Assembly: GCA_964562815.1 (NCBI GenBank) | Contig: CAZLUX010000004.1 | Span: forward strand, 1 to 43,024 | Source: an uncultured Enterobacteriaceae bacterium | Lineage (GTDB): Bacteria; Pseudomonadota; Gammaproteobacteria; Burkholderiales; SG8-39 | Direction of reading: 5' to 3' | Length of the DNA: 43,024 bases | Part shown: piece after piece, positions 1 to 43,024 of the stretch | Position numbering within the stretch: the stretch's first letter is position 1 | Layout of the letters: each line of letters opens with the position of its first letter | Notes under the pieces: model-generated | Seen by the model: only the letters and a program-made list of their open reading frames with translations | What the model was told of the DNA's origin: nothing | The model's database searches: none | Program-made: the position numbers and the translations under genes

Positions 1-774
1 ATCACCGGCGACACCGGAACCACTCCTTACGGCGGCGGCACCTGGGCCTCGCGCGGAGCGGGCATCGGCGGCGAGGCGGTGCTGCAGGCCGGCAAGGCGC
101 TGCGCTCGAACATCCTCGATCTCGCCGCGGCGATGCTGAACGAGGACAAGGCACTGCTCGACGTGGCCGGCGACGCCGTCGTCAGCCGCGCCAGCGGCGA
201 GACGAAGCTGCCGCTTGCGGAGGTCGGGCGCGTCGGCTACTTCCGCCCCGATACCCTGCCGCCGAAATTCCAGTCCGAGCTCACCGTCACGCGCCACTAC
301 ACGCCACGCGAATATCCCTTCACCTTCACCAACGGCATCCAGGCCTCGCTGGTCGAGGTCGACCTCGACACCGGGTTCGTGAAGCTGCTCAAGCACTGGT
401 GCGTCGAGGACTGCGGCACCGTGATCAACCCGATGCTGGTCGACGAGCAGATCCGCGGCGGCATCGTGCAGGGCATCGGCGCCGCGCTGTGGGAGGAATG
501 CGTGTACGACGAGAGCGGCCAGCTGCTCAACGGCAACCTGGCCGACTACCTGGTGCCGATGTCGGGCGAGATTCCCGACATCGTCATCGCGCACGTCTCG
601 ACGCCGACCCGCACTTCCGAGCTCGGTGCGAAGGGCGTCGGCGAGGCCGGCACCGCGGGCGCGCCGGCGGCAGTGATGAACGCGATCAACGACGCGCTCG
701 CGCCTCTCGGGGCGCGCGTCGCGGCGCAACCCTGTTCCCCCGAACGCGTGCTGCGCGCGCTCGGCAAGGTCTAG
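1..774 (+). CDS. Xanthine dehydrogenase / aldehyde oxidase / CoxL-family molybdopterin-binding subunit, C-terminal fragment (5' end outside the window)
   Basis: Frame 1 is open from position 1 (ITGDTGTTPYGGGTWASRGAGIGG...). The C-terminal region has family motifs: WCVEDCGTVINPMLVDEQIRGGIVQGIG and ELGAKGVGEAGTAGAPAAVMNAINDAL. Stop TAG at 772-774. Confidence 0.85.
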   Translation: MTGDTGTTPYGGGTWASRGAGIGGEAVLQAGKALRSNILDLAAAMLNEDKALLDVAGDAVVSRASGETKLPLAEVGRVGYFRPDTLPPKFQSELTVTRHYTPREYPFTFTNGIQASLVEVDLDTGFVKLLKHWCVEDCGTVINPMLVDEQIRGGIVQGIGAALWEECVYDESGQLLNGNLADYLVPMSGEIPDIVIAHVSTPTRTSELGAKGVGEAGTAGAPAAVMNAINDALAPLGARVAAQPCSPERVLRALGKV

Positions 775-1229
775 CCGGGCAGGTCGGAGGCCATCAGCTC
801 GGGGCGGATGCCGCGCGCCTCGCTGTTGGCGAAGTTGAGCTCGACCTTGACCCCGTTGGGGTCGAAAAGAAAGAGCTGATAGAGCCCCTGGTCGTCCACC
901 TGACGGCGCTTGAACGGCACGCCGAGCGCGCTGAGGTGCTCGAGCATCTGCGCCAGGCCGGTGCAGCGAAACGCCACGTGATCGATCACCCCGCTGCCCT
1001 CGGTCGCCGCCGATTCCTGGCCGACGTAGCGCTTGCGGTTCTCCGAGACCTGCGCGCCGCCCTCGGTGACGTGGATGACGTCCTGGTCGCCGAGGTAGAG
1101 CCAGCACACCGGAAACTTGAAGTCCGGATTGGGGCCGACGCGAAAACCGAGCACGCGCACGTACCAGTCGCGCGTGGCCGCCATGTCGGCGGTCTGGATC
1201 AGGACGTGCTCGATGTGGCTCAGCGGCAT
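771..1229 (-). CDS. VOC family protein (glyoxalase / bleomycin resistance / extradiol dioxygenase fold)
   Basis: 152 aa, ATG at 1227-1229. Begins MPLSHIEHVLIQTADMAATRDWYVRVLGF and contains IDHVAFRC. Size and motifs are typical of a single-domain VOC protein. Convergent 4-nt overlap with the upstream molybdoenzyme gene. Confidence 0.8.
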   Translation of the reverse strand: MPLSHIEHVLIQTADMAATRDWYVRVLGFRVGPNPDFKFPVCWLYLGDQDVIHVTEGGAQVSENRKRYVGQESAATEGSGVIDHVAFRCTGLAQMLEHLSALGVPFKRRQVDDQGLYQLFLFDPNGVKVELNFANSEARGIRPELMASDLPG

Positions 1230-1269
1230 CGCGGTATTCTAAGGCCATCCGGCATTCGAGGAGGCGGCG

Positions 1270-2160
1270 GTGGCGCAATCGATCGGCATTTGCGGGCTCG
1301 GCATCATGGGATCGGCGATGGGGGCGAACCTGGTTCGCGCGGGGTTCAAGGTGGCCGGCTACGATCCGCTGCCGCGCGCGCGGCGGGCGCTCGTGCGGGC
1401 GGGTGGAAGGGCGCTCGGCTCGAACGGCGAGCTCGCGCGGCGCTGCGAGATCGTCATCACTTCGCTGCCCTCGGCCGCGGCGCTCGAGGCGGCCGCGCGC
1501 GAGCTCGCCGGGCGCGCACGGCGGGGGCTGCTGGTGATCGAAACCAGCACGCTGCCGATCGAGGCCAAGGAGCGCGCGCGCAGGGTGCTCGCCGCGGCCG
1601 GCGCGACCCTGCTCGACTGCCCGCTCTCGGGCACCGGCGCCCAGGCGCGCACGCGCGACCTGGCGGTCTACGCCAGCGGGCCGCGCGCCGCGGTGCGCCG
1701 CTGCGCGCCGGTCTTCGAGGGCTTCGCCCGCGCGCACTACTACGTCGGCGCGTTCGGCGCCGGCTCAAAGATGAAGTTCGTCGCCAACCTGCTGGTCGCG
1801 ATCCACAACGTCTCGGCGGCCGAGGCGCTGGTGCTCGGCAGGAAGGCGGGGCTCGATCCGGCGCTGGTCTACAAGGTGGTCGGCGACGGCGCCGGAAGCT
1901 CGCGCATGTTCCAGGTGCGCGGACCGATGATGGTGGCCGAAGACTACTCGGACGCGACCATGAAAGTCGAGATCTGGCAGAAGGACATGGCGATCATCGC
2001 CGACTTTGCGCGCTCGCTCGGCTGTCCGACGCCGCTCTTCAATGCCTCGGCGCCGCTTTACACGGCTGCGCTCGCGGCCGGGCGCGGCAAGCAGGACACG
2101 GCCGCGGTCCACGCCGTGCTGGGAGACATGGCGGGGCTGAAAAGGAGAAAGCGCCGTTAG
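1270..2160 (+). CDS. NAD(P)-dependent beta-hydroxyacid dehydrogenase (3-hydroxyisobutyrate / tartronate semialdehyde reductase family)
   Basis: 296 aa. GTG start with GGAGG 7-8 nt upstream. N-terminal Rossmann motif IGICGLGIMGSAMGANL and internal GAGSKMKFVANLL motif typical of the MmsB/GarR family. Confidence 0.85.
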   Translation: MAQSIGICGLGIMGSAMGANLVRAGFKVAGYDPLPRARRALVRAGGRALGSNGELARRCEIVITSLPSAAALEAAARELAGRARRGLLVIETSTLPIEAKERARRVLAAAGATLLDCPLSGTGAQARTRDLAVYASGPRAAVRRCAPVFEGFARAHYYVGAFGAGSKMKFVANLLVAIHNVSAAEALVLGRKAGLDPALVYKVVGDGAGSSRMFQVRGPMMVAEDYSDATMKVEIWQKDMAIIADFARSLGCPTPLFNASAPLYTAALAAGRGKQDTAAVHAVLGDMAGLKRRKRR

Positions 2161-3152
2161 TGTTCGATCGCCTCGGCCTTGCCGCTCTTCGCGGAACGGG
2201 CGATCGCCTCGAGCGCCGACACGGTCGCCAGCATCTCTTCGCGCGTCATCGGATACGGTGCACCGCCCTGCGCGGCTGCGGCGAACGCCTCCAGATTGGC
2301 GAGCACCGCGGGCGACGGCGGAATCTCGCGGCGCAAGGGGGGCTCGCCCCGCCGGCAAAGCGTGAGCATCCAGCCCTGCGGGCTCTCGGGGTGCGCTTTG
2401 TCGCGCACCTCGAACCAGCCTTTACTGCCGTAGACGGCGAAGCGGCCGTCGAACGGCGTGGCGAGGATCGCGCTGATGAGCGCGTGTCCGCCGCCGCGGA
2501 ACGTGAGCAGGGCGGCGAGCGTGTCGCCGTTCGCCAGGTGGCTGCCCAGCTGCCGGACGCTCGCAAAGGCTTTCTCGGGCTGACCGAGCACGCTCACCGA
2601 CAGGTCGACCAAGTGGATCCCGGTGGCGGTGAGCGGCCCGCCGGGCGCCTCGGCCGCCGACAGGCGCCAATTGTCGGCGGGCATGGCGAGAAACTTGTCC
2701 TGGCTGAAATTGGCCTCGATCTGAAGCGGCCGGCCGATCTCCCCGGCGGCGATCAGGCGCCGCAGCTCGGCGATCCCGGGCTCGAAGCGCCGTTCGTGTC
2801 CCACGCCAAGCACGACGCCGGCCGCCTCGCAGGCGGCGAGCGCGCGCTGCGCGTCGGCGCGCGTGAGCGAAAGGGGCTTTTCGCAGAACACGTGCCTGCC
2901 GGCGCGCGCGGCTTCGACGATCTGGTCCGCGTGCACGCTGTGCGGCGTGCAAAGCACGACGCCGCGCACGGCCGGATCGGCGAGCGCGTCGGCGAAGCCG
3001 GCCGAGCACGGTATTCCGTGCTGCGCCGCGAAAGCCGCGGCCTCCGGGCTCGGCTCGACCGCGCGCACCACGCGCAGCCGGGTGCTGCCGGCGAGCAGCG
3101 AAACGATGGTGCGGCCCCACCATCCCAGGCCGACGACCGCGACCTCCAGCAT
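2157..3152 (-). CDS. Gfo/Idh/MocA family oxidoreductase
   Basis: 331 aa. ATG at 3150-3152 preceded by GAAGGAGGG. N-terminus LEVAVVGLGWWGRT (Rossmann fold) and the EKP motif (HVFCEKPLSL) characteristic of the family. Confidence 0.85.
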   Translation of the reverse strand: MLEVAVVGLGWWGRTIVSLLAGSTRLRVVRAVEPSPEAAAFAAQHGIPCSAGFADALADPAVRGVVLCTPHSVHADQIVEAARAGRHVFCEKPLSLTRADAQRALAACEAAGVVLGVGHERRFEPGIAELRRLIAAGEIGRPLQIEANFSQDKFLAMPADNWRLSAAEAPGGPLTATGIHLVDLSVSVLGQPEKAFASVRQLGSHLANGDTLAALLTFRGGGHALISAILATPFDGRFAVYGSKGWFEVRDKAHPESPQGWMLTLCRRGEPPLRREIPPSPAVLANLEAFAAAAQGGAPYPMTREEMLATVSALEAIARSAKSGKAEAIEH

Positions 3153-3250
3153 AGCGAACCCTCCTTCGGCTTGAAGATTATAGGAGCACGCTGCGGTTGC
3201 GAAGTGATCGCTCGATCATTTAGCATCGCGGGAAACTTCCGGGAGACGAC

Positions 3251-5356
3251 GTGGGCCCCTATCTGGTCGGAGTGGACATCGGCGGCACGTTCACCGACTG
3301 CGTGGTGCTGGACGGCAAGGGGCGCATCACCGCCACCAAGTCGCCCTCCACGCCGGGCGATTTCGCCGAAGGTATGCTGGCCGCGCTCGGCGTCGCGGCC
3401 GAGCGGCTGGGGCTGTCTTTCGAGGACTTCTGCTCCCGCATCGGAGTGCTCACGCACGGCACGACGGTGGGGACGAACGCCCTGATCCAGCGCAAGGGCG
3501 CGAAGATCGGCCTGATCACGACCAGGGGTCACGAGGACGTCATCCACATCATGCGCGGCTCGCGTGGGGTCACTTCGCGCGACCTGCGCCAGGTGGTGCA
3601 CTTCCCCGAGAGCCGGAAGCCGGTGCCGATCGTTCCCAAGCGCCTGATCGAGGGCGTGTCGGAGCGCGTCGACTGCTTCGGCGAAGTGGTGGTGCCGCTC
3701 AACGAGGGGCAGGTCGAGGCGGCGGTGCGCCGGCTGCTGGAGCAGGGCGTGGGGGCGATCGCGGTCTGTTTCCTGTGGTCGTTCCGTCACCCGGAGCACG
3801 AGCTGCGCGTGAAGGAAATCGCGCGTCGCATCGCGCCGAAGCTGTTCGTGGCCTGCTCGGTCGAGATCGCGCCCAAATGGGGCGAGTACGAGCGCACGAC
3901 GGCGACCGCCCTCAACGCCTATATCGGCCCGGTGATGGCGCGCTACCTCGGCAACCTCGCCCGGCGGTTGAAGAGCGCCGGCTACCGCCAGCCGCTGCAG
4001 ATCGCCCAGTGCGGCGGCGGCTCGATCTCGGTCGACAAGGCGATGGGCTCGCCGCTGCTGACCCTGGACTCCGGTCCCGTGTCGGGCGTCACCGGCTCGG
4101 TCTACCTCGGCGCGTTGATGGGCATCGAGAACATCATCACCACCGACATGGGCGGAACCTCCTTCGACGTCGGCATCGTGCACGGCGGCCAGCCCCAGTA
4201 TTCCTTCGTCTCGAACGTCGCCCAGTACGAGTACTTCCTGCCCAAGGTGGACATCCAGGCGATCGGCTCGGGCGGCGGCTCGCTCGCGCGCGTGGAGCCC
4301 GTGACGCGCACGCTGCAGGTCGGACCCGAATCGGCCGGCGCCGACCCCGGACCCGCGTGCTACGGCAAAGGCGGCGAGATGCCGACCGTGACCGACGCCG
4401 ACGTGGTGCTCGGTTACATCAACCCGGACAACTTCCTCGGCGGGCGCATCCGGCTCGACCGTGCGAGGGCGGTGGCCGCGGTGCAGAGGGTCGCCGACGG
4501 CCTCGGGCTGTCGCTGCACGAGACCGCGAGCGGCATCGCGCGGGTGGCGGAGTTCAAGATGGCCGACATCATCCGCAAGATGACGGTAGAGAAGGGCTTC
4601 GACCCGCGCGAGTTCACCCTGTTCGCCTTCGGCGGCGCGGGTCCGGCGCACGCCGGCGTGTTCGGCGCCGAGCTCGGCGTGAAGAGCGTGATCATCCCGC
4701 AAAAGGAGATTGCGTCCACCTGGTGCGCCTTCGGCGCCGCTTCCGCCGACATGCTGCACGTGTACGAGCATACCGACATCCAGTCGAGCCCGTTCAGCGC
4801 CGCCCGCGTCAATCGTGCGCTCGGAGAGCTCGAGCGTCGCGCGCACGAGCAGATGCGCAAGGACGGAATCGCGCCCGCCCGGCGCCGCCTCGCGTTTTCG
4901 CTCGACATGCGCCATCGCGGCCAGATCAACGAGGTCGAGGTGCGGCTGCCGGACGGGCGCCTGAAGGGCGATTTCGGCGACCGGCTCGCGGCGCGGTTCT
5001 ATGCGCGCTACGAGCAGCTCTACGGCAAGGGCTCCTCCTACCGCGGTGCGCGGCTCGAGATCGTCACGCTGCGCCTGCGCGCGAGCGCCGCCACGCCGCG
5101 GCCGAAGCTGCCGCGCGCAAAGGCGCTGAGCGCGCGGGTCGCGCCGTCGGCCTCGAGGGGACGCCGGGACATCTACTGGCCCGACTTCAAGCGCGTCGTG
5201 GCCACGCCGATCTACGATGGCGCGCGCCTCAAGCCGGGCAACCGGATCGCCGGCCCGGCCGTGATTGAGACCACCGACACCACGATCGTGGTCTATCCCA
5301 AGCGCAGGCTGCGCGTGGACGCCTTCGGCAACTTCGAGATGCACTTCGCAAAATAG
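3251..5356 (+). CDS. Hydantoinase/oxoprolinase family protein, A-type subunit (HyuA / acetone carboxylase beta-like)
   Basis: 701 aa. N-terminus LVGVDIGGTFTDCVVLD and internal TTDMGGTSFDVG are the two ASKHA ATPase motifs of the Hydantoinase_A family. Length matches AcxA/HyuA-type subunits. Confidence 0.9.
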   Translation: MGPYLVGVDIGGTFTDCVVLDGKGRITATKSPSTPGDFAEGMLAALGVAAERLGLSFEDFCSRIGVLTHGTTVGTNALIQRKGAKIGLITTRGHEDVIHIMRGSRGVTSRDLRQVVHFPESRKPVPIVPKRLIEGVSERVDCFGEVVVPLNEGQVEAAVRRLLEQGVGAIAVCFLWSFRHPEHELRVKEIARRIAPKLFVACSVEIAPKWGEYERTTATALNAYIGPVMARYLGNLARRLKSAGYRQPLQIAQCGGGSISVDKAMGSPLLTLDSGPVSGVTGSVYLGALMGIENIITTDMGGTSFDVGIVHGGQPQYSFVSNVAQYEYFLPKVDIQAIGSGGGSLARVEPVTRTLQVGPESAGADPGPACYGKGGEMPTVTDADVVLGYINPDNFLGGRIRLDRARAVAAVQRVADGLGLSLHETASGIARVAEFKMADIIRKMTVEKGFDPREFTLFAFGGAGPAHAGVFGAELGVKSVIIPQKEIASTWCAFGAASADMLHVYEHTDIQSSPFSAARVNRALGELERRAHEQMRKDGIAPARRRLAFSLDMRHRGQINEVEVRLPDGRLKGDFGDRLAARFYARYEQLYGKGSSYRGARLEIVTLRLRASAATPRPKLPRAKALSARVAPSASRGRRDIYWPDFKRVVATPIYDGARLKPGNRIAGPAVIETTDTTIVVYPKRRLRVDAFGNFEMHFAK

Positions 5357-5364
5357 GAGCCGTC

Positions 5365-7650
5365 ATGCCGAGAGTGAGCGAGATGAAGGGCGCGGCGTTC
5401 GACGGCCGGGGCATGGGCTATGTGCCGCCGAAGACGCTCAAGGTGTCGAAGAAGCTCAAGCTCCACACCAGGCGCGCGCGGCGGATCGACCCGATCACCT
5501 ACGAGGTGGTGCGCCACAGCCTGTGGCACGTCAACGAGGAGCACGGCGCGACGATCCAGCGGCTGTCGGGATCGCCGGTGGCGATGTACGCGCTCGACCT
5601 CAATCCCTCGATCCTCGCCGAGGACGGCGAGTTCGTCTATTTCGGCCCTTATATGCAGTACATGTCCGGGGTCACCGACACCCAGGTCAAGTGGATCCTC
5701 GAGTACCGCTCGGACAACCCGGGGATCCGGGAGGGCGACATGTTCCTCGCCAACGATCCCTGGGTCGGCGCCGCGCACCAGCAGGACGTGATGCTGATCT
5801 GCCCGGTGTTCTGGAAGGGCGAGCTCTTCTGCTGGGTCACCAACTGCCTGCACCAGTACGACATCGGCGGCATCACGCCATCCTCGTTCTGCGGCTCGGC
5901 CGAGAACGCCTTCGAGGAGGGAATCCTCATTCCGCCGGTCAAGATCATAGAGAACAACGAGATCCGGCGCGACATCGAGGAGCTCTATCTGCGCGCCTCG
6001 CGCAAGCCCGAGTCGGTCGCGCTCGATTTCCGCGCCCAGCTCGCCGGCAACCTCACCGCGCGCGACCGCGTCCTGGCGCTGATCAGACGCTACGGCGCGG
6101 ACGTGGTCAAGGGCGTGATGAAGCAAATCATGGACAACGCCGAGCGCGCCTTCCTGGCCAAGCTGCGGCGGCTGCCGGACGGGGTGTGGCGCGAGCGCGC
6201 CTACGTCGAGTGCTGCCGGCCGGGCGACCGGCGCACCCACCGCGTATGCCTCGCCCTGACCAAGAAGGGCGACCGGCTCATCTTCGACAACGACGGCACC
6301 GCGCCGCAGGACGGCGCGATGAACGCCACTTATTCCGGCTGGCGCGGCTCGATCATGGTGGCGCTCAACCAGCTACTGTGCTGGGACCAGTACTTCTGCA
6401 TCGGCGGCGCGCTGCGCCACGTCGAATTCGACCCGACGCCGGGAACCTTCAACTGCGCGAACTTCCCGGCTTCGGTGTCGACGGCGCCGGTGCAGGCGAT
6501 GGAGATCTCGCTCTACCCGGCCTACAACGTGCTCTCGAAGATGATCTACGGCGACGCCGAAATGCGCGGGGACATCATGTGCATCGGCGGCACGAGCCAG
6601 TGGCCGGCGACGATCTTCCGCGGCACCGACCAGTGGGGCGAGCGTTACGGCTATCTGCTGGTGGATCCGATCGGCGGCGCGATCGGCGCGTTCTCGAACG
6701 GCGACGGTATCAACACCGGTGGCCAGTCCCGCACGCCGATCTGCAAGCTGCCCAACGTCGAGCACACCGAGCAGACCTTTCCGCTGCTGTTCCTGTACCG
6801 CAAGGAAGTGGTCGACTCGGGCGGCGCGGGGAAGTGGCGCGGCGGCATGTCGGCCGAGTCCTGCTTTGTGCCGCACCGCACCGAGCGCATCACCCACGAC
6901 ACGCTCTCCTCGGGCAACGCGACGCCGACCTCGCCGGGAATGATGGGCGGCTATCCGGGCAGCGTGAACGCCTACAAGTTCCGCCGCGGCACCGACGTGA
7001 AGAAGCGCCTGCAGCGGCGCGAGATGATTTCCGACATCGCCGAGCTCGACGGGCGCGACGAGGTGCTGCAGCTGCGCCAGGAGAACTTCCAGCAGGAGCC
7101 GGAAGACGTCTATGCGGTGCTGTGGTCCGCCGCCGGCGGCTACGGCGATCCGTTCGAGCGCGATCCCGAGCGGGTGCGCGAAGACGTGGTCGAGAACCTG
7201 GCCGTGTCGCGCGACGCGGCGCGGGAAATCTACGGCGTGGTGATCGGCGAGCAGGGCACGCTCGACCTCGAAACCACCCGCCAGTTGCGCGCCGAGCAGC
7301 GCGCGCGGCGGCTCCGCAAGGGCGCTCCTCCGGATGTTCTCGCCGGCAAAGTCGCGGCCCGCGCGAGCGAGAATCTGGACCTGCGCCGGGAGCGGGGCGG
7401 GCTGCGCTACGCCTGCGCCAAGTGCGCCGCCGACCTCGGCGCCGTGCGCGACAACTACAAGGACCAGTGCGTGGTGGAGGAGCGCGACATCGCCGCCGCC
7501 AACCCGAACATCGGCGACTGGCGCCGCTACATCGACGACCGGCCCGTGTTCCGGCAGTTCTACTGCCCCGGCTGCGGCGCCCTGATCGAGAACGAGGTCG
7601 CGCGCGCCGACGACCCGGTGCTGCGCGACATCGAATTGAAACTCAAATAA
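5365..7650 (+). CDS. Hydantoinase B/oxoprolinase family protein (HyuB / acetone carboxylase alpha-like) with a C-terminal Cys-rich gamma-subunit-like extension
   Basis: 761 aa. ATG at 5365 with AGGAG 6 nt upstream, 8 nt after the A-subunit stop. DPITYEVVRHSLWHVNEEHG is typical of the Hydantoinase_B N-terminus. The C-terminal roughly 110 aa carries CAKC ... CPGCG. Confidence 0.9.
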   Translation: MPRVSEMKGAAFDGRGMGYVPPKTLKVSKKLKLHTRRARRIDPITYEVVRHSLWHVNEEHGATIQRLSGSPVAMYALDLNPSILAEDGEFVYFGPYMQYMSGVTDTQVKWILEYRSDNPGIREGDMFLANDPWVGAAHQQDVMLICPVFWKGELFCWVTNCLHQYDIGGITPSSFCGSAENAFEEGILIPPVKIIENNEIRRDIEELYLRASRKPESVALDFRAQLAGNLTARDRVLALIRRYGADVVKGVMKQIMDNAERAFLAKLRRLPDGVWRERAYVECCRPGDRRTHRVCLALTKKGDRLIFDNDGTAPQDGAMNATYSGWRGSIMVALNQLLCWDQYFCIGGALRHVEFDPTPGTFNCANFPASVSTAPVQAMEISLYPAYNVLSKMIYGDAEMRGDIMCIGGTSQWPATIFRGTDQWGERYGYLLVDPIGGAIGAFSNGDGINTGGQSRTPICKLPNVEHTEQTFPLLFLYRKEVVDSGGAGKWRGGMSAESCFVPHRTERITHDTLSSGNATPTSPGMMGGYPGSVNAYKFRRGTDVKKRLQRREMISDIAELDGRDEVLQLRQENFQQEPEDVYAVLWSAAGGYGDPFERDPERVREDVVENLAVSRDAAREIYGVVIGEQGTLDLETTRQLRAEQRARRLRKGAPPDVLAGKVAARASENLDLRRERGGLRYACAKCAADLGAVRDNYKDQCVVEERDIAAANPNIGDWRRYIDDRPVFRQFYCPGCGALIENEVARADDPVLRDIELKLK

Positions 7651-7660
7651 GGAAGATACC

Positions 7661-7987
7661 GTGATCCACGAACTTCGCGTCTACCACTGCGTCCCCGGTC
7701 GGCTGCCCGACCTGAACCGCCGCTTCGAGACCGTCACGCTGAAGCTGTGGGACAAGCACGGCATCCGCCCGCTCGGTTTCTGGACCACGCTGATCGGCAC
7801 CGACCATCAGGCGCTTCACTACCTGCTCGAATGGGACAGCCTGGCCGAGCGCGAGCGGCGCTGGAGCGCCTTTCAGAGCGACCCGGACTGGATCTCGGCG
7901 CGGGCGGAAACGGAGAAGGGTGGACAGATCGTCGCCCGCATCGAAAACCAGATTCTGGTTCCGACGGCCTACTCGAAGCTGCGCTGA
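7661..7987 (+). CDS. NIPSNAP family protein
   Basis: 108 aa. GTG start with AAGGAAG upstream, 10 nt after the hyuB-like stop. Begins MIHELRVYHCVPGRLPDLNRRFE and contains GFWTT..G...QALHYLLEWDSLAERERRWSAF, the typical NIPSNAP/dimeric alpha-beta barrel signature. Confidence 0.75.
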   Translation: MIHELRVYHCVPGRLPDLNRRFETVTLKLWDKHGIRPLGFWTTLIGTDHQALHYLLEWDSLAERERRWSAFQSDPDWISARAETEKGGQIVARIENQILVPTAYSKLR

Positions 7988-8011
7988 ATGGCGCCCGCCG
8001 CCGGCCGGGCC

Positions 8012-8641
8012 TCAGCGGCCGCCGAACAGCATCATCGTGGCGCCGATCGCCGGAACCAGCGCGCCGAGCGCAATCAGAGTCCCCGCGATGCGGGGATAGG
8101 CGCGCACCACGTTGTCGATCGTCAGATCCATCGCGTCGGCCTTTCTCGCCAGCCGGCGGGCCGAAATCCAGCGGTTGGCGCGGGCGGCCAGCGGCTCCAG
8201 CATTTGCGGGAAGAACGCGAGCACGACGCCGATCGCGAGCGCGATGGCGTTCGCTGCGATCAGCGCCCAGCGAATGCTGTTGGCGAACCACAGCAGCGGC
8301 GCCATCGAGCCGCTGGTCGTCAGCACCGCGGTAAGATCCGCTGCGCCGACCCGCAGAAGCAGGAAGTACAGTGAAAACAAGGCACCGATGAGGACCGCGA
8401 CACCAAGCCCCCGTGGGTGCCGGCGTGCGCCTTGCTCGACGTCGTGCGGGATCTCGAGCGGCCTCAGTGCAGGCCGGATCGAGGTCCACTGATTCAGCCG
8501 GTCGAGCAAGCGCAGCGCCGATTCGTTGCGCGCGATCAACGCCAGTCCGAGGAGCACGCCGACGACGCCGACGATGAGAACGAAGACGAGAACCGACGGA
8601 ACCACCACATGAGCGACGAAATAATTGTTCCAGAACCGCAT
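8012..8641 (-). CDS. Hypothetical integral membrane protein
   Basis: The ORF runs 8012..8719. I prefer the internal ATG at 8639-8641 because it is preceded by GAGGGAG. The product (MRFWNNYFVAHVVVPSVLVFVLIVGVVGVLLGLALIA...) has several hydrophobic helices. I recognise no family. Confidence 0.6.
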   Translation of the reverse strand: MRFWNNYFVAHVVVPSVLVFVLIVGVVGVLLGLALIARNESALRLLDRLNQWTSIRPALRPLEIPHDVEQGARRHPRGLGVAVLIGALFSLYFLLLRVGAADLTAVLTTSGSMAPLLWFANSIRWALIAANAIALAIGVVLAFFPQMLEPLAARANRWISARRLARKADAMDLTIDNVVRAYPRIAGTLIALGALVPAIGATMMLFGGR

Positions 8642-8700
8642 GTCTCCCTCGCCCTTTGCCGGATGAAGCGGGTTGCGATCGATTCTAGCCCTTTCCGACC

Positions 8701-10377
8701 ATGACGACGACCGGCTCACATCTTCTGACGCGCGCTTTGCGGCAGGAAGGGGTCGACACGATCTTCACGCTCGCGGGAGACCACATCCTGCCGTTGCTCG
8801 ATCTGCTGGCCGACGAGGGCTTCCGGCTGATCGACTGCCGCCACGAGCAGGCGGCGGTGCACATGGCCGACGCCTGGGGGCGGATCACGGGGCGGCTCGG
8901 GGTGTGCGCCTTCACGACGCCGGGCCACGCCAACGCGATTCCCGGGCTGGTCAATGCCCTCGCCGCCGAGAGCCCGGTGCTCAACATCGCGGGCTCCTCC
9001 GACCTGCGCAACTATCACCGCGGCATCATGCAGGAGATCGATCAGGTGGGTCTCGCGCGCCCGGCGACCAAAGGCGCGTGGCTGGTGCACGACGCGCGGC
9101 GCATCCCGGACATGGTGGCGACCGCGGTTCGCACCGCCTTCGAGGGGCGGCGGGGGCCGGTGCACCTGACGGTTCCCGTCGACGTACAGACTCAGCGTGT
9201 CGAGGAAGCCGAAGTCGGGTTCTTCGATGCGACCGCCTATCGGCCGCAGGCTCCGCGCCCGGCCGCGGACGCGCAGATCGGCGCGGCGCTGCAGCTCCTG
9301 CGCGCGGCCAAGCGGCCGCTGATCGTCGCCGGCACGCCGGCGGCCTACGGCGACTGGGGGGATTCGCTGGCGCGGCTGATCGAAATCACCAGGCTGCCGA
9401 TGATGACCGAGGAGGCCGCGCGCGGCATCGTTGCCGACGACCATCCGTACTGCTTCGGCTTCTTCGACCTGTCGCAGCACCAGCCGGCGAACCTGGTCCG
9501 GGAAGCCGACGTGGTGCTCTTGCTGGGCAAGCTGCTCGATTTCACCGTCGGCTTCGGCCTGCCGCCGATCGTGGCGCAGAACGCGAAGCTGATCCAGGTC
9601 GACCCGGCCGCCGTGCAGGTCGGGCGCAACCGGGGCGTCGAGGTCGGCATCGTCGGCGACATCGGGCCGGTGGTGGATCAGCTCGCCGCCGCGGCGGCGT
9701 CGATGCCGTGGCGTGAGCTGCCGTGGCTCGAGCGCCTGCGCGAGGTGCGCGTGGCCGAGCGCGCGCGCATCGAGGCATTCGCGACCGAAGAGGCGCCGCT
9801 GCGCTCGATGTTCGTGCACAAGACGCTCGCCGCGACGCTGCGCCCGGACGACGTGCTGGTCTTCGACGGCGGCGACTTTGCCTACTACGCGCGCGCCTAC
9901 CTGCCGGCCCTGCGGCCGCGTTCCTGGTATTACCTTCCCAGCCTGGGCATGCTGGGCCAGGCGGTGCCGACCGCGATTGCGGCCAAGCTCGCGCGCCCCG
10001 GCAGCCGCGTCTTCTGCATCACGGGCGACGGCTCGTTCGGCTTCAACGGCATGGAGCTCGACACCGCGGTGCGGCACGGCCTGGACATCGTGGTGCTGCT
10101 GGGCAACGACGCGGCCTGGGGCATCGACAAGAACATCCAGATCGGGCTGTACGGCAAGCCTGTCATCACCGACCTCGCGCCGTCGCGCTACGACCGGGTC
10201 GCAGAGGGCCTCGGTGCCCACGGCGAGCTGGTCGAGCGCCCGGAGCAGCTCGCCCCGGCGCTCGAGCGCGCCCTGGCGGCGGGGCGTCCGGCGCTGCTCA
10301 ACATCCAGGTGCAGAGCCAGATCAGCATGCGCGCGCAGGGCATCGTCGACAGCCGCAGGAAGGGCGGGGCGTTCTGA
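8701..10377 (+). CDS. Thiamine pyrophosphate-binding protein (acetolactate synthase / benzoylformate decarboxylase superfamily)
   Basis: 558 aa. N-terminal TPP_enzyme_N-like TGSHLLTRALRQEGVDTIFTLAGDHILPL. C-terminal TPP-Mg motif GDGSFGFNGMELDTAVRHGLDIVVLLGNDAAWG. Confidence 0.9.
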   Translation: MTTTGSHLLTRALRQEGVDTIFTLAGDHILPLLDLLADEGFRLIDCRHEQAAVHMADAWGRITGRLGVCAFTTPGHANAIPGLVNALAAESPVLNIAGSSDLRNYHRGIMQEIDQVGLARPATKGAWLVHDARRIPDMVATAVRTAFEGRRGPVHLTVPVDVQTQRVEEAEVGFFDATAYRPQAPRPAADAQIGAALQLLRAAKRPLIVAGTPAAYGDWGDSLARLIEITRLPMMTEEAARGIVADDHPYCFGFFDLSQHQPANLVREADVVLLLGKLLDFTVGFGLPPIVAQNAKLIQVDPAAVQVGRNRGVEVGIVGDIGPVVDQLAAAAASMPWRELPWLERLREVRVAERARIEAFATEEAPLRSMFVHKTLAATLRPDDVLVFDGGDFAYYARAYLPALRPRSWYYLPSLGMLGQAVPTAIAAKLARPGSRVFCITGDGSFGFNGMELDTAVRHGLDIVVLLGNDAAWGIDKNIQIGLYGKPVITDLAPSRYDRVAEGLGAHGELVERPEQLAPALERALAAGRPALLNIQVQSQISMRAQGIVDSRRKGGAF

Positions 10378-10378
10378 G

Positions 10379-11440
10379 ATGACCGGCCGGATCATCGTTT
10401 ACGGCATCGGCGCCATCGGCGGCCAGGCCGCCGCAAGGCTGCACAGTGCGGGCCACGACGTCGTCGCCGTCGAGCCCTGGGTCGCGCAGCGCGAGGCGGT
10501 GGCGCGCGAGGGGTTGCGTATCGCCAATCTCGACGGCAGCGTGGAGCGGCACTACCCGCCGGTCGTTGCGCCGGAGGAACTGCGCGGACAGGCGGAGCTG
10601 TGCCTGCTCGCGGTGAAGTCCTACGATACCGAGGCGGCGCTCGAGCACGTGCTGCCGAACTTGGCCGCAGATGCGCCGATCGTGAGCCTGCAGAACTCGA
10701 TCAACGAAGAGTGGATCGCTCCGCGCGCGGGGGCGCAGCGCGTCCTGGGCGGCGTGGTGCTGGTCAACGCGGTGTTGCTCGAGCCCGGGCTGGTGACGGC
10801 GACGGCCTCGGTCAGCCGCGCCACGGCGGGCGTGCGCCTGCCGGGGCTCTACGTCGGCGAGTATCTGCGCCCGCCCGGTGAGCAGGCGCGGCGGATCGCC
10901 GCGCTGATGGACGCGGTGTGGCCCTCCGAGGTGATCGAAGACCTGATGCACGAGCGCTGGACCAAGCTGCTCACCAACACCGCGCTCAACCCGGTCTCCG
11001 GCATCGCCGGCCTGCGCTCCGCGGCGATGCTCGCCGACACCGCGGCGCGCCGCGCGATCGTGCACATCGCGGCCGAGGTGCTGCAGGCCGCGACCGCCGA
11101 AGGCCATCCCTTCGAGCGCGTGATGGGCGACTTCAGCGCGGCCGAGGTGCTCGAGGGCGCCGCGGATCGCTCGGACGCGTTCGAGCGCGGGCTCGCCGAG
11201 CGCGCCTCGCGCGTCAGCGCCGACGCGGCGACTTCGCTCTACCAGGACGTCCTGCGCGGGCGCCGCACCGAGGTCGACTATTTCAGCGGCCTGGTGGCGG
11301 CGAAGGCCCGCGCGCACGGCCTCGCCGCGCCCTGGTGCGAGGCGGCCACCTCGCTGGTGCACGAGGTCGAGCAGGGGCGGCGCCGCCCCGACCCGTCGAA
11401 TCTCGACGAGCTCGCGCGGCGCGCGCTCAGCGCCGCCTAG
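10379..11440 (+). CDS. Ketopantoate reductase family protein (PanE/ApbA-like 2-dehydropantoate 2-reductase)
   Basis: ATG at 10379 lies 1 nt after the TPP-enzyme stop and is in frame with track ORF 9713..11440. N-terminus MTGRIIVYGIGAIGG (Rossmann fold) and C-terminal SLYQDVLRGRRTEVDYFSG motif typical of ApbA_C. Confidence 0.85.
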   Translation: MTGRIIVYGIGAIGGQAAARLHSAGHDVVAVEPWVAQREAVAREGLRIANLDGSVERHYPPVVAPEELRGQAELCLLAVKSYDTEAALEHVLPNLAADAPIVSLQNSINEEWIAPRAGAQRVLGGVVLVNAVLLEPGLVTATASVSRATAGVRLPGLYVGEYLRPPGEQARRIAALMDAVWPSEVIEDLMHERWTKLLTNTALNPVSGIAGLRSAAMLADTAARRAIVHIAAEVLQAATAEGHPFERVMGDFSAAEVLEGAADRSDAFERGLAERASRVSADAATSLYQDVLRGRRTEVDYFSGLVAAKARAHGLAAPWCEAATSLVHEVEQGRRRPDPSNLDELARRALSAA

Positions 11441-12623
11441 AAGCGGGCACGGACTCCGTCTCGGTGCGCGGATCCAGCTGCAGCAGCGCCTGCGACGAAT
11501 CCGCCATCGGCACGTAGCCGTAAGGCTCGCCCACCGGCCGCCGCGTCACCAGCTTGTAGCGATACAGCGCGTAGGCCCCCGCCGCGCAAAGCACCAGCGC
11601 GAAATACACGAGCAGGCTCCCCGGCCCCAGTGTCTGCATGAGAAAGCCGGCGGCCGAGGGCCCGATCACGGCGCCGATGCCGTGCAGCAGGAGTAGCGTT
11701 CCGGTCGCTTCCAGGACGCGCGCCGGCTCGAGCAGGTCGTTGACGTGCGCGACGCTGATGCCGTACACGGTGAACGCTAGGCCGCCGTAGAAGAACGCGA
11801 CCGTCAGGAGCAACGGCCCGGAGAAGCGCTCGGCGAAGAACGCCAGCGCGGCGAGCAGAGCGGCGCTGGCGCAGACCGCGGCGAGCACGAGGCGCCGGTC
11901 GCGGCGATCCGAGAGCTGGCCGATCGGCCACTGCAGCAGCGCCCCGCCGATGATCGTCGCGCTCATGAACGCCGCGACGCCGGCTTCGTCCATGCCGACC
12001 CGCTGGGCGAACACGGCGCCCATGCCGAAGAACGCGCCGTTAAGCAGCCCCGAGGCGAGCGCGCCGACGAAGCCGACCGGCGCGACCGCGAACAGGCGGC
12101 GCAAGGCGGGCCGCGGCGCGGCGACGGGCGGCGGCTCGCGCACGCGAGTGAGCGCGACCGGCACCAGGGCGAGCGAGAGCAGAATCGAGACCAGCGCGAA
12201 GGGCGTAAAGCCGACCACGTCTCCGATCAGGATCAGGTACTGGCCCAAGGCCAGGGCGCCGAGGGTGGTCGCCATGTACGCGGCGAAAATCTTGCCGCGC
12301 CCCGAGTTGGGTGCGAGCTGGTTGAGCCAGCTCTCGATCACCATGTACAAGCCGACCACGCAGGCGCCGGTGAGCAGTCGCAGCGCGCCCCAGGCCCAGG
12401 GCGTGAGCACCAGCGCGTGCAGGATCGGCATCGTCGAGGCCACCGAAGCCATCGCGGCGAAGGCGCGGATGTGCCCCGCGCGGCGGATGATCGCCGGGCA
12501 GACGTAGGTGCCGAGAATGAATCCGGCGAAGTAGGCCGACATCACCAGTCCGGTGACCGTCACCGGATACCCCATCAGTCCGGCGCGCAGGCCGAGCGCG
12601 GTGAATAGCAGGCCGATCCCCAC
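11427..12623 (-). CDS. MFS transporter (true N-terminus probably about 16 codons further upstream; see findings)
   Basis: 398 aa of multi-helix hydrophobic sequence with an MFS-like loop (IIRRAGHIRAF). The frame stays open upstream of the GTG at 12623 and encodes LLRPVLSLFTGIAILV with no canonical start codon. Confidence 0.85.
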   Translation of the reverse strand: MGIGLLFTALGLRAGLMGYPVTVTGLVMSAYFAGFILGTYVCPAIIRRAGHIRAFAAMASVASTMPILHALVLTPWAWGALRLLTGACVVGLYMVIESWLNQLAPNSGRGKIFAAYMATTLGALALGQYLILIGDVVGFTPFALVSILLSLALVPVALTRVREPPPVAAPRPALRRLFAVAPVGFVGALASGLLNGAFFGMGAVFAQRVGMDEAGVAAFMSATIIGGALLQWPIGQLSDRRDRRLVLAAVCASAALLAALAFFAERFSGPLLLTVAFFYGGLAFTVYGISVAHVNDLLEPARVLEATGTLLLLHGIGAVIGPSAAGFLMQTLGPGSLLVYFALVLCAAGAYALYRYKLVTRRPVGEPYGYVPMADSSQALLQLDPRTETESVPASRRR

Positions 12624-12690
12624 GACGAGGATCGCGATGCCGGTGAACAGCGAAAGGACGGGTCTTAGCAGGGCGCCCCGCGCGACAGCA

Positions 12691-13422
12691 CTAGATGCCG
12701 AGATAGTACTGCTTGATCATGTCGTTGCTTTCGAGCGCGAGCGCGCTCTCGCCCTCGAACTCGATCTGGCCGTGGACGATGATGTAGCCGCGGTCGGCCA
12801 TCCGGATCGCCTGGTTGAAGTTCTGCTCGGCCATCAGCACGGTGAGATTGCGCAGCTCCTTGAGTTCCTTGATCTTGCTGATCATCTGGTGCACGAGCAG
12901 TGGTGATAGCCCGACCGACGGTTCGTCCACCAGCAGCAGGTGAGGCTCGGACATCAGGGCGCGTGCGATGGCGACCATCTGCTGCTCGCCCCCGCTCATG
13001 CTGCCCGCGGTCTGCCCGCGACGCTGCTTGAGGCGGGGGAAGACCTCGTAGGCGAATTCGAGATTGTGCGCGAGCTTCGTCCGGGCGCCCCGGCGGTAGG
13101 CGCCGAGGATCAGGTTCTCCTCCACCGTCAGCGTCGGAAACAGGCGGCGTCCCTCCGGCACCAGCGCGATGCCGAGCTCGACCACCTGCTGCGGGCTCCT
13201 GCCGACCAGGTCGATGCGCTCGCCGTCGCGCTCGAGGTAGATCGCGCCGGCGGTGGGCCGCACGATACCCATGATGCACTTGATGAGCGTGCTCTTGCCG
13301 TTGCCGTTCGAGCCGAGCAGGACCACGCCCTCGCCTTCCTCGACGCGGATCGACAGTCCGTGCAGCACCCTTACCGCCCCGTAACCGGCCTCGATCCCTT
13401 CCGCGACGAGCCTATTCGCCAA
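12691..13422 (-). CDS. livF: Branched-chain amino acid-type ABC transporter ATP-binding protein (LivF-like)
   Basis: 243 aa with a TTG start. Walker A GSNGNGKST, signature SGGEQQMVAIARAL, Walker B LLLVDEPSVGL. It is the last gene of a five-gene Liv-type operon. Confidence 0.9.
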   Translation of the reverse strand: MANRLVAEGIEAGYGAVRVLHGLSIRVEEGEGVVLLGSNGNGKSTLIKCIMGIVRPTAGAIYLERDGERIDLVGRSPQQVVELGIALVPEGRRLFPTLTVEENLILGAYRRGARTKLAHNLEFAYEVFPRLKQRRGQTAGSMSGGEQQMVAIARALMSEPHLLLVDEPSVGLSPLLVHQMISKIKELKELRNLTVLMAEQNFNQAIRMADRGYIIVHGQIEFEGESALALESNDMIKQYYLGI

Positions 13423-14137
13423 GGTAGGCCCTCTCGACGTGGGGGTTGCGCACGATCTCGGCGGGCACGCCTTCGGCGATCTTCTGCCCCGCGTCGAGCA
13501 CCACGATGCGCTCGGAAAACCGCATCACGGCGCGCATGATGTGCTCGATCATGATGACCGCGACGCCGCGCTTGTTCAGCGCCAGCAGGATCTCGAGGAT
13601 CTCGTCGACCTCCGAGCTGGACAGGCCGGCCATCGCCTCGTCCGACACCAGCAGCCTCGGTTTGGCGGCGAGCGCGCGCGCGAGCTCGAGCTTGCGCATG
13701 TCGACCTGGGTCAGCCCGGCGGAATTTTCGTGCGCGCGCCCCTTGAGGCCGATCTGCTCGAGCACGTCCATGGCCTCGTCCGTGACGCGCCGATGCTCGG
13801 CGCGCGACCAGGCTGCATATTCCAGCGGCACGCGCAGGTTCTCCAGCACCGACATGCTGCGGAACGGCTTGGGAATCTGAAAGCTGCGCGCGACGCCAAG
13901 CCGCGCACGCTGGTGCGGCGCCATTCGCGTGATGTCGCGCCCTTCGAAAGTGATCGTGCCCTCGTCGTTGAGTAGCGCGCCCGAGATGCAGTTGATGAGC
14001 GTCGTCTTGCCCGAGCCGTTCGGGCCGATCAGGCCGAGCCGCTCGCCGGCGTTCACGTGCACGTCGACCTTCTGCAGTGCGACGAAGCCGCCGAAACGCT
14101 TGGTGACGCCCCTGACGTCGAGGACCGGGCCGCTCAT
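13412..14137 (-). CDS. livG: Branched-chain amino acid-type ABC transporter ATP-binding protein (LivG-like)
   Basis: The internal ATG at 14135-14137 (MSGPVLDVRGVTKRFGG) forms an ATGA overlap with the livM-like stop. Walker A GPNGSGKTT; Walker B LLVSDEAMAGL. The longer 360-aa track ORF has an Arg-rich, non-protein-like N-terminus. Confidence 0.9.
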   Translation of the reverse strand: MSGPVLDVRGVTKRFGGFVALQKVDVHVNAGERLGLIGPNGSGKTTLINCISGALLNDEGTITFEGRDITRMAPHQRARLGVARSFQIPKPFRSMSVLENLRVPLEYAAWSRAEHRRVTDEAMDVLEQIGLKGRAHENSAGLTQVDMRKLELARALAAKPRLLVSDEAMAGLSSSEVDEILEILLALNKRGVAVIMIEHIMRAVMRFSERIVVLDAGQKIAEGVPAEIVRNPHVERAYLGE

Positions 14138-15090
14138 CTCGTGCGCCTCCGCCAGTACTTCTGCACCAGTCCGACGATGCCTTGCGGCGCCAGCGTGACG
14201 AAGCCCACCAGCATCACTCCGACCAAGAGCACATTGAGCTCGGAGGACACGGTGACGGTGATGACCTGCTGCATCGAGCCGAGGAGCACTGCGCCGATCA
14301 CGGGGCCGATCCAGTGCGAGGTGCCTCCTATCATGGGCATGGCGATGGCGTTCACCGCCACGAAGAGGCTGAACGCGGAGGCCGGATCGACGAAGGTGAC
14401 GAAGAAGGGGTAGGGCGCGCCGGCGACGCCCATCAGGGCGCCCATCAGCGTCGTGGAAATCAGCTTCAGGCGCAGCGTCGGCACGCCGGCGCACTCAGCC
14501 GCGACCTCGTCGTCCCGGATCGCGGCGAGCCCGTGGCCGAGCCTTGACGTATTGAGGTGGCGCGAGATCGCTACCGCGCCCAGGGTGAGCAGCAGCATCA
14601 CCATGAACAGCATCTGGATATAGCTGTGGAACCAGAGGTAGGTGTCCGGCGTCAGGATGTAGGCTCCGCGCGCGCCGCCCATGTAGCGCCAGTTGCTGAT
14701 CAGGGTCGCGAACACGATCGCCATCGCCAGCGTGGCGATCGAGAAATAGACGCCCTTCAGGCGCAGGCTGAGGTAGCCGACGCCCAGTCCGATCAGCGCG
14801 CAAACCGCGGCCGCGGCGGCGATCAGCACCGGCAGTGGCAGGGTGTGGCCGAAGTACTTGTCGAGGAAGATCGAGGTGTAGGCGCCGACCGCGAAGAATC
14901 CGGCGCTGCCGAAATTCACGTAGCCGGTGAACCCGCCGAGGATGTTCCAGGCCACCGCCATCAGCGTGCCCTGCAGGATCACGTACAGCGCGTTGAAATA
15001 GTAGTCGTTGTGCAGCACTTCCGTGAGCACCAGTCCGCCGCCGACGACCGCGGCGCAGCTCAGCCAGAATGCGTTGACGCGCAGCTTCAT
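14134..15090 (-). CDS. livM: Branched-chain amino acid-type ABC transporter permease (LivM-like)
   Basis: 318 aa polytopic membrane protein. ATG directly abuts the livH-like stop. Position and composition are typical of LivM. Confidence 0.9.
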   Translation of the reverse strand: MKLRVNAFWLSCAAVVGGGLVLTEVLHNDYYFNALYVILQGTLMAVAWNILGGFTGYVNFGSAGFFAVGAYTSIFLDKYFGHTLPLPVLIAAAAAVCALIGLGVGYLSLRLKGVYFSIATLAMAIVFATLISNWRYMGGARGAYILTPDTYLWFHSYIQMLFMVMLLLTLGAVAISRHLNTSRLGHGLAAIRDDEVAAECAGVPTLRLKLISTTLMGALMGVAGAPYPFFVTFVDPASAFSLFVAVNAIAMPMIGGTSHWIGPVIGAVLLGSMQQVITVTVSSELNVLLVGVMLVGFVTLAPQGIVGLVQKYWRRRTR

Positions 15091-15966
15091 CTAGCGCCTG
15101 CCGAACAGTCCGGAAGGCCGCAGCGCCAGCGTCAGCAGCAGCACGCCGAAGGCCACCGCCGGGGCCCAGGACGGGCCGGCGAAGGTCGAGACCACGCTTT
15201 CGACGACTCCCAGGATCATCGCGGCGATGAACATGCCGCTGATGCTGCCCATGCCGCCCAGGACCACGATCGCGAAGACGCGCCCGATGTAGTCGCGTCC
15301 GATCGACGGCTCGACCGGACCGATCATGATCAGCAGCGAGCCCGCGATGGAGGTCGTCGCGATCGCCAGCCCGAACGCGAACTGCTTGATGCGCACCGGA
15401 TCCGCGCCCATCAACTGCAATGCGAGCGGATCCTGCGCGACGGCCAGGATCGCGCGGCCCGTGAAGGTGCGCGACAGGTAAAGCCATATCCCGCCGGTCA
15501 TGACGAGTGCGACGGCGAAGGGCACCAGCATCCGGAACGGAACCCCGACCCAGCCGAAATGGAGGCTCTTGCCGATGTAGCTCGCGCTCACGAGGCGATA
15601 GTCCACCCCGTACACCAGCATGAGGCCCACCTCGAGAATGAACATGACACCGAAGAAGAACGCCAGGCCGCTGAGCGACTCCTGGCCGGTGCGCTCGAAG
15701 GCGGCGTAGTAGATGCGGTACATCACCATGCCGACCAGGAAGAAGGCCGGCGCGGCGAGCACGCCGACCAGCACCGGGTCGAACCCGAACCGGCTGTTCA
15801 GGATCCAGGCGACGTACGAGCCGACGATGACGAACGCCGGGTGGGCGATGTTGACGATGTCGAGCTGGCCGAAGCTGATGGCGAGCCCGATCGACACGGC
15901 GGCATAGAAGCCGCCGAGCAGAATCCCCGCGACGAGGGCGTTCGAAAGGAGATCGACCGAAAGCAC
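15091..15966 (-). CDS. livH: Branched-chain amino acid-type ABC transporter permease (LivH-like)
   Basis: 291 aa polytopic membrane protein with a GTG start. MLSVDLLSNALVAGILLGGFYAAVSIGLAISFG is the typical LivH N-terminus. Confidence 0.9.
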   Translation of the reverse strand: MLSVDLLSNALVAGILLGGFYAAVSIGLAISFGQLDIVNIAHPAFVIVGSYVAWILNSRFGFDPVLVGVLAAPAFFLVGMVMYRIYYAAFERTGQESLSGLAFFFGVMFILEVGLMLVYGVDYRLVSASYIGKSLHFGWVGVPFRMLVPFAVALVMTGGIWLYLSRTFTGRAILAVAQDPLALQLMGADPVRIKQFAFGLAIATTSIAGSLLIMIGPVEPSIGRDYIGRVFAIVVLGGMGSISGMFIAAMILGVVESVVSTFAGPSWAPAVAFGVLLLTLALRPSGLFGRR

Positions 15967-15994
15967 CGTCGCGCGGGGCCCTGCTCAGGCAGGT

Positions 15995-17260
15995 TTACTT
16001 GTTGAAGGGATAGACCATGTTGCCCGACTTCCATTGCCGCGGGTAGAGCACGACCTGCGTTCCCTCCTTGCGGAACTGGTCGAGGTCGTTCGGCTTCACG
16101 TTGCGGAACTGGGTCATCAACACGCGGGTGTGCGCCCATTCGCCGTTGCTGCCGAACTTCACATTGCCGACCACGGTGCTGAAGGTGTGCTTGTGCATGT
16201 ATGCCGCGAGCTTGGCCTGGTCTGTGCCGTGGGTGGCTTCGATCGCCTGGCCCAGCACCTGCATGTAGGCGTAGGCGTACGGCGGCAGGTACTGACCGAG
16301 CGGATCGACGCCCTTGCCCTTGGCGGCTTCTTCGTACTTCTTCAGGAACTCGTTGACCCCGGGGAAGTTCAGCGTCTTGGCCGGAACCCAGAAGTGGTAG
16401 TTGACGATGTTGTCCAGCATCGGCCCGAGGTTCTTCTGGATGCCGGCGAACTGCAGCCCGACCATGCCGCCGCCGAACATTTTCGCCTTCAGCCCGACTT
16501 CGCGCGCGGCCTTGACCATGCCGACCGATCCGGGCGGATACGAGGCGACGTAGACGAGGTCGGGCTGCGCGGCCTGGATCGCGCGCACGATCGGGGTGAA
16601 GTCCGGTGTGCCGGGCGGATAGGTCTTGTCGTAGACGATCTTGAAGCCGTACTTCTTGGCGTTCACTTTGGCGCCGGCCGCGGCCGCGAGGGCGAAGTCG
16701 GAGTCCGCCGCGAGGATCGCCACGCTCTCCGGCTTGGGATGCTGTTCGGACGCGAGCTCGAAGAAGCCCTTGGACCAGTCGGTCTTCGGTTCCGGGCCGG
16801 CGGGCATGATCTGGAAGTAGCGGTTGTAGTGGAACTGGTCGTTGACCGCGAGCCCGAACAGCGACGGGAACACCAGCTTCTTGCGCATCACGATCGGCAT
16901 CGCCGGCGAGATCTCGTTGGTGCCGTAGCTGGACACCACGAGGTCGACCTTGTCCACATCGAGCAGCTTGGTGTAGATGCCGGGCACCGTGGACGGGTTG
17001 GTGGCGTCGTCGTAGTAGACGAATTGCACCGGCCGGCCGAGCAGGCCGCCCTTCTTGTTGATATCGTCCTTCCAGATCTCCATCGCGATCAACGCGGCCT
17101 TGCCGGCGCCGGCCAGGCCGCCGCTCAGCGCCATGCTGAAGCCGATCTTGAGCGGCTTCGCGGCCTGCGCCGGGAAGGATATGAGCGAGCCGGTCGCGGC
17201 CGCCAGGGCGATGACGCCCGAGGCCAGCGAGGCACGCATAAACGAACGACGCTTCATCAT
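15995..17260 (-). CDS. ABC transporter substrate-binding protein (LivK / Peripla_BP_6 family), exported
   Basis: I chose the ATG at 17258-17260 (MMKRRSFMRASLASGVIALAAATGSLISFPAQA), which gives a signal peptide and follows GGAGAGGAGGG. The mature part (KPLKIGFSMALSGGLAGAGKAA...) is typical of Leu/Ile/Val-type binding proteins. Confidence 0.9.
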   Translation of the reverse strand: MMKRRSFMRASLASGVIALAAATGSLISFPAQAAKPLKIGFSMALSGGLAGAGKAALIAMEIWKDDINKKGGLLGRPVQFVYYDDATNPSTVPGIYTKLLDVDKVDLVVSSYGTNEISPAMPIVMRKKLVFPSLFGLAVNDQFHYNRYFQIMPAGPEPKTDWSKGFFELASEQHPKPESVAILAADSDFALAAAAGAKVNAKKYGFKIVYDKTYPPGTPDFTPIVRAIQAAQPDLVYVASYPPGSVGMVKAAREVGLKAKMFGGGMVGLQFAGIQKNLGPMLDNIVNYHFWVPAKTLNFPGVNEFLKKYEEAAKGKGVDPLGQYLPPYAYAYMQVLGQAIEATHGTDQAKLAAYMHKHTFSTVVGNVKFGSNGEWAHTRVLMTQFRNVKPNDLDQFRKEGTQVVLYPRQWKSGNMVYPFNK

Positions 17261-17347
17261 TTCCGAGCCCTCCTCTCCAATGGTGATGACTACAGAAGTG
17301 TCCTCTATTCGACCGTCACGGGACTTGCGCAAAAGTGTATCAGCAAA

Positions 17348-18229
17348 TCAAGAATGCTGGGTCAGGTACCAGTCGAGGATCTGCTCCCCGGTCCAGAGCA
17401 GGACGCCGGGCCTGGCCTGAATATGCTGGTAGAGCTTTTCCAGCCAGCCGATCCGGTGCGGCACGCCCGTGATATAGGGATGCACGCTGATCGCCATCAC
17501 GCGCGTGACCGTCTCGCTTTCCTCGTACAGGCGGTCGAACTGCGCCGCGCCGCGCCTGAACATCTCGTCGGCGCTGTGGTGCTGAAGCGCCATCATCGGA
17601 ATGTCGTTGACTTCCAGCGTGTACGGCACCGAAACGATGTGCCCCTTCGTGGTGCGGATCTTCACCGGCTGATCGTCGAGCACCCAGTCCGCGACGTACT
17701 CGATGCCTTCTTCGTGAAGGATGTCGATCGTGTCGTAGGTTTCGGTCAGGCCGGGGCTTTCCCAGCCGCGCGGCGCCTTGCCGCTGAACGAGCGGATCAC
17801 TTCGATGGTGTCGCGGATCGCCTGGCGCTGGTCGGCGAGGGCATGCATCGGGCCCTGCAGGTAGCCGTGGCCCATGAATTCCCACTTCGCTTCGCGCGCG
17901 GCCTCGGCGATGCGCGGGTAGCTCTTCAGCACCGAGCCGTTGACCGCCATGGTCGGGGTCACCCCGCAGCGCGCGAGCACGTCGACGAAGCGCCAGAACC
18001 CCACCCGCATGCCGTACTCGTGCCAGGCCCAGTTCGGCAGATCCGGCTGCAGCGGTTGCCCCATCGGCGGCGGCAGCACCGTGCGCGGCATGTTGCGCTC
18101 GATCGACCACTCCTCGACGTTGACGATGGTCCATACCGCCATCCTCGCGCCGTCCGGCAGCTTGAGCGGCGGCCGGTCGACGATTGCGGAATAAGGCACG
18201 CGGTCTCGCGGCAGCTTGCTCTGCGACAT
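17348..18229 (-). CDS. Polysaccharide deacetylase-fold (NodB homology) family protein, PuuE-like
   Basis: Internal ATG at 18227-18229 (MSQSKLPRDRVPYSAIVDRPPLKLPDGARMAVWTIVNVEEW...) forms a TGATG junction with the upstream monooxygenase stop. WAWHEYGMRVGFWR and GHGY motifs resemble PuuE/deacetylase-fold proteins. The 527-aa track ORF is an artefactual extension. Confidence 0.8.
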   Translation of the reverse strand: MSQSKLPRDRVPYSAIVDRPPLKLPDGARMAVWTIVNVEEWSIERNMPRTVLPPPMGQPLQPDLPNWAWHEYGMRVGFWRFVDVLARCGVTPTMAVNGSVLKSYPRIAEAAREAKWEFMGHGYLQGPMHALADQRQAIRDTIEVIRSFSGKAPRGWESPGLTETYDTIDILHEEGIEYVADWVLDDQPVKIRTTKGHIVSVPYTLEVNDIPMMALQHHSADEMFRRGAAQFDRLYEESETVTRVMAISVHPYITGVPHRIGWLEKLYQHIQARPGVLLWTGEQILDWYLTQHS

Positions 18230-19320
18230 CAATGTCCTCCGGTTGCGCGGTTGATCGCTGGCATGACTCTCTCCGCCATCAGCTCCATCGAGCGGCGCGC
18301 GAGCTTGGGATCGACCCAATCGACGCCGCAGTAGAGCAGGGTGCCGAAGTCGCCCGTGGTCTCCCGCAAGGCGAGCAGCTCGTCGGCGACCTTGTCGGGG
18401 GTGCCCGCGATCACCAGGCGGTCGAGCACGGTCTCGAGCGTCACCTGCTCGTCGGGGGTGTCCTTCGCGGGCTTGAACAGGTTGATGCGGCCGGCGCGTT
18501 TGAGCTTGAAGAAGAGCTGCTGGTAGTAGAACCGGTAGGGACTGCTCGCGCCGAAGCCGTATTCGCGCGCCGTGGCCGCGTCGTCGGCGACGAACACCGT
18601 CTTCGCCACGCGCCAGTTGGCCGGATCCGCCGCACGGCCGGCCGCGGCGCAGCCCTCGGCATACTTCGGCCAGTGCGACTTGACCCACTGCGGCAGAAGG
18701 AAGTTGGCCGAGATCGGGTCCCAGCCGCGCTTGGCGGCCTCGGTGACGCCCTTCGAGAAGGGCTCGACCGCCGTGACCACGATCGGGGGGTAGGGCTTCT
18801 GGTAGGGCTTGGGGATGATGCCCTGGCCGATGTCCGGGATCATCGTCTTCTCGGTGGAGACGTTCCAGAAGCGGCCTTTGAGATTGTAGGGCGGCTCCCC
18901 GGTCCAGATGGCGATCATGTGGTCGATGCACTCGACGAACATGGCGGTGCGGTCCGCGCCCATGTTGCCGAACACCTCCCAGTCGGAGGGCAAGCCGCCG
19001 GGGCTAATGCCGACGATGAAGCGGCCCTCCAGCATGTTGTCGAGCATCGATACGGTGGCGGCGAGCTGCGCCGGATGGCCGTTGGGCAGGTTGAGGGTGC
19101 CGGTGCCGAGCCTGATCCGGCGCGTGTCGTGGACCAGGCTGGCGAGGAAGGCCGCGCAGCTCGTGACCGATTCGGCGATGTCGGTGACGTGCTCACCGAC
19201 GTAAGCCTCGCAGTAGCCGAGCCGGTCGGCGAGCAGGATCGCCTCGCGGTCCTCCTTCAGGGTCTGGACGTAGCTGCGCTGCGGCGGATGCAGCGGCATG
19301 GTGAAATAGCCGAGTTTCAT
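18229..19320 (-). CDS. LLM-class (luciferase-like) flavin-dependent monooxygenase
   Basis: 363 aa. MKLGYFTMPLHPP...LGYCEAYVGEHV at the N-terminus is characteristic of LLM oxidoreductases. Length and TIM-barrel-type composition fit. Confidence 0.85.
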   Translation of the reverse strand: MKLGYFTMPLHPPQRSYVQTLKEDREAILLADRLGYCEAYVGEHVTDIAESVTSCAAFLASLVHDTRRIRLGTGTLNLPNGHPAQLAATVSMLDNMLEGRFIVGISPGGLPSDWEVFGNMGADRTAMFVECIDHMIAIWTGEPPYNLKGRFWNVSTEKTMIPDIGQGIIPKPYQKPYPPIVVTAVEPFSKGVTEAAKRGWDPISANFLLPQWVKSHWPKYAEGCAAAGRAADPANWRVAKTVFVADDAATAREYGFGASSPYRFYYQQLFFKLKRAGRINLFKPAKDTPDEQVTLETVLDRLVIAGTPDKVADELLALRETTGDFGTLLYCGVDWVDPKLARRSMELMAERVMPAINRATGGH

Positions 19321-19379
19321 CGCTTTGTCCGTCGCATGCTTGCGGCCCGCCGCTAATGATCAGGCGATAATCTACACGC

Positions 19380-20084
19380 ATGAGCACGAATCGCGCAAAG
19401 CCCCGACCGGCGCCGCGGCGGCTGCTGCCCGGCGAGCGTGAGAAGCTGATCGTCAAGGAGGCGATCCGCTTCTTCTCCGAGGTCGGCTTCTCGGGCCAGA
19501 CCCGGGAGCTGTCGCGGCGCCTGGGCATCACCCAGCCGCTGCTGTACCGCTACTTTCCGTCCAAGCGCGCGCTGCTCGAGCGCGTCTACCGCGAGGTGTT
19601 CCTCGGCCGCTGGGATCCGGCCTGGCGGACGCTGCTCGAGGACCGGTCGCTGCCGCTGCGCGCGCGCCTGATCGAGTTCTACCGCCGCTATACCGCGGTC
19701 GTCTTCCGTCCGGAATGGATCCGCCTCTACATGTATGCGGGACTGGCCGGGACCGGCTTCAACCGCCGCTACATCGACATGCTCGAAAAACAGCTGCTGC
19801 AGCGCATTTGCGCCGAGCTCCGGGTCGAGCTGGGACTTCCCGACGCCCGCCGCGCGCCGATCTCGCCGTTCGAGATGGAGCTCGCCTGGGACCTGCACGG
19901 CGGGATCTTCTATTATTGCGTGCGCAAGTTCATCTACCGCAGTCGGGTGCACGAGGACCTGCCGGCCCTGATCGAGCACGCCGTCGACAGCCTGCTGCTC
20001 GGCGCGCCGACGGTGCTCGACCGGCTGCTGGGCAGGACACGAACCGCCAAGGCAAAGGGAGGCAAGAGCCGTGACATACCGTGA
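19380..20084 (+). CDS. TetR/AcrR family transcriptional regulator
   Basis: 234 aa. The N-terminal HTH region REKLIVKEAIRFFSEVGFSGQTRELSRRLGITQPLLYRYFPSK is canonical TetR_N. Divergent from the LLM/deacetylase/Liv operon across a 59-nt spacer. Confidence 0.9.
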   Translation: MSTNRAKPRPAPRRLLPGEREKLIVKEAIRFFSEVGFSGQTRELSRRLGITQPLLYRYFPSKRALLERVYREVFLGRWDPAWRTLLEDRSLPLRARLIEFYRRYTAVVFRPEWIRLYMYAGLAGTGFNRRYIDMLEKQLLQRICAELRVELGLPDARRAPISPFEMELAWDLHGGIFYYCVRKFIYRSRVHEDLPALIEHAVDSLLLGAPTVLDRLLGRTRTAKAKGGKSRDIP

Positions 20085-20643
20085 AAAGCTGCGCCGCAGC
20101 CGCGTCTCGCGCAAGGACATGCTCAAGCGCGTGGCGCGCTTCGACAAGTTGAAGGGCTTCGACGGCGGGCTGCCCGACAGCCGCTACCCGGGGTGCGAGC
20201 GCATCCTCTACAACGTGATCGGTTTCCAGCCGCCCAGGTCCGAGGGCAAGGGCGGCGTCAGCTCGCCGGTCGGCGCGAAGGCGGCACGCATGGCGGCGAT
20301 CAAGATCTCCGAGGGCTTCAACCTCGGCTACTGCCGCGCGCTCCCCGGACACGGGCCGATGTTCCACAACCACGACACCAACGAGACCTTCATCGCCATG
20401 ACGGGAACCTGGCGCGCGAGCTGGGAGAACGAGAAGGGGCGGATCGAGCACGTCGACCTGAAGCCGCTCGACGTCATCTCGTTTCCGGCCGGGGTGTCGC
20501 GCCGCTTCATGAACGTCACGCGCGGCAGCAAGCGAAAGTATTCGGTGCTGATGTTCGTCATCGGCGGCAACGCGCCGCAGGCCGAATTCACCCGCGAGTC
20601 GATGCTCGAGCTCGCCGCCGGAGGCTACCTCAGGAAACGCTGA
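20071..20643 (+). CDS. Cupin domain-containing protein
   Basis: 190 aa. GTG start 9 nt after GGGAGG, overlapping the TetR stop by 14 nt. Contains the His cluster GPMFHNHDTNETFIAMTG and the second cupin motif region DVISFPAGVSRRF. Confidence 0.7.
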   Translation: MTYREKLRRSRVSRKDMLKRVARFDKLKGFDGGLPDSRYPGCERILYNVIGFQPPRSEGKGGVSSPVGAKAARMAAIKISEGFNLGYCRALPGHGPMFHNHDTNETFIAMTGTWRASWENEKGRIEHVDLKPLDVISFPAGVSRRFMNVTRGSKRKYSVLMFVIGGNAPQAEFTRESMLELAAGGYLRKR

Positions 20644-20684
20644 GCTTGCTGTAAAATCAAACACTTTTGTCCAGCGCGGGAATC

Positions 20685-23296
<2,612 letters not shown>

Positions 23297-23300
<4 letters not shown>

Positions 23301-23773
23301 CGCCGGCGCAGGCGCTCGCGGCCTCACCGCTGGCGGTAGCGCTGCGCGGCTCGAGCGCGCTGCACGCCGCCGTGGCGAGCGTGCACCTGGTCGGCGTGGC
23401 GCTGCTGGTGGGCTCGATCGCGGTGCTGGATCTGCGCCTGCTCGGCCTGTCGCGCAGGCTTTCCGTGCGGCGCCTGGCGGCGCACCTGCTGCCGTGGAGT
23501 GCGGCGAGCTTCCTTCTGATCGTCCCGAGCGGCCTGCTGATGTTCCTCGCGCGCGCCGAGGAGCTGATCGGCAGCCCGCTGTTCGCGCTCAAGATGACGC
23601 TGATCGCCGCCGCCGGGATCAACGCGGCCGTGTTTCACGCCGCGGTGTTCCGCGGCGCCTCCGATTGGGACGTGGACGTGGCGCCGCCCTGGCAGGCGCG
23701 CGCGGCCGCGGCGCTCTCGCTCGCGATATGGGTCAGCGTGATCGTCTGCGGACGGATGCTGGCGAAAGCCTAG
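23297..23773 (+). CDS. Hypothetical small integral membrane protein (4 predicted helices)
   Basis: GTG at 23297 overlaps the alaS stop (GTGA). The product ([50 protein letters not shown]...) is hydrophobic with codon bias like its neighbours. I do not recognise the family. Confidence 0.55.
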
Positions 23774-23779
23774 CGCCGT

Positions 23780-24748
23780 CTAGAAACCGATCCTCGATTT
23801 CTTCACGCCGCGCCCGTCCTGGATGTCGTCCGGGTTCACCTCGTCGCGGCCGGCGAGCTTGGCGTTGCCGAAGCCAAGCTGCACGGCGCGCCGCATCTCG
23901 CGCGGCGTGAGCACCGCGAGCTTCTCGAGCACGGTCTGCGACGGCGTCTCGGGGAACTTCCGGCCCCAGTCGTGGGCGCAACGGATCTCGCGGTAGATCG
24001 CGAGCGCGATTCGCGCGGCGCCCGCCGCATCGGGCGGCTCGATTTCGTAGACGTTCATCCGGTTGAGAATCGGCTCCGGAATGCGGGCCGGATCGTTCGC
24101 GGTCGCGAACCACACCGCCCCGGACGCGTCGATCGGGATCTCGACGAACTCGTCGACGAACTGCGTCGCGGTGTGGGCTTCGAGCAGGGCGTAGAGGGCG
24201 CCGAGCGGATCGTACTGGCCGCCGTCGGCCGCCTTGTCGATCTCGTCGACGACCATGACCGGGTTGGCGTACTCGCCGTGCAGGAAGGTGTCGAACACCT
24301 TGCCCGGCTTGGCGTTCTTCCACTGCGAGGAGGCGCCCGACAGGATCCAGCCCGCCGTGAGCGAGCTCATCGGCACGAAGCCGAAGCCGGTGCCGAGCAG
24401 CGCGGCGACGCGCTTGGCGAAGTGCGTCTTGCCGATGCCCGGCTCGCCCAGCAGCAGCGTCGGCGGCAGCTCGACGGAGTCCTCCGAGTCGATGCACAAG
24501 GCGAGGTGCTTACGGATGTCCTCGAGCACCTCGCCGAAGTTGGGCAGCTCGTCGAACAGCCCGTCCATCTGCGGCATCGACGAAGGCTTGACGGTGAAGC
24601 GCTGGCCGCCCATGCGCAGCATCTTCTCGTACAGCGTGCGCAGCCCTTCGTTGGCCGAAGGGGTGAGCTCCTGCAGGGCCTTGTCGACGTCCGCGACGCT
24701 GTAGACGTCCTTGAAGCCCGCGACCGGAATGGCGACGTTTGCCGACAT
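23780..24748 (-). CDS. AAA+ family ATPase (stand-alone, Lon-like AAA module without a protease domain)
   Basis: ATG at 24746-24748 preceded by AGGAGG. Walker A LLLGEPGIGKTH, Walker B PVMVVDEIDK, sensor region FATAN and Arg-finger region ILNRM. About 322 aa. Confidence 0.85.
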   Translation of the reverse strand: MSANVAIPVAGFKDVYSVADVDKALQELTPSANEGLRTLYEKMLRMGGQRFTVKPSSMPQMDGLFDELPNFGEVLEDIRKHLALCIDSEDSVELPPTLLLGEPGIGKTHFAKRVAALLGTGFGFVPMSSLTAGWILSGASSQWKNAKPGKVFDTFLHGEYANPVMVVDEIDKAADGGQYDPLGALYALLEAHTATQFVDEFVEIPIDASGAVWFATANDPARIPEPILNRMNVYEIEPPDAAGAARIALAIYREIRCAHDWGRKFPETPSQTVLEKLAVLTPREMRRAVQLGFGNAKLAGRDEVNPDDIQDGRGVKKSRIGF

Positions 24749-24897
24749 TGTTCTACCTCCTCGGTTTTCGGCGGCATGCCCGCGCGAAAAACGTAACATG
24801 ACGCTCGAAGCCTAAGCAATACTCGGGCCATACCTTGGCAGCCGATTGCCGCGAGTGCTGATGGCCGACACGCTCGTCGTGTAGAGTCGGAATTGCC

Positions 24898-25371
24898 ATG
24901 GAAGGCCCATCGACATCTTCGCGCCCGGACTTGAGCGCGCAAGCGTTCAACCGGCGCGGTGCGGGGCACCTGCCCGGATTGGTCGGGCTGGAGATCATTT
25001 CGGTCACCTCGGAGGCAATCGAGAGCCGCCTCCCCGTGCGCCCGGAGCTGCTCGCGCCGAACGGCTACCTGCACGCGGCCTCGGTCATCGCGCTCGCCGA
25101 CACGAGCTGCGGCTACGGCTGTGTCGTCAATTTGCCGCAAGGCGCGCGCGGGTTCACCACCATCGAGCTGAAGACGAATTTTCTCGGTACCGCGCTCGAA
25201 GGCGCGCTGCGCTGCCGTGCGGTCCCGGTCCACCTCGGGCGAACGACCCAGGTCTGGGACGCGAACGTGACCGTCGAAGGCAGCGGCAAGGGCATTGCCC
25301 TGTTCCGCTGCACCCAGATGGTACTGTGGCCGAAGGAAGGCGCCAAAGTTGCCAAACAGCGCCCCGCGTGA
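24898..25371 (+). CDS. PaaI-family hotdog-fold thioesterase
   Basis: 157 aa. NGYLHAASVIALADTSCGYG and ELKTNFLG...HLGRTTQVWD match the PaaI / uncharacterised-domain-1 thioesterase pattern. Confidence 0.85.
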   Translation: MEGPSTSSRPDLSAQAFNRRGAGHLPGLVGLEIISVTSEAIESRLPVRPELLAPNGYLHAASVIALADTSCGYGCVVNLPQGARGFTTIELKTNFLGTALEGALRCRAVPVHLGRTTQVWDANVTVEGSGKGIALFRCTQMVLWPKEGAKVAKQRPA

Positions 25372-25396
25372 TTCAATCCCCCTTGAGGTCGATGCG

Positions 25397-25462
25397 ATGA
25401 AACGCTGGTTTTACGGCTTTTTCTTCTTTTTCCCGCGCCCGCTGGCGGAAGGGAACGGCTAG
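25397..25462 (+). CDS. Candidate aromatic-amino-acid leader peptide (21 aa, MKRWFYGFFFFFPRPLAEGNG) upstream of the DAHP synthase gene
   Basis: ATG at 25397 follows GAGG at 25385-25388; stop TAG at 25460-25462. Eight of 21 codons are aromatic: 6 Phe, 1 Trp and 1 Tyr. Five Phe codons run consecutively at 25418-25432. An alternative-pairing terminator follows. Not in the supplied ORF track because it is too short. Confidence 0.6.
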   Translation: MKRWFYGFFFFFPRPLAEGNG

Positions 25463-25482
25463 CCGCATCCCGACAGATCCCG

Positions 25483-25519
25483 AAAAACCGCCAGTGCCCC
25501 AAAGCCTGGCGGTTTTTTT
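25483..25519 (+). terminator. Rho-independent terminator / attenuator hairpin (A-tract, 7-12 bp stem, U-tract)
   Basis: AAAAACCGCCAG (25483-25494), 11-nt loop, CTGGCGGTTTTTTT (25506-25519). Core stem is CCGCCAG/CTGGCGG, extendable by A:U pairs. Lies 25 nt before the aroG-type ATG. A third copy of CTGGCGG at 25442-25448 can compete for the 5' arm. Confidence 0.75.
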
Positions 25520-25544
25520 ATGCCCACCACCCAAGACCCCTGCC

Positions 25545-26681
25545 ATGACGACGCCCGCTGACAGCTTCCCGACCCATTCGCCGCTCGACAAGACCTCGCT
25601 CACCGACGATGAGCGGATCGAGAACATCGTACCGCTGCCGCCGCCGGAGCACCTGATCCGCTTCTTTCCGATCCAGGGCACGCCGGTCGAGACGCTCATC
25701 GACGACACGCGGCGCCGGGTGCGCGACATCCTGCACGGGCGCTCGGACCGGCTGCTGGTGGTGATCGGCCCTTGCTCGATCCACGACCCCACTGCGGCGC
25801 TCGCCTATGCCGAGCGCCTCGCCGCCGAGCGGGCCCGCTTCGCCGGCGAGCTCGAGGTGCTGATGCGGGTGTACTTCGAGAAGCCGCGCACCACCGTGGG
25901 CTGGAAGGGGCTGATCAACGATCCCTACCTGAACGGCAGTTTCCGCATCAACGAGGGGCTGCGCATCGCGCGCGACCTGCTGGTGCGGATCAACCAGGCC
26001 GGCGTGCCGGCCGGCTGCGAGTTCCTCGACGTGATTTCGCCCCAGTACATCGGCGATCTGGTGTCGTGGGGCGCGATCGGCGCCCGCACGACCGAATCCC
26101 AGGTGCACCGCGAGCTCGCCTCGGGCCTTTCGGCGGCGGTCGGCTTCAAGAACGGGACCGACGGCAATGTGCGCATCGCGGTGGACGCCATCCTTGCCGC
26201 CCGGCAGAGGCACCACTTCCTCTCGGTGCACAAGAGCGGACAGGTGTCGATCGTCGAGACGCGCGGCAACGACGACTGCCACATCATCCTGCGCGGCGGC
26301 CGGCAGCCGAACTACGATGTGGCCAGCGTCAAGACCGCCTGCGACGAGCTGCGCAATGCGGGGCTCACCGAGCGCCTGATGATCGACTGCTCGCACGCCA
26401 ACAGCCGCAAGGATTACCGGCGCCAGCGCGAGGTCTGCGGCGAGATCGGTGCCCAGATCGCGGCCGGCGACGGCCGTATCCTGGGCGTCATGATCGAGTC
26501 GAATCTCGTCGAGGGACGCCAGGACCTCAAGCCGGGGCGCGCGCTGACCTTCGGCCAGAGCATCACCGACGGCTGCCTGGGGTGGGAAACGTCGGTGTCC
26601 CTGCTCGAGCGCCTCGCGCAGGCGGTTGCCGCGCGCCGCGAGGTGGCCGCGGTGGGCGATACGACCGCGGCCGGGGACTGA
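25545..26681 (+). CDS. aroG: 3-deoxy-7-phosphoheptulonate (DAHP) synthase, class I-alpha
   Basis: Near-colinear similarity to E. coli AroG as I recall it: DRLLVVIGPCSIHDP, VYFEKPRTTVGWKGLINDP, WGAIGARTTESQVHRELASGLS, GFKNGTDG, CHIILRGG, DCSHANS. Isozyme specificity (Phe/Tyr/Trp) is not determinable from the sequence. The symbol denotes the family. Confidence 0.93.
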   Translation: MTTPADSFPTHSPLDKTSLTDDERIENIVPLPPPEHLIRFFPIQGTPVETLIDDTRRRVRDILHGRSDRLLVVIGPCSIHDPTAALAYAERLAAERARFAGELEVLMRVYFEKPRTTVGWKGLINDPYLNGSFRINEGLRIARDLLVRINQAGVPAGCEFLDVISPQYIGDLVSWGAIGARTTESQVHRELASGLSAAVGFKNGTDGNVRIAVDAILAARQRHHFLSVHKSGQVSIVETRGNDDCHIILRGGRQPNYDVASVKTACDELRNAGLTERLMIDCSHANSRKDYRRQREVCGEIGAQIAAGDGRILGVMIESNLVEGRQDLKPGRALTFGQSITDGCLGWETSVSLLERLAQAVAARREVAAVGDTTAAGD

Positions 26682-26729
26682 GCCCTGGACGCGCTCTCGC
26701 CCGAGCTGATCGGCGCCGCCGCGCTGGTC

Positions 26730-27431
26730 GTGCTCGGCGCCTATGTCGTGTACGGGATGACGGGGTTCGGCTCGACCGTGCTCTCGATGCCGCTGCTCGC
26801 GCAGTTGCTGCCGCTCAAGTTCGCCGTCCCGCTGATGCTCTTGCTCGATCTCGGGGCGTTCGCGCTCTTCGGCGCGCGCTTCCGGCGCGGCATCCGCTAC
26901 GACGAGATCCGCTGGCTCGCGGCGTTCATGCTTGCGGGCATCGCGATCGGGCTGACGCTGCTGATCCGCGTCTCCGAGCAGCGCCTGCTCGCGGGACTGG
27001 GCCTTTTCGTGCTTGCGTACGCGGCCTACGGCCTGCAGCGGCGCGGCGCGCCGCTCTCGCTTGCACGCGCATGGAGCGCACCGATCGGGATCACCGGCGG
27101 GGCGCTGTCGGCCATGTTCGGCACCGGCGGCGTGCTGTTCGCGATCTTCAACAGCGGACGCATCCGCGACAAAGGCGAGCTGCGGGCGACCAACGCGGCG
27201 ATGATCATGGCGTCCTCGATCGTGCGGGTAGTGCTCTTCGGAGCCGCCGGTCTGCTGTCGCAGAGCGGGCTGATCGTGACCGCGCTCTGGCTCGCGCCGG
27301 CGATGATCGCCGGCCTCTTGATCGGCAACAGGCTGCACGCCGCGGTTCCGACCGGTGCCGTGGTGCGCGTGGTCTATCTGCTGCTGGCGGTGGCGGGCGT
27401 GTCGCTGCTGATTCGCGCGGCCTCGTCCTGA
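26730..27431 (+). CDS. TauE/SafE family sulfite-exporter-like membrane protein (start may lie upstream)
   Basis: 233 aa polytopic. GAYVVYGMTGFGSTVLSMPLL and a second repeat (TGGALSAMFGTGGVLF) are the duplicated TauE motifs. The frame is open back to 26682 (ALDALSPELIGAAALVV) with only a CTG available. Confidence 0.8.
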   Translation: MLGAYVVYGMTGFGSTVLSMPLLAQLLPLKFAVPLMLLLDLGAFALFGARFRRGIRYDEIRWLAAFMLAGIAIGLTLLIRVSEQRLLAGLGLFVLAYAAYGLQRRGAPLSLARAWSAPIGITGGALSAMFGTGGVLFAIFNSGRIRDKGELRATNAAMIMASSIVRVVLFGAAGLLSQSGLIVTALWLAPAMIAGLLIGNRLHAAVPTGAVVRVVYLLLAVAGVSLLIRAASS

Positions 27432-27441
27432 CGGTCGCGCG

Positions 27442-27464
27442 GCGGCGACTATAATCGCCGCTTT
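27442..27464 (+). terminator. Short GC hairpin with a weak T-tract after the TauE-like gene (possible weak terminator; its loop contains TATAAT)
   Basis: GCGGCGA (27442-27448), CTATAA, TCGCCGC (27455-27461), then TTT. TATAAT spans 27450-27455, about 28 nt before the TTG start of the GT39 gene. Confidence 0.3.
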
Positions 27465-27482
27465 GCGCGCGTACGGCCGATT

Positions 27483-29012
27483 TTGATTCGAATCTCCACC
27501 CGACGCTGGCTCGCAATCGCGCTCGTCGCTACGCTGGCGTTCCGCTTCTGGCTCTCGGCGGTCCTTCCCATGACCGGCGACGAAGCCTACTTCGTGCTGT
27601 GGGGCCGTCATCCGGACCTGGGCTTCTACGACCACCCGCCGATGGTCGGCTGGCTGCTCGCGCTGATCCTGCACTGGTCCGACACCGAGTGGGCGTTGCG
27701 CCTGCCGGTGACCCTGCTGCCGCCGGCGCTTGCGCTCGTGCTGCGCGCTGCGCTGCGCGGCTGGTTCGGCCGCGACGAGGACACCGCCAACCTGGCTGCG
27801 CTGTGCGTGCTGCTGGTGCCGCTGAACTTCATCAATGTCCTGATCACGACGGACACGCCGCTGATCTTTTTCTCGACGCTGTCGGTGCTGTTCTTCGCGC
27901 GCGCGGCGCAGCGCGGCTCGGCCGGCGTTTTTCTCGCTTCGGGCGTGTTCCTGGGGCTCGCATTCCTGTCCAAATATTTCGCCGTGCTTCTCGGCCTGGG
28001 CTACTTCGCCTGGGCGCTGGCCTCGCCCGGCGCGAGGCGCCGCTGGACGGGGCCGCTGCTCGTCTTCGTCGGTGCGCTGCCATTCGCGCTCGAGAACCTG
28101 TACTGGAACTACGAGGCCTGCTGGTGCAACCTGATGTTCAACGCGGTCAACCGGCAGTCGGACGCCGCCTGGTCGCTGTTGACGCCGGCGCTCTACCTTC
28201 TCTCGCTTGCCTACCTCGCGGCGCCGCTGCTGTTCTGGGCGTGGAAAGAGCGCGCGCAGCTGCGCGCGAGCGCGGCGTCGCCGGAGGCTCGCGCGCTGCT
28301 GCTGGCCTGGGCCGTTCCGTTCGCGGTATTCGCGCTGGTGTCGCTGCGCAAGGAAATCGGCCTGCACTGGATGCTTTCGTTCATGCCGGCGCTGATCGCG
28401 AGCCTGGCGCTGCTGCCGGGGCGCAGGCCGCTTGCCTCGAGCGCGCGCTTTTTTGCGTGGTTCGTCGCCCTGCACGCGCTCGCGATCGTGACCATCGCGA
28501 ATCTGCCGATGCAGACATGGAAGGGCTGGACGCGCATGTATCCGCGCATCGTCGCGTTCGTGGACACGCGCGGCGTGCTGAAGAGAGTCGAACCGTACTT
28601 CGGGCGCTACCGGCTCGCCGCGAGCAGCTACGCGGCCGCGGCCAGCTACGAGTACTACGCGGGCCGGCGGGTGATCGTGTTCGGCCCCGGCTCGTCGCAC
28701 GCGCGCCACGACGACATCCTGACCGACTTTCGCAAGCTCGACGGGGCCGACATCCTGGTGCTGCGGCCCTCGCCGCCGCCCGAGGGAGAATACCGGCCGT
28801 ACTTCCGCAGCATGCGGGTGCAAACGTTCGAGGTCCGGGGCGTCACGTTCTACGCGGTGCTCGGCCAGGGCTTCGACTATCGCGCCTACCACGACCGCGT
28901 CCTGACGTTCGTGCGCGATCACTACTACCGCCGGCCGTGGTGGCTGCCGCCGGGCCGCTGCTACTTCTGCGAGCGCTACTTCGGCAGCGGCGACTGCGGC
29001 TGGAGGCACTGA
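27483..29012 (+). CDS. Glycosyltransferase family 39 (GT-C fold, PMT_2 / ArnT-like) membrane protein
   Basis: 509 aa with a TTG start. N-terminal loop motif TGDEAYFVLWGRHPDLGFYDHPPMVGWLL is the catalytic DE-containing first periplasmic loop of ArnT/PMT-type enzymes. About 10 helices are followed by a soluble C-terminal domain of roughly 140 aa. Confidence 0.85.
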   Translation: MIRISTRRWLAIALVATLAFRFWLSAVLPMTGDEAYFVLWGRHPDLGFYDHPPMVGWLLALILHWSDTEWALRLPVTLLPPALALVLRAALRGWFGRDEDTANLAALCVLLVPLNFINVLITTDTPLIFFSTLSVLFFARAAQRGSAGVFLASGVFLGLAFLSKYFAVLLGLGYFAWALASPGARRRWTGPLLVFVGALPFALENLYWNYEACWCNLMFNAVNRQSDAAWSLLTPALYLLSLAYLAAPLLFWAWKERAQLRASAASPEARALLLAWAVPFAVFALVSLRKEIGLHWMLSFMPALIASLALLPGRRPLASSARFFAWFVALHALAIVTIANLPMQTWKGWTRMYPRIVAFVDTRGVLKRVEPYFGRYRLAASSYAAAASYEYYAGRRVIVFGPGSSHARHDDILTDFRKLDGADILVLRPSPPPEGEYRPYFRSMRVQTFEVRGVTFYAVLGQGFDYRAYHDRVLTFVRDHYYRRPWWLPPGRCYFCERYFGSGDCGWRH

Positions 29013-29884
29013 TGCTGCGCGCACGCGAGCTGGTGCGCCTGTTGCGCCCGCATCAGTGGGTCAAGAACGGCTTCGTTCTGGCCGGCCTCGTTTTCGGGCA
29101 CGGCTGGGACGACCCGCACATGGTGGTGCTTGCGCTGTCGGCGTTCCTCGCCTTCTGTCTGGCGTCGAGCGCCGTGTACGCGTTCAACGACGCCATCGAC
29201 GCGGAGCAGGACCGCGGCCACCCCGAGAAGCGTACCCGCCCCGTGGCGAAGGGCGCGGTGAGCATCGCGGAGGCCCTCACGCTCGCCGTGCTGCTCGCGC
29301 TGGGCGGGCTCGGGATCGGCGCGCTCGTATCGCTGGGGGTCGCTGCGTCGGTCGCCGGCTATCTGGTGCTCAACGCCGCCTACACGCTCGGCCTCAAGCA
29401 CGTGCCGGTGATCGACGTGCTCGCGCTCGCCGCGGGCTTCATGCTGCGGCTGCTCGCCGGGACGGCGGGGATCGGAATCGTGCCTTCGAACTGGATTCTC
29501 GCCTGCGGCGTGCTGCTGACCTTGTTCCTGGGTTTTGCCAAGCGCCGCGCCGAGCTCGACCGGCTGGCGGACGACGCGCATCAGCATCGCGCGGTGCTGG
29601 CGGCCTACAGCCCCCGGTTTCTGGACATTGCGATAACCGTGTGCGCGGCCGGAATGATCGTCGCTTACGTGTTCTACACGCTCGCGCCGGAAACGGCCGA
29701 GCTGCACGGCACGAACCGGCTCGTGCTGACGGTGCCGTGGGTGCTGCTCGGCACGCTGCGTTATCTCTTTCGCCTGCGCTTCCGCGGCGGCGGCGGCGAC
29801 CCGTCGTCCGAGCTGCTTCGAGACCCCGCGCTGACGGCGGCGGTCGTGGGATGGCTCGCCACCGTGCTGTGGCTCATCTCCTGA
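29012..29884 (+). CDS. UbiA-family prenyltransferase, decaprenyl-phosphate phosphoribosyltransferase-like (DPPR synthase type)
   Basis: ATG at 29012 forms a TGATG junction with the GT39 stop. LRPHQWVKNGFVLAGLVF and the Asp-rich motif YAFNDAIDAEQDRGHPEKRTRPVA closely resemble Rv3806c-type 5-phosphoribosyl-1-pyrophosphate:polyprenyl-phosphate transferases. 290 aa, polytopic. Confidence 0.85.
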   Translation: MLRARELVRLLRPHQWVKNGFVLAGLVFGHGWDDPHMVVLALSAFLAFCLASSAVYAFNDAIDAEQDRGHPEKRTRPVAKGAVSIAEALTLAVLLALGGLGIGALVSLGVAASVAGYLVLNAAYTLGLKHVPVIDVLALAAGFMLRLLAGTAGIGIVPSNWILACGVLLTLFLGFAKRRAELDRLADDAHQHRAVLAAYSPRFLDIAITVCAAGMIVAYVFYTLAPETAELHGTNRLVLTVPWVLLGTLRYLFRLRFRGGGGDPSSELLRDPALTAAVVGWLATVLWLIS

Positions 29885-29905
29885 GCTTTTCGGCATAATG
29901 GCCCG

Positions 29906-30466
29906 ATGGCCGCTGCCACCGAATCTCCGCTCCGCTCCCAGCTGCTCGCGCATCTCGAGTCGCTCGGCGACGCGTCGAAATTCTCCGACCGCATCCACGC
30001 CCTGATTCCGAAGTGCCGGCTGCTGGAGAATTTCTCTGCCGGCGAGGTTCGCCTGCTGGCGCATTTCATGGATGTCTACCGCGCCGAAGTCGGCACCGAG
30101 ATCATGCGCGAGGGCGAAGGCGGCGACTTCATGATGATGATCATCGAGGGCAAGGTGGAAGTGCAGAAGCGGGATCGCTGGAACACGCCCCAGGCGCTCT
30201 CGGAAGTCGAGGCCGGCCGCACGCTGGGCGAGATGTCGATGATCGACGGCGAGCCGCGCTTCGCCACCTGCATGGCGATCGAGCCGACGCTGATCGCGGT
30301 GCTCGACCGCGAGCGGCTGGCGCGCATCATCGTCGAGCAGCCGATGCTCGGCGCCAAGATCCTGATGGAGTTGGTGTTGATGCTGTCGCAGCGCTTGCGC
30401 GCGACCAGCGAGCGCCTGCTCGGCCTGCTGGACGAAAAGTCGCGGCGCGGCGTCGGCAGCCTGTGA
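29906..30466 (+). CDS. Cyclic nucleotide-binding domain protein (stand-alone CAP/cNMP effector domain, no HTH)
   Basis: 186 aa. FSAGEVRLLAHFMDVYRAEVGTEIMREGEGGDFMMMIIEGKVEV...GRTLGEMSMIDGEPRFATCMA is a canonical cNMP-binding beta-barrel with a phosphate-binding cassette-like GEMS..R.AT. Confidence 0.85.
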   Translation: MAAATESPLRSQLLAHLESLGDASKFSDRIHALIPKCRLLENFSAGEVRLLAHFMDVYRAEVGTEIMREGEGGDFMMMIIEGKVEVQKRDRWNTPQALSEVEAGRTLGEMSMIDGEPRFATCMAIEPTLIAVLDRERLARIIVEQPMLGAKILMELVLMLSQRLRATSERLLGLLDEKSRRGVGSL

Positions 30467-30545
30467 CGGGCCGTCGGCGGGGCGGATCTGTAAGGCTTCG
30501 CGCCCCCGCGCGACTGAGTCATAGCGACAACGACAAGGACGCCAC

Positions 30546-31511
30546 ATGCACGCGACCCTGCCCCTGATGCGGCATTACGGGTTCCCGCCGGTCCGGCGCG
30601 GCCGCCTCGAGACGCTCCAGGTCAACCTCGGCTACCGCTGCAACCAGAGCTGCCTGCACTGCCACGTCAACGCCGGCCCGAACCGCAGCGAGCAGATGTC
30701 CGCGGAAACCGTCACCGACGTGCTCGCGTTCATGGAGGTGGCCGGAATCAAGAAACTCGACCTCACCGGCGGCGCGCCCGAGCTCAATCCGCGTTTCCGA
30801 GACCTGGTCCGGCGCGCGCGGGCGCTGGGGGTCCATGTGATGGACCGCTGCAACCTGACGATTCTCGAGGAGCCGGGCCAGGAGGACCTGGGCGAGTTCC
30901 TCGCCCGCGAGGGCGTCGAGGTGATCGCGTCGCTGCCCTGCTATCAGGAGGACAACGTCGACCGGCAGCGAGGCAGCGGCGTGTTCGGGCGCAGCCTGCG
31001 CGCGCTCGCGCGCCTGAACGCGCTCGGCTACGGCAAGGGTGTCCCGGGCCTCGAGCTGAGCCTGGTGTACAACCCGCAGGGTGCGGTACTGCCGCCATCG
31101 CAGGCGCAACTCGAGGCGGACTACAAGCGCGAGCTGGGCGAGCGCTACGGGATCGCATTCGACCGGCTGTACGTGCTCGCCAACATGCCGATTCAGCGCT
31201 TCGGCTCGATGCTGGTCTCGAAGGGGCAATTCAACGAGTACATGCGGCTGCTGCACGGCGCCCACAGAAGCGAGAACGTCGAATCGGTGATGTGCCGCAG
31301 CCTGATCTCGGTCGACTGGCGCGGCTACGTTTACGACTGCGATTTCAATCAGATGCTCGAGCTGCCGCTCGAGATGGAAGGCACGCAACGGCCGCAGCTT
31401 TCGGATCTGATCGGACGGGATCTTGTCGGCAACCCGATCGCGGTCCGCGACCATTGCTACGGCTGCACCGCCGGCCAGGGCTCCTCCTGCGGCGGCGCGC
31501 TGCATGACTGA
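30546..31511 (+). CDS. arsS: Radical SAM / Cys-rich-domain protein of the ArsS family (rSAM/selenodomain family; annotated in databases as arsenosugar biosynthesis radical SAM protein)
   Basis: 321 aa. Radical SAM cluster motif GYRCNQSCLHCH. C-terminal Cys-rich tail HCYGCTAGQGSSCGG. Genomic context includes the four partner families usually found with it. Confidence 0.88.
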   Translation: MHATLPLMRHYGFPPVRRGRLETLQVNLGYRCNQSCLHCHVNAGPNRSEQMSAETVTDVLAFMEVAGIKKLDLTGGAPELNPRFRDLVRRARALGVHVMDRCNLTILEEPGQEDLGEFLAREGVEVIASLPCYQEDNVDRQRGSGVFGRSLRALARLNALGYGKGVPGLELSLVYNPQGAVLPPSQAQLEADYKRELGERYGIAFDRLYVLANMPIQRFGSMLVSKGQFNEYMRLLHGAHRSENVESVMCRSLISVDWRGYVYDCDFNQMLELPLEMEGTQRPQLSDLIGRDLVGNPIAVRDHCYGCTAGQGSSCGGALHD

Positions 31512-32448
31512 GCAGCGGCCGGGGCGCGCCTGTCCGGCCGGCTATCGCTACGGCGCGCGGGCGCTGGCGGCGCCGGCCGCGCTTCGGGTCGATACGCTCT
31601 GGGTCGCGGGCGGGCTCTACGGCAACGGCCTGGCGCTCGAGCGGCTGCTCGAGCTCTTCGAAGGCGAGCCCGGGTCCAAGGCCCTGGTGTTCAACGGCGA
31701 CTTCCACTGGTTCGACGTCGACCCGCAGCGCTTCGCCGAAGTGAACCGCCGCGTCCTCGGGCACGCCGCCACCCGCGGCAACGTGGAAACCGAGCTGGCT
31801 GACCCGGCGGCGGGAGCCGGCTGCGGCTGCGGCTATCCGGATTGGGTCGACGATGCGGACGTGGAACGATCCAACCGCATCATCGAGCGCCTGCGCGAGA
31901 CCGCCCGGCGCCTGCCGCAAGCCGTCGCGGCGCTCGCGAAATTGCCGATGCATCGGGTCGCGCAGGTCGGCGATGAGCGCATCGGCGTCGTACACGGCGA
32001 CGCGGAGTCGCTCGCCGGCTGGGGTTTCTCGCAGGAGGTGCTCGCCAGCGCGGCCGGCGCGCGGGCCGCGCACGAGGCCTGCGTGCGCGCCGGCGTTCGC
32101 GTGTTCGCCTCCAGCCACAGCTGCCTGCCGGTGCTGCAGCGCCTGGATGCCGGTTGCGTGATCATCAACAACGGCGCGGCCGGGATGCCGAATTTCGCGG
32201 GAACGCGTTTCGGCCTGGCGACCCGGATCTCGGTCAGGCCCGGCAGGCAGCCGTTGTACGGGGCGCGCGCGGGCGGGCTGTGGGTCGAGGCCGCGGCGCT
32301 CGAGTACGACTTCGCGGCCTGGGAGCGGGAGTTCGTCGCGCAGTGGCCGCCGGGGAGCGACGCCCACCGTTCGTATTACCAGCGCATCGTGCGGGGGCCG
32401 CGCTACGCCCGCGAGCAGGCGCTGCGCGTCGCCGAGGCGGTGGCATGA
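31504..32448 (+). CDS. Metallophosphoesterase-like protein, rSAM/selenodomain-associated type (TIGR04168-like)
   Basis: ATG at 31504 overlaps the arsS-like stop by 8 nt. Degenerate calcineurin-like motifs: WVAGGLYGN, VFNGDFHWFD, TRGNVE, VVHGDAES, ASSHSC. The family assignment is from memory of the conserved neighbourhood. Confidence 0.65.
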   Translation: MTEQRPGRACPAGYRYGARALAAPAALRVDTLWVAGGLYGNGLALERLLELFEGEPGSKALVFNGDFHWFDVDPQRFAEVNRRVLGHAATRGNVETELADPAAGAGCGCGYPDWVDDADVERSNRIIERLRETARRLPQAVAALAKLPMHRVAQVGDERIGVVHGDAESLAGWGFSQEVLASAAGARAAHEACVRAGVRVFASSHSCLPVLQRLDAGCVIINNGAAGMPNFAGTRFGLATRISVRPGRQPLYGARAGGLWVEAAALEYDFAAWEREFVAQWPPGSDAHRSYYQRIVRGPRYAREQALRVAEAVA

Positions 32449-34598
32449 GCAGGTCGCGGCTCGCGCTCCTCGTGGTGATCGTGCTTCTGGTGGCGGCTTT
32501 CTTCGCCGCCGGCGGCCAGCGCTACCTCAGCTTCGAGACCATCAAGTCGGAGCAGGAAGCGATCCTCGGCTACTACGCCTCGCACCCGTGGCAGACCGCC
32601 CTCGGCTTCTTCGTCGCCTATGTGGCCGTCACCGGTCTCTCGCTCCCCGGCGCGGCGCTCATGACGCTGGTCGCGGGGGCGATCTTCGGCCTGCTGTGGG
32701 GCACCGTGATCGTGTCGTTCGCCTCGACGATCGGGGCGACGCTTGCCTTCCTTGCCAGCCGCTTCCTCTTGCGCGACTGGGTCCAGCGGCGCTTCGGCCA
32801 CGCGCTGCGCGCGGTGAACGAGGGCGTCGCGCGCGAGGGCGCGTTCTACCTGTTCACCCTGCGGCTGATCCCGGCGGTGCCTTTCTTCGTGATCAACCTC
32901 GCGCTGGGCCTGACGCCGATCCGCACCGCCACCTTCTACTGGGTGAGTCAGCTCGGCATGCTCGCCGGGACGATCGTGTACGTGAACGCCGGCACCCGGC
33001 TGGCGGCGATCGAGTCGCCTGCGGGGATCCTCTCTCCTGGCCTGCTGGGCGCCTTCGTCCTGCTCGGGCTGTTTCCGCTGCTGGCGAAGAAGGCGCTCGA
33101 CGCGGTCAAGGCGCGTCGTGTCTATGCAAGATGGAAGCGCCCGCGGCGCTTCGACCGCAACCTGGTGGTGATCGGCGCCGGCTCGGCCGGACTGGTCAGC
33201 GCGTACATCGCGGCCGCGGTCCGCGCCAAAGTGACGCTGATCGAGAAGCACCGCATGGGCGGCGACTGCCTCAACACGGGCTGCGTGCCGTCCAAGGCGC
33301 TGATCAGGACGGCGCGGGTGCTGGCCGAGATCCGGCGCGCCCCGGAATACGGCCTGAAGTCCGCCCACGCCGAGTTCGACTTCGCCGAGGTGATGGAGCG
33401 CGTGCAGCGCGTCGTGCGCGCGGTCGAGCCGCACGACTCCGCCGAGCGCTACACCGCGCTCGGCGTCGAATGTCTGCATGGGGAGGCGAAGATCGTCTCC
33501 CCCTGGGAAGTGGAGGTCGCGCTCGAGGGCGGCGAGACGCGGCGCCTGTCCACCCGCGCCATCGTGATCGCCGCCGGGGCGCGCCCTTTCGTGCCGCCGA
33601 TTCCGGGCATCGAGCAGGTCGGCTGCCTCACCTCCGACACGGTCTGGGCGCTGCGCGAGCTGCCGCGGCGGCTGGTGGTGCTGGGAGGCGGGCCGATCGG
33701 CTGCGAGCTCGCGCAGTGCTTCGCCCGCTTCGGCGCGAAGGTGACGCAGGTCGAGATGCTGCCGCGACTCATGGTGCGCGAAGACCCCGAGATCTCCGCG
33801 ATGGTGATGCAGAAATTCCGCGACGAGGGGATCGAGGTGCTGGTCGGGCACAAGGCCAAGGCCTTCCGGGTCGAGAACGGGGAAAAGGTTTTGATCGCCG
33901 AGCACGACGGAGCCGAAGCGCGCATCGCTTTCGACGCGCTGCTGTGCGCGGTGGGGCGCGTGGCGAACACCGAGGGCTACGGGCTCGAGGCGCTCGGCAT
34001 TCCGGTCACGCGCCAGCGCACGGTCGAGACCAACGAGTTCCTGCAGACGGCCTTCCCGAACATCTACGCCTGCGGCGACGTCGCCGGGCCCTACCAGTTT
34101 ACGCACGTCGCCGCGCACCAGGCCTGGTACGCTGCCGTGAACGCGCTGTTCGGAGGCTTGCGCAGGTTCCGGGCGGACTATTCGGTGATTCCGTGGGCGA
34201 CCTTCACCGACCCCGAGGTGGCGCGCGTCGGCCTGAACGAAAACGAGGCCAAAGAACGCGGCGTGCCGTACGAGGTCTCGACCTACGGCATCGACGACCT
34301 CGACCGCGCGATCGCGGACGAAGAGGCGCATGGCGTGGTCAAGGTGCTCACCGTGCCGGGCAAGGACCGCATCCTCGGCGTGACGATCGTCGGCGCGCAC
34401 GCGGGCGAGCTGATTGCCGAGTTCGTCGCCGCGATGCGCCACGGCCTGGGGTTGAACAAGATTCTCGGCACGATCCATGTCTACCCGACGCTCGCCGAGG
34501 CGAACAAGTACGCCGCCGGCGTCTGGAAGAAGGCGCATGCGCCGCAGGGCGCGCTGCGCGCGATCGAGCGGTTCCACGGATGGATGCGCGGCGGATGA
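32445..34598 (+). CDS. Fusion protein: N-terminal DedA / TVP38-TMEM64 (SNARE-associated) membrane domain plus C-terminal FAD-dependent pyridine nucleotide-disulfide oxidoreductase (mercuric reductase / dihydrolipoamide dehydrogenase-like)
   Basis: ATG at 32445 forms an ATGA overlap with the upstream stop; 717 aa. Membrane half: LPGAALMTLVAGAIFG...FYLFTLRLIPAVPFFVINLALG. Flavoprotein half: VVIGAGSAGLVSAY, redox-active GGDCLNTGCVPSKAL, second Rossmann fold VVLGGGPIGCELAQ, and the dimerisation region HVYPTLAEA. Confidence 0.9.
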   Translation: MSRSRLALLVVIVLLVAAFFAAGGQRYLSFETIKSEQEAILGYYASHPWQTALGFFVAYVAVTGLSLPGAALMTLVAGAIFGLLWGTVIVSFASTIGATLAFLASRFLLRDWVQRRFGHALRAVNEGVAREGAFYLFTLRLIPAVPFFVINLALGLTPIRTATFYWVSQLGMLAGTIVYVNAGTRLAAIESPAGILSPGLLGAFVLLGLFPLLAKKALDAVKARRVYARWKRPRRFDRNLVVIGAGSAGLVSAYIAAAVRAKVTLIEKHRMGGDCLNTGCVPSKALIRTARVLAEIRRAPEYGLKSAHAEFDFAEVMERVQRVVRAVEPHDSAERYTALGVECLHGEAKIVSPWEVEVALEGGETRRLSTRAIVIAAGARPFVPPIPGIEQVGCLTSDTVWALRELPRRLVVLGGGPIGCELAQCFARFGAKVTQVEMLPRLMVREDPEISAMVMQKFRDEGIEVLVGHKAKAFRVENGEKVLIAEHDGAEARIAFDALLCAVGRVANTEGYGLEALGIPVTRQRTVETNEFLQTAFPNIYACGDVAGPYQFTHVAAHQAWYAAVNALFGGLRRFRADYSVIPWATFTDPEVARVGLNENEAKERGVPYEVSTYGIDDLDRAIADEEAHGVVKVLTVPGKDRILGVTIVGAHAGELIAEFVAAMRHGLGLNKILGTIHVYPTLAEANKYAAGVWKKAHAPQGALRAIERFHGWMRGG

Positions 34599-35374
34599 GG
34601 CTTGCGGCCGCCACTTTCGTGCTGATCGTGACGGCCGTGCCCGGAGCGGCGCAGGGTTTTGACCCGTCGCACGCGGCGTGGACCGCGTTGCTCGGGCGGC
34701 ACGTGGTGGTGCTCGATGGCGGAAAAGCCTCGCGCGTTCGCTATTCCGGGTTCGCCCGGGACCGCGTTGCGCTCGATGCCTATCTCGGCGCGCTGGCGGC
34801 CGTGACGCGCCCGCAGTTCGAGCGCTGGCCGCGGGCCGAGCAGATGGCCTTCCTGATCAACACCTACAACGCACGCATGGTGCAGAAGGTGCTGACCCGC
34901 TATCCCGACCTGCGCTCGGTGTGGGATTTCGGGAGGTTTTTCGGCAATCCCTTCAAGGACGATTTCTTCACCCTGCTTGGGCGCAAAGCCTCGCTCGACG
35001 ACGTCGAGGGAATGCTGCGCGAGCCCGGCGCCTACGACGATCCGCGCGTGCACTTCGCGCTCAACTGTGCCTCGGTGGGATGCCCGATGCTCAGACGGCA
35101 GGCCTATGTCGGCGCGAAGCTCGACTCCCAGCTCGAGGATCAGGCGCGCCGCTTCCTGACCGATCGCAGCCGCAACCGCTACGATGCGGTGTCAGGGCGG
35201 CTCGAGGTCTCCAGGATCTTCGACTGGTACGAGAGGGACTGGCCGCCACGTTATCTCGAGCGCCACGCCGCGCAGCTTGCCGACGACGCCGCGGCGCGCG
35301 CACGAATCGCGGCGGGTGGGTTCGAGCTTGCCTATCTCGACTACGATTGGACACTGAACGACGCGAAGGAGTAG
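34595..35374 (+). CDS. DUF547 domain-containing protein, exported
   Basis: ATG at 34595 forms an ATGA overlap. Signal peptide MRLAAATFVLIVTAVPGAAQG. AFLINTYNARMVQKVL, DPRVHFALNCASVGCP and FDWYERDW are the DUF547 hallmark motifs. Confidence 0.8.
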   Translation: MRLAAATFVLIVTAVPGAAQGFDPSHAAWTALLGRHVVVLDGGKASRVRYSGFARDRVALDAYLGALAAVTRPQFERWPRAEQMAFLINTYNARMVQKVLTRYPDLRSVWDFGRFFGNPFKDDFFTLLGRKASLDDVEGMLREPGAYDDPRVHFALNCASVGCPMLRRQAYVGAKLDSQLEDQARRFLTDRSRNRYDAVSGRLEVSRIFDWYERDWPPRYLERHAAQLADDAAARARIAAGGFELAYLDYDWTLNDAKE

Positions 35375-35388
35375 CACCGCGGATCACC

Positions 35389-36045
35389 GTGGTGATCCCG
35401 GCGCTGAACGAGGCCGCAGGCATCGTGCGCGCGCTGCAGGCGCTCGCGCCGCTGCGCCGCCGCGGGCACGAGGTGATCGTGGTCGACGGCGGCAGCGAAG
35501 ACGCCACCGCGGACCTCGCGCGGCCGTTCGCCGACCAGGTGCTGACGGCGTCGCGCGGGCGCGCGCTGCAGATGAACGCCGGCGCACGCGCCGCACGCGG
35601 CACGTCCTTGCTCTTTCTGCACGCGGACGTGCGCCTGCCCGAGGGCGCGGATCGCATGGTGGCGAACGCGCTCGGCGAGCGGTGCTGGGGCCGTTTCGAC
35701 GTCGCGCTCGACAGCCCGCGCGCAGTGCTCGCGCTCATCGGCGCGATGATGAACCTGCGCTCGAGGCTCACGGGCATCGCCACCGGCGACCAGGCGCTGT
35801 TCGTGCGCCGGGACGTGTTCGAGTCGGCGGGCGGCTATGCGGAAATTCCGCTGATGGAGGACATCGAGCTCTCGGCCCGGCTGCGCCGCTTCGGGCGCCC
35901 CGCCTGCCTGCGGGCGCGCGTGCGGGTGTCCGCGCGCCGCTGGCAGGCGCGCGGCGCGCTGCGCACGGTTGTGCTCATGTGGCGCCTGCGGCTGGCCTAT
36001 TTCCTCGGCGCCGACCCGGCGCGGCTGGCCGAGCGCTACCGCTGA
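35389..36045 (+). CDS. Family 2 glycosyltransferase, rSAM/selenodomain-associated transferase 2 type (TIGR04283-like)
   Basis: VVIPALNEAAGI...VIVVDGGSEDAT...LLFLHADVRLP is a GT-A/GT2 N-terminus. The start is uncertain: GTG at 35389 or TTG at 35347. Stop TGA at 36043-36045. Confidence 0.78.
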   Translation: MVIPALNEAAGIVRALQALAPLRRRGHEVIVVDGGSEDATADLARPFADQVLTASRGRALQMNAGARAARGTSLLFLHADVRLPEGADRMVANALGERCWGRFDVALDSPRAVLALIGAMMNLRSRLTGIATGDQALFVRRDVFESAGGYAEIPLMEDIELSARLRRFGRPACLRARVRVSARRWQARGALRTVVLMWRLRLAYFLGADPARLAERYR

Positions 36046-36716
36046 TGCGCGCCGGGGCGCTGGTGATCGTGTTCGCGCGCGCCCCACAGCCCGGGCGGGT
36101 GAAGACGCGCCTCGTGCCGCGCCTGGGCGAGTGGGGCGCGGCACAGCTGCACCGGCGCCTCGTAAGGCGCACGCTGCGCGTCGCCCGGGCGGCGCGCTGC
36201 GGGCCCGTCGAGCTGCACGGCACGCCGCGCGCGAGGCACGGGTTCTTCCTGCAGTGCGCGCAAGCCCACGGCGTCGCCCTGCGCGAGCAGCGCGGCCGCG
36301 ACCTGGGTGAGCGCATGTTCAATGCCATCGCCGGGGGCCTGCGCAGGCGGCGCGCGGTGATCCTGGTCGGCACGGATTGCCCGGCGCTGGAAGCGCGCGA
36401 CCTGCGCCGTGCCGCGCGCGCGCTGGCCGGCGGCTGCGACGCGGTCCTCGCTCCCGTCGAGGACGGGGGCTATGCGCTGATCGGCCTGCGGCGCGCGTCG
36501 CCGGGCCTGTTCGAGCGCATCGCCTGGGGCGGATCCGACGTGTTCGCGCGCAGCGCGGACGCGCTCGAGCGCCTGGGCTGGCGCTGGCGGCGGCTGCGCA
36601 CGCTATGGGACGTCGACCACCCGCAGGACCTGACGCGTCTGGGCGGGTGGAGCCAACGTCGCCGCTTTACTTGCGATCGGGAAACAGGCGCGAGGCGTGC
36701 CACATGTAGAAGCTGA
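36045..36716 (+). CDS. DUF2064 / CofC-like nucleotidyltransferase-fold protein, rSAM/selenodomain-associated transferase 1 type (TIGR04282-like)
   Basis: ATG at 36045 forms a TGATG junction with the GT2 stop. LVIVFARAPQPGRVKTRL, VILVGTDCP and PVEDGGYALIGL are the DUF2064 signature motifs. 223 aa. Confidence 0.8.
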   Translation: MRAGALVIVFARAPQPGRVKTRLVPRLGEWGAAQLHRRLVRRTLRVARAARCGPVELHGTPRARHGFFLQCAQAHGVALREQRGRDLGERMFNAIAGGLRRRRAVILVGTDCPALEARDLRRAARALAGGCDAVLAPVEDGGYALIGLRRASPGLFERIAWGGSDVFARSADALERLGWRWRRLRTLWDVDHPQDLTRLGGWSQRRRFTCDRETGARRATCRS

Positions 36717-37035
36717 CGGGCGCCGAGGCGGCGAGCCGCTCGCCGTCCGCGCCCACGAGGATCGCCTGCACGGTGTGACTGCCGCGATAGATGCCGTGAA
36801 GCTTGATCACGTCGCCGCGATGGATCTTCGGCCGCGCATTGCCGTCCAGCACGAGCCTGACTCCCGCGCCCGGCGGAGCGTCCACTCGATGCAGCTTGAC
36901 CGTGAGCTTGCCCTGGTTGCTGTGGATCGTCGTGTTGTTTGCCGGTGCGACGACCGAAATCTCCGCCGCCTGCGCGGCCGACGCGGCTGTCAGGATCAGC
37001 ATGGAGATTGCAGAAAGTATGACGCGTGATTTCAC
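36667..37035 (-). CDS. Hypothetical small exported protein
   Basis: 122 aa. Signal peptide MKSRVILSAISMLILTAASAAQA/AE followed by beta-rich sequence. Its 3' end overlaps the convergent DUF2064 gene by 50 nt. I do not recognise the family. Confidence 0.6.
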   Translation of the reverse strand: MKSRVILSAISMLILTAASAAQAAEISVVAPANNTTIHSNQGKLTVKLHRVDAPPGAGVRLVLDGNARPKIHRGDVIKLHGIYRGSHTVQAILVGADGERLAASAPVSFYMWHASRLFPDRK

Positions 37036-37080
37036 ATTGCACCTCCGAATGCCTGTGTGACCGCTTCCGGCCTCAGGAAT

Positions 37081-37731
37081 TCATTTTCCGGCGGCCAGCG
37101 CGCCGCGCTCGCGCAGGAGCTCGGCCAGCCGTTCGGCGATGAGCCGGTAGCCCTTCGCGTTGGGATGGATCGGGTCGGACTTCAGCTCCGCGTGCCGGAG
37201 CACGTAGCCGATGACCTTGCCCTGATACGGAACCGCGAATTGCTCGGCGATTTCGGCGTAGAACTCGGGCGGCGTGACGGTCAGGCCCGGCTCGGGCGTG
37301 CCGATGAGAACCACGTCGATCTGCCGCGCCCTGGCCAGTCGCACCATCTCGCGCACGTTCGCCGCGGCCTGCCGCTTGCCCAGCTGCCGCAGGAAGTCGT
37401 TGCCGCCGATGCAAAGCAGGAGCAGCCGCGGCGAATACTCATCGAGCGCGACGGGCAGGCGCTGCAGGGCATGCGCGGTCACCTCGCCGGGAACGCCGGC
37501 GCTGATGACGCGCCGGCCGATCAGCTGCGCGAGCTGCGCAGGGTAGCTCTCTTGCTCGCCCACGCCCGTGCCGTAAGTCAGGCTGTCGCCGAAGGCAAGC
37601 ACCACGTCCGCCGGGGCCAGGCGCTGCAGTTGCGGAGGTTTGCTGCAGCCCGCGAGCGCCACGGCGCACGCGAGCAGCGCGAGGGCGACTCCCAGCGCCT
37701 GCGCGCGGTAACGGGCTCGGAGGGGGCTCAG
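37081..37731 (-). CDS. SGNH/GDSL hydrolase (TesA/arylesterase-like), probable lipoprotein; start codon uncertain
   Basis: VVLAFGDSLTYG (block I Ser), GVPGE (block II), LLCIGGNDF (block III), DPIHPN (block V). Lipobox LAGC. There is no ATG/GTG/TTG between the lipobox region and the RidA stop. Only CTG at 37729-37731 is available, and it overlaps that stop. Confidence 0.75.
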   Translation of the reverse strand: MSPLRARYRAQALGVALALLACAVALAGCSKPPQLQRLAPADVVLAFGDSLTYGTGVGEQESYPAQLAQLIGRRVISAGVPGEVTAHALQRLPVALDEYSPRLLLLCIGGNDFLRQLGKRQAAANVREMVRLARARQIDVVLIGTPEPGLTVTPPEFYAEIAEQFAVPYQGKVIGYVLRHAELKSDPIHPNAKGYRLIAERLAELLRERGALAAGK

Positions 37732-38135
37732 AGCGCGGCGACGGTCTGCACTTCGACCAGGAACGGCTCGGCGACGAGCCGGTCGACCATCAGCAGCGTG
37801 TTGGGCGGGTAGGCGCCGTTCGGAAACATGCGGGGAAATTCGCGTAGCCGAAAGGACATGAACTTGGGAATGTCCTGCGAGTGCACCAGGTAGGTGGTGA
37901 ACTGCACGACGTTCCCCCAACCCGCGCCCGCCGATTGCAGAGCCGCCTCGATGTTGCGGAAGACCTGGCCGCATTGCGCCTCGAAATCGTCGCCCCCCAC
38001 GAGCTTGCCGTCCCGGTCGGCGGCCAGCATGCCTGCGATGAAGAGGTACTCGGAGGCCTTCACACGGGTCACGTGCGAATACTGTCCGAGGGGCTTGCCC
38101 AGGGAATCCGGATTGTGGATCTTGATCTCTGGCAT
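37728..38135 (-). CDS. RidA / YjgF / UK114 family protein
   Basis: Internal ATG at 38133-38135 (MPEIKIHNPDSLGKPLGQYSHVTRV...FIAGMLA...VVQFTTYL...PPNTLLMVDRLV...LVEVQTVA), 135 aa. The longer track ORF has a non-protein-like N-terminus. Confidence 0.9.
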   Translation of the reverse strand: MPEIKIHNPDSLGKPLGQYSHVTRVKASEYLFIAGMLAADRDGKLVGGDDFEAQCGQVFRNIEAALQSAGAGWGNVVQFTTYLVHSQDIPKFMSFRLREFPRMFPNGAYPPNTLLMVDRLVAEPFLVEVQTVAAL

Positions 38136-38158
38136 GGGTGCTCTTCTCCTTGCGACAG

Positions 38159-38581
38159 TCAGCTCTTGGGACGCGGGGCGCGCTTGCGTCCGGCGATTTG
38201 CGCTTTGACGGCAGCCGCGAGCGTGGCGCGCTCGATCGGCTTCACCAGATAGGCGTTGGCCCCCGCGCTTTCGCACTGCTCTTGCATCTTCGGATCCGAA
38301 ACCATGGTCACGACGATGATCGGCGTCGACATGTTGGGCGGATGGGACCGGATCTCCTTCAGGACCTCGAATCCGCCGATGCCCGGCATCAGCAGGTCGA
38401 GCACGATCGCGTCGTAGGCGTACTCCTCTGCCAGGCGCAGCGCCTGCTCGCAGGTGCCGGCGAGCTGGACTTCGACGCTGAGCTCGCTGCTGAGGATGCG
38501 CGCGAGCAGCAGCCGGGTGGCTTCCTCGTCGTCGACAATGAGAACGCGGTGGCGAGGCTTGGCCTTGTCCGCATCGGCCAT
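38159..38581 (-). CDS. Single-domain response regulator (CheY-like receiver)
   Basis: ATG at 38579-38581. HRVLIVDDEEATRLLL, phospho-acceptor region AIVLDLLMPGIGGFEVL, IIVVT and YLVKP are canonical receiver motifs. 140 aa, no output domain. Confidence 0.9.
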   Translation of the reverse strand: MADADKAKPRHRVLIVDDEEATRLLLARILSSELSVEVQLAGTCEQALRLAEEYAYDAIVLDLLMPGIGGFEVLKEIRSHPPNMSTPIIVVTMVSDPKMQEQCESAGANAYLVKPIERATLAAAVKAQIAGRKRAPRPKS

Positions 38582-38586
38582 GAGCG

Positions 38587-39306
38587 CTAGGCCCCGAGTT
38601 GCCGCGCCAGATCGATGAAATCGCTCGCGTTGAAATCGAACGCGGGCTCCGGTGTCACATCCACTTGCGCCTTCGGTCCACGCTCGCGCGGCCTCGCCAC
38701 GAATGCGGTGCGCAGGCCGCAGGACTTGGCTGCGTAGAGGTCGTCCTTGTGCGCCGCGACCATCATCACCTCGTCGTTCGCCAGCCCGAGCAGGCGCGCG
38801 GCCCCGTGGTAGACCTCGGGGTCGGGCTTGTAGTGATTGAACAGCTCGGCGGACAGGATGCAGTCCCACGGCAGGCCGGCCGACTTGGCCATGTTGGTGA
38901 GAAGCGCCACGTTGCCATTGGACAGCGTCGCAATGACGTAATGGCGCTTGAGCTCGCGCAGGCCCCTGCGTGCGTCGCGCCAGGGCTTGAGGCGGTGCCA
39001 GACCCGGTTGAAGGCCTCGACCTCGTGCTCCGGCAGGCCCCCGATGCCGAACTGCCGCAGCAGATCGTCGAGGATCATGCGGTGCAGCGCGTCGATCGTC
39101 GTCCAGGGCAACTCCCCCGAGCGCACCCGAGCCATCGCGGGACGGTAGCCGGCGCGCCAGGCGTCGGCGAAGGCCCGCCAATTGACTCGCAGGTCGTGCG
39201 CCCGGCCGAGGCGTCGACCCTCCGCGATGATCGATCCGCGCCAGTCGACGACGGTGCCGAAGACGTCGAAAACCAGAGCCTTCACCGTGGGCGCAGCACT
39301 GAGCAT
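38587..39306 (-). CDS. Haloacid dehalogenase type II (HAD superfamily)
   Basis: 239 aa. ALVFDVFGTVVDW (nucleophile Asp motif), ATLSNGN, YKPDPEVY and MVAAHKDDLYAAKSCGLRTAFV match L-2-haloacid dehalogenase-type HAD proteins. Confidence 0.85.
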   Translation of the reverse strand: MLSAAPTVKALVFDVFGTVVDWRGSIIAEGRRLGRAHDLRVNWRAFADAWRAGYRPAMARVRSGELPWTTIDALHRMILDDLLRQFGIGGLPEHEVEAFNRVWHRLKPWRDARRGLRELKRHYVIATLSNGNVALLTNMAKSAGLPWDCILSAELFNHYKPDPEVYHGAARLLGLANDEVMMVAAHKDDLYAAKSCGLRTAFVARPRERGPKAQVDVTPEPAFDFNASDFIDLARQLGA

Positions 39307-39338
39307 GGTGGAACTATTCTAGGGGTTCGTGCTGTGCC

Positions 39339-40091
39339 TCACCAGTATTTCACGCAGGGCCCGCTGTACATCACCGGGCCGGTCGGTTCGCCGGTAGGCG
39401 AGCCGCCCATGGGCTCGAGGCTCACCGCCAGCATCGGCACGTCCGCGAGCGAGCGGTCGGCCTCCGCGTGCAGCGGCAGCATGGTCTTCTGGCCCTTGCC
39501 CACCATGCCGAGGGACTTGGGCGGCTGCCCCGCCGGCATCACGGCCCAGAGCTCGAGCTGTTTGTTCGGCACGTAGATCGAAGGATCGAGCGTCTTCACC
39601 CACAGCTGGTTGGAGGTGCGCATCGCCGACACGATCAGCATCGGCTTGCGGGTCTTCGGGTCCGAGAGCACCGCGAGGTAGGCCGCCGGCATCTCGTTTG
39701 CCGGCACGCGCAGCACGACCGGTGCCGGGGCGGGCCGTGGCGCGCCGGGCCCGACCGTGACCATCGCCACGATCATCGCGGCCGCGGCGCCGCTCGCGAC
39801 GAGCCCGAGCCCGCGCCAGAAGGCGAGGCTGTTCCATAGCCCGGCGCCCGTCGGCGCCGCCGCGCGGATGCGCGCCTCGATCGCGCGCCACACGCGCGCG
39901 GGAGGACGCACCGGACGCACCGACTCGGAAAGCGGACCGAGCCGCGCCGCCCACTCTTCGGTGCGCCGCGCGAGCGTCGCGTCGTCCTGCAGCCAGCGGC
40001 GGAAGCGCGCGCGAGCCGGGCCGCGCAGCGTGCCGAGCACGTATTCCGCCGCCAGCCTGTCCTGGAGCTCGGGTTTGTCGCGGTAGCGCAT
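39339..40091 (-). CDS. Anti-sigma factor (RskA / anti-sigma-K-like, single-pass membrane)
   Basis: ATG at 40089-40091, 14 nt after the ECF sigma stop. N-terminal LAAEYVLGTLRGPARARFRRWL, a central transmembrane segment (GLGLVASGAAAAMIVAMV) and a periplasmic C-terminal domain (LAVSLEPMGGSPTGEPTGPV). Confidence 0.8.
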   Translation of the reverse strand: MRYRDKPELQDRLAAEYVLGTLRGPARARFRRWLQDDATLARRTEEWAARLGPLSESVRPVRPPARVWRAIEARIRAAAPTGAGLWNSLAFWRGLGLVASGAAAAMIVAMVTVGPGAPRPAPAPVVLRVPANEMPAAYLAVLSDPKTRKPMLIVSAMRTSNQLWVKTLDPSIYVPNKQLELWAVMPAGQPPKSLGMVGKGQKTMLPLHAEADRSLADVPMLAVSLEPMGGSPTGEPTGPVMYSGPCVKYW

Positions 40092-40105
40092 ACGTGGTCC
40101 GCGCC

Positions 40106-40663
40106 TCAGACCGCGCCGGCGAGACAGGCTTTGAGCCGCAGCAGGCCGCGGCGAACCCATGTCTTCACGGTGCCGAGTGGCTGGCGCAGATGGCTCGCGA
40201 GCTCGGAATGGGAGAGGCCATCGTAGAAGGCGAGCGCGATGGCCTGGCGCTGTTTCGCCTCCAGCTCTTGCAGGCAGCGTGCAAGCGCCTGCGCATCCTT
40301 GCTGCGCTCGAGCTCGGCGAGCGGCTCCGGGTTGTCGCTGATGGCTTGGTCGATCATCTCGCCGTCGCTGTCACTCACCTCGAGCCTGGGCTTGCGCAGC
40401 CGGTCCAGGCAGCGGTTGCGCACGATGCTGGTCATCCAGGTCATCGGCGCGGAAAGACCGGGATGGTAATCCTGCGCATGGTTCCAGATGCTGACATAGC
40501 AGTCCTGCAGCACCTCCTCGGCCCAGTCCTCTCGTCTCAATATACGCAGCGCAACGCCGAACAGTTTCGCCGAGCTCGACTGGTAAAGGCGGGTGAACGC
40601 CCGCCTGTCGCGTCGTCCGCAGGCCGCGAGCAGCGTTGCGAGAGAATCCTCGGCGCCGGCCAT
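40106..40663 (-). CDS. ECF-type RNA polymerase sigma-70 family factor
   Basis: 185 aa. Region 2 (FTRLYQSSSAKLFGVALRILRREDWAEEVLQDCYVSIW, WMTSIVRNRCLD) and region 4 (RQAIALAFYDGLSHSELASHLRQPLGTVKTWVRRGLLRLK). Confidence 0.9.
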   Translation of the reverse strand: MAGAEDSLATLLAACGRRDRRAFTRLYQSSSAKLFGVALRILRREDWAEEVLQDCYVSIWNHAQDYHPGLSAPMTWMTSIVRNRCLDRLRKPRLEVSDSDGEMIDQAISDNPEPLAELERSKDAQALARCLQELEAKQRQAIALAFYDGLSHSELASHLRQPLGTVKTWVRRGLLRLKACLAGAV

Positions 40664-41218
40664 TCAGCCCTTTTTCTTCTCGTGACGCCACTGCACGTCG
40701 CCGCGGCCGGCGTGGCGATTGAGCCTGCGGCCGGCCACGAACAGAAGGTCCGAGAGACGGTTGAGATATTGGCGCGCGCGCTCGCCGACCGTTTCGCGCC
40801 GCGCCAGCGCGACCAGGCTGCGCTCGGCGCGCCGGCAGACCGAGCGCGCGAGGTGCGCGCACGCGGCGGCGCGCGAGCCGCCCGGCAGGATGAATTCCTT
40901 GAGCGCGGGCAGCTCCGCGTTCCATGCCTCGAGCCAGGCGTCCAGCCGCGCCACGTGCGCCTCGGTGACCATCGCGTGGCCGGGAATGCTCGCCTCCCCG
41001 CCGAGATCGAACAGGTCGTGCTGAACCTGCTCGAGCGCAGCGCGCAGCGCGTCGGGCAGGTCCTCGGCGAGCAGCATGCCGAGCGCGGAATTGAGCTCGT
41101 CGATGTCTCCCAGCGCCTGGATGCGGGCGCTGTCCTTGGGCACGCGCGAGCCGTCGCCGAGGCCGGTCTCGCCGGCGTCCCCGGTTCGCGTGGCAATCTT
41201 GGTCAGGCGGTGTCCCAT
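40664..41218 (-). CDS. PduO-type ATP:cob(I)alamin adenosyltransferase
   Basis: Internal ATG at 41216-41218. LTKIATRTGDAGETGL and ALGDIDELNSALG are the hallmark N-terminal motifs of PduO/MMAB-type adenosyltransferases. 184 aa. Its stop abuts the ECF sigma start. Confidence 0.9.
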   Translation of the reverse strand: MGHRLTKIATRTGDAGETGLGDGSRVPKDSARIQALGDIDELNSALGMLLAEDLPDALRAALEQVQHDLFDLGGEASIPGHAMVTEAHVARLDAWLEAWNAELPALKEFILPGGSRAAACAHLARSVCRRAERSLVALARRETVGERARQYLNRLSDLLFVAGRRLNRHAGRGDVQWRHEKKKG

Positions 41219-41329
41219 GCAGACGGCGTCGAGTAGGGGGGGTGGATCATTATCGCATCGCGGGCCCCGATCAGAGTTACGATAGACCCGGCCCGCCGGA
41301 TGCGGGCGACACGCAAGCAAGGAGGAGCC

Positions 41330-41743
41330 ATGGCGGCACGTATCAAGAAAGTGGACTACTTCTCGACCAAGGTGCCCAACCGCGCCGGAACGGGCGTCAA
41401 GCTGCTGGAGGCGATGCGGGCGGAGGGCGTCAACCTGCTCGCCTTCACCGGTTTTCCCGAGCGCGGCGGGGCGCAAGTGGACTTCGTGCCCGAGAACAGC
41501 GCGGCCTTCCGGCGCGCCGCGAAGAAGGCGGGGCTCAAGGTTTCGGAGCGCAAGACCGGGTTCCTGGTGCAGGGCGACGATCGCGTCGGCGCGCTGACCG
41601 GCATCCTGGGCAAGCTCGCTCAGGCGCGCATCGGTCTTGTCGCGCTCGATGCCGTGACGGCGGGCAAGGGGCGCTACGGCGCGATCTTCTGGGTCAGGAA
41701 GAAAGACGTCGCCCGCACCGCGCGCCTGATCGGCGCGCGTTGA
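41330..41743 (+). CDS. Hypothetical protein, ACT-domain-like
   Basis: ATG at 41330, 4 nt after AGGAGG. 137 aa. Two repeats of a beta-alpha-beta-like pattern (FSTKVPNRAGTGVKLLEAMRAEGVNLLAF and FLVQGDDRVGALTGILGKLAQARIGLVAL) resemble tandem ACT modules. Confidence 0.6.
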   Translation: MAARIKKVDYFSTKVPNRAGTGVKLLEAMRAEGVNLLAFTGFPERGGAQVDFVPENSAAFRRAAKKAGLKVSERKTGFLVQGDDRVGALTGILGKLAQARIGLVALDAVTAGKGRYGAIFWVRKKDVARTARLIGAR

Positions 41744-41747
41744 GCCT

Positions 41748-42977
41748 TTAGCGGCCTTTGCGCCGCACTTCGCTCTCGATCCAGCCCTTCGACAGCGTGG
41801 TGTGCAGGCGCTCGCCCTCGGCGGCGCCCGCGGCGTCGCGCAGCACCTGCCCCGCGGCGTTGCGCGTGATGCTGTAGCCGCGCGCCAGCACCGCGGTCGG
41901 GTCCAGGCCCGACAGGCCGGTGCGCAGCCGCTCGAGGCGCGCCGCGGCGCCGTCCAGCAGCCTCGCGTTCGCAGACGCGAGGCGGGCGGCGAGCTGGGCG
42001 ACGAGCTGGCCCGAGGCGCGCATCCGGTCCGCCGGGTGCACCAGCCGTCGCGCGAGCGCGTCCACCGTCTGCATCGCGTAGCCGATGCGGCGCGAGGACT
42101 CGCGCCCGGCGCGCAGCGCGAGCTCGGCGATGCGCGCCAGCAGCTCCGCGCGCGGCGCGCTGACCAGCTCGGCCGCGGCCGTCGGCGTCGGCGCGCGCCG
42201 GTCGGCGGCGAAATCGGCGATGGTGAAGTCGGTCTCGTGGCCGACGCCGACGACCACCGGAATGCGCGAGGCGCGTATCGCCCGCGCCACGACCTGCTCG
42301 TTGAACTGCCACAGATCCTCGAGCGAACCGCCGCCGCGCACCAGCAGCAGGACGTCGCACTCGCCGCGCTCGCTCGCGGTGCGGAGCATGGCGGCGATCC
42401 GATCCGCCGCGCCCTCGCCCTGCACCGGGACGGGGTAGACGATCACGGGGATCGACGGATTGCGGCGCGCGAGCGTCGTCAGGACGTCCCGCAGGGCGGC
42501 CGCCGCGAGCGAGGTCACCACCCCGATCGCGCGCGGATGCTCCGGCGGCTCGCGCTTCGCGGCGGGATCGAACAGGCCTTCGCGCGCGAGCTGCTCCTTG
42601 AGGCGCAGAAAGCGCTCGTAGAGCGGACCGAGCCCGGCGTGGCGCATGGTCTCGACGTTGAGCTGAAACCGGCCGCGCGGCTCATAGAGCGTCACCAGCA
42701 CGCGCGCTTCCACCCGCGTGCCTTCGGTGGGCGTCCAGTCCAGTCCGGCGGCGCGGCCGCGGAACATGACGCAGTCGACCTGGGCGTCGTTATCTTTCAG
42801 CGTGAAGTACCAGTGCCCGGAGGCGGCGCGCGTCAGATTGGAGATCTCGCCCGCGACCCACATGAGCGGATAGCGGCGCTCGAGCGTGTCGCGCACGCTG
42901 CGCAGCAACTGGGAAACGGTGATCGGCGCCGCGCGGGCACCGTCGATGTCGGCAAAGTCGCCGTTTGGCGTCGGCAT
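41748..42977 (-). CDS. xseA: Exodeoxyribonuclease VII large subunit
   Basis: ATG at 42975-42977 preferred over the GTG at 43019. [30 protein letters not shown]...[10 protein letters not shown] (OB fold), IGVVTS...[18 protein letters not shown] and VGHETD are canonical XseA motifs. Confidence 0.92.
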
Positions 42978-43024
42978 TTTGGCGGTTGCGGGGGTTAGCG
43001 GCAGCTTACACCTATCCACACGGC

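Follow-up and report, generated by a model that had tools for sequence, protein, structure and literature searches.

A probable leader-peptide transcription attenuator upstream of a class I DAHP synthase gene and its orthologues

Results

Gene context and leader ORF

The window analysed here, a 43,024-nt stretch of DNA (68.8% G+C), carries on its forward strand a gene for a class I (AroF/G/H-type) 3-deoxy-7-phosphoheptulonate (DAHP) synthase of 378 amino acids (25545–26681), referred to hereafter as aroG. The protein exceeded the TIGR00034 cut-off of 173.2 bits with a score of 527.8, which places it in class I; it scored 528.6 with the AroG equivalog model, under that model's cut-off of 568, and 496 with the AroH subfamily model, over its cut-off of 463. 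Upstream on the same strand, a thioesterase gene ends with a TGA read from the sequence at 25369–25371, leaving 173 nt before the aroG ATG at 25545.

The initial annotation had placed a small aromatic-rich ORF in this gap. Its coordinates were all correct when rechecked against the sequence, and the ORF is conserved upstream of orthologous DAHP synthase genes (see below). The ORF (25397–25462, forward strand) runs from ATG at 25397 through 21 codons to TAG at 25460–25462 and encodes MKRWFYGFFFFFPRPLAEGNG; a Shine–Dalgarno-like GAGG (25385–25388, forward strand) lies 8 nt upstream of the ATG. MKRWFYGFFFFFPRPLAEGNG is also contained in a listed open reading frame of the window. A short translatable ORF rich in codons for the end-product amino acids precedes the structural gene: 8 of its 21 residues are aromatic. 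Its regulatory codon run, TGG TTT TAC GGC TTT TTC TTC TTT TTC (25406–25432, forward strand), specifies WFYGFFFFF and includes five consecutive Phe codons at 25418–25432.

These features are far from chance. Across the six reading frames of the window, the nine-residue run, with eight aromatics, is the sole stretch with at least six aromatics in nine residues; no such stretch occurred in 48 of 50 shuffled windows, and the maximum reached by shuffling was 6/9. Three of the six Phe codons of the run are TTT, a rare codon that accounts for 11% of Phe codons in the genes of the window. The T7 at 25513–25519, downstream of the leader ORF, is the only run of seven or more T in the 43 kb, and A runs of six or more were absent from the window.

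Pairing elements and alternative folds

The heptamer CTGGCGG occurs at 25442–25448, within the leader ORF, and again at 25506–25512, with its complement CCGCCAG between them at 25488–25494. CTGGCGG is frequent, with 15 copies in the window and 7 of its complement. The triple occurrence is weak evidence when taken alone, and the heptamer repeat was rejected as an argument in its own right because the motif is common in the genome; it is the comparative data that carry the weight.

Four elements, all on the forward strand, were delineated around these heptamers. Region 1, UUCUUUUUCCCGCGCC (25424–25439), consists of the last Phe codons and CCGCGCC and is a predicted anti-antiterminator arm that would pair with region 2. 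Region 2, CGCUGGCGG followed by GGGAA (25440–25455), falls within the 3′ portion of the leader ORF and forms the 5′ arm of the antiterminator. Region 3, AAAAACCGCCAGUGC (25483–25497), serves both as the 3′ arm of the antiterminator and as the 5′ arm of the terminator, whose 3′ arm is region 4, GCCUGGCGG, followed by the U7 tract (25504–25519).

The hairpin formed by regions 3 and 4 folded at −21.8 to −22.3 kcal/mol; for the −22.3 kcal/mol fold z was −6.4, and none of 200 shuffled sequences equalled it. Its T7 tract ends 25 nt before the aroG ATG. The leader ORF is separated from the structural gene, as annotated, by a Rho-independent terminator with a U7 tail, of a kind found at 63 related loci. 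A simple terminator scan with a loop limit of 3–8 nt missed the hairpin at 25483–25519, in our reading because the heptamers are separated by 11 nt owing to the bulged stem.

In the minimum-energy fold of 25397–25519, positions 25424–25436 were paired with 25441–25455. A short version of this 1:2 hairpin (UUCCC:GGGAA plus CGCC:GGCG) had an energy of −12.1 kcal/mol, and the full leader fold, combining 1:2 with 3:4, one of −45.4 kcal/mol. When region 4 was removed, region 2 paired with 25488–25496 in region 3 (−23.3 kcal/mol, z = −2.4). The 1:2 hairpin alone showed no extra stability over shuffled sequence (z = −0.47), and with region 1 included the antiterminator fold was no more stable than shuffled sequence (z = −0.79). 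The antiterminator excludes the terminator and is placed so that the position of the ribosome would decide between the two. The initial annotation had described a three-element switch whose middle element pairs with either flank but not with both. The alternative pairing is borne out by these folds and by the covariation described below, but the elements would number four, since region 1 is predicted to pair with region 2; the switch would then follow the classical 1:2/2:3/3:4 scheme.

Candidate promoter

A candidate sigma-70 promoter may be recognized at 25349–25377 on the forward strand, with a −35 element TTGCCA (25349–25354), a 17-nt spacer, TG at 25369–25370 and a −10 element TTCAAT (25372–25377); the thioesterase gene reaches into it with its last codons and stop. 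An equivalently placed TTGCCA/TTGCCT/TAGACA-18 nt-TGC-TTGAAT was present at L001, L002 and L036, the three closest loci. A strict promoter scan of 24600–26900 found no promoter; the scan accepts only −10 elements with A as their second base, and we believe the candidate was missed because it has none there. Co-transcription with the thioesterase gene is possible, as the leader ATG lies only 26 nt downstream of the thioesterase stop.

Conservation of the RNA elements

Conservation upstream of orthologues had been named as the decisive check on the proposed attenuator. It was assessed at 80 loci with class I DAHP synthase orthologues, mostly from Burkholderiales with Xanthomonas and Pseudoxanthomonas in addition; the orthologues had 61–81% amino-acid identity. 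Both the ORF and the pairings were retained, with compensatory changes. An aromatic-rich leader ORF together with a terminator was scored at 63 of the 80 loci. The terminator motif was also present at L020, L028 (where the leader is aromatic-poor) and L038 (where it is truncated), which brings the attenuator to about 66 of 80. Family leader ORFs start with ATG, have 16–33 codons and hold 5–8 aromatics in their densest eight-residue stretch. A hairpin with a T-run followed 17–45 nt past the leader stop at each of the 63 loci, and the terminators took the form AAACCGCC(A/G)G-loop-C(U/C)GGCGGU7. At most of these loci region 2 appeared as C(U/C)GGCGG, 5–11 nt past the last aromatic codon; its distance to the leader stop was 8–26 nt in most.

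In an alignment of 61 sequences, the leader ATG was invariant, as was the CCGCC core of region 3 (60/61 at its last base). RNAalifold returned the terminator as the only consensus structure, and the alternative 2:3 and 1:2 helices were for that reason tested as named structures. The terminator was 92% paired, with a variable pair that was GC in 34 sequences and AU in 25; the antiterminator was 86% paired (variable pair UA in 20, CG in 18), and the outer 1:2 helix (P1) 90% paired, again with compensatory changes. Controls in which the partner was slid by 1–3 columns were 21–63% paired, far below the actual helices, these values being uncorrected for phylogeny. The inner 1:2 helix was 62% paired, and a 1:2 hairpin was predicted in the window and at about 20 of the sampled loci. 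In regions 2, 3 and 4 the variable base read C-G-C at 23 loci, U-A-U at 18 and U-G-C at three; regions 3 and 4 were complementary at this base at 56 of 56 loci, and the 2:3 position was non-pairing at 12 of the 56. What computation demonstrates is that the elements are present, that their pairings exclude one another, and that they are conserved and covary with aroG.

The degree of this conservation bears on whether the terminated leader RNA of ∼120 nt, or its peptide, acts in trans, besides or instead of controlling aroG in cis. In Sinorhizobium, both the RNA and the peptide of the trpL attenuator have reported trans functions (PMC6614838, PMC7298713), and in the terminator and region 2 the sequence itself is shared between orders (CCGCC in 60–61 of 61) beyond what base pairing needs. 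Yet three-way pairing combined with the coding constraint already accounts for that conservation, no target was suggested by the data and the element always lies immediately before aroG; we judge a role in trans to be very improbable, and control of aroG in cis remains the preferred reading.

Conservation of the leader peptide

Over 62 family leaders the aromatic residues total 279 F, 112 Y and 52 W. Tyr is present in 61 of the 62 and Trp, which usually adjoins region 1, in 49. Aromatic positions swap among F, Y and W across the family, and rare codons are enriched (TTT 62% versus 17% in aroG; TAT 41% versus 23%); the family signature is one of codons. The C-terminal peptide motifs PLAEG, PGGRE and PLADREG are conserved and coincide with the RNA of region 2.

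These patterns speak to a second alternative, arrest by the nascent peptide as in TnaC or SecM, with the free amino acid being sensed, possibly in the exit tunnel. The leader of the window does encode an aromatic-rich stretch followed by Pro residues (FFFFFPRP), and C-terminal parts of the peptide are conserved within clades. The interchange of F, Y and W is free, however, and the spacing varies; many clades lack the Pro codons (for example ...FWFSVPGG and ...FYFSYSSP), and the C-terminal motifs coincide with an RNA element, C(U/C)GGCGG-GAGAG, that covaries with regions 1 and 3. The logic would moreover be inverted, as arrest at amino-acid abundance would turn biosynthesis on. We give very little credence to peptide arrest, and favour sensing of charged tRNA through the leader codons.

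Association with aroG

The genes upstream of the sampled loci belong to at least eight unrelated groups and occur in either orientation; L002, which is among the three closest relatives, has a divergent gene there. Because the upstream gene differs between loci, the hairpin is not merely that gene's terminator, and the element travels with aroG. That the hairpin only ends the thioesterase transcript, with the small ORF there by chance and the aroG promoter downstream of the hairpin, is exceedingly unlikely: the hairpin does share the strand of the thioesterase gene, 111 nt past its stop, a 5′ A-tract gives it the look of a bidirectional terminator and the strict scan of 24600–26900 yielded no promoter match, but the ORF and hairpin accompany aroG behind all those unrelated upstream genes, some of them divergent, the 25 nt from T-tract to aroG ATG leave no room for a promoter, and the aromatic run, found once in the window, is conserved at 63 loci. 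The idea that the terminator motif is a generic genomic repeat or terminator was also rejected, as the motif was absent elsewhere in the 522 kb of the loci, bar one unrelated match in L018.

Translation start in the family

A Shine–Dalgarno-like motif was found in only 2 of 62 family leaders, which makes the GAGG of the window copy unusual. At 39 of the 62 loci, the leader ATG comes 6–9 nt after the end of a −10-like hexamer, with no Shine–Dalgarno motif; the window copy has instead a 19-nt spacer from −10 to ATG, containing GAGG. As the TG-extended −10 ends so close to the AUG and is accompanied by no Shine–Dalgarno motif, translation in most lineages is predicted to be leaderless. In the Comamonadaceae-type loci, the sequence 5′ of the extended −10 was searched for a shared −35 box and for an operator; nothing consistent emerged beyond cTGTGC-TACATT.

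Searches of RNA and peptide catalogues

Along with folding and alignment of orthologues, both of which upheld the proposal, the initial annotation had suggested a scan with Rfam leader models. The whole window gave no match at the gathering score, to Phe_leader, Trp_leader or the other leader families. Over 25300–25620 at E ≤10, only unrelated models (Hrs12, NsiR1 and others) were hit, with E >1 and on the terminator hairpin alone. Six leader peptides from different clades, compared with NCBIfam and Pfam at E ≤10, each matched no family.

Discussion

A leader ORF, a terminator, alternative pairing and covariation all support the ribosome-mediated architecture first proposed for this locus. We consider it very probable, on the comparative sequence evidence, that the element is a ribosome-mediated (leader-peptide) transcription attenuator controlling the class I DAHP synthase gene.

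From the layout of the window copy we infer the promoter, the geometry of the ribosome footprint and the response to tRNA charging as follows. Transcription would start just upstream of the leader, from the candidate promoter at 25349–25377, and a ribosome would translate the 21-codon leader as RNA polymerase transcribes the next ∼60 nt. With plentiful Phe-tRNA (and, in most family members, Tyr- and Trp-tRNA), the ribosome would reach the TAG at 25460 and cover region 2; regions 3 and 4 would then pair, and the AAAAACCGCCAG...CUGGCGGU7 terminator would halt transcription 25 nt before aroG. Without translation, regions 1 and 2 would pair and the terminator would form too. Under a shortage of charged aromatic tRNA, the ribosome would stall in the Phe run at 25418–25432 and cover region 1, leaving the GGCGG core of region 2 free; CGCUGGCGG of region 2 could then pair with CCGCCAGUG of region 3, so that no terminator forms and aroG is transcribed.

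The initial annotation had the leader sampling all three aromatic amino acids. The codon content of the family, through its Trp and Tyr codons, agrees with this better than does that of the window copy, in which only Phe codons seem to lie near region 1. Trp4 and Tyr6 of this copy are 6–8 codons upstream of region 1, and stalling there probably would not free region 2; only the Phe codons appear to be placed for a stalled ribosome to cover region 1.

A wider reading, which the family-wide sequences allow us to offer only tentatively, is that the element represents an uncatalogued family spanning two orders, Burkholderiales and Xanthomonadales, and combining multivalent Phe/Tyr/Trp sensing on the first enzyme of the common pathway with mostly leaderless leader peptides. 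If the leaders are leaderless, ribosome loading would be tied to the first nucleotides made by RNA polymerase, and the predicted peptides would lend themselves to the study of transcription-translation coupling in a natural system.

The literature searched held no description of expression-level control of entry into the shikimate pathway in the sampled Burkholderiales and Xanthomonadales. A conserved aroG attenuator would be a main point of transcriptional control in these groups, among whose members are plant pathogens such as Xanthomonas and Acidovorax, Paraburkholderia and numerous Comamonadaceae from the environment. For annotation, it would mean that one small ORF and one RNA family are lacking; in transcriptomes, an abundant ‘sRNA’ of ∼120 nt before aroG would be the terminated leader; and in metabolic engineering, deletion of the leader should deregulate aromatic production. 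The mechanism is textbook and the conceptual surprise modest. An aroG leader in beta-proteobacteria or Xanthomonadales was not described in the literature searched, which comprised mostly sources other than subscription journals, and an earlier in silico prediction is possible.

In E. coli, the DAHP synthase genes are controlled by TyrR/TrpR repression, a model that comes from enteric bacteria. The initial annotation had called attenuation of this gene an uncommon regulatory solution; it is so relative to E. coli, but at the Burkholderiales and Xanthomonadales loci sampled, with the element at about 66 of 80, it is the usual one.

Multivalent attenuators are known from the thr leader, which samples Thr and Ile, and the ilv leader, which samples Ile, Leu and Val. 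The aroG leader would resemble them in sampling several amino acids whose synthesis depends on one regulated step, as that of Phe, Tyr and Trp does on DAHP synthase; it differs in the amino acids sampled and in its unrelated sequence, and the multivalency of the window copy is a prediction from codon content alone.

Leader-peptide attenuation has been summarized previously (PMC3082878, PMC11802643). Like the aroG leader as proposed here, pheL-pheA of E. coli and other gamma-proteobacteria (Rfam Phe_leader) has a short leader ORF with a Phe run, a 1:2/2:3/3:4 switch and an intrinsic terminator just before an aromatic-synthesis gene. The aroG leader has no Rfam match, which indicates that the two are unrelated in sequence and structure. 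Whereas pheL-pheA regulates the Phe branch, the aroG leader would regulate the first enzyme of the common pathway, and most of its members mix Phe, Tyr and Trp codons and lack a Shine–Dalgarno motif. With trpL-trpE (E. coli; also Sinorhizobium trpL) it would share four regions, regulatory codons in region 1, a stop near region 2 and termination as the no-translation default; trpL-trpE differs in sampling Trp only, through 2–3 codons, and its Rfam model, Trp_leader, does not match the aroG leader.

Leaderless leader peptides have been mapped for ilvL, leuL and trpL of Streptomyces lividans (PMC8079986), and in the literature searched none was found mapped outside Actinobacteria. The 39 of 62 aroG loci with a leader peptide predicted at the transcript 5′ end would be similar; they differ in being Proteobacteria and predicted from sequence, and the window copy has its 19-nt spacer and GAGG.

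The closest precedent that we found, and the only experimentally studied case of attenuation at a DAHP synthase gene, is aroR-aroF of Corynebacterium glutamicum, in which a leader peptide with Phe-Tyr-Phe precedes a DAHP synthase operon whose transcription rises under Phe limitation (Neshat et al., 2014, as cited in PMC11802643). Compared by that description only, both systems place an aromatic-codon leader peptide upstream of DAHP synthase; aroR-aroF belongs to Actinobacteria and has three regulatory codons as against 5–8 in the aroG leaders. On this comparison, aroR-aroF and the aroG leader are likely to have originated independently.

Layout of the aroG leader

Re-reading of the window sequence confirmed every coordinate in the initial annotation, which had placed an aromatic-rich leader peptide and a terminator/antiterminator switch in front of the class I DAHP synthase gene, aroG (TIGR00034, 527.8 bits, with no clear call of effector specificity from the AroG or AroH sub-models). 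On the plus strand, a 173 nt gap separates the stop codon of a hotdog-fold thioesterase gene (TGA, 25369–25371) from the aroG ATG (25545). It contains GAGG (25385–25388) and a 21-codon ORF, from ATG 25397 to TAG 25460–25462, which encodes MKRWFYGFFFFFPRPLAEGNG and has five consecutive Phe codons (25418–25432). The heptamer CTGGCGG (25442–25448) is followed by CCGCCAG (25488–25494), a second CTGGCGG (25506–25512) and a T7 run (25513–25519) 25 nt ahead of the aroG ATG.

WFYGFFFFF was the sole site in the six frames of the window with at least six aromatics per nine residues; 48 of 50 window shuffles had no such stretch, and none exceeded 6 of 9. In a window of 68.8% G+C, T7 was the single run of seven or more T within the 43 kb. 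The threefold occurrence of the heptamer is only suggestive of a switch, because CTGGCGG is common in the genome (15 copies in the window, and seven of its complement).

A 13-codon ORF (25520–25561; ATG CCC ACC ACC CAA GAC CCC TGC CAT GAC GAC GCC CGC TGA; product MPTTQDPCHDDAR) begins right after the terminator U-tract and overlaps the aroG ATG in a different frame. Bases at its position were unconserved in the 61-sequence leader alignment, which reaches 8 nt beyond the hairpin. No Shine-Dalgarno (SD) motif lies ahead of the aroG ATG (cccaagacccctgcc).

Alternative folds of the leader

The terminator hairpin, AAAAACCGCCAG-U-GC/CCCAAA/GC-CUGGCGGUUUUU, folded at -22.3 kcal/mol (z = -6.4). It was present in the fold of the whole leader (25397–25519; -45.4 kcal/mol, z = -2.25), in which the Phe-codon tract (25424–25436) was paired with 25441–25455. 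When the 3' arm of the terminator was omitted, CGCUGGCGG (25440–25448) paired with CCGCCAGUG (25488–25496), enclosing a small internal hairpin (-23.3 kcal/mol, z = -2.4). Of the three-element switch proposed initially, the alternative pairing of the middle copy stands, but the folds give four elements, because the Phe-codon tract also pairs with region 2. Region 1 (25424–25439) pairs with region 2 (25440–25455), which can instead pair with region 3 (25483–25497), the 5' arm of the terminator; region 4 and the U-tract (25504–25519) form its 3' arm. The 1:2 hairpin alone (-12.1 kcal/mol) was not better than shuffled sequence (z = -0.47), and the support for this putative helix is comparative.

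The terminator (25482–25519) is almost symmetric (A5-stem-loop-stem-U7), and its motif also matched the minus strand, in the window and in 25 other loci. The hairpin could therefore also stop antisense transcription from the aroG side.

Conservation and covariation across orthologous loci

DAHP synthase relatives, taken from one genome per species, gave 80 loci with 61–81% amino-acid identity, almost all from Burkholderiales (Comamonadaceae, Burkholderiaceae, Oxalobacteraceae, Alcaligenaceae) and also from Xanthomonas and Pseudoxanthomonas. The leader ORF and hairpin were conserved in 63 of the 80, with compensatory changes in the helices. These ORFs start with ATG, have 16–33 codons, lie 100–230 nt 5' of the gene and carry 5–8 aromatics within their densest 8-residue stretch (for example, MSAKFYFYFFWHLRPLADREG, MRSAFYFYFWFSVPGG and MNANRSFYFWYYGFPMPLAEEGVRSP). 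The hairpin follows 17–45 nt past the leader stop with a near-constant sequence, AAACCGCC(A/G)G-loop-C(U/C)GGCGGUUUUUUU. Three more loci had the terminator motif: L020 and L038, truncated by a contig end, and L028, with an aromatic-poor leader. In most loci the best partner of the terminator 5' arm was C(U/C)GGCGG, within the leader ORF and 5–11 nt 3' of the last aromatic codon (median duplex energy -13.8 kcal/mol, mean z -2.4).

Among the 80 loci, those without the element came from Polynucleobacter and relatives (L004, L022, L074), Cupriavidus (L016), Rhodocyclaceae (L063, L065, L067, L072), Methylophilus (L080) and a few metagenome-assembled genomes; the nine named had neither leader nor terminator. 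In Polynucleobacter-type loci the gene before aroG (ending ...LTVGGTA*) is the one found upstream of the leader in many Comamonadaceae, so the attenuator seems to have been lost from, or never gained in, this intergenic space.

In the 61-sequence alignment, 92% of cells were paired in the terminator helix 3:4, as compared with 35–61% when the partner was slid by 1–3 columns, and the variable pair was GC in 34 sequences and AU in 25. The antiterminator 2:3 was paired in 86% of cells (slid, 21–57%; UA 20, CG 18, UG 3). The outer 1:2 helix (UUCYC with GRGAG) was paired in 90%, with compensatory changes at three of five pairs, and the complete 1:2 structure in 77% versus 43–63% with a slid partner. 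At the variable base, regions 2-3-4 read C-G-C in 23 loci, U-A-U in 18 and U-G-C in three; the 2:3 position was mismatched in 12 loci, and regions 3 and 4 were complementary in 56 of 56. RNAalifold on this alignment recovered the terminator alone as consensus, not 1:2 or 2:3. We consider the predicted 1:2 and 2:3 helices well supported by comparison, with shuffle controls that ignore phylogeny. The C-terminal peptide motifs PLAEG, PGGRE, PLADREG and TAVEKR are translated region 2, and RNA constraint therefore accounts for their conservation.

Gene neighbourhood

The gene upstream of the leader in the window encodes the thioesterase, and the hairpin might merely end its transcript. In the loci compared, this was ruled out by the changing upstream genes and the near-confinement of the motif to the aroG leader. 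The nearest upstream ORFs fell into at least eight unrelated groups, in both orientations; the thioesterase neighbour was common to L036 only, and in L002, among the three closest relatives, the neighbour is divergent. Elsewhere in the 522 kb of loci, the terminator motif was absent save for one unrelated coding-region match.

Divergent from the thioesterase-aroG unit, a minus-strand gene (23780–24799) encodes a 339-aa protein that matched only the Lon AAA+ ATPase module (TIGR00763 positions 357–495; Pfam AAA), with no protease domain detected. Downstream of aroG, on the plus strand, lie genes for a TauE/SafE-family membrane protein (26730–27431), a PMT_2 (GT39/ArnT-like) glycosyltransferase (27483–29012) and a UbiA-family prenyltransferase (29009–29884). 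The 4 nt overlap between the UbiA start and the glycosyltransferase stop suggests that the two genes form a coupled pair for envelope glycosylation.

Leader translation and codon content

Of 62 loci, 40 have a TG-extended -10-like hexamer just 5' of the leader ATG, and in 39 it ends 6–9 nt before the ATG (consensus cTGTGC-TACATT; TTGAAT in L001, L002 and L036; TATCAA(T) in Xanthomonas; example, L014:2752–2765). An SD-like motif is present in only 2 of 62 leaders. In most lineages, therefore, translation of the leader peptide probably begins at the 5' end of a leaderless (5'-AUG) transcript. The window copy departs from this arrangement, with 19 nt, including GAGG, between the -10-like TTCAAT and the ATG (region 25349–25396).

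The initial view that the leader samples all three aromatic amino acids fits the family, which looks multivalent overall: Tyr codons are present in 61 and Trp codons in 49 of 62 leaders, and most relatives have them beside region 1 (...Y F W F S...). It fits the window copy less well: Trp4 and Tyr6 lie so far upstream there that a ribosome stalled on them would leave region 1 uncovered, so this copy looks Phe-biased. Leaders favour rare U-ending codons: of Phe codons, TTT accounts for 62% in leaders (62 loci), 17% in aroG and 11% in window genes, and of Tyr codons, TAT accounts for 41% in leaders versus 23% in aroG. This bias could reflect the pairing of a U-rich region 1 with a purine-rich region 2, or slower decoding of rare codons.

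Probable ribosome-mediated attenuation and known systems

The exclusive folds, conservation and covariation support the initial reading of ribosome-mediated attenuation, which is very probably the mechanism of the aroG leader. With charged aromatic tRNAs plentiful, the ribosome would reach TAG 25460 and, if its footprint has the standard extent of about -12 to +15 nt relative to the P site, cover about 25445–25472, including region 2; regions 3 and 4 would then fold and transcription would end. If the ribosome stalled with a late Phe codon (25424–25432) in its A site, region 1 would be covered and GGCGG (25444–25448) left free, allowing 2:3 pairing and continued transcription into aroG. Without translation, 1:2 and 3:4 would pair together, which is the minimum-energy structure of the leader.

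We conclude, with high confidence as to mechanism and from comparative sequence evidence, that the leader is a genuine, widely conserved and uncatalogued attenuator, predicted to respond to tRNA charging. Attenuation itself is textbook; what gives this example value is how widely it occurs, that the databases lack it, that it sits on the first enzyme of the common pathway, and its likely leaderless leader peptides. Rfam 15 gave no match at gathering score (noise only at E ≤10), and no NCBIfam or Pfam model matched the leader peptides. The beta-proteobacterial/Xanthomonas element was not found in the literature searched, which covers only part of the comparative-genomics papers in subscription journals, and an earlier in-silico prediction may exist.

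The aroG leader would work like pheL-pheA or trpL, yet falls outside every curated family searched. Merino's attenuator database, as cited in PMC1173090, holds predicted attenuators before Vibrio aroF-tyrA. Within the literature searched, Corynebacterium glutamicum aroR-aroF is the sole DAHP synthase system whose leader peptide has been studied by experiment. According to PMC11802643, its leader contains Phe-Tyr-Phe and reacts when Phe is limiting; like the aroG leader of the window, it places aromatic codons ahead of a gene for DAHP synthase.

Follow-up and report, generated by a model that had tools for sequence, protein, structure and literature searches.

Periplasmic addition of ribofuranose (Ribf) by a polyprenyl-phosphate 5-phosphoribosyltransferase (PPPRS) and a GT-C glycosyltransferase has been shown biochemically, and the pentose changes when epimerases are added (Kelly et al. 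2024, PNAS, PMC11127046). The Citrobacter youngae O1/O2 system comprises the PRP-PPPRS ORF15, the MATE flippase ORF14 and the GT-C enzyme ORF12, a member of GT136 (PMC11127046). In related systems, the flippase is of the GtrA/SMR type instead of MATE (PMC11127046), and residual dephosphorylation persists without the phosphatase domain (Kelly et al. 2024, PMC11127046). The same study showed that the pentofuranose pathway is widespread (Kelly et al. 2024, PMC11127046), and an earlier reading of the present locus made from its sequence alone, which had limited the pathway outside the Actinobacteria to a few special cases, is outdated in this respect. The mycobacterial decaprenyl-phospho-arabinose pathway consists of Rv3806c, Rv3807c, DprE1, DprE2 and the Emb/Aft GT-C enzymes. 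D-arabinofuranosylation of pilin in Pseudomonas aeruginosa PA7/Pa5196 involves PsPA7_6245-6251 and TfpW. ArnT (GT83) is the undecaprenyl-phospho-L-Ara4N:lipid A transferase.

Here we describe a GT-C/UbiA gene pair of an uncultured soil betaproteobacterium, located in a stretch of DNA of 43,024 nucleotides that was analysed as a whole (the window). Since a pathway of this type was proven in Citrobacter in 2024, the pair can be taken as real and widespread and not as a new kind of system; it is most likely a stripped-down form of that pathway type.

Two overlapping genes and their products

The two genes are joined at a stop/start overlap, in which the TGA of the GT-C gene occupies 29010-29012 and the ATG of the UbiA gene 29012-29014. 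The features of the locus are as follows.

27428-27455, plus strand: putative promoter-like site (CTGACG, 16-nt spacer, TATAAT) between TauE and the GT-C gene, by consensus match alone
27483-29012, plus strand: GT-C glycosyltransferase gene, 509 aa, TTG start
27573-27641, plus strand: first periplasmic loop with putative catalytic/donor-binding motifs TGDEAYF (residues 31-37) and FYDHPP (48-53), from their invariance and position after TM1
28701-28715, plus strand: A-R-H-D-D stretch (residues 407-411) of the C-terminal periplasmic domain; R408, D410 and D411 invariant
29010-29014, plus strand: TGATG overlap of the two genes, read from the sequence itself
29012-29884, plus strand: UbiA-family enzyme gene, 290 aa, ATG start
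29186-29254, plus strand: cytoplasmic loop II, N59-D60-x-x-D63-x-x-x-D67-R-x-H-P-x-K-R-x-R-P-x-A-x-G81, predicted Mg2+/PRPP site, from invariant residues and the Rv3806c alignment
29540-29557, plus strand: cytoplasmic loop IV motif K177-R-R-A-E-L182, invariant, aligning with GKRYAEL of Rv3806c
30546-36716: ArsS-type radical SAM operon downstream of the pair
31504-32448: metallophosphoesterase-like gene near the pair

Both open reading frames, their coordinates, the overlap and the motifs quoted from the two proteins in the sequence-only reading were recovered as it had given them. The promoter-like site agrees with the consensus at 10 of 12 positions and is the sole sigma-70-like match in 25300-30700, and an Rfam scan of 24800-31000 (E up to 1) detected no riboswitch or leader ahead of the pair. 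The dN/dS values of 0.16-0.19 for the GT-C gene and 0.12-0.15 for the UbiA gene indicate purifying selection on both.

The UbiA-family protein is most likely a PPPRS of the DPPR-synthase type, as predicted from its sequence. It scored above the curated cut-offs of two decaprenyl-phosphate phosphoribosyltransferase models, NF008977 (254.3 bits; cut-off 234) and NF008978 (216.4 bits; cut-off 207), while the UbiA, CyoE and ChlG models (quinone, heme and chlorophyll prenyltransferases) scored at most 40 bits on it. In addition to a PF01040 match (E = 6.6e-26), residues 7-285 were aligned to residues 17-295 of Rv3806c (PDB 8J8J, 302 aa) with E = 2.1e-33. The earlier view that the protein resembles Rv3806c rather than the quinone or heme prenyltransferases is supported by these scores and by the full-length alignment. 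HQWVKNGFV lies at residues 14-22 and NDAIDAEQDRGHPEKRTRP at residues 59-77. Loop II corresponds in the alignment to NDVRDVEADREHPTKRFRPIAAG of Rv3806c with the catalytic NDxxDxxxD retained, its residues N59, D60, D63, D67, R68, H70, P71, K73, R76, P77, A79 and G81 are invariant across the orthologues, and the equivalent N/D residues are required for the activity of C. youngae ORF15 (Kelly et al. 2024, PMC11127046). Loop IV, in which K177, R178, R179, A180 and E181 are invariant, is the counterpart of an R/E-containing loop IV conserved among PPPRS enzymes (Kelly et al. 2024, PMC11127046). These motif residues are unchanged in orthologues down to 53% identity. A domain search of the 290-aa protein found no additional domain and no fused phosphatase.

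The GT-C protein, whose structural model has an ArnT-like fold, is predicted to be a periplasmic pentofuranosyltransferase. Residues 50-208 matched PF13231 (PMT_2; E = 9.5e-24), whereas a search of NCBIfam profiles gave no family match, the ArnT models included, and a sequence search against the PDB gave nothing significant. The AF2 model (pLDDT 90, pTM 0.90) has a GT-C_A fold whose top match in the PDB is ArnT 5F15 (TM 0.63/0.60), followed by Pmt4 and PglB; ArnT 5EZM was matched at E = 2.7e-7, and the matches to Pmt4 and Pmt1 were weaker than those to ArnT. In the comparison with ArnT, PMT and Emb that had been proposed, ArnT is thus the nearest. Of the earlier label 'ArnT/PMT-like, family 39', the ArnT-like part stands and the PMT and family 39 part does not, since neither the PMT core domain (PF02366) nor the MIR domain was found in the protein and family 39 is a generic database label. 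In the first periplasmic loop, D33, E34, A35, Y36, F37, Y49, D50, H51, P52 and P53 are invariant in 35 orthologues from both cassette types described below, and the motif residues are unchanged in orthologues down to 37% identity. The location of this motif loop after TM1 is shared with other GT-C enzymes (Kelly et al. 2024, PMC11127046).

Distribution of the pair and of its neighbours

The GT-C and UbiA genes were neighbours in about 72 of 80 genome loci, and in 61 of the 80 they abut or overlap in the arrangement of the window, with a median gap between matches of 8 nt. The loci with an abutting pair span Burkholderiales and Rhodocyclales-type lineages, and the synteny expected in related genomes holds across many genera. 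Pairwise identities of the GT-C proteins correlate with those of the UbiA proteins (r = 0.88, 68 loci). In an even sampling of the order, about 8% exceed the synthase cut-off. Methyloversatilis, Sterolibacterium, Georgfuchsia and Uliginosibacterium are candidate carrier genera among the loci of the two-gene form. The pairing of the two genes is well beyond chance, and the pair is real and widespread. Its location is conserved and of a housekeeping kind, with a DAHP synthase gene (aroG) or TauE upstream and a cNMP-binding gene downstream (61 loci). In a congener (G005), TauE is directly followed by the cNMP-binding gene, indicating that exactly the two genes of the pair are absent there. An apparent UbiA remnant in the congener G012 was considered as evidence of deletion and rejected, since it lies at the end of a contig. 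In a relative (G024), the GT-C orthologue is present and PPPRS is absent, which shows that the transferase family is not strictly bound to the PPPRS donor synthase.

The metallophosphoesterase-like gene at 31504-32448 had been put forward as a candidate for removal of the 5-phosphate. A joint function of the pair and the ArsS operon, in which, for example, an ArsS-derived 5-deoxy-5-substituted ribose is placed on the lipid carrier with the metallophosphoesterase as the phosphatase, would fit the ten co-directional genes in the window and the gene order shared within the window's genus and with some related Burkholderiales; a GT-C enzyme of M. tuberculosis transfers a lipid-linked 5-methylthio-pentose made from an adenosine metabolite (PMC11127046). 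The distribution of the genes makes this reading very improbable. In most of the loci, among them every locus of the Rhodocyclales type, neither ArsS nor the phosphoesterase accompanies the pair. The pair is present and ArsS absent in G019 and G023, both are present on separate contigs in G020 and G028, and ArsS is present without the pair in G005 and G006. Furthermore, the metallophosphoesterase gene was found only where ArsS is present and still adjoins ArsS in a congener without the pair. Because it travels with ArsS and not with the pair, it is unsupported as the 5-phosphatase and was rejected in that role, as was a functional link between the pair and the ArsS operon on the basis of distribution. 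By descent, the pair has the metallophosphoesterase gene and the ArsS operon as neighbours; they are not its partners.

Donor sugar and acceptor

In about 15 further loci (Gallionella, Sulfuriferula, Nitrosomonadales and Paraperlucidibaca baekdonensis DSM 26022), orthologues of the pair lie inside a six-gene cassette made up of GT-C, DprE1-like oxidase (439 bits to NF053785), DprE2-like SDR, stand-alone HAD-IB phosphatase, UbiA and LPG_synthase_TM flippase-like protein. This is presumably the arabinofuranose version. Its GT-C and UbiA proteins share 37-47% and 50-55% identity with those of the window and have the same invariant residues. No orthologues of the four extra genes were found in the window's genome, a metagenome-assembled genome (MAG) of 336 contigs that is 98% complete, and its relatives likewise lack these genes. 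A PF04030 profile search of this genome gave no match, tblastn with the DprE1-like and DprE2-like proteins of the cassette gave only generic FAD/SDR matches of at most 35% identity, the best match to the HAD-IB phosphatase reached 25-33% identity without being an orthologue, and the flippase-like gene had no match. The earlier observation that the window holds no DprE1, DprE2 or PAP2 gene is correct, and no PAP2 phosphatase was found elsewhere in the genome. The whole-genome search that it called for detected no DprE1/DprE2-type gene, either here or in relatives that carry the pair, and NF053785 is absent from 41 of 41 relatives. Among 36 genomes from the order that match PPPRS strongly, the window's own included, 21 lack a DprE1-like gene, some of them closed; the absence recurs in near-closed relatives, beyond the MAG. 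No dedicated flippase gene lies beside the pair, its neighbours being TauE or DAHP synthase and the cNMP-binding protein.

Since the genome lacks a DprE1/DprE2-type 2'-epimerase and orthologous cassettes have one, the donor is, following Kelly et al. 2024 (PMC11127046), in which the pentose is set by the epimerase, most likely polyprenyl-phospho-ribofuranose and not the arabinofuranose form. This strengthens the suggestion of a ribose donor made in the sequence-only reading. Residue 409 of the GT-C protein is His in the arrangement of the window and Gln in eight of nine epimerase-bearing cassettes, and in an alignment search of the GT-C proteins it was the sole column to separate one cassette type from the other. 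As the two types differ consistently at this one position only, the sequence of the transferase does not report the sugar.

This near identity of GT-C sequences with and without an epimerase would also agree with epimerisation or tailoring of the lipid-linked ribose by an unlinked, non-orthologous enzyme, with the GT-C protein transferring arabinofuranose, xylofuranose or a modified pentose. Xylf results from the action of ORF13, a single NAD-dependent epimerase that is unlike DprE1/DprE2 (Kelly et al. 2024, PMC11127046), a phage-like contig holds UbiA, HAD, SMR, NAD-epimerase and putative GT-C genes, and the characterised GT-C enzyme is promiscuous for its donor (PMC11127046). We nevertheless consider an unlinked epimerase unlikely, because a linked epimerase or oxidoreductase occurs in none of the 61 loci of the two-gene arrangement, the described systems all encode the epimerase within the cassette (PMC11127046), and the genome has no DprE1-like gene.

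We therefore favour, with moderate confidence, a self-contained minimal two-gene module by which ribofuranose would be loaded from PRPP onto a lipid and transferred to a periplasmic acceptor. Judging from its family and catalytic residues, the UbiA enzyme would move 5-phosphoribose from PRPP to polyprenyl phosphate, presumably undecaprenyl phosphate, at the cytoplasmic face of the inner membrane. An unlinked phosphatase would then remove the 5-phosphate, and the lipid-linked ribofuranose would reach the periplasmic face without dedicated genes; since the pair has neither a phosphatase nor a flippase linked to it, removal of the 5-phosphate and the periplasmic steps would rely on housekeeping activities. 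Finally, the ArnT-like GT-C protein would place ribofuranose on the periplasmic acceptor, as its adjacency, co-inheritance and fold suggest.

In an alternative reading, the 5-phosphate is retained and the GT-C protein places 5-phosphoribofuranose on the acceptor, so that the envelope would carry an anionic phosphoribosyl decoration. Consistent with such retention, no phosphatase domain is fused to the UbiA protein and the HAD-IB phosphatase of the six-gene cassette has no orthologue here. We know of no precedent for a GT-C enzyme with a phosphorylated sugar donor or for flipping of such a head group, and the active-site residues of the GT-C protein are the same as in phosphatase-bearing cassettes. 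In the D18A mutant of C. youngae, the product still loses its phosphate to background phosphatases (PMC11127046). Taken with these points, transfer of phosphoribose appears distinctly improbable.

Epimerase-bearing cassettes nest among the epimerase-less ones in the UbiA tree. This tree was rooted with Rv3806c to tell loss of the four extra genes from their gain; the outgroup branch has 9.2 substitutions/site and the basal forks are unsupported. The nesting makes gene loss possible, and together with the dispensability of the pair within the genus it could suggest a decaying, non-functional remnant of the six-gene arabinose cassette that has lost its middle genes. This is hardly credible, given that both frames are intact and overlapping, that the catalytic residues are all invariant across two orders, that dN/dS is 0.12-0.19, and that the two-gene arrangement occurs in 61 loci and in 21 of the 36 sampled PPPRS-bearing genomes.

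For the favoured two-gene module, the acceptor may be an envelope glycolipid or glycan that is itself conserved, rather than a strain-variable O antigen; the conserved place of the pair among housekeeping genes and the ArnT-like architecture are weak pointers in this direction. The C-terminal periplasmic domain, modelled separately (pLDDT 88), had no match in the PDB at E < 0.2 and thus gives no clue to the acceptor, and the flanks of the six-gene cassettes (ffh, trmD, SppA-like peptidase, APH, WbqC, GT2) gave no consistent hint. Within the window's genus, every sampled member with a GT2-GtrA + PMT_2 hexose module is without the pair. A more specific reading, that the pair and the six-gene cassette act in an ArnT-like manner on lipid A or the inner LPS core, adding ribofuranose alone and arabinofuranose with the insert, and are interchangeable with this hexose module within the genus, is doubtful. 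If it is true, Betaproteobacteria would possess a class of lipid A/core modification that is so far undescribed and that has a natural sugar switch.

If the two-gene module is true, many soil and freshwater Betaproteobacteria would have a periplasmic ribofuranosylation route without a dedicated flippase or phosphatase. Relatives with the same transferase and the arabinose-making insert provide a natural test of how a GT-C enzyme handles epimeric donors, and the two-gene and six-gene forms are natural systems for asking which conserved envelope molecule is modified. The practical value is modest: the reading improves on the annotation 'glycosyltransferase family 39 protein / decaprenyl-phosphate phosphoribosyltransferase', and the compact enzyme pair could be used for glyco-engineering.

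Comparison with described systems

ArnT is the best full-length structural match to the GT-C protein of the window (TM ~0.6 over ~550 columns), and the ArnT structure closest to the model has undecaprenyl phosphate bound. Acidic and aromatic residues in periplasmic loop 1 and a C-terminal periplasmic domain are common to both proteins. In contrast, their sequence identity is 15-16%, the ArnT signatures RYA and YFEKP (PMC5377068) correspond to EAYF and YDHPP with other spacing, and the donor synthase is ArnC for ArnT and the UbiA-type enzyme for the GT-C protein.

The mycobacterial pathway starts with an enzyme that is a full-length homologue of the UbiA protein of the window (8J8J), and a GT-C enzyme consumes the donor outside the cytoplasm, as is predicted here. 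Unlike that pathway, the window's genome has no DprE1/DprE2 or PAP2, so that the donor is probably not arabinose. The mycobacterial carrier is decaprenyl phosphate, whereas undecaprenyl phosphate presumably serves here, and Emb/Aft are weak fold matches to the ArnT-like GT-C protein. In P. aeruginosa, similarly, a Gram-negative PPPRS feeds a GT-C enzyme for which ArnT is the best structural template, and work on this species found no essential dedicated flippase. Its cassette differs by DprE1/DprE2, a phosphatase and a GtrA-like protein, none of which is present here, and TfpW carries a TPR domain and adjoins pilA, neither of which is a feature of this locus.

The C. youngae GT-C enzyme belongs to GT136 and that of the window is a Pfam PMT_2 protein with an ArnT-like fold, the two being compared here by family label. 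Kinship of the window's GT-C protein to the putative GT-C (DUF6044) of the phage-borne cassette was rejected, as the two have no similarity. Unlike the C. youngae O-antigen locus, the pair lies in a housekeeping context between aroG and the cNMP-binding gene, and it has neither a fused or separate phosphoribose phosphatase nor a dedicated flippase. As in C. youngae, a UbiA-family synthase, here predicted to depend on PRPP, adjoins a GT-C gene and has the same loop II N/D residues, and the presence of an epimerase would likewise set the pentose, giving Ribf where there is none.

The GT-C and UbiA-family genes as one unit

The window takes up the greater part of a contig from the 3.13-Mb assembly (336 contigs, ~98% complete, 69% G+C) of an uncultured Burkholderiales betaproteobacterium. 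The GT-C/UbiA gene pair proposed by the sequence-only reading was confirmed at 27483-29884 by the open reading frames, by the overlap of the GT-C stop codon with the UbiA start codon, and by third codon positions that are G+C-rich in both frames, as in genuine genes of this genome. An Rfam scan detected no element ahead of the pair.

Features of the pair in the window
27428-27455, just 5' of the pair: putative promoter-like site, CTGACG, 16-nt spacer, TATAAT (single consensus match)
27483-29012, + strand: GT-C open reading frame, 509 codons, TTG start, TGA stop at 29010-29012
29012-29884, + strand: UbiA-family open reading frame, 290 codons, ATG start at 29012-29014

The two genes form one unit. 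The GT-C orthologue adjoins every intact UbiA orthologue in 41 relatives. A scan at one genome per species gave at least 486 relatives, and in the best 80 loci GT-C adjoins UbiA in all but a few, the exceptions being contig ends or loci (two or three) with no GT-C gene within 10 kb; the two genes are syntenic in both sets. Across loci, pairwise identities of GT-C and UbiA were correlated (r = 0.88), and dN/dS against close relatives was 0.12-0.19 for GT-C and UbiA alike. In the congener G005, TauE is joined directly to the cNMP-binding gene, and precisely GT-C and UbiA are absent. At this junction (L105, G005:C431, 4840-4900) the stop codon of TauE shares bases with the cNMP-binding gene's start codon (gcaTAATGgcc). 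The sequence ggcaTAATGGCC, as at the G005 junction, stands 8 nt 3' of the UbiA stop in the window (29885-29905), and the final seven TauE codons in the window differ from those of G005, which bounds the 2.4-kb presence/absence difference within the 3' end of TauE.

The cNMP-binding and DAHP synthase genes flank the site with or without the pair. The ArsS-type radical SAM operon (30546-36716) adjoins the pair only in the genus of the window and some related Burkholderiales; most loci carry the pair without ArsS, the congeners G005 and G006 carry ArsS without the pair, and two further genomes (G020 and G028) carry them on separate contigs. This independent distribution speaks against the operon as part of the pair's system. 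The metallophosphoesterase-like gene (31504-32448), previously put forward as a candidate 5-phosphatase, occurs only with ArsS and remains beside it in the pair-less G005, so that this assignment was not borne out. Many Burkholderiales loci carry, 3' of the pair, a gene that fuses a DedA/VTT domain with a MerA-like flavoprotein (32448-34598 in the window). DedA proteins have been linked to aminoarabinose modification of lipid A (PMC7835334); that the fusion might act on lipid-linked ribose is pure speculation.

Identity of the two enzymes

The UbiA protein matches Pfam UbiA and exceeds the cut-offs of two curated equivalog models for decaprenyl-phosphate phosphoribosyltransferase, NF008977 (254 bits, cut-off 234) and NF008978 (216 bits, cut-off 207); models for heme O synthase, 4-hydroxybenzoate prenyltransferase, chlorophyll synthase and archaeal lipid prenyltransferase gave at most 55 bits. 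Its residues 7-285 align with residues 17-295 of M. tuberculosis Rv3806c (PDB 8J8J, E = 2e-33). The loop N59-D60-x-x-D63-x-x-x-D67-R-x-H-P-x-K-R-x-R-P and the K-R-R-A-E-L loop are invariant among orthologues, and both match residues important in the enzymes of Citrobacter and mycobacteria (PMC11127046). The cut-offs, alignment and loops bear out the earlier assignment to the Rv3806c type rather than the quinone or heme type, and the sequence-based prediction of a decaprenyl-phosphate phosphoribosyltransferase-type enzyme is correct; database homologues from many non-actinobacterial lineages already carry this name.

A more distant UbiA-type phosphoribosyltransferase paralogue is present in many Burkholderiales (~29 genomes of the order), including two genus members (G006:C4:1657445-1658248 and G002:C189:979-1779), with 34-35% identity and 145-170 bits to NF008977. 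Its open frames of 470-510 aa would fit the HAD-UbiA fusion type (NF006088, C. youngae ORF15-like).

The sole family match of the GT-C protein is Pfam PMT_2 (E = 9.5e-24), and no NCBIfam model or PDB sequence matched. Its relatives in public databases, none of them characterised, are labelled 'glycosyltransferase family 39 protein' or 'ArnT-like'. The folds closest to an AlphaFold2 model built from 35 orthologues (pLDDT 90, pTM 0.90) are those of Cupriavidus metallidurans ArnT, 5F15 (TM 0.63/0.60), which contains bound undecaprenyl phosphate, and 5EZM (E = 2.7e-7), followed by Pmt4, PglB and OST subunits and, weakly, Emb/Aft enzymes. The loop following TM1, TGDEAYF...FYDHPP, is invariant among orthologues, whereas the ArnT signatures RYA and YFEKP (PMC5377068) are both absent. 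Since PMT_2 is the only match, ArnT the top fold and the ArnT signatures are absent, the modelled protein is best described as an ArnT-like GT-C_A enzyme of a family without a name; of the earlier 'family 39' ArnT/PMT-like description, the GT-C nature and ArnT-like fold stand, but PMT or GT39 in the strict sense does not. The family can also occur apart from a UbiA-type donor synthase, since one genome contains a GT-C orthologue (G024:C37:431043-432674, 41-47% identity) and no match to a polyprenyl-phosphate 5-phosphoribosyltransferase (PPPRS).

Two-gene and six-gene architectures

The best 80 loci split into two classes.

Locus classes and genes of the six-gene cassette
Window's class, 61 loci: DAHP synthase (sometimes TauE), GT-C, UbiA, usually cNMP-binding protein; Burkholderiales and Rhodocyclales-type lineages
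Second class, 13-15 loci: GT-C, DprE1-like, DprE2-like, HAD-IB, UbiA, flippase-like, in this order
Cassette, DprE1-like: FAD oxidase, 439 bits to NF053785, FAD_binding_4 and ALO domains
Cassette, DprE2-like: SDR, 172 bits to NF053786
Cassette, HAD-IB: phosphatase, stand-alone gene
Cassette, flippase-like: LPG_synthase_TM membrane protein

In the window's class, the GT-C match and the UbiA match lie a median 8 nt apart. Second-class orthologues (GT-C 37-47% identity, UbiA 50-55%) enclose or adjoin the four extra genes, and occur in Gallionella, Sulfuriferula, Nitrosomonadales, a Nitrospiraceae MAG and Paraperlucidibaca, where GT-C stands last. In the cultured P. baekdonensis DSM 26022 the cassette (L074, NZ_QUNR01000003.1, 6166-13436) lies between ffh and the EamA/trmD region and comprises DprE1-like, DprE2-like, HAD-IB, UbiA, LPG_synthase_TM flippase-like and GT-C genes. 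Presumably, the six genes provide a complete route from PRPP to flipped polyprenyl-phospho-arabinofuranose. The flippase types named for polyprenyl-phospho-pentose in the literature examined are MATE and GtrA/SMR, and an MprF-type flippase-like protein is not among them.

The absence of DprE1/DprE2 genes noted for the window extends to its whole genome, in which orthologues of the four extra genes were not found, and a DprE1-like gene was found in none of the 41 relatives (top score 86 bits). In an even sample of the order (401 genomes), 32 genomes exceed the NF008977 cut-off. Among 36 genomes of the order with a strong match, including that of the window, a DprE1-like gene lay a few kb from PPPRS in 15 and was found nowhere in the other 21. 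Because these 21 include single-contig genomes, the two-gene form without epimerase is stable and common, rather than a product of assembly. In the UbiA tree, most epimerase-bearing cassettes group together (SH-aLRT 90), with a single outlier pair, and all of them nest among sequences from epimerase-less loci. Loss of the insert may have produced the two-gene form, or gain of it the six-gene form; in this tree the Rv3806c outgroup branch is 9.2 substitutions per site long and the basal forks are unsupported.

Acceptor, donor sugar and comparison with known systems

The flanking genes are housekeeping in both architectures, and a fold search with the GT-C C-terminal domain gave no match. The ArnT-like overall fold of the model is a weak hint of a lipid A or core target, and the acceptor is probably conserved. 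In the literature searched, ribofuranose together with lipid A/ArnT was found only in Kelly et al. 2024, on O-antigen side chains. A PMT_2 paralogue (30-33% identity) is present in six genus members without the pair (G005, G006, G008, G010, G011 and G015) and adjoins a GT2-GtrA fusion in the two inspected loci, L106 (G015:C4, 6281-7783, + strand, and 7738-8820, - strand) and L107 (G006), as in a classical polyprenyl-phospho-hexose module. Pair-bearing genomes, including that of the window, have no such paralogue. The complementary pattern holds for 15 of 17 genomes; the two modules may modify one acceptor in alternative ways, or the pattern may merely mark two subclades.

In C. youngae O antigens, a UbiA-type PPPRS uses PRPP to build polyprenyl-phospho-ribofuranose and a GT-C enzyme transfers Ribf in the periplasm (Kelly et al. 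2024, PMC11127046); linked epimerases set the delivered pentose, an NAD-epimerase giving Xylf and DprE1/E2 giving Araf, and the GT-C of the Citrobacter system is donor-promiscuous (PMC11127046). The core of the sequence-only reading, a DPPR-type synthase with a GT-C enzyme, holds, and by analogy the pair most likely makes polyprenyl-phospho-ribofuranose and uses it as the GT-C donor. Dephosphorylation and flipping would then occur without a phosphatase or flippase in the pair. Their lack is not fatal, since a phosphatase-dead Citrobacter enzyme still yielded Ribf side chains and part of its product in dephosphorylated form (PMC11127046) and no essential dedicated flippase was found in P. aeruginosa. 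The putative active-site residues are all common to GT-C proteins of both architectures. The only column separating the classes is residue 409 (28707-28709), where 24 of 26 epimerase-less orthologues have His and 8 of 9 epimerase-linked ones have Gln; it is flanked by invariant R408, D410 and D411 (R-x-D-D stretch). This near-identity would fit donor promiscuity, though it is no proof of it.

Two cassettes elsewhere resemble other pentofuranose systems. Between the cassette HAD and UbiA genes of a Nitrosomonadales MAG (L103, 8056-9939) lies a gene for a membrane protein of 627 aa that ends in TPR repeats and so recalls TfpW, the TPR-bearing pilin arabinosyltransferase. An unverified phage contig from human faeces (L108, MT837543.1, 898-6645) has a compact cassette of UbiA, HAD, a small SMR/EamA transporter, an NAD-dependent epimerase, DUF6044 (565 aa, multi-pass, probably a GT-C) and a Wzx-like protein, and fits the phage-borne pentofuranose systems to which Kelly et al. 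2024 refer. The finding is real, and the pair is a minimal, uncharacterised variant of the kind of system published in 2024 (Kelly et al.), which is evidently common in environmental bacteria. Interest lies in the natural pairing of a two-gene with a six-gene form, in an ArnT-like transferase family without a name and in a probably conserved acceptor.

Follow-up and report, generated by a model that had tools for sequence, protein, structure and literature searches.

An ArsS-centred six-gene operon without arsM in an uncultured soil betaproteobacterium

The window analysed here, i.e. the whole 43-kb stretch of DNA (43,024 nucleotides), comes from an uncultured, Burkholderiales-like soil betaproteobacterium. 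Between positions 30546 and 36716, six genes (g1 to g6, Table 1) are tightly packed on the same strand. Direct reading of the sequence shows that g1 and g2 overlap by 8 nt, that an ATGA is common to g2 and g3 (32445-32448) as well as to g3 and g4 (34595-34598), and that g5 and g6 share a TGATG (36043-36047). The g4/g5 junction is without overlap, with 14 nt separating the stop of g4 at 35374 from the GTG of g5 at 35389. The latter is the start given in public gene calls; a TTG at 35347 is possible as well. An earlier note on this DNA had proposed a six-gene, same-strand operon with these overlaps. Both the re-read sequence and the public gene calls agree with it, all six gene boundaries being identical to those called on three public metagenome contigs with an identical ArsS. 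Stop/start overlaps are common in operons of genomes with 69% GC and mark close packing, nothing unusual. Neither promoter nor terminator signals were found at the operon.

Table 1. Genes of the ArsS operon and the gene preceding it
Feature	Position	Strand	Basis
cNMP-binding protein, stand-alone, 186 aa	29906..30466	+	Pfam cNMP_binding
g1, ArsS, radical SAM 5'-deoxyadenosyl transferase with C-terminal DUF3641 Cys-rich domain	30546..31511	+	TIGR04167, DUF3641
g2, cysteine-rich non-canonical metallophosphoesterase-fold protein, 314 aa	31504..32448	+	AF2 and Foldseek
g3, DedA/VTT-MerA-like flavoprotein disulfide reductase fusion	32445..34598	+	VTT_dom, Pyr_redox_2, Pyr_redox_dim
g4, DUF547 protein, signal-peptide-like N-terminus, invariant CX4C	34595..35374	+	PF04784
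g5, family-2 glycosyltransferase	35389..36045 (start uncertain: GTG 35389 or TTG 35347)	+	TIGR04283
g6, DUF2064 / CofC-MobA-like nucleotidyltransferase-fold protein	36045..36716	+	TIGR04282

The operon is preceded, across a gap of 79 nt, by a co-conserved gene for a cNMP-binding protein, which yields only weak CRP/FtrB-like matches in NCBIfam. The gene is found directly upstream of ArsS in four related loci (L004, L005, L006 and L008) and in most of 38 ArsS-containing metagenome loci. It is conserved at the head of the cluster in this clade and encodes a probable regulator or ligand sensor.

Against the NCBIfam model TIGR04167, g1 scores 453.9 bits (cut-off 300) and covers model positions 2-303 of 303, with an additional 185.9 bits for DUF3641 in Pfam. 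By sequence, g1 is thus an ArsS at equivalog level. Its radical SAM CX3CX2C motif is formed by C32, C36 and C39, and C304, C307 and C315 are invariant. The arsM-arsS pair of Synechocystis sp. PCC 6803 was reportedly described by Xue et al. in 2017/2019, and the in vitro activity of its ArsS by Cheng et al. in 2021. Like the Synechocystis protein, g1 belongs to TIGR04167 and combines the CX3CX2C motif with a Cys-rich DUF3641 tail, and its presumed chemistry is the same, i.e. the transfer of 5'-deoxyadenosyl onto DMAs(III), an activity established for the Synechocystis enzyme only. In vitro, DMAs(III) is adenosylated by ArsS (PMC13598754). In Synechocystis, arsS adjoins arsM and is co-transcribed with it (bioRxiv 10.1101/2022.09.23.509062), whereas in the window ArsS heads a six-gene unit. 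As the earlier note had observed, the tail of g1 is all-Cys: the last cysteine, C315 (TGC at 31488-31490), is part of G312-S-S-C315, which fits the GxxU selenocysteine motif given for TIGR04167, a family whose members can be selenoproteins (PMC13188914), and C315 occupies the Sec position.

The second gene had been regarded as the phosphoesterase member of the rSAM/selenodomain-associated system. This assignment did not hold, as g2 belongs to no curated NCBIfam/TIGRFAM family, with NCBIfam yielding no match at a threshold as lenient as E<=1. Its family is, moreover, also found at sites without ArsS. With Pfam Metallophos_2, it reaches a score of 19.7, which is below the threshold of 27. The AlphaFold2 model (pLDDT 86, pTM 0.89) gives 141 PDB matches at E<=0.001 in Foldseek, all of them metallophosphoesterases among the matches listed, and the best of these is the Ap4A hydrolase SapH/Spr1479 (PDB 3QFM; E 4e-11, TM 0.58-0.73), with which g2 shares the overall fold. 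A calcineurin-like metallophosphoesterase fold is thus supported for g2 by structure prediction. The complete set of dinuclear metal-binding motifs (DxH, GD, GNH[DE], H, GH, GxH) is absent. While motifs II (GD), IV (H) and V (H) are intact, g2 differs from calcineurin-like metallophosphoesterases in motif I, where DxH is changed to GGLYGN, in the GNHE motif, which reads GNVE, and in motif VI, where NNG replaces GxH and the His is lost. These changes are kept in 80 diverged family members. The family adds invariant cysteines, namely C10, C107-G-C109 and C207. Hence, g2 is a cysteine-rich, degenerate metallophosphoesterase. In other organisms it is fused to ArsS (P0449, P0454) or to DUF2064 (P0366), and in 35 of 80 metagenome loci the family is found without ArsS, adjoining genes for AhpD-like, ECF sigma and anti-sigma proteins.

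The g3 protein consists of a DedA/VTT membrane part (residues ~1-225) and a cytoplasmic flavoprotein disulfide reductase (FDR; residues ~235-717). The DedA/VTT domain is placed at residues 72-184 with 81.1 bits (PF09335, gathering 33.9), and the reductase matches Pyr_redox_2 (216.9 bits), Pyr_redox (83.4 bits) and Pyr_redox_dim (105.6 bits) in Pfam. With FAD/NAD(P)H domains, a dimerisation domain and a CX4C redox pair, it has the hallmarks of a group-1 flavoprotein disulfide reductase. The redox pair reads C-L-N-T-G-C, and GGDCLNTGCVPSK is kept in orthologues. In both structure and sequence, the flavoprotein domain is closest to MerA (267 bits to 5X1Y; the closest PDB relatives are MerA cores), and both proteins carry, besides the CX4C pair, a Tyr where LipDH has the catalytic His of its His-Glu dyad. 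Unlike MerA, g3 has no C-terminal Cys pair (the tail '...FHGWMRGG' is Cys-free) and no NmerA, and is fused to DedA. We therefore rejected its assignment as MerA (TIGR02053), for which the score of 387.4 also remains below the equivalog cut-off of 454.45.

For g4, DUF547 is assigned with 81.7 bits (PF04784, cut-off 27). C158 and C163, which form the CX4C motif, are invariant in 31 homologues. The AF2 model of g4 (pLDDT 82) has no fold match in the PDB; DUF547 is a family without a solved fold. The glycosyltransferase g5 scores 271.8 bits with TIGR04283 (NCBIfam, cut-off 182) and 54.3 bits with Pfam Glycos_transf_2, next to weaker matches to MftF and glucosyl-3-phosphoglycerate synthase. Likewise, g6 scores 194.7 bits with TIGR04282 (NCBIfam, cut-off 134) and 100.6 bits with DUF2064, and matches F420_cofC (E 7e-8) and NTP_transf_3 (24.2 bits); its nearest PDB entry is 3CGX, a 'putative nucleotide-diphospho-sugar transferase' (E 2e-18). 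The profile searches that the earlier note had suggested as a check thus bear out most of its reading, with ArsS and the two transferases above the curated cut-offs of their NCBIfam models DUF547 and VTT above the Pfam gathering scores, and Pyr_redox_2 matched in g3; g2 is the exception.

Pfam and NCBIfam scans of the other genes in the 43-kb window (-30 kb/+6 kb of ArsS) revealed no arsM, arsR, arsC or efflux gene, and tblastn of the window with ArsM from a related locus gave no match, in line with the absence noted earlier. There is also no match to ArsM in the 38 ArsS-containing metagenome loci. A different picture emerges across the ArsS family, where 15 of 78 related loci, spread over the whole ArsS tree, have ArsM in the midst of these accessory genes, and the neighbouring ArsM proteins carry the canonical As-binding cysteines. 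Among 42 full-length loci (window included, ArsS flanked by 7 kb or more of sequence to either side), 41 contain at least one accessory gene, with GT2 in 30, DedA-FDR in 28, DUF2064 in 28, g2-like genes in 15, DUF547 in 11, ArsM in 8 and MTA phosphorylase (MTAP) in 4. The five other families of the operon are hence recurrent partners of ArsS in Alpha-, Beta- and Gammaproteobacteria, occurring in shuffled order and elsewhere interleaved with bona fide ArsM and an MTAP paralogue. DedA-FDR is similarly frequent in loci with and without ArsM (63% vs 68%), so that its presence does not compensate for a missing ArsM.

In Cupriavidus sp. KK10, ArsM, AhpD-like, ArsS, FDR, DedA, GT2, DUF2064, MTAP, a second radical SAM protein and DUF547 form one run, which includes five of the six window families and lacks the phosphoesterase-like one. 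Plasmids of Burkholderia glumae and B. thailandensis carry an MTAP-TIGR04283-TIGR04282 operon adjoining ArsS and a g2 homologue, and the cyanobacterium Pseudanabaena galeata has arsR ... DedA, 'mercuric reductase', arsM, DedA, arsS. This 'mercuric reductase', which is 41% identical to g3 and has the same Tyr motif, flanks the annotated arsM and arsS together with two TVP38/DedA genes. The window shares TIGR04167, TIGR04282 and TIGR04283, which NCBI names 'arsenosugar biosynthesis' families, with these annotated neighbourhoods; DedA plus a MerA-like reductase, DUF547 and g2-like proteins are further common partners. The reference loci add some of ArsM, MTAP, AhpD-like, a second radical SAM protein, ECF sigma/anti-sigma and CcdA/thioredoxin. 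In contrast to them, the window has DedA and reductase fused, a cNMP-binding gene in the lead, and neither arsM nor MTAP. The operon is thus part of the ArsS 'arsenosugar biosynthesis' neighbourhood, which had been catalogued before, and since the NCBI pipeline gives this name to such clusters in cultured Burkholderia and other genomes, it is less new than first assumed. New details are the degenerate metallophosphoesterase g2, sometimes fused to ArsS or DUF2064, the MerA Tyr in g3 and the CX4C of DUF547. The earlier note had concluded from the missing arsM and the additional reductase and DUF547 genes that the substrate (arsenic, selenium or other) is open. This argument is weakened by the ArsM-containing loci, as the occurrence of reductase and DedA beside arsM/arsS in KK10 and Pseudanabaena marks them as part of the arsenic system rather than a departure from it.

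Taken together, the operon is probably an arsM-less member of an ArsS-centred organoarsenical pathway leading to arsenosugars or arsenosugar-lipids. For the five accessory proteins no experimental characterisation was found in the literature, as the earlier note had stated, and the step given here to each is what we infer. Dimethylarsenite would be supplied by an unlinked ArsM or derive from environmental dimethylarsenate. In air, trivalent methylarsenicals become oxidised without the help of an enzyme (PMC7229686), and g3, as a DedA-coupled MerA-like NAD(P)H reductase, could keep dimethylarsenite trivalent or regenerate it. ArsS would then add the 5'-deoxyadenosyl radical to give 5'-deoxy-5'-dimethylarsinoyl-adenosine, from which an MTA-phosphorylase (presumably a housekeeping enzyme here, a dedicated one in other loci) would strip adenine, leaving arsenoribose 1-phosphate. 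The CofC/MobA fold of g6 would suit the activation of the arsenoribose phosphate to a nucleotide sugar, and g5 may move the arsenosugar to an acceptor, e.g. glycerol(-phosphate) or a lipid. With its three to four invariant cysteines, g2 may pass thiol-bound As(III) to ArsS or, alternatively, trim a phosphate or nucleotide intermediate, while DedA and the exported CX4C DUF547 protein could take part in arsenical uptake or export on the membrane/periplasm side.

In an alternative scenario, ArsS-like chemistry and thiol-rich partners act on a selenium nucleophile to yield seleno-adenosyl or selenosugar compounds. The possible selenoproteins within TIGR04167, the lack of ars genes in the window and a DedA protein linked to selenite resistance in a reference cited in PMC10127716 point in this direction, and the TIGR03169 'Nterm_to_SelD' oxidoreductase in 9 of the 42 ArsS loci is a hint. 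However, ArsM and not SelD is the gene interleaved with these families, neither selD nor selA is among the recurrent neighbours of ArsS, g1 is at ArsS equivalog level, ArsS acts on DMAs(III) in vitro, and a catalytic Sec is uninformative on the substrate. We thus consider a selenium pathway highly improbable. It also appears quite unlikely that only ArsS is arsenic-related and the other five genes are neighbours held by synteny with independent envelope and redox functions (GT2/nucleotidyltransferase in glycoconjugates, DedA-FDR in membrane homeostasis, g2 and DUF547 in thiol/metal stress). The g2 homologues without ArsS would be in line with such independence, as would the wide distribution of DUF547, plants included, and DedA(COG0398)-oxidoreductase being the commonest bacterial DedA fusion in general (PMC10127716); in one locus (L158), which has cNMP, g2, DedA-FDR, GT2 and DUF2064, an ArsS between cNMP and g2 is even missing. 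Against this, the same families surround ArsS in three proteobacterial classes and a cyanobacterium, and the shuffled gene order argues against mere inherited synteny. Moreover, fusions tie g2 to ArsS and DUF2064, operon junctions overlap, and accessory genes are present in all but one of the full-length loci.

Within the preferred ArsS-centred arsenic pathway, a sub-case is that a clade without any ArsM turns environmental dimethylarsenate from other soil microbes into non-toxic arsenosugars for scavenging or detoxification, with g3 as dimethylarsenate reductase. The consistent absence of arsM near ArsS in the window and the 38 metagenome loci, the MerA-like active-site features of g3 and the air oxidation of trivalent methylarsenicals, which makes a reductase chemically necessary, would fit this sub-case, yet DedA-FDR is equally frequent in ArsM-bearing loci, and we regard it as unlikely. 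An improbable form of it would combine g3 as an uptake-coupled enzyme reducing pentavalent methylarsenicals (DMAs(V)/MAs(V)) with g2 as a thiol-based As(III)-binding pseudo-phosphoesterase feeding ArsS, which together would let arsM-less soil Burkholderiales scavenge the dimethylarsenate of their neighbours for arsenosugars or arsenolipids. If true, this would constitute a community-level arsenic pathway in heterotrophs, and g3 would be the long-sought reductase. The operon matters mainly because its five accessory enzymes are candidates for the later steps of arsenosugar synthesis.

The six genes of the ArsS operon lie on one strand and were delimited by direct reading of the sequence (see table). 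All overlaps claimed in the earlier note (8 nt between g1 and g2, ATGA at both g2/g3 and g3/g4, TGATG between g5 and g6) were seen in this reading, with g4/g5 as the sole separated junction (14 nt), and the boundaries of g1 to g6 match those called independently on three public metagenome contigs carrying an identical ArsS. These overlapping junctions are tight packing and not anything out of the ordinary; stop/start overlaps are ordinary for operons in GC-rich genomes, and the GC content of the window is 69%. Scanning of 29000-37600 for sigma-70 promoters and intrinsic terminators yielded chance-level matches only, and a whole-window Rfam scan returned no match to RNA families. Downstream, a 122-aa open reading frame with a signal-peptide-like N-terminus and no family match converges on g6 and shares 50 nt with the 3' end of that gene; among relatives it is kept only in the closest loci (L001, L085, L086, L090). 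On the public contig L001 (ENA contig_90371), alaS and the g3 orthologue are broken into short gene calls (464-3080, 12151-14053), whereas both are intact in the window, and the split calls probably reflect assembly frameshifts rather than biology.

Features of the ArsS locus and its flanks in the window
Feature	Coordinates	Strand	Remarks
GT-C PMT_2 glycosyltransferase	27483-29012	same as cNMP gene	upstream of cNMP gene
UbiA-family decaprenyl-phosphate phosphoribosyltransferase	29012-29884	same as cNMP gene	directly upstream of cNMP gene; NF008977, 254 bits > 234
cNMP gene	29906-30466		upstream of g1
g1, ArsS	30546-31511	+	boundaries by direct sequence reading
g2, Cys-rich metallophosphoesterase-fold protein	31504-32448	+	boundaries by direct sequence reading
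g3, DedA-reductase fusion	32445-34598	+	boundaries by direct sequence reading
g4, DUF547 protein	34595-35374	+	boundaries by direct sequence reading
g5, GT2	35389-36045	+	boundaries by direct sequence reading; alternatively from TTG 35347
g6, DUF2064 (CofC-like)	36045-36716	+	boundaries by direct sequence reading
122-aa open reading frame	36667-37035	-	converges on g6

Three of the gene products are placed in their families beyond the NCBIfam cut-offs, namely g1 (TIGR04167, ArsS, 454 bits versus 300), g5 (TIGR04283, 272 versus 182) and g6 (TIGR04282, 195 versus 134), the latter being similar to CofC/MobA nucleotidyltransferases and to PDB 3CGX. All three families carry the NCBI name 'arsenosugar biosynthesis'. 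The ArsS protein shows the radical SAM motif CX3CX2C (C32/C36/C39) and a DUF3641 tail, and a PDB sequence search with it returned generic radical SAM cores only. Its last cysteine, C315 (31488-31490), sits in a G-S-S-C context; for TIGR04167 a GxxU selenocysteine motif is listed (PMC13188914), which this context fits. While the earlier family claims thus hold for ArsS, GT2 and DUF2064, the designation of g2 as a phosphoesterase finds no NCBIfam model down to E<=1 and only a sub-threshold Pfam Metallophos_2 match, and a PDB sequence search gave no match. The DUF547 protein g4 has a signal-peptide-like N-terminus and an invariant N-C158-A-S-x-G-C163-P motif. Its PDB sequence matches are at chance level, and a fold search with its confident model (pLDDT 82) gave no PDB match better than E 1.1, so that no function can be derived from the DUF547 structure. 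In the literature we found no functional study tying DUF547, DUF2064 or the TIGR numbers to arsenic.

The g3 protein combines a VTT/DedA domain with a group-1 flavoprotein disulfide reductase (FDR) and stays below all equivalog cut-offs (MerA: 387 < 454). DedA-oxidoreductase proteins of COG0398 represent the commonest DedA fusion (PMC10127716). The closest PDB relatives of g3 are MerA cores, and in a residue-level alignment both have a Tyr at the position of the catalytic His of lipoamide dehydrogenase; this Tyr is kept in almost all fusion orthologues (40 sequences aligned). The CX4C redox pair is likewise present, but compared to MerA both the C-terminal Cys pair and the NmerA domain are missing. 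Since the DedA part contains no cysteine at all, it is not a thiol relay. Taken as a candidate, g3 may be a methylarsenate reductase. A role of the fusion as substitute for ArsM was rejected, because it occurs at similar frequency with and without ArsM.

For g2, an AlphaFold2 model (pLDDT 86) adopts a metallophosphoesterase fold with the Ap4A hydrolase SapH as top match (E 4e-11). Among 80 diverged members the canonical metallophosphoesterase motifs are altered (DxH to GGLYGN, GNHE to GNVE, motif VI lacking its His), GD, H164 and H205 are kept, and C10, C107-G-C109 and C207 are conserved at 88-100%, a residue pattern which points to a dinuclear metal site that is half lost and a new thiol site. 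When metagenomes were scanned with an alignment of g2, 80 loci were recovered, 38 of which show the window architecture cNMP-ArsS-g2-DedAFDR-(DUF547)-GT2-DUF2064-(DUF3047), so that this arrangement is common in environmental Burkholderiales-like bacteria; ArsM was found nearby in none of these 38. In 35 of the 80 loci a g2 homologue (60-67% identity) occurs without ArsS in the retrieved DNA, and the g2 family is thus not exclusive to ArsS. In such loci (e.g. L089, L098 (744-2453), L115, L118, L153 and about 30 others) g2 lies directly downstream of an AhpD/CMD 'peroxidase-related' gene, with genes for an ECF sigma factor and a DUF3379 anti-sigma factor upstream and for an MNIO bufferin maturase (BufB) nearby, a setting which suggests that this Cys-rich phosphoesterase-like family has a further context, related to stress. 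Against these stand fusions recovered in an exhaustive representative search (about 1000 clusters at 50% identity), in which g2-like domains are joined to ArsS (P0449, P0454) or DUF2064 (P0366). Locus L158 (8390-13505) carries cNMP, g2, DedA-FDR, GT2, DUF2064 and DUF3047, but cNMP and g2 lie too close together there for ArsS to fit in between, so the accessory set is able to occur without ArsS next to it.

As claimed earlier, no ars genes are linked to the operon: Pfam/NCBIfam scans and precomputed annotations of the other genes revealed none in the window, and tblastn with queries from related loci gave no match there to ArsM, MTA-phosphorylase (MTAP) or other recurrent partners. The remaining genes, by the same annotation sources, encode hydantoinase/acetone-carboxylase-like proteins, a Liv-type ABC transporter, AlaRS, DAHP synthase, TauE, GT-C PMT_2, decaprenyl-phosphate phosphoribosyltransferase, GDSL lipase, RidA, a response regulator, HAD, an ECF sigma/RskA pair and XseA. 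The UbiA/PMT_2 pair was considered for the pathway because arsenosugars are ribofuranosides. It is inserted between aroG/TauE and cNMP in about a dozen loci of diverged sequence and missing in many, it could not be tied to the ArsS genes, and, as an optional insert missing from distant ArsS loci, it was rejected for now.

To place the locus among its relatives, a genome collection was scanned with an ArsS alignment, giving 80 loci, which come nearly all from Beta-, Gamma- and Alphaproteobacteria. With 84% identity, the ArsS of an uncultured betaproteobacterium (L004, MAG CAWHUZ01) is nearest to that of the window. Neighbours were identified by local tblastn and unbiased ORF clustering, recurrent ones being compared with family models, and were counted in 42 loci, the window among them, that extend 7 kb or more to either side (flank about 10 kb per locus). 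Hereby GT2 was found in 30, DedA-FDR and DUF2064 in 28 each, g2-like genes in 15, DUF547 and DUF3047 in 11 each, a TIGR03169 oxidoreductase in 9, ArsM-like methyltransferases in 8, ECF sigma factors in 7, SSF-type symporters in 6 and MTAP in 4, and 41 of the 42 loci contain at least one accessory gene of the window. The shuffled gene order among lineages argues that these genes are linked by function rather than by descent. In L019, L031, L046, L058, L059, L070 and L083 (Pseudomonas-like, some Burkholderiales), ArsS and g2 are separated by a gene for a 465-aa SSF-family (sodium:solute symporter-like) protein, at about +1.0 kb relative to the ArsS start; clusters with it often end in DUF3047, and the window has neither.

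The earlier note had left the substrate open between arsenic, selenium and an unrelated nucleophile. For selenium, the only sign among ArsS neighbours is a hint, the TIGR03169 'N-terminal-to-SelD' pyridine nucleotide-disulfide oxidoreductase gene at the 3' side of the clusters in L077 (7404-8525, 337 bits > 310) and 9 other loci. For arsenic, ArsM-like neighbours with the cysteines canonical for ArsM (SNCVLNL and GC(I)SGA among them) occur in 15 of 78 ArsS loci, interleaved with the same accessory genes (e.g. ArsS-ArsM-DedAFDR-GT2-DUF2064 in L010) and dispersed over a neighbour-joining tree of ArsS, where the clade sister to that of the window has them too.

Cultured organisms show the same association. 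ArsS is encoded on 54 plasmids or chromids, of which 49 are from Burkholderia. B. thailandensis and B. glumae have an operon hypothetical-MTAP-TIGR04283-TIGR04282-FAD oxidoreductase; in its vicinity are ECF sigma/zf-HC2 and CcdA/thioredoxin genes, followed by ArsS, a homologue of g2 (50% identity) under the annotation 'hypothetical', NlpC/P60, a second radical SAM gene and DUF547, and B. glumae has in addition a 'bifunctional TVP38/TMEM64 family protein/FAD-dependent oxidoreductase'. In Cupriavidus sp. KK10 one same-strand run comprises PiT/sulfate-permease-like, ArsM, AhpD/YciW-like, ArsS, FDR, DedA, GT2, DUF2064, MTAP (TIGR01694, 276 bits > 274.85), a second radical SAM gene and DUF547, with FDR and DedA unfused and in reversed order. 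In the cyanobacterium Pseudanabaena galeata, two TVP38/DedA genes and a 'mercuric reductase' gene (41% identity to g3, H-x-Y-P-T motif in both) are interspersed with arsS and with a gene bearing the annotation 'arsenosugar biosynthesis arsenite methyltransferase ArsM', and an ArsR gene is near. Reductase and DedA are thus integral to the arsenic system and not signs of another function. The second radical SAM gene, missing from the window, precedes and overlaps DUF547 in Cupriavidus/Burkholderia (L165:15413-17708, L167:15117-17314, L164:13122-15319); its top matches, TrsS and the tetraether lipid synthase Tes, are both sub-threshold and hint at lipid chemistry, perhaps arsenolipids.

In conclusion, the earlier note is upheld as to the genes present and as to the absence of ars genes near them, while ArsM, reductase and DedA in related loci weaken the notion of an open substrate; the locus adds an arsM-less member to a neighbourhood already catalogued. 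ArsS joins a 5'-deoxyadenosyl radical to DMAs(III) (dimethylarsenite), yielding 5'-deoxy-5'-dimethylarsinoyl-adenosine (DDMAA; PMC13598754), and in Synechocystis arsS is co-transcribed with arsM (bioRxiv 10.1101/2022.09.23.509062). MTA-phosphorylase, in the host of the window a putative housekeeping enzyme, would split DDMAA into adenine and arsenoribose 1-phosphate, from which g6 could make a nucleotide sugar whose sugar g5 would move onto an acceptor. Trivalent methylarsenicals oxidize spontaneously in air (PMC7229686), and g3 may hold arsenic in, or regenerate, the trivalent form. The g2 protein could act as a chaperone that hands As(III) bound to thiols over to ArsS, a role in keeping with its fusions and cysteines, or else trim a phosphorylated intermediate, and DedA together with a periplasmic DUF547 protein might serve membrane transit.

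To our knowledge, no enzymes have been assigned to the steps after ArsS, i.e. adenine removal, sugar activation and glycoside formation. The value of the locus lies in a pathway hypothesis with candidate enzymes (MTA-phosphorylase, then CofC-like nucleotidyltransferase, then GT2, along with the MerA-like reductase and the Cys-rich phosphoesterase-like protein) and not in a new kind of system. As strains of Burkholderia glumae, B. thailandensis and Cupriavidus that are cultured and tractable have the same genes, this hypothesis can be put to a direct test.
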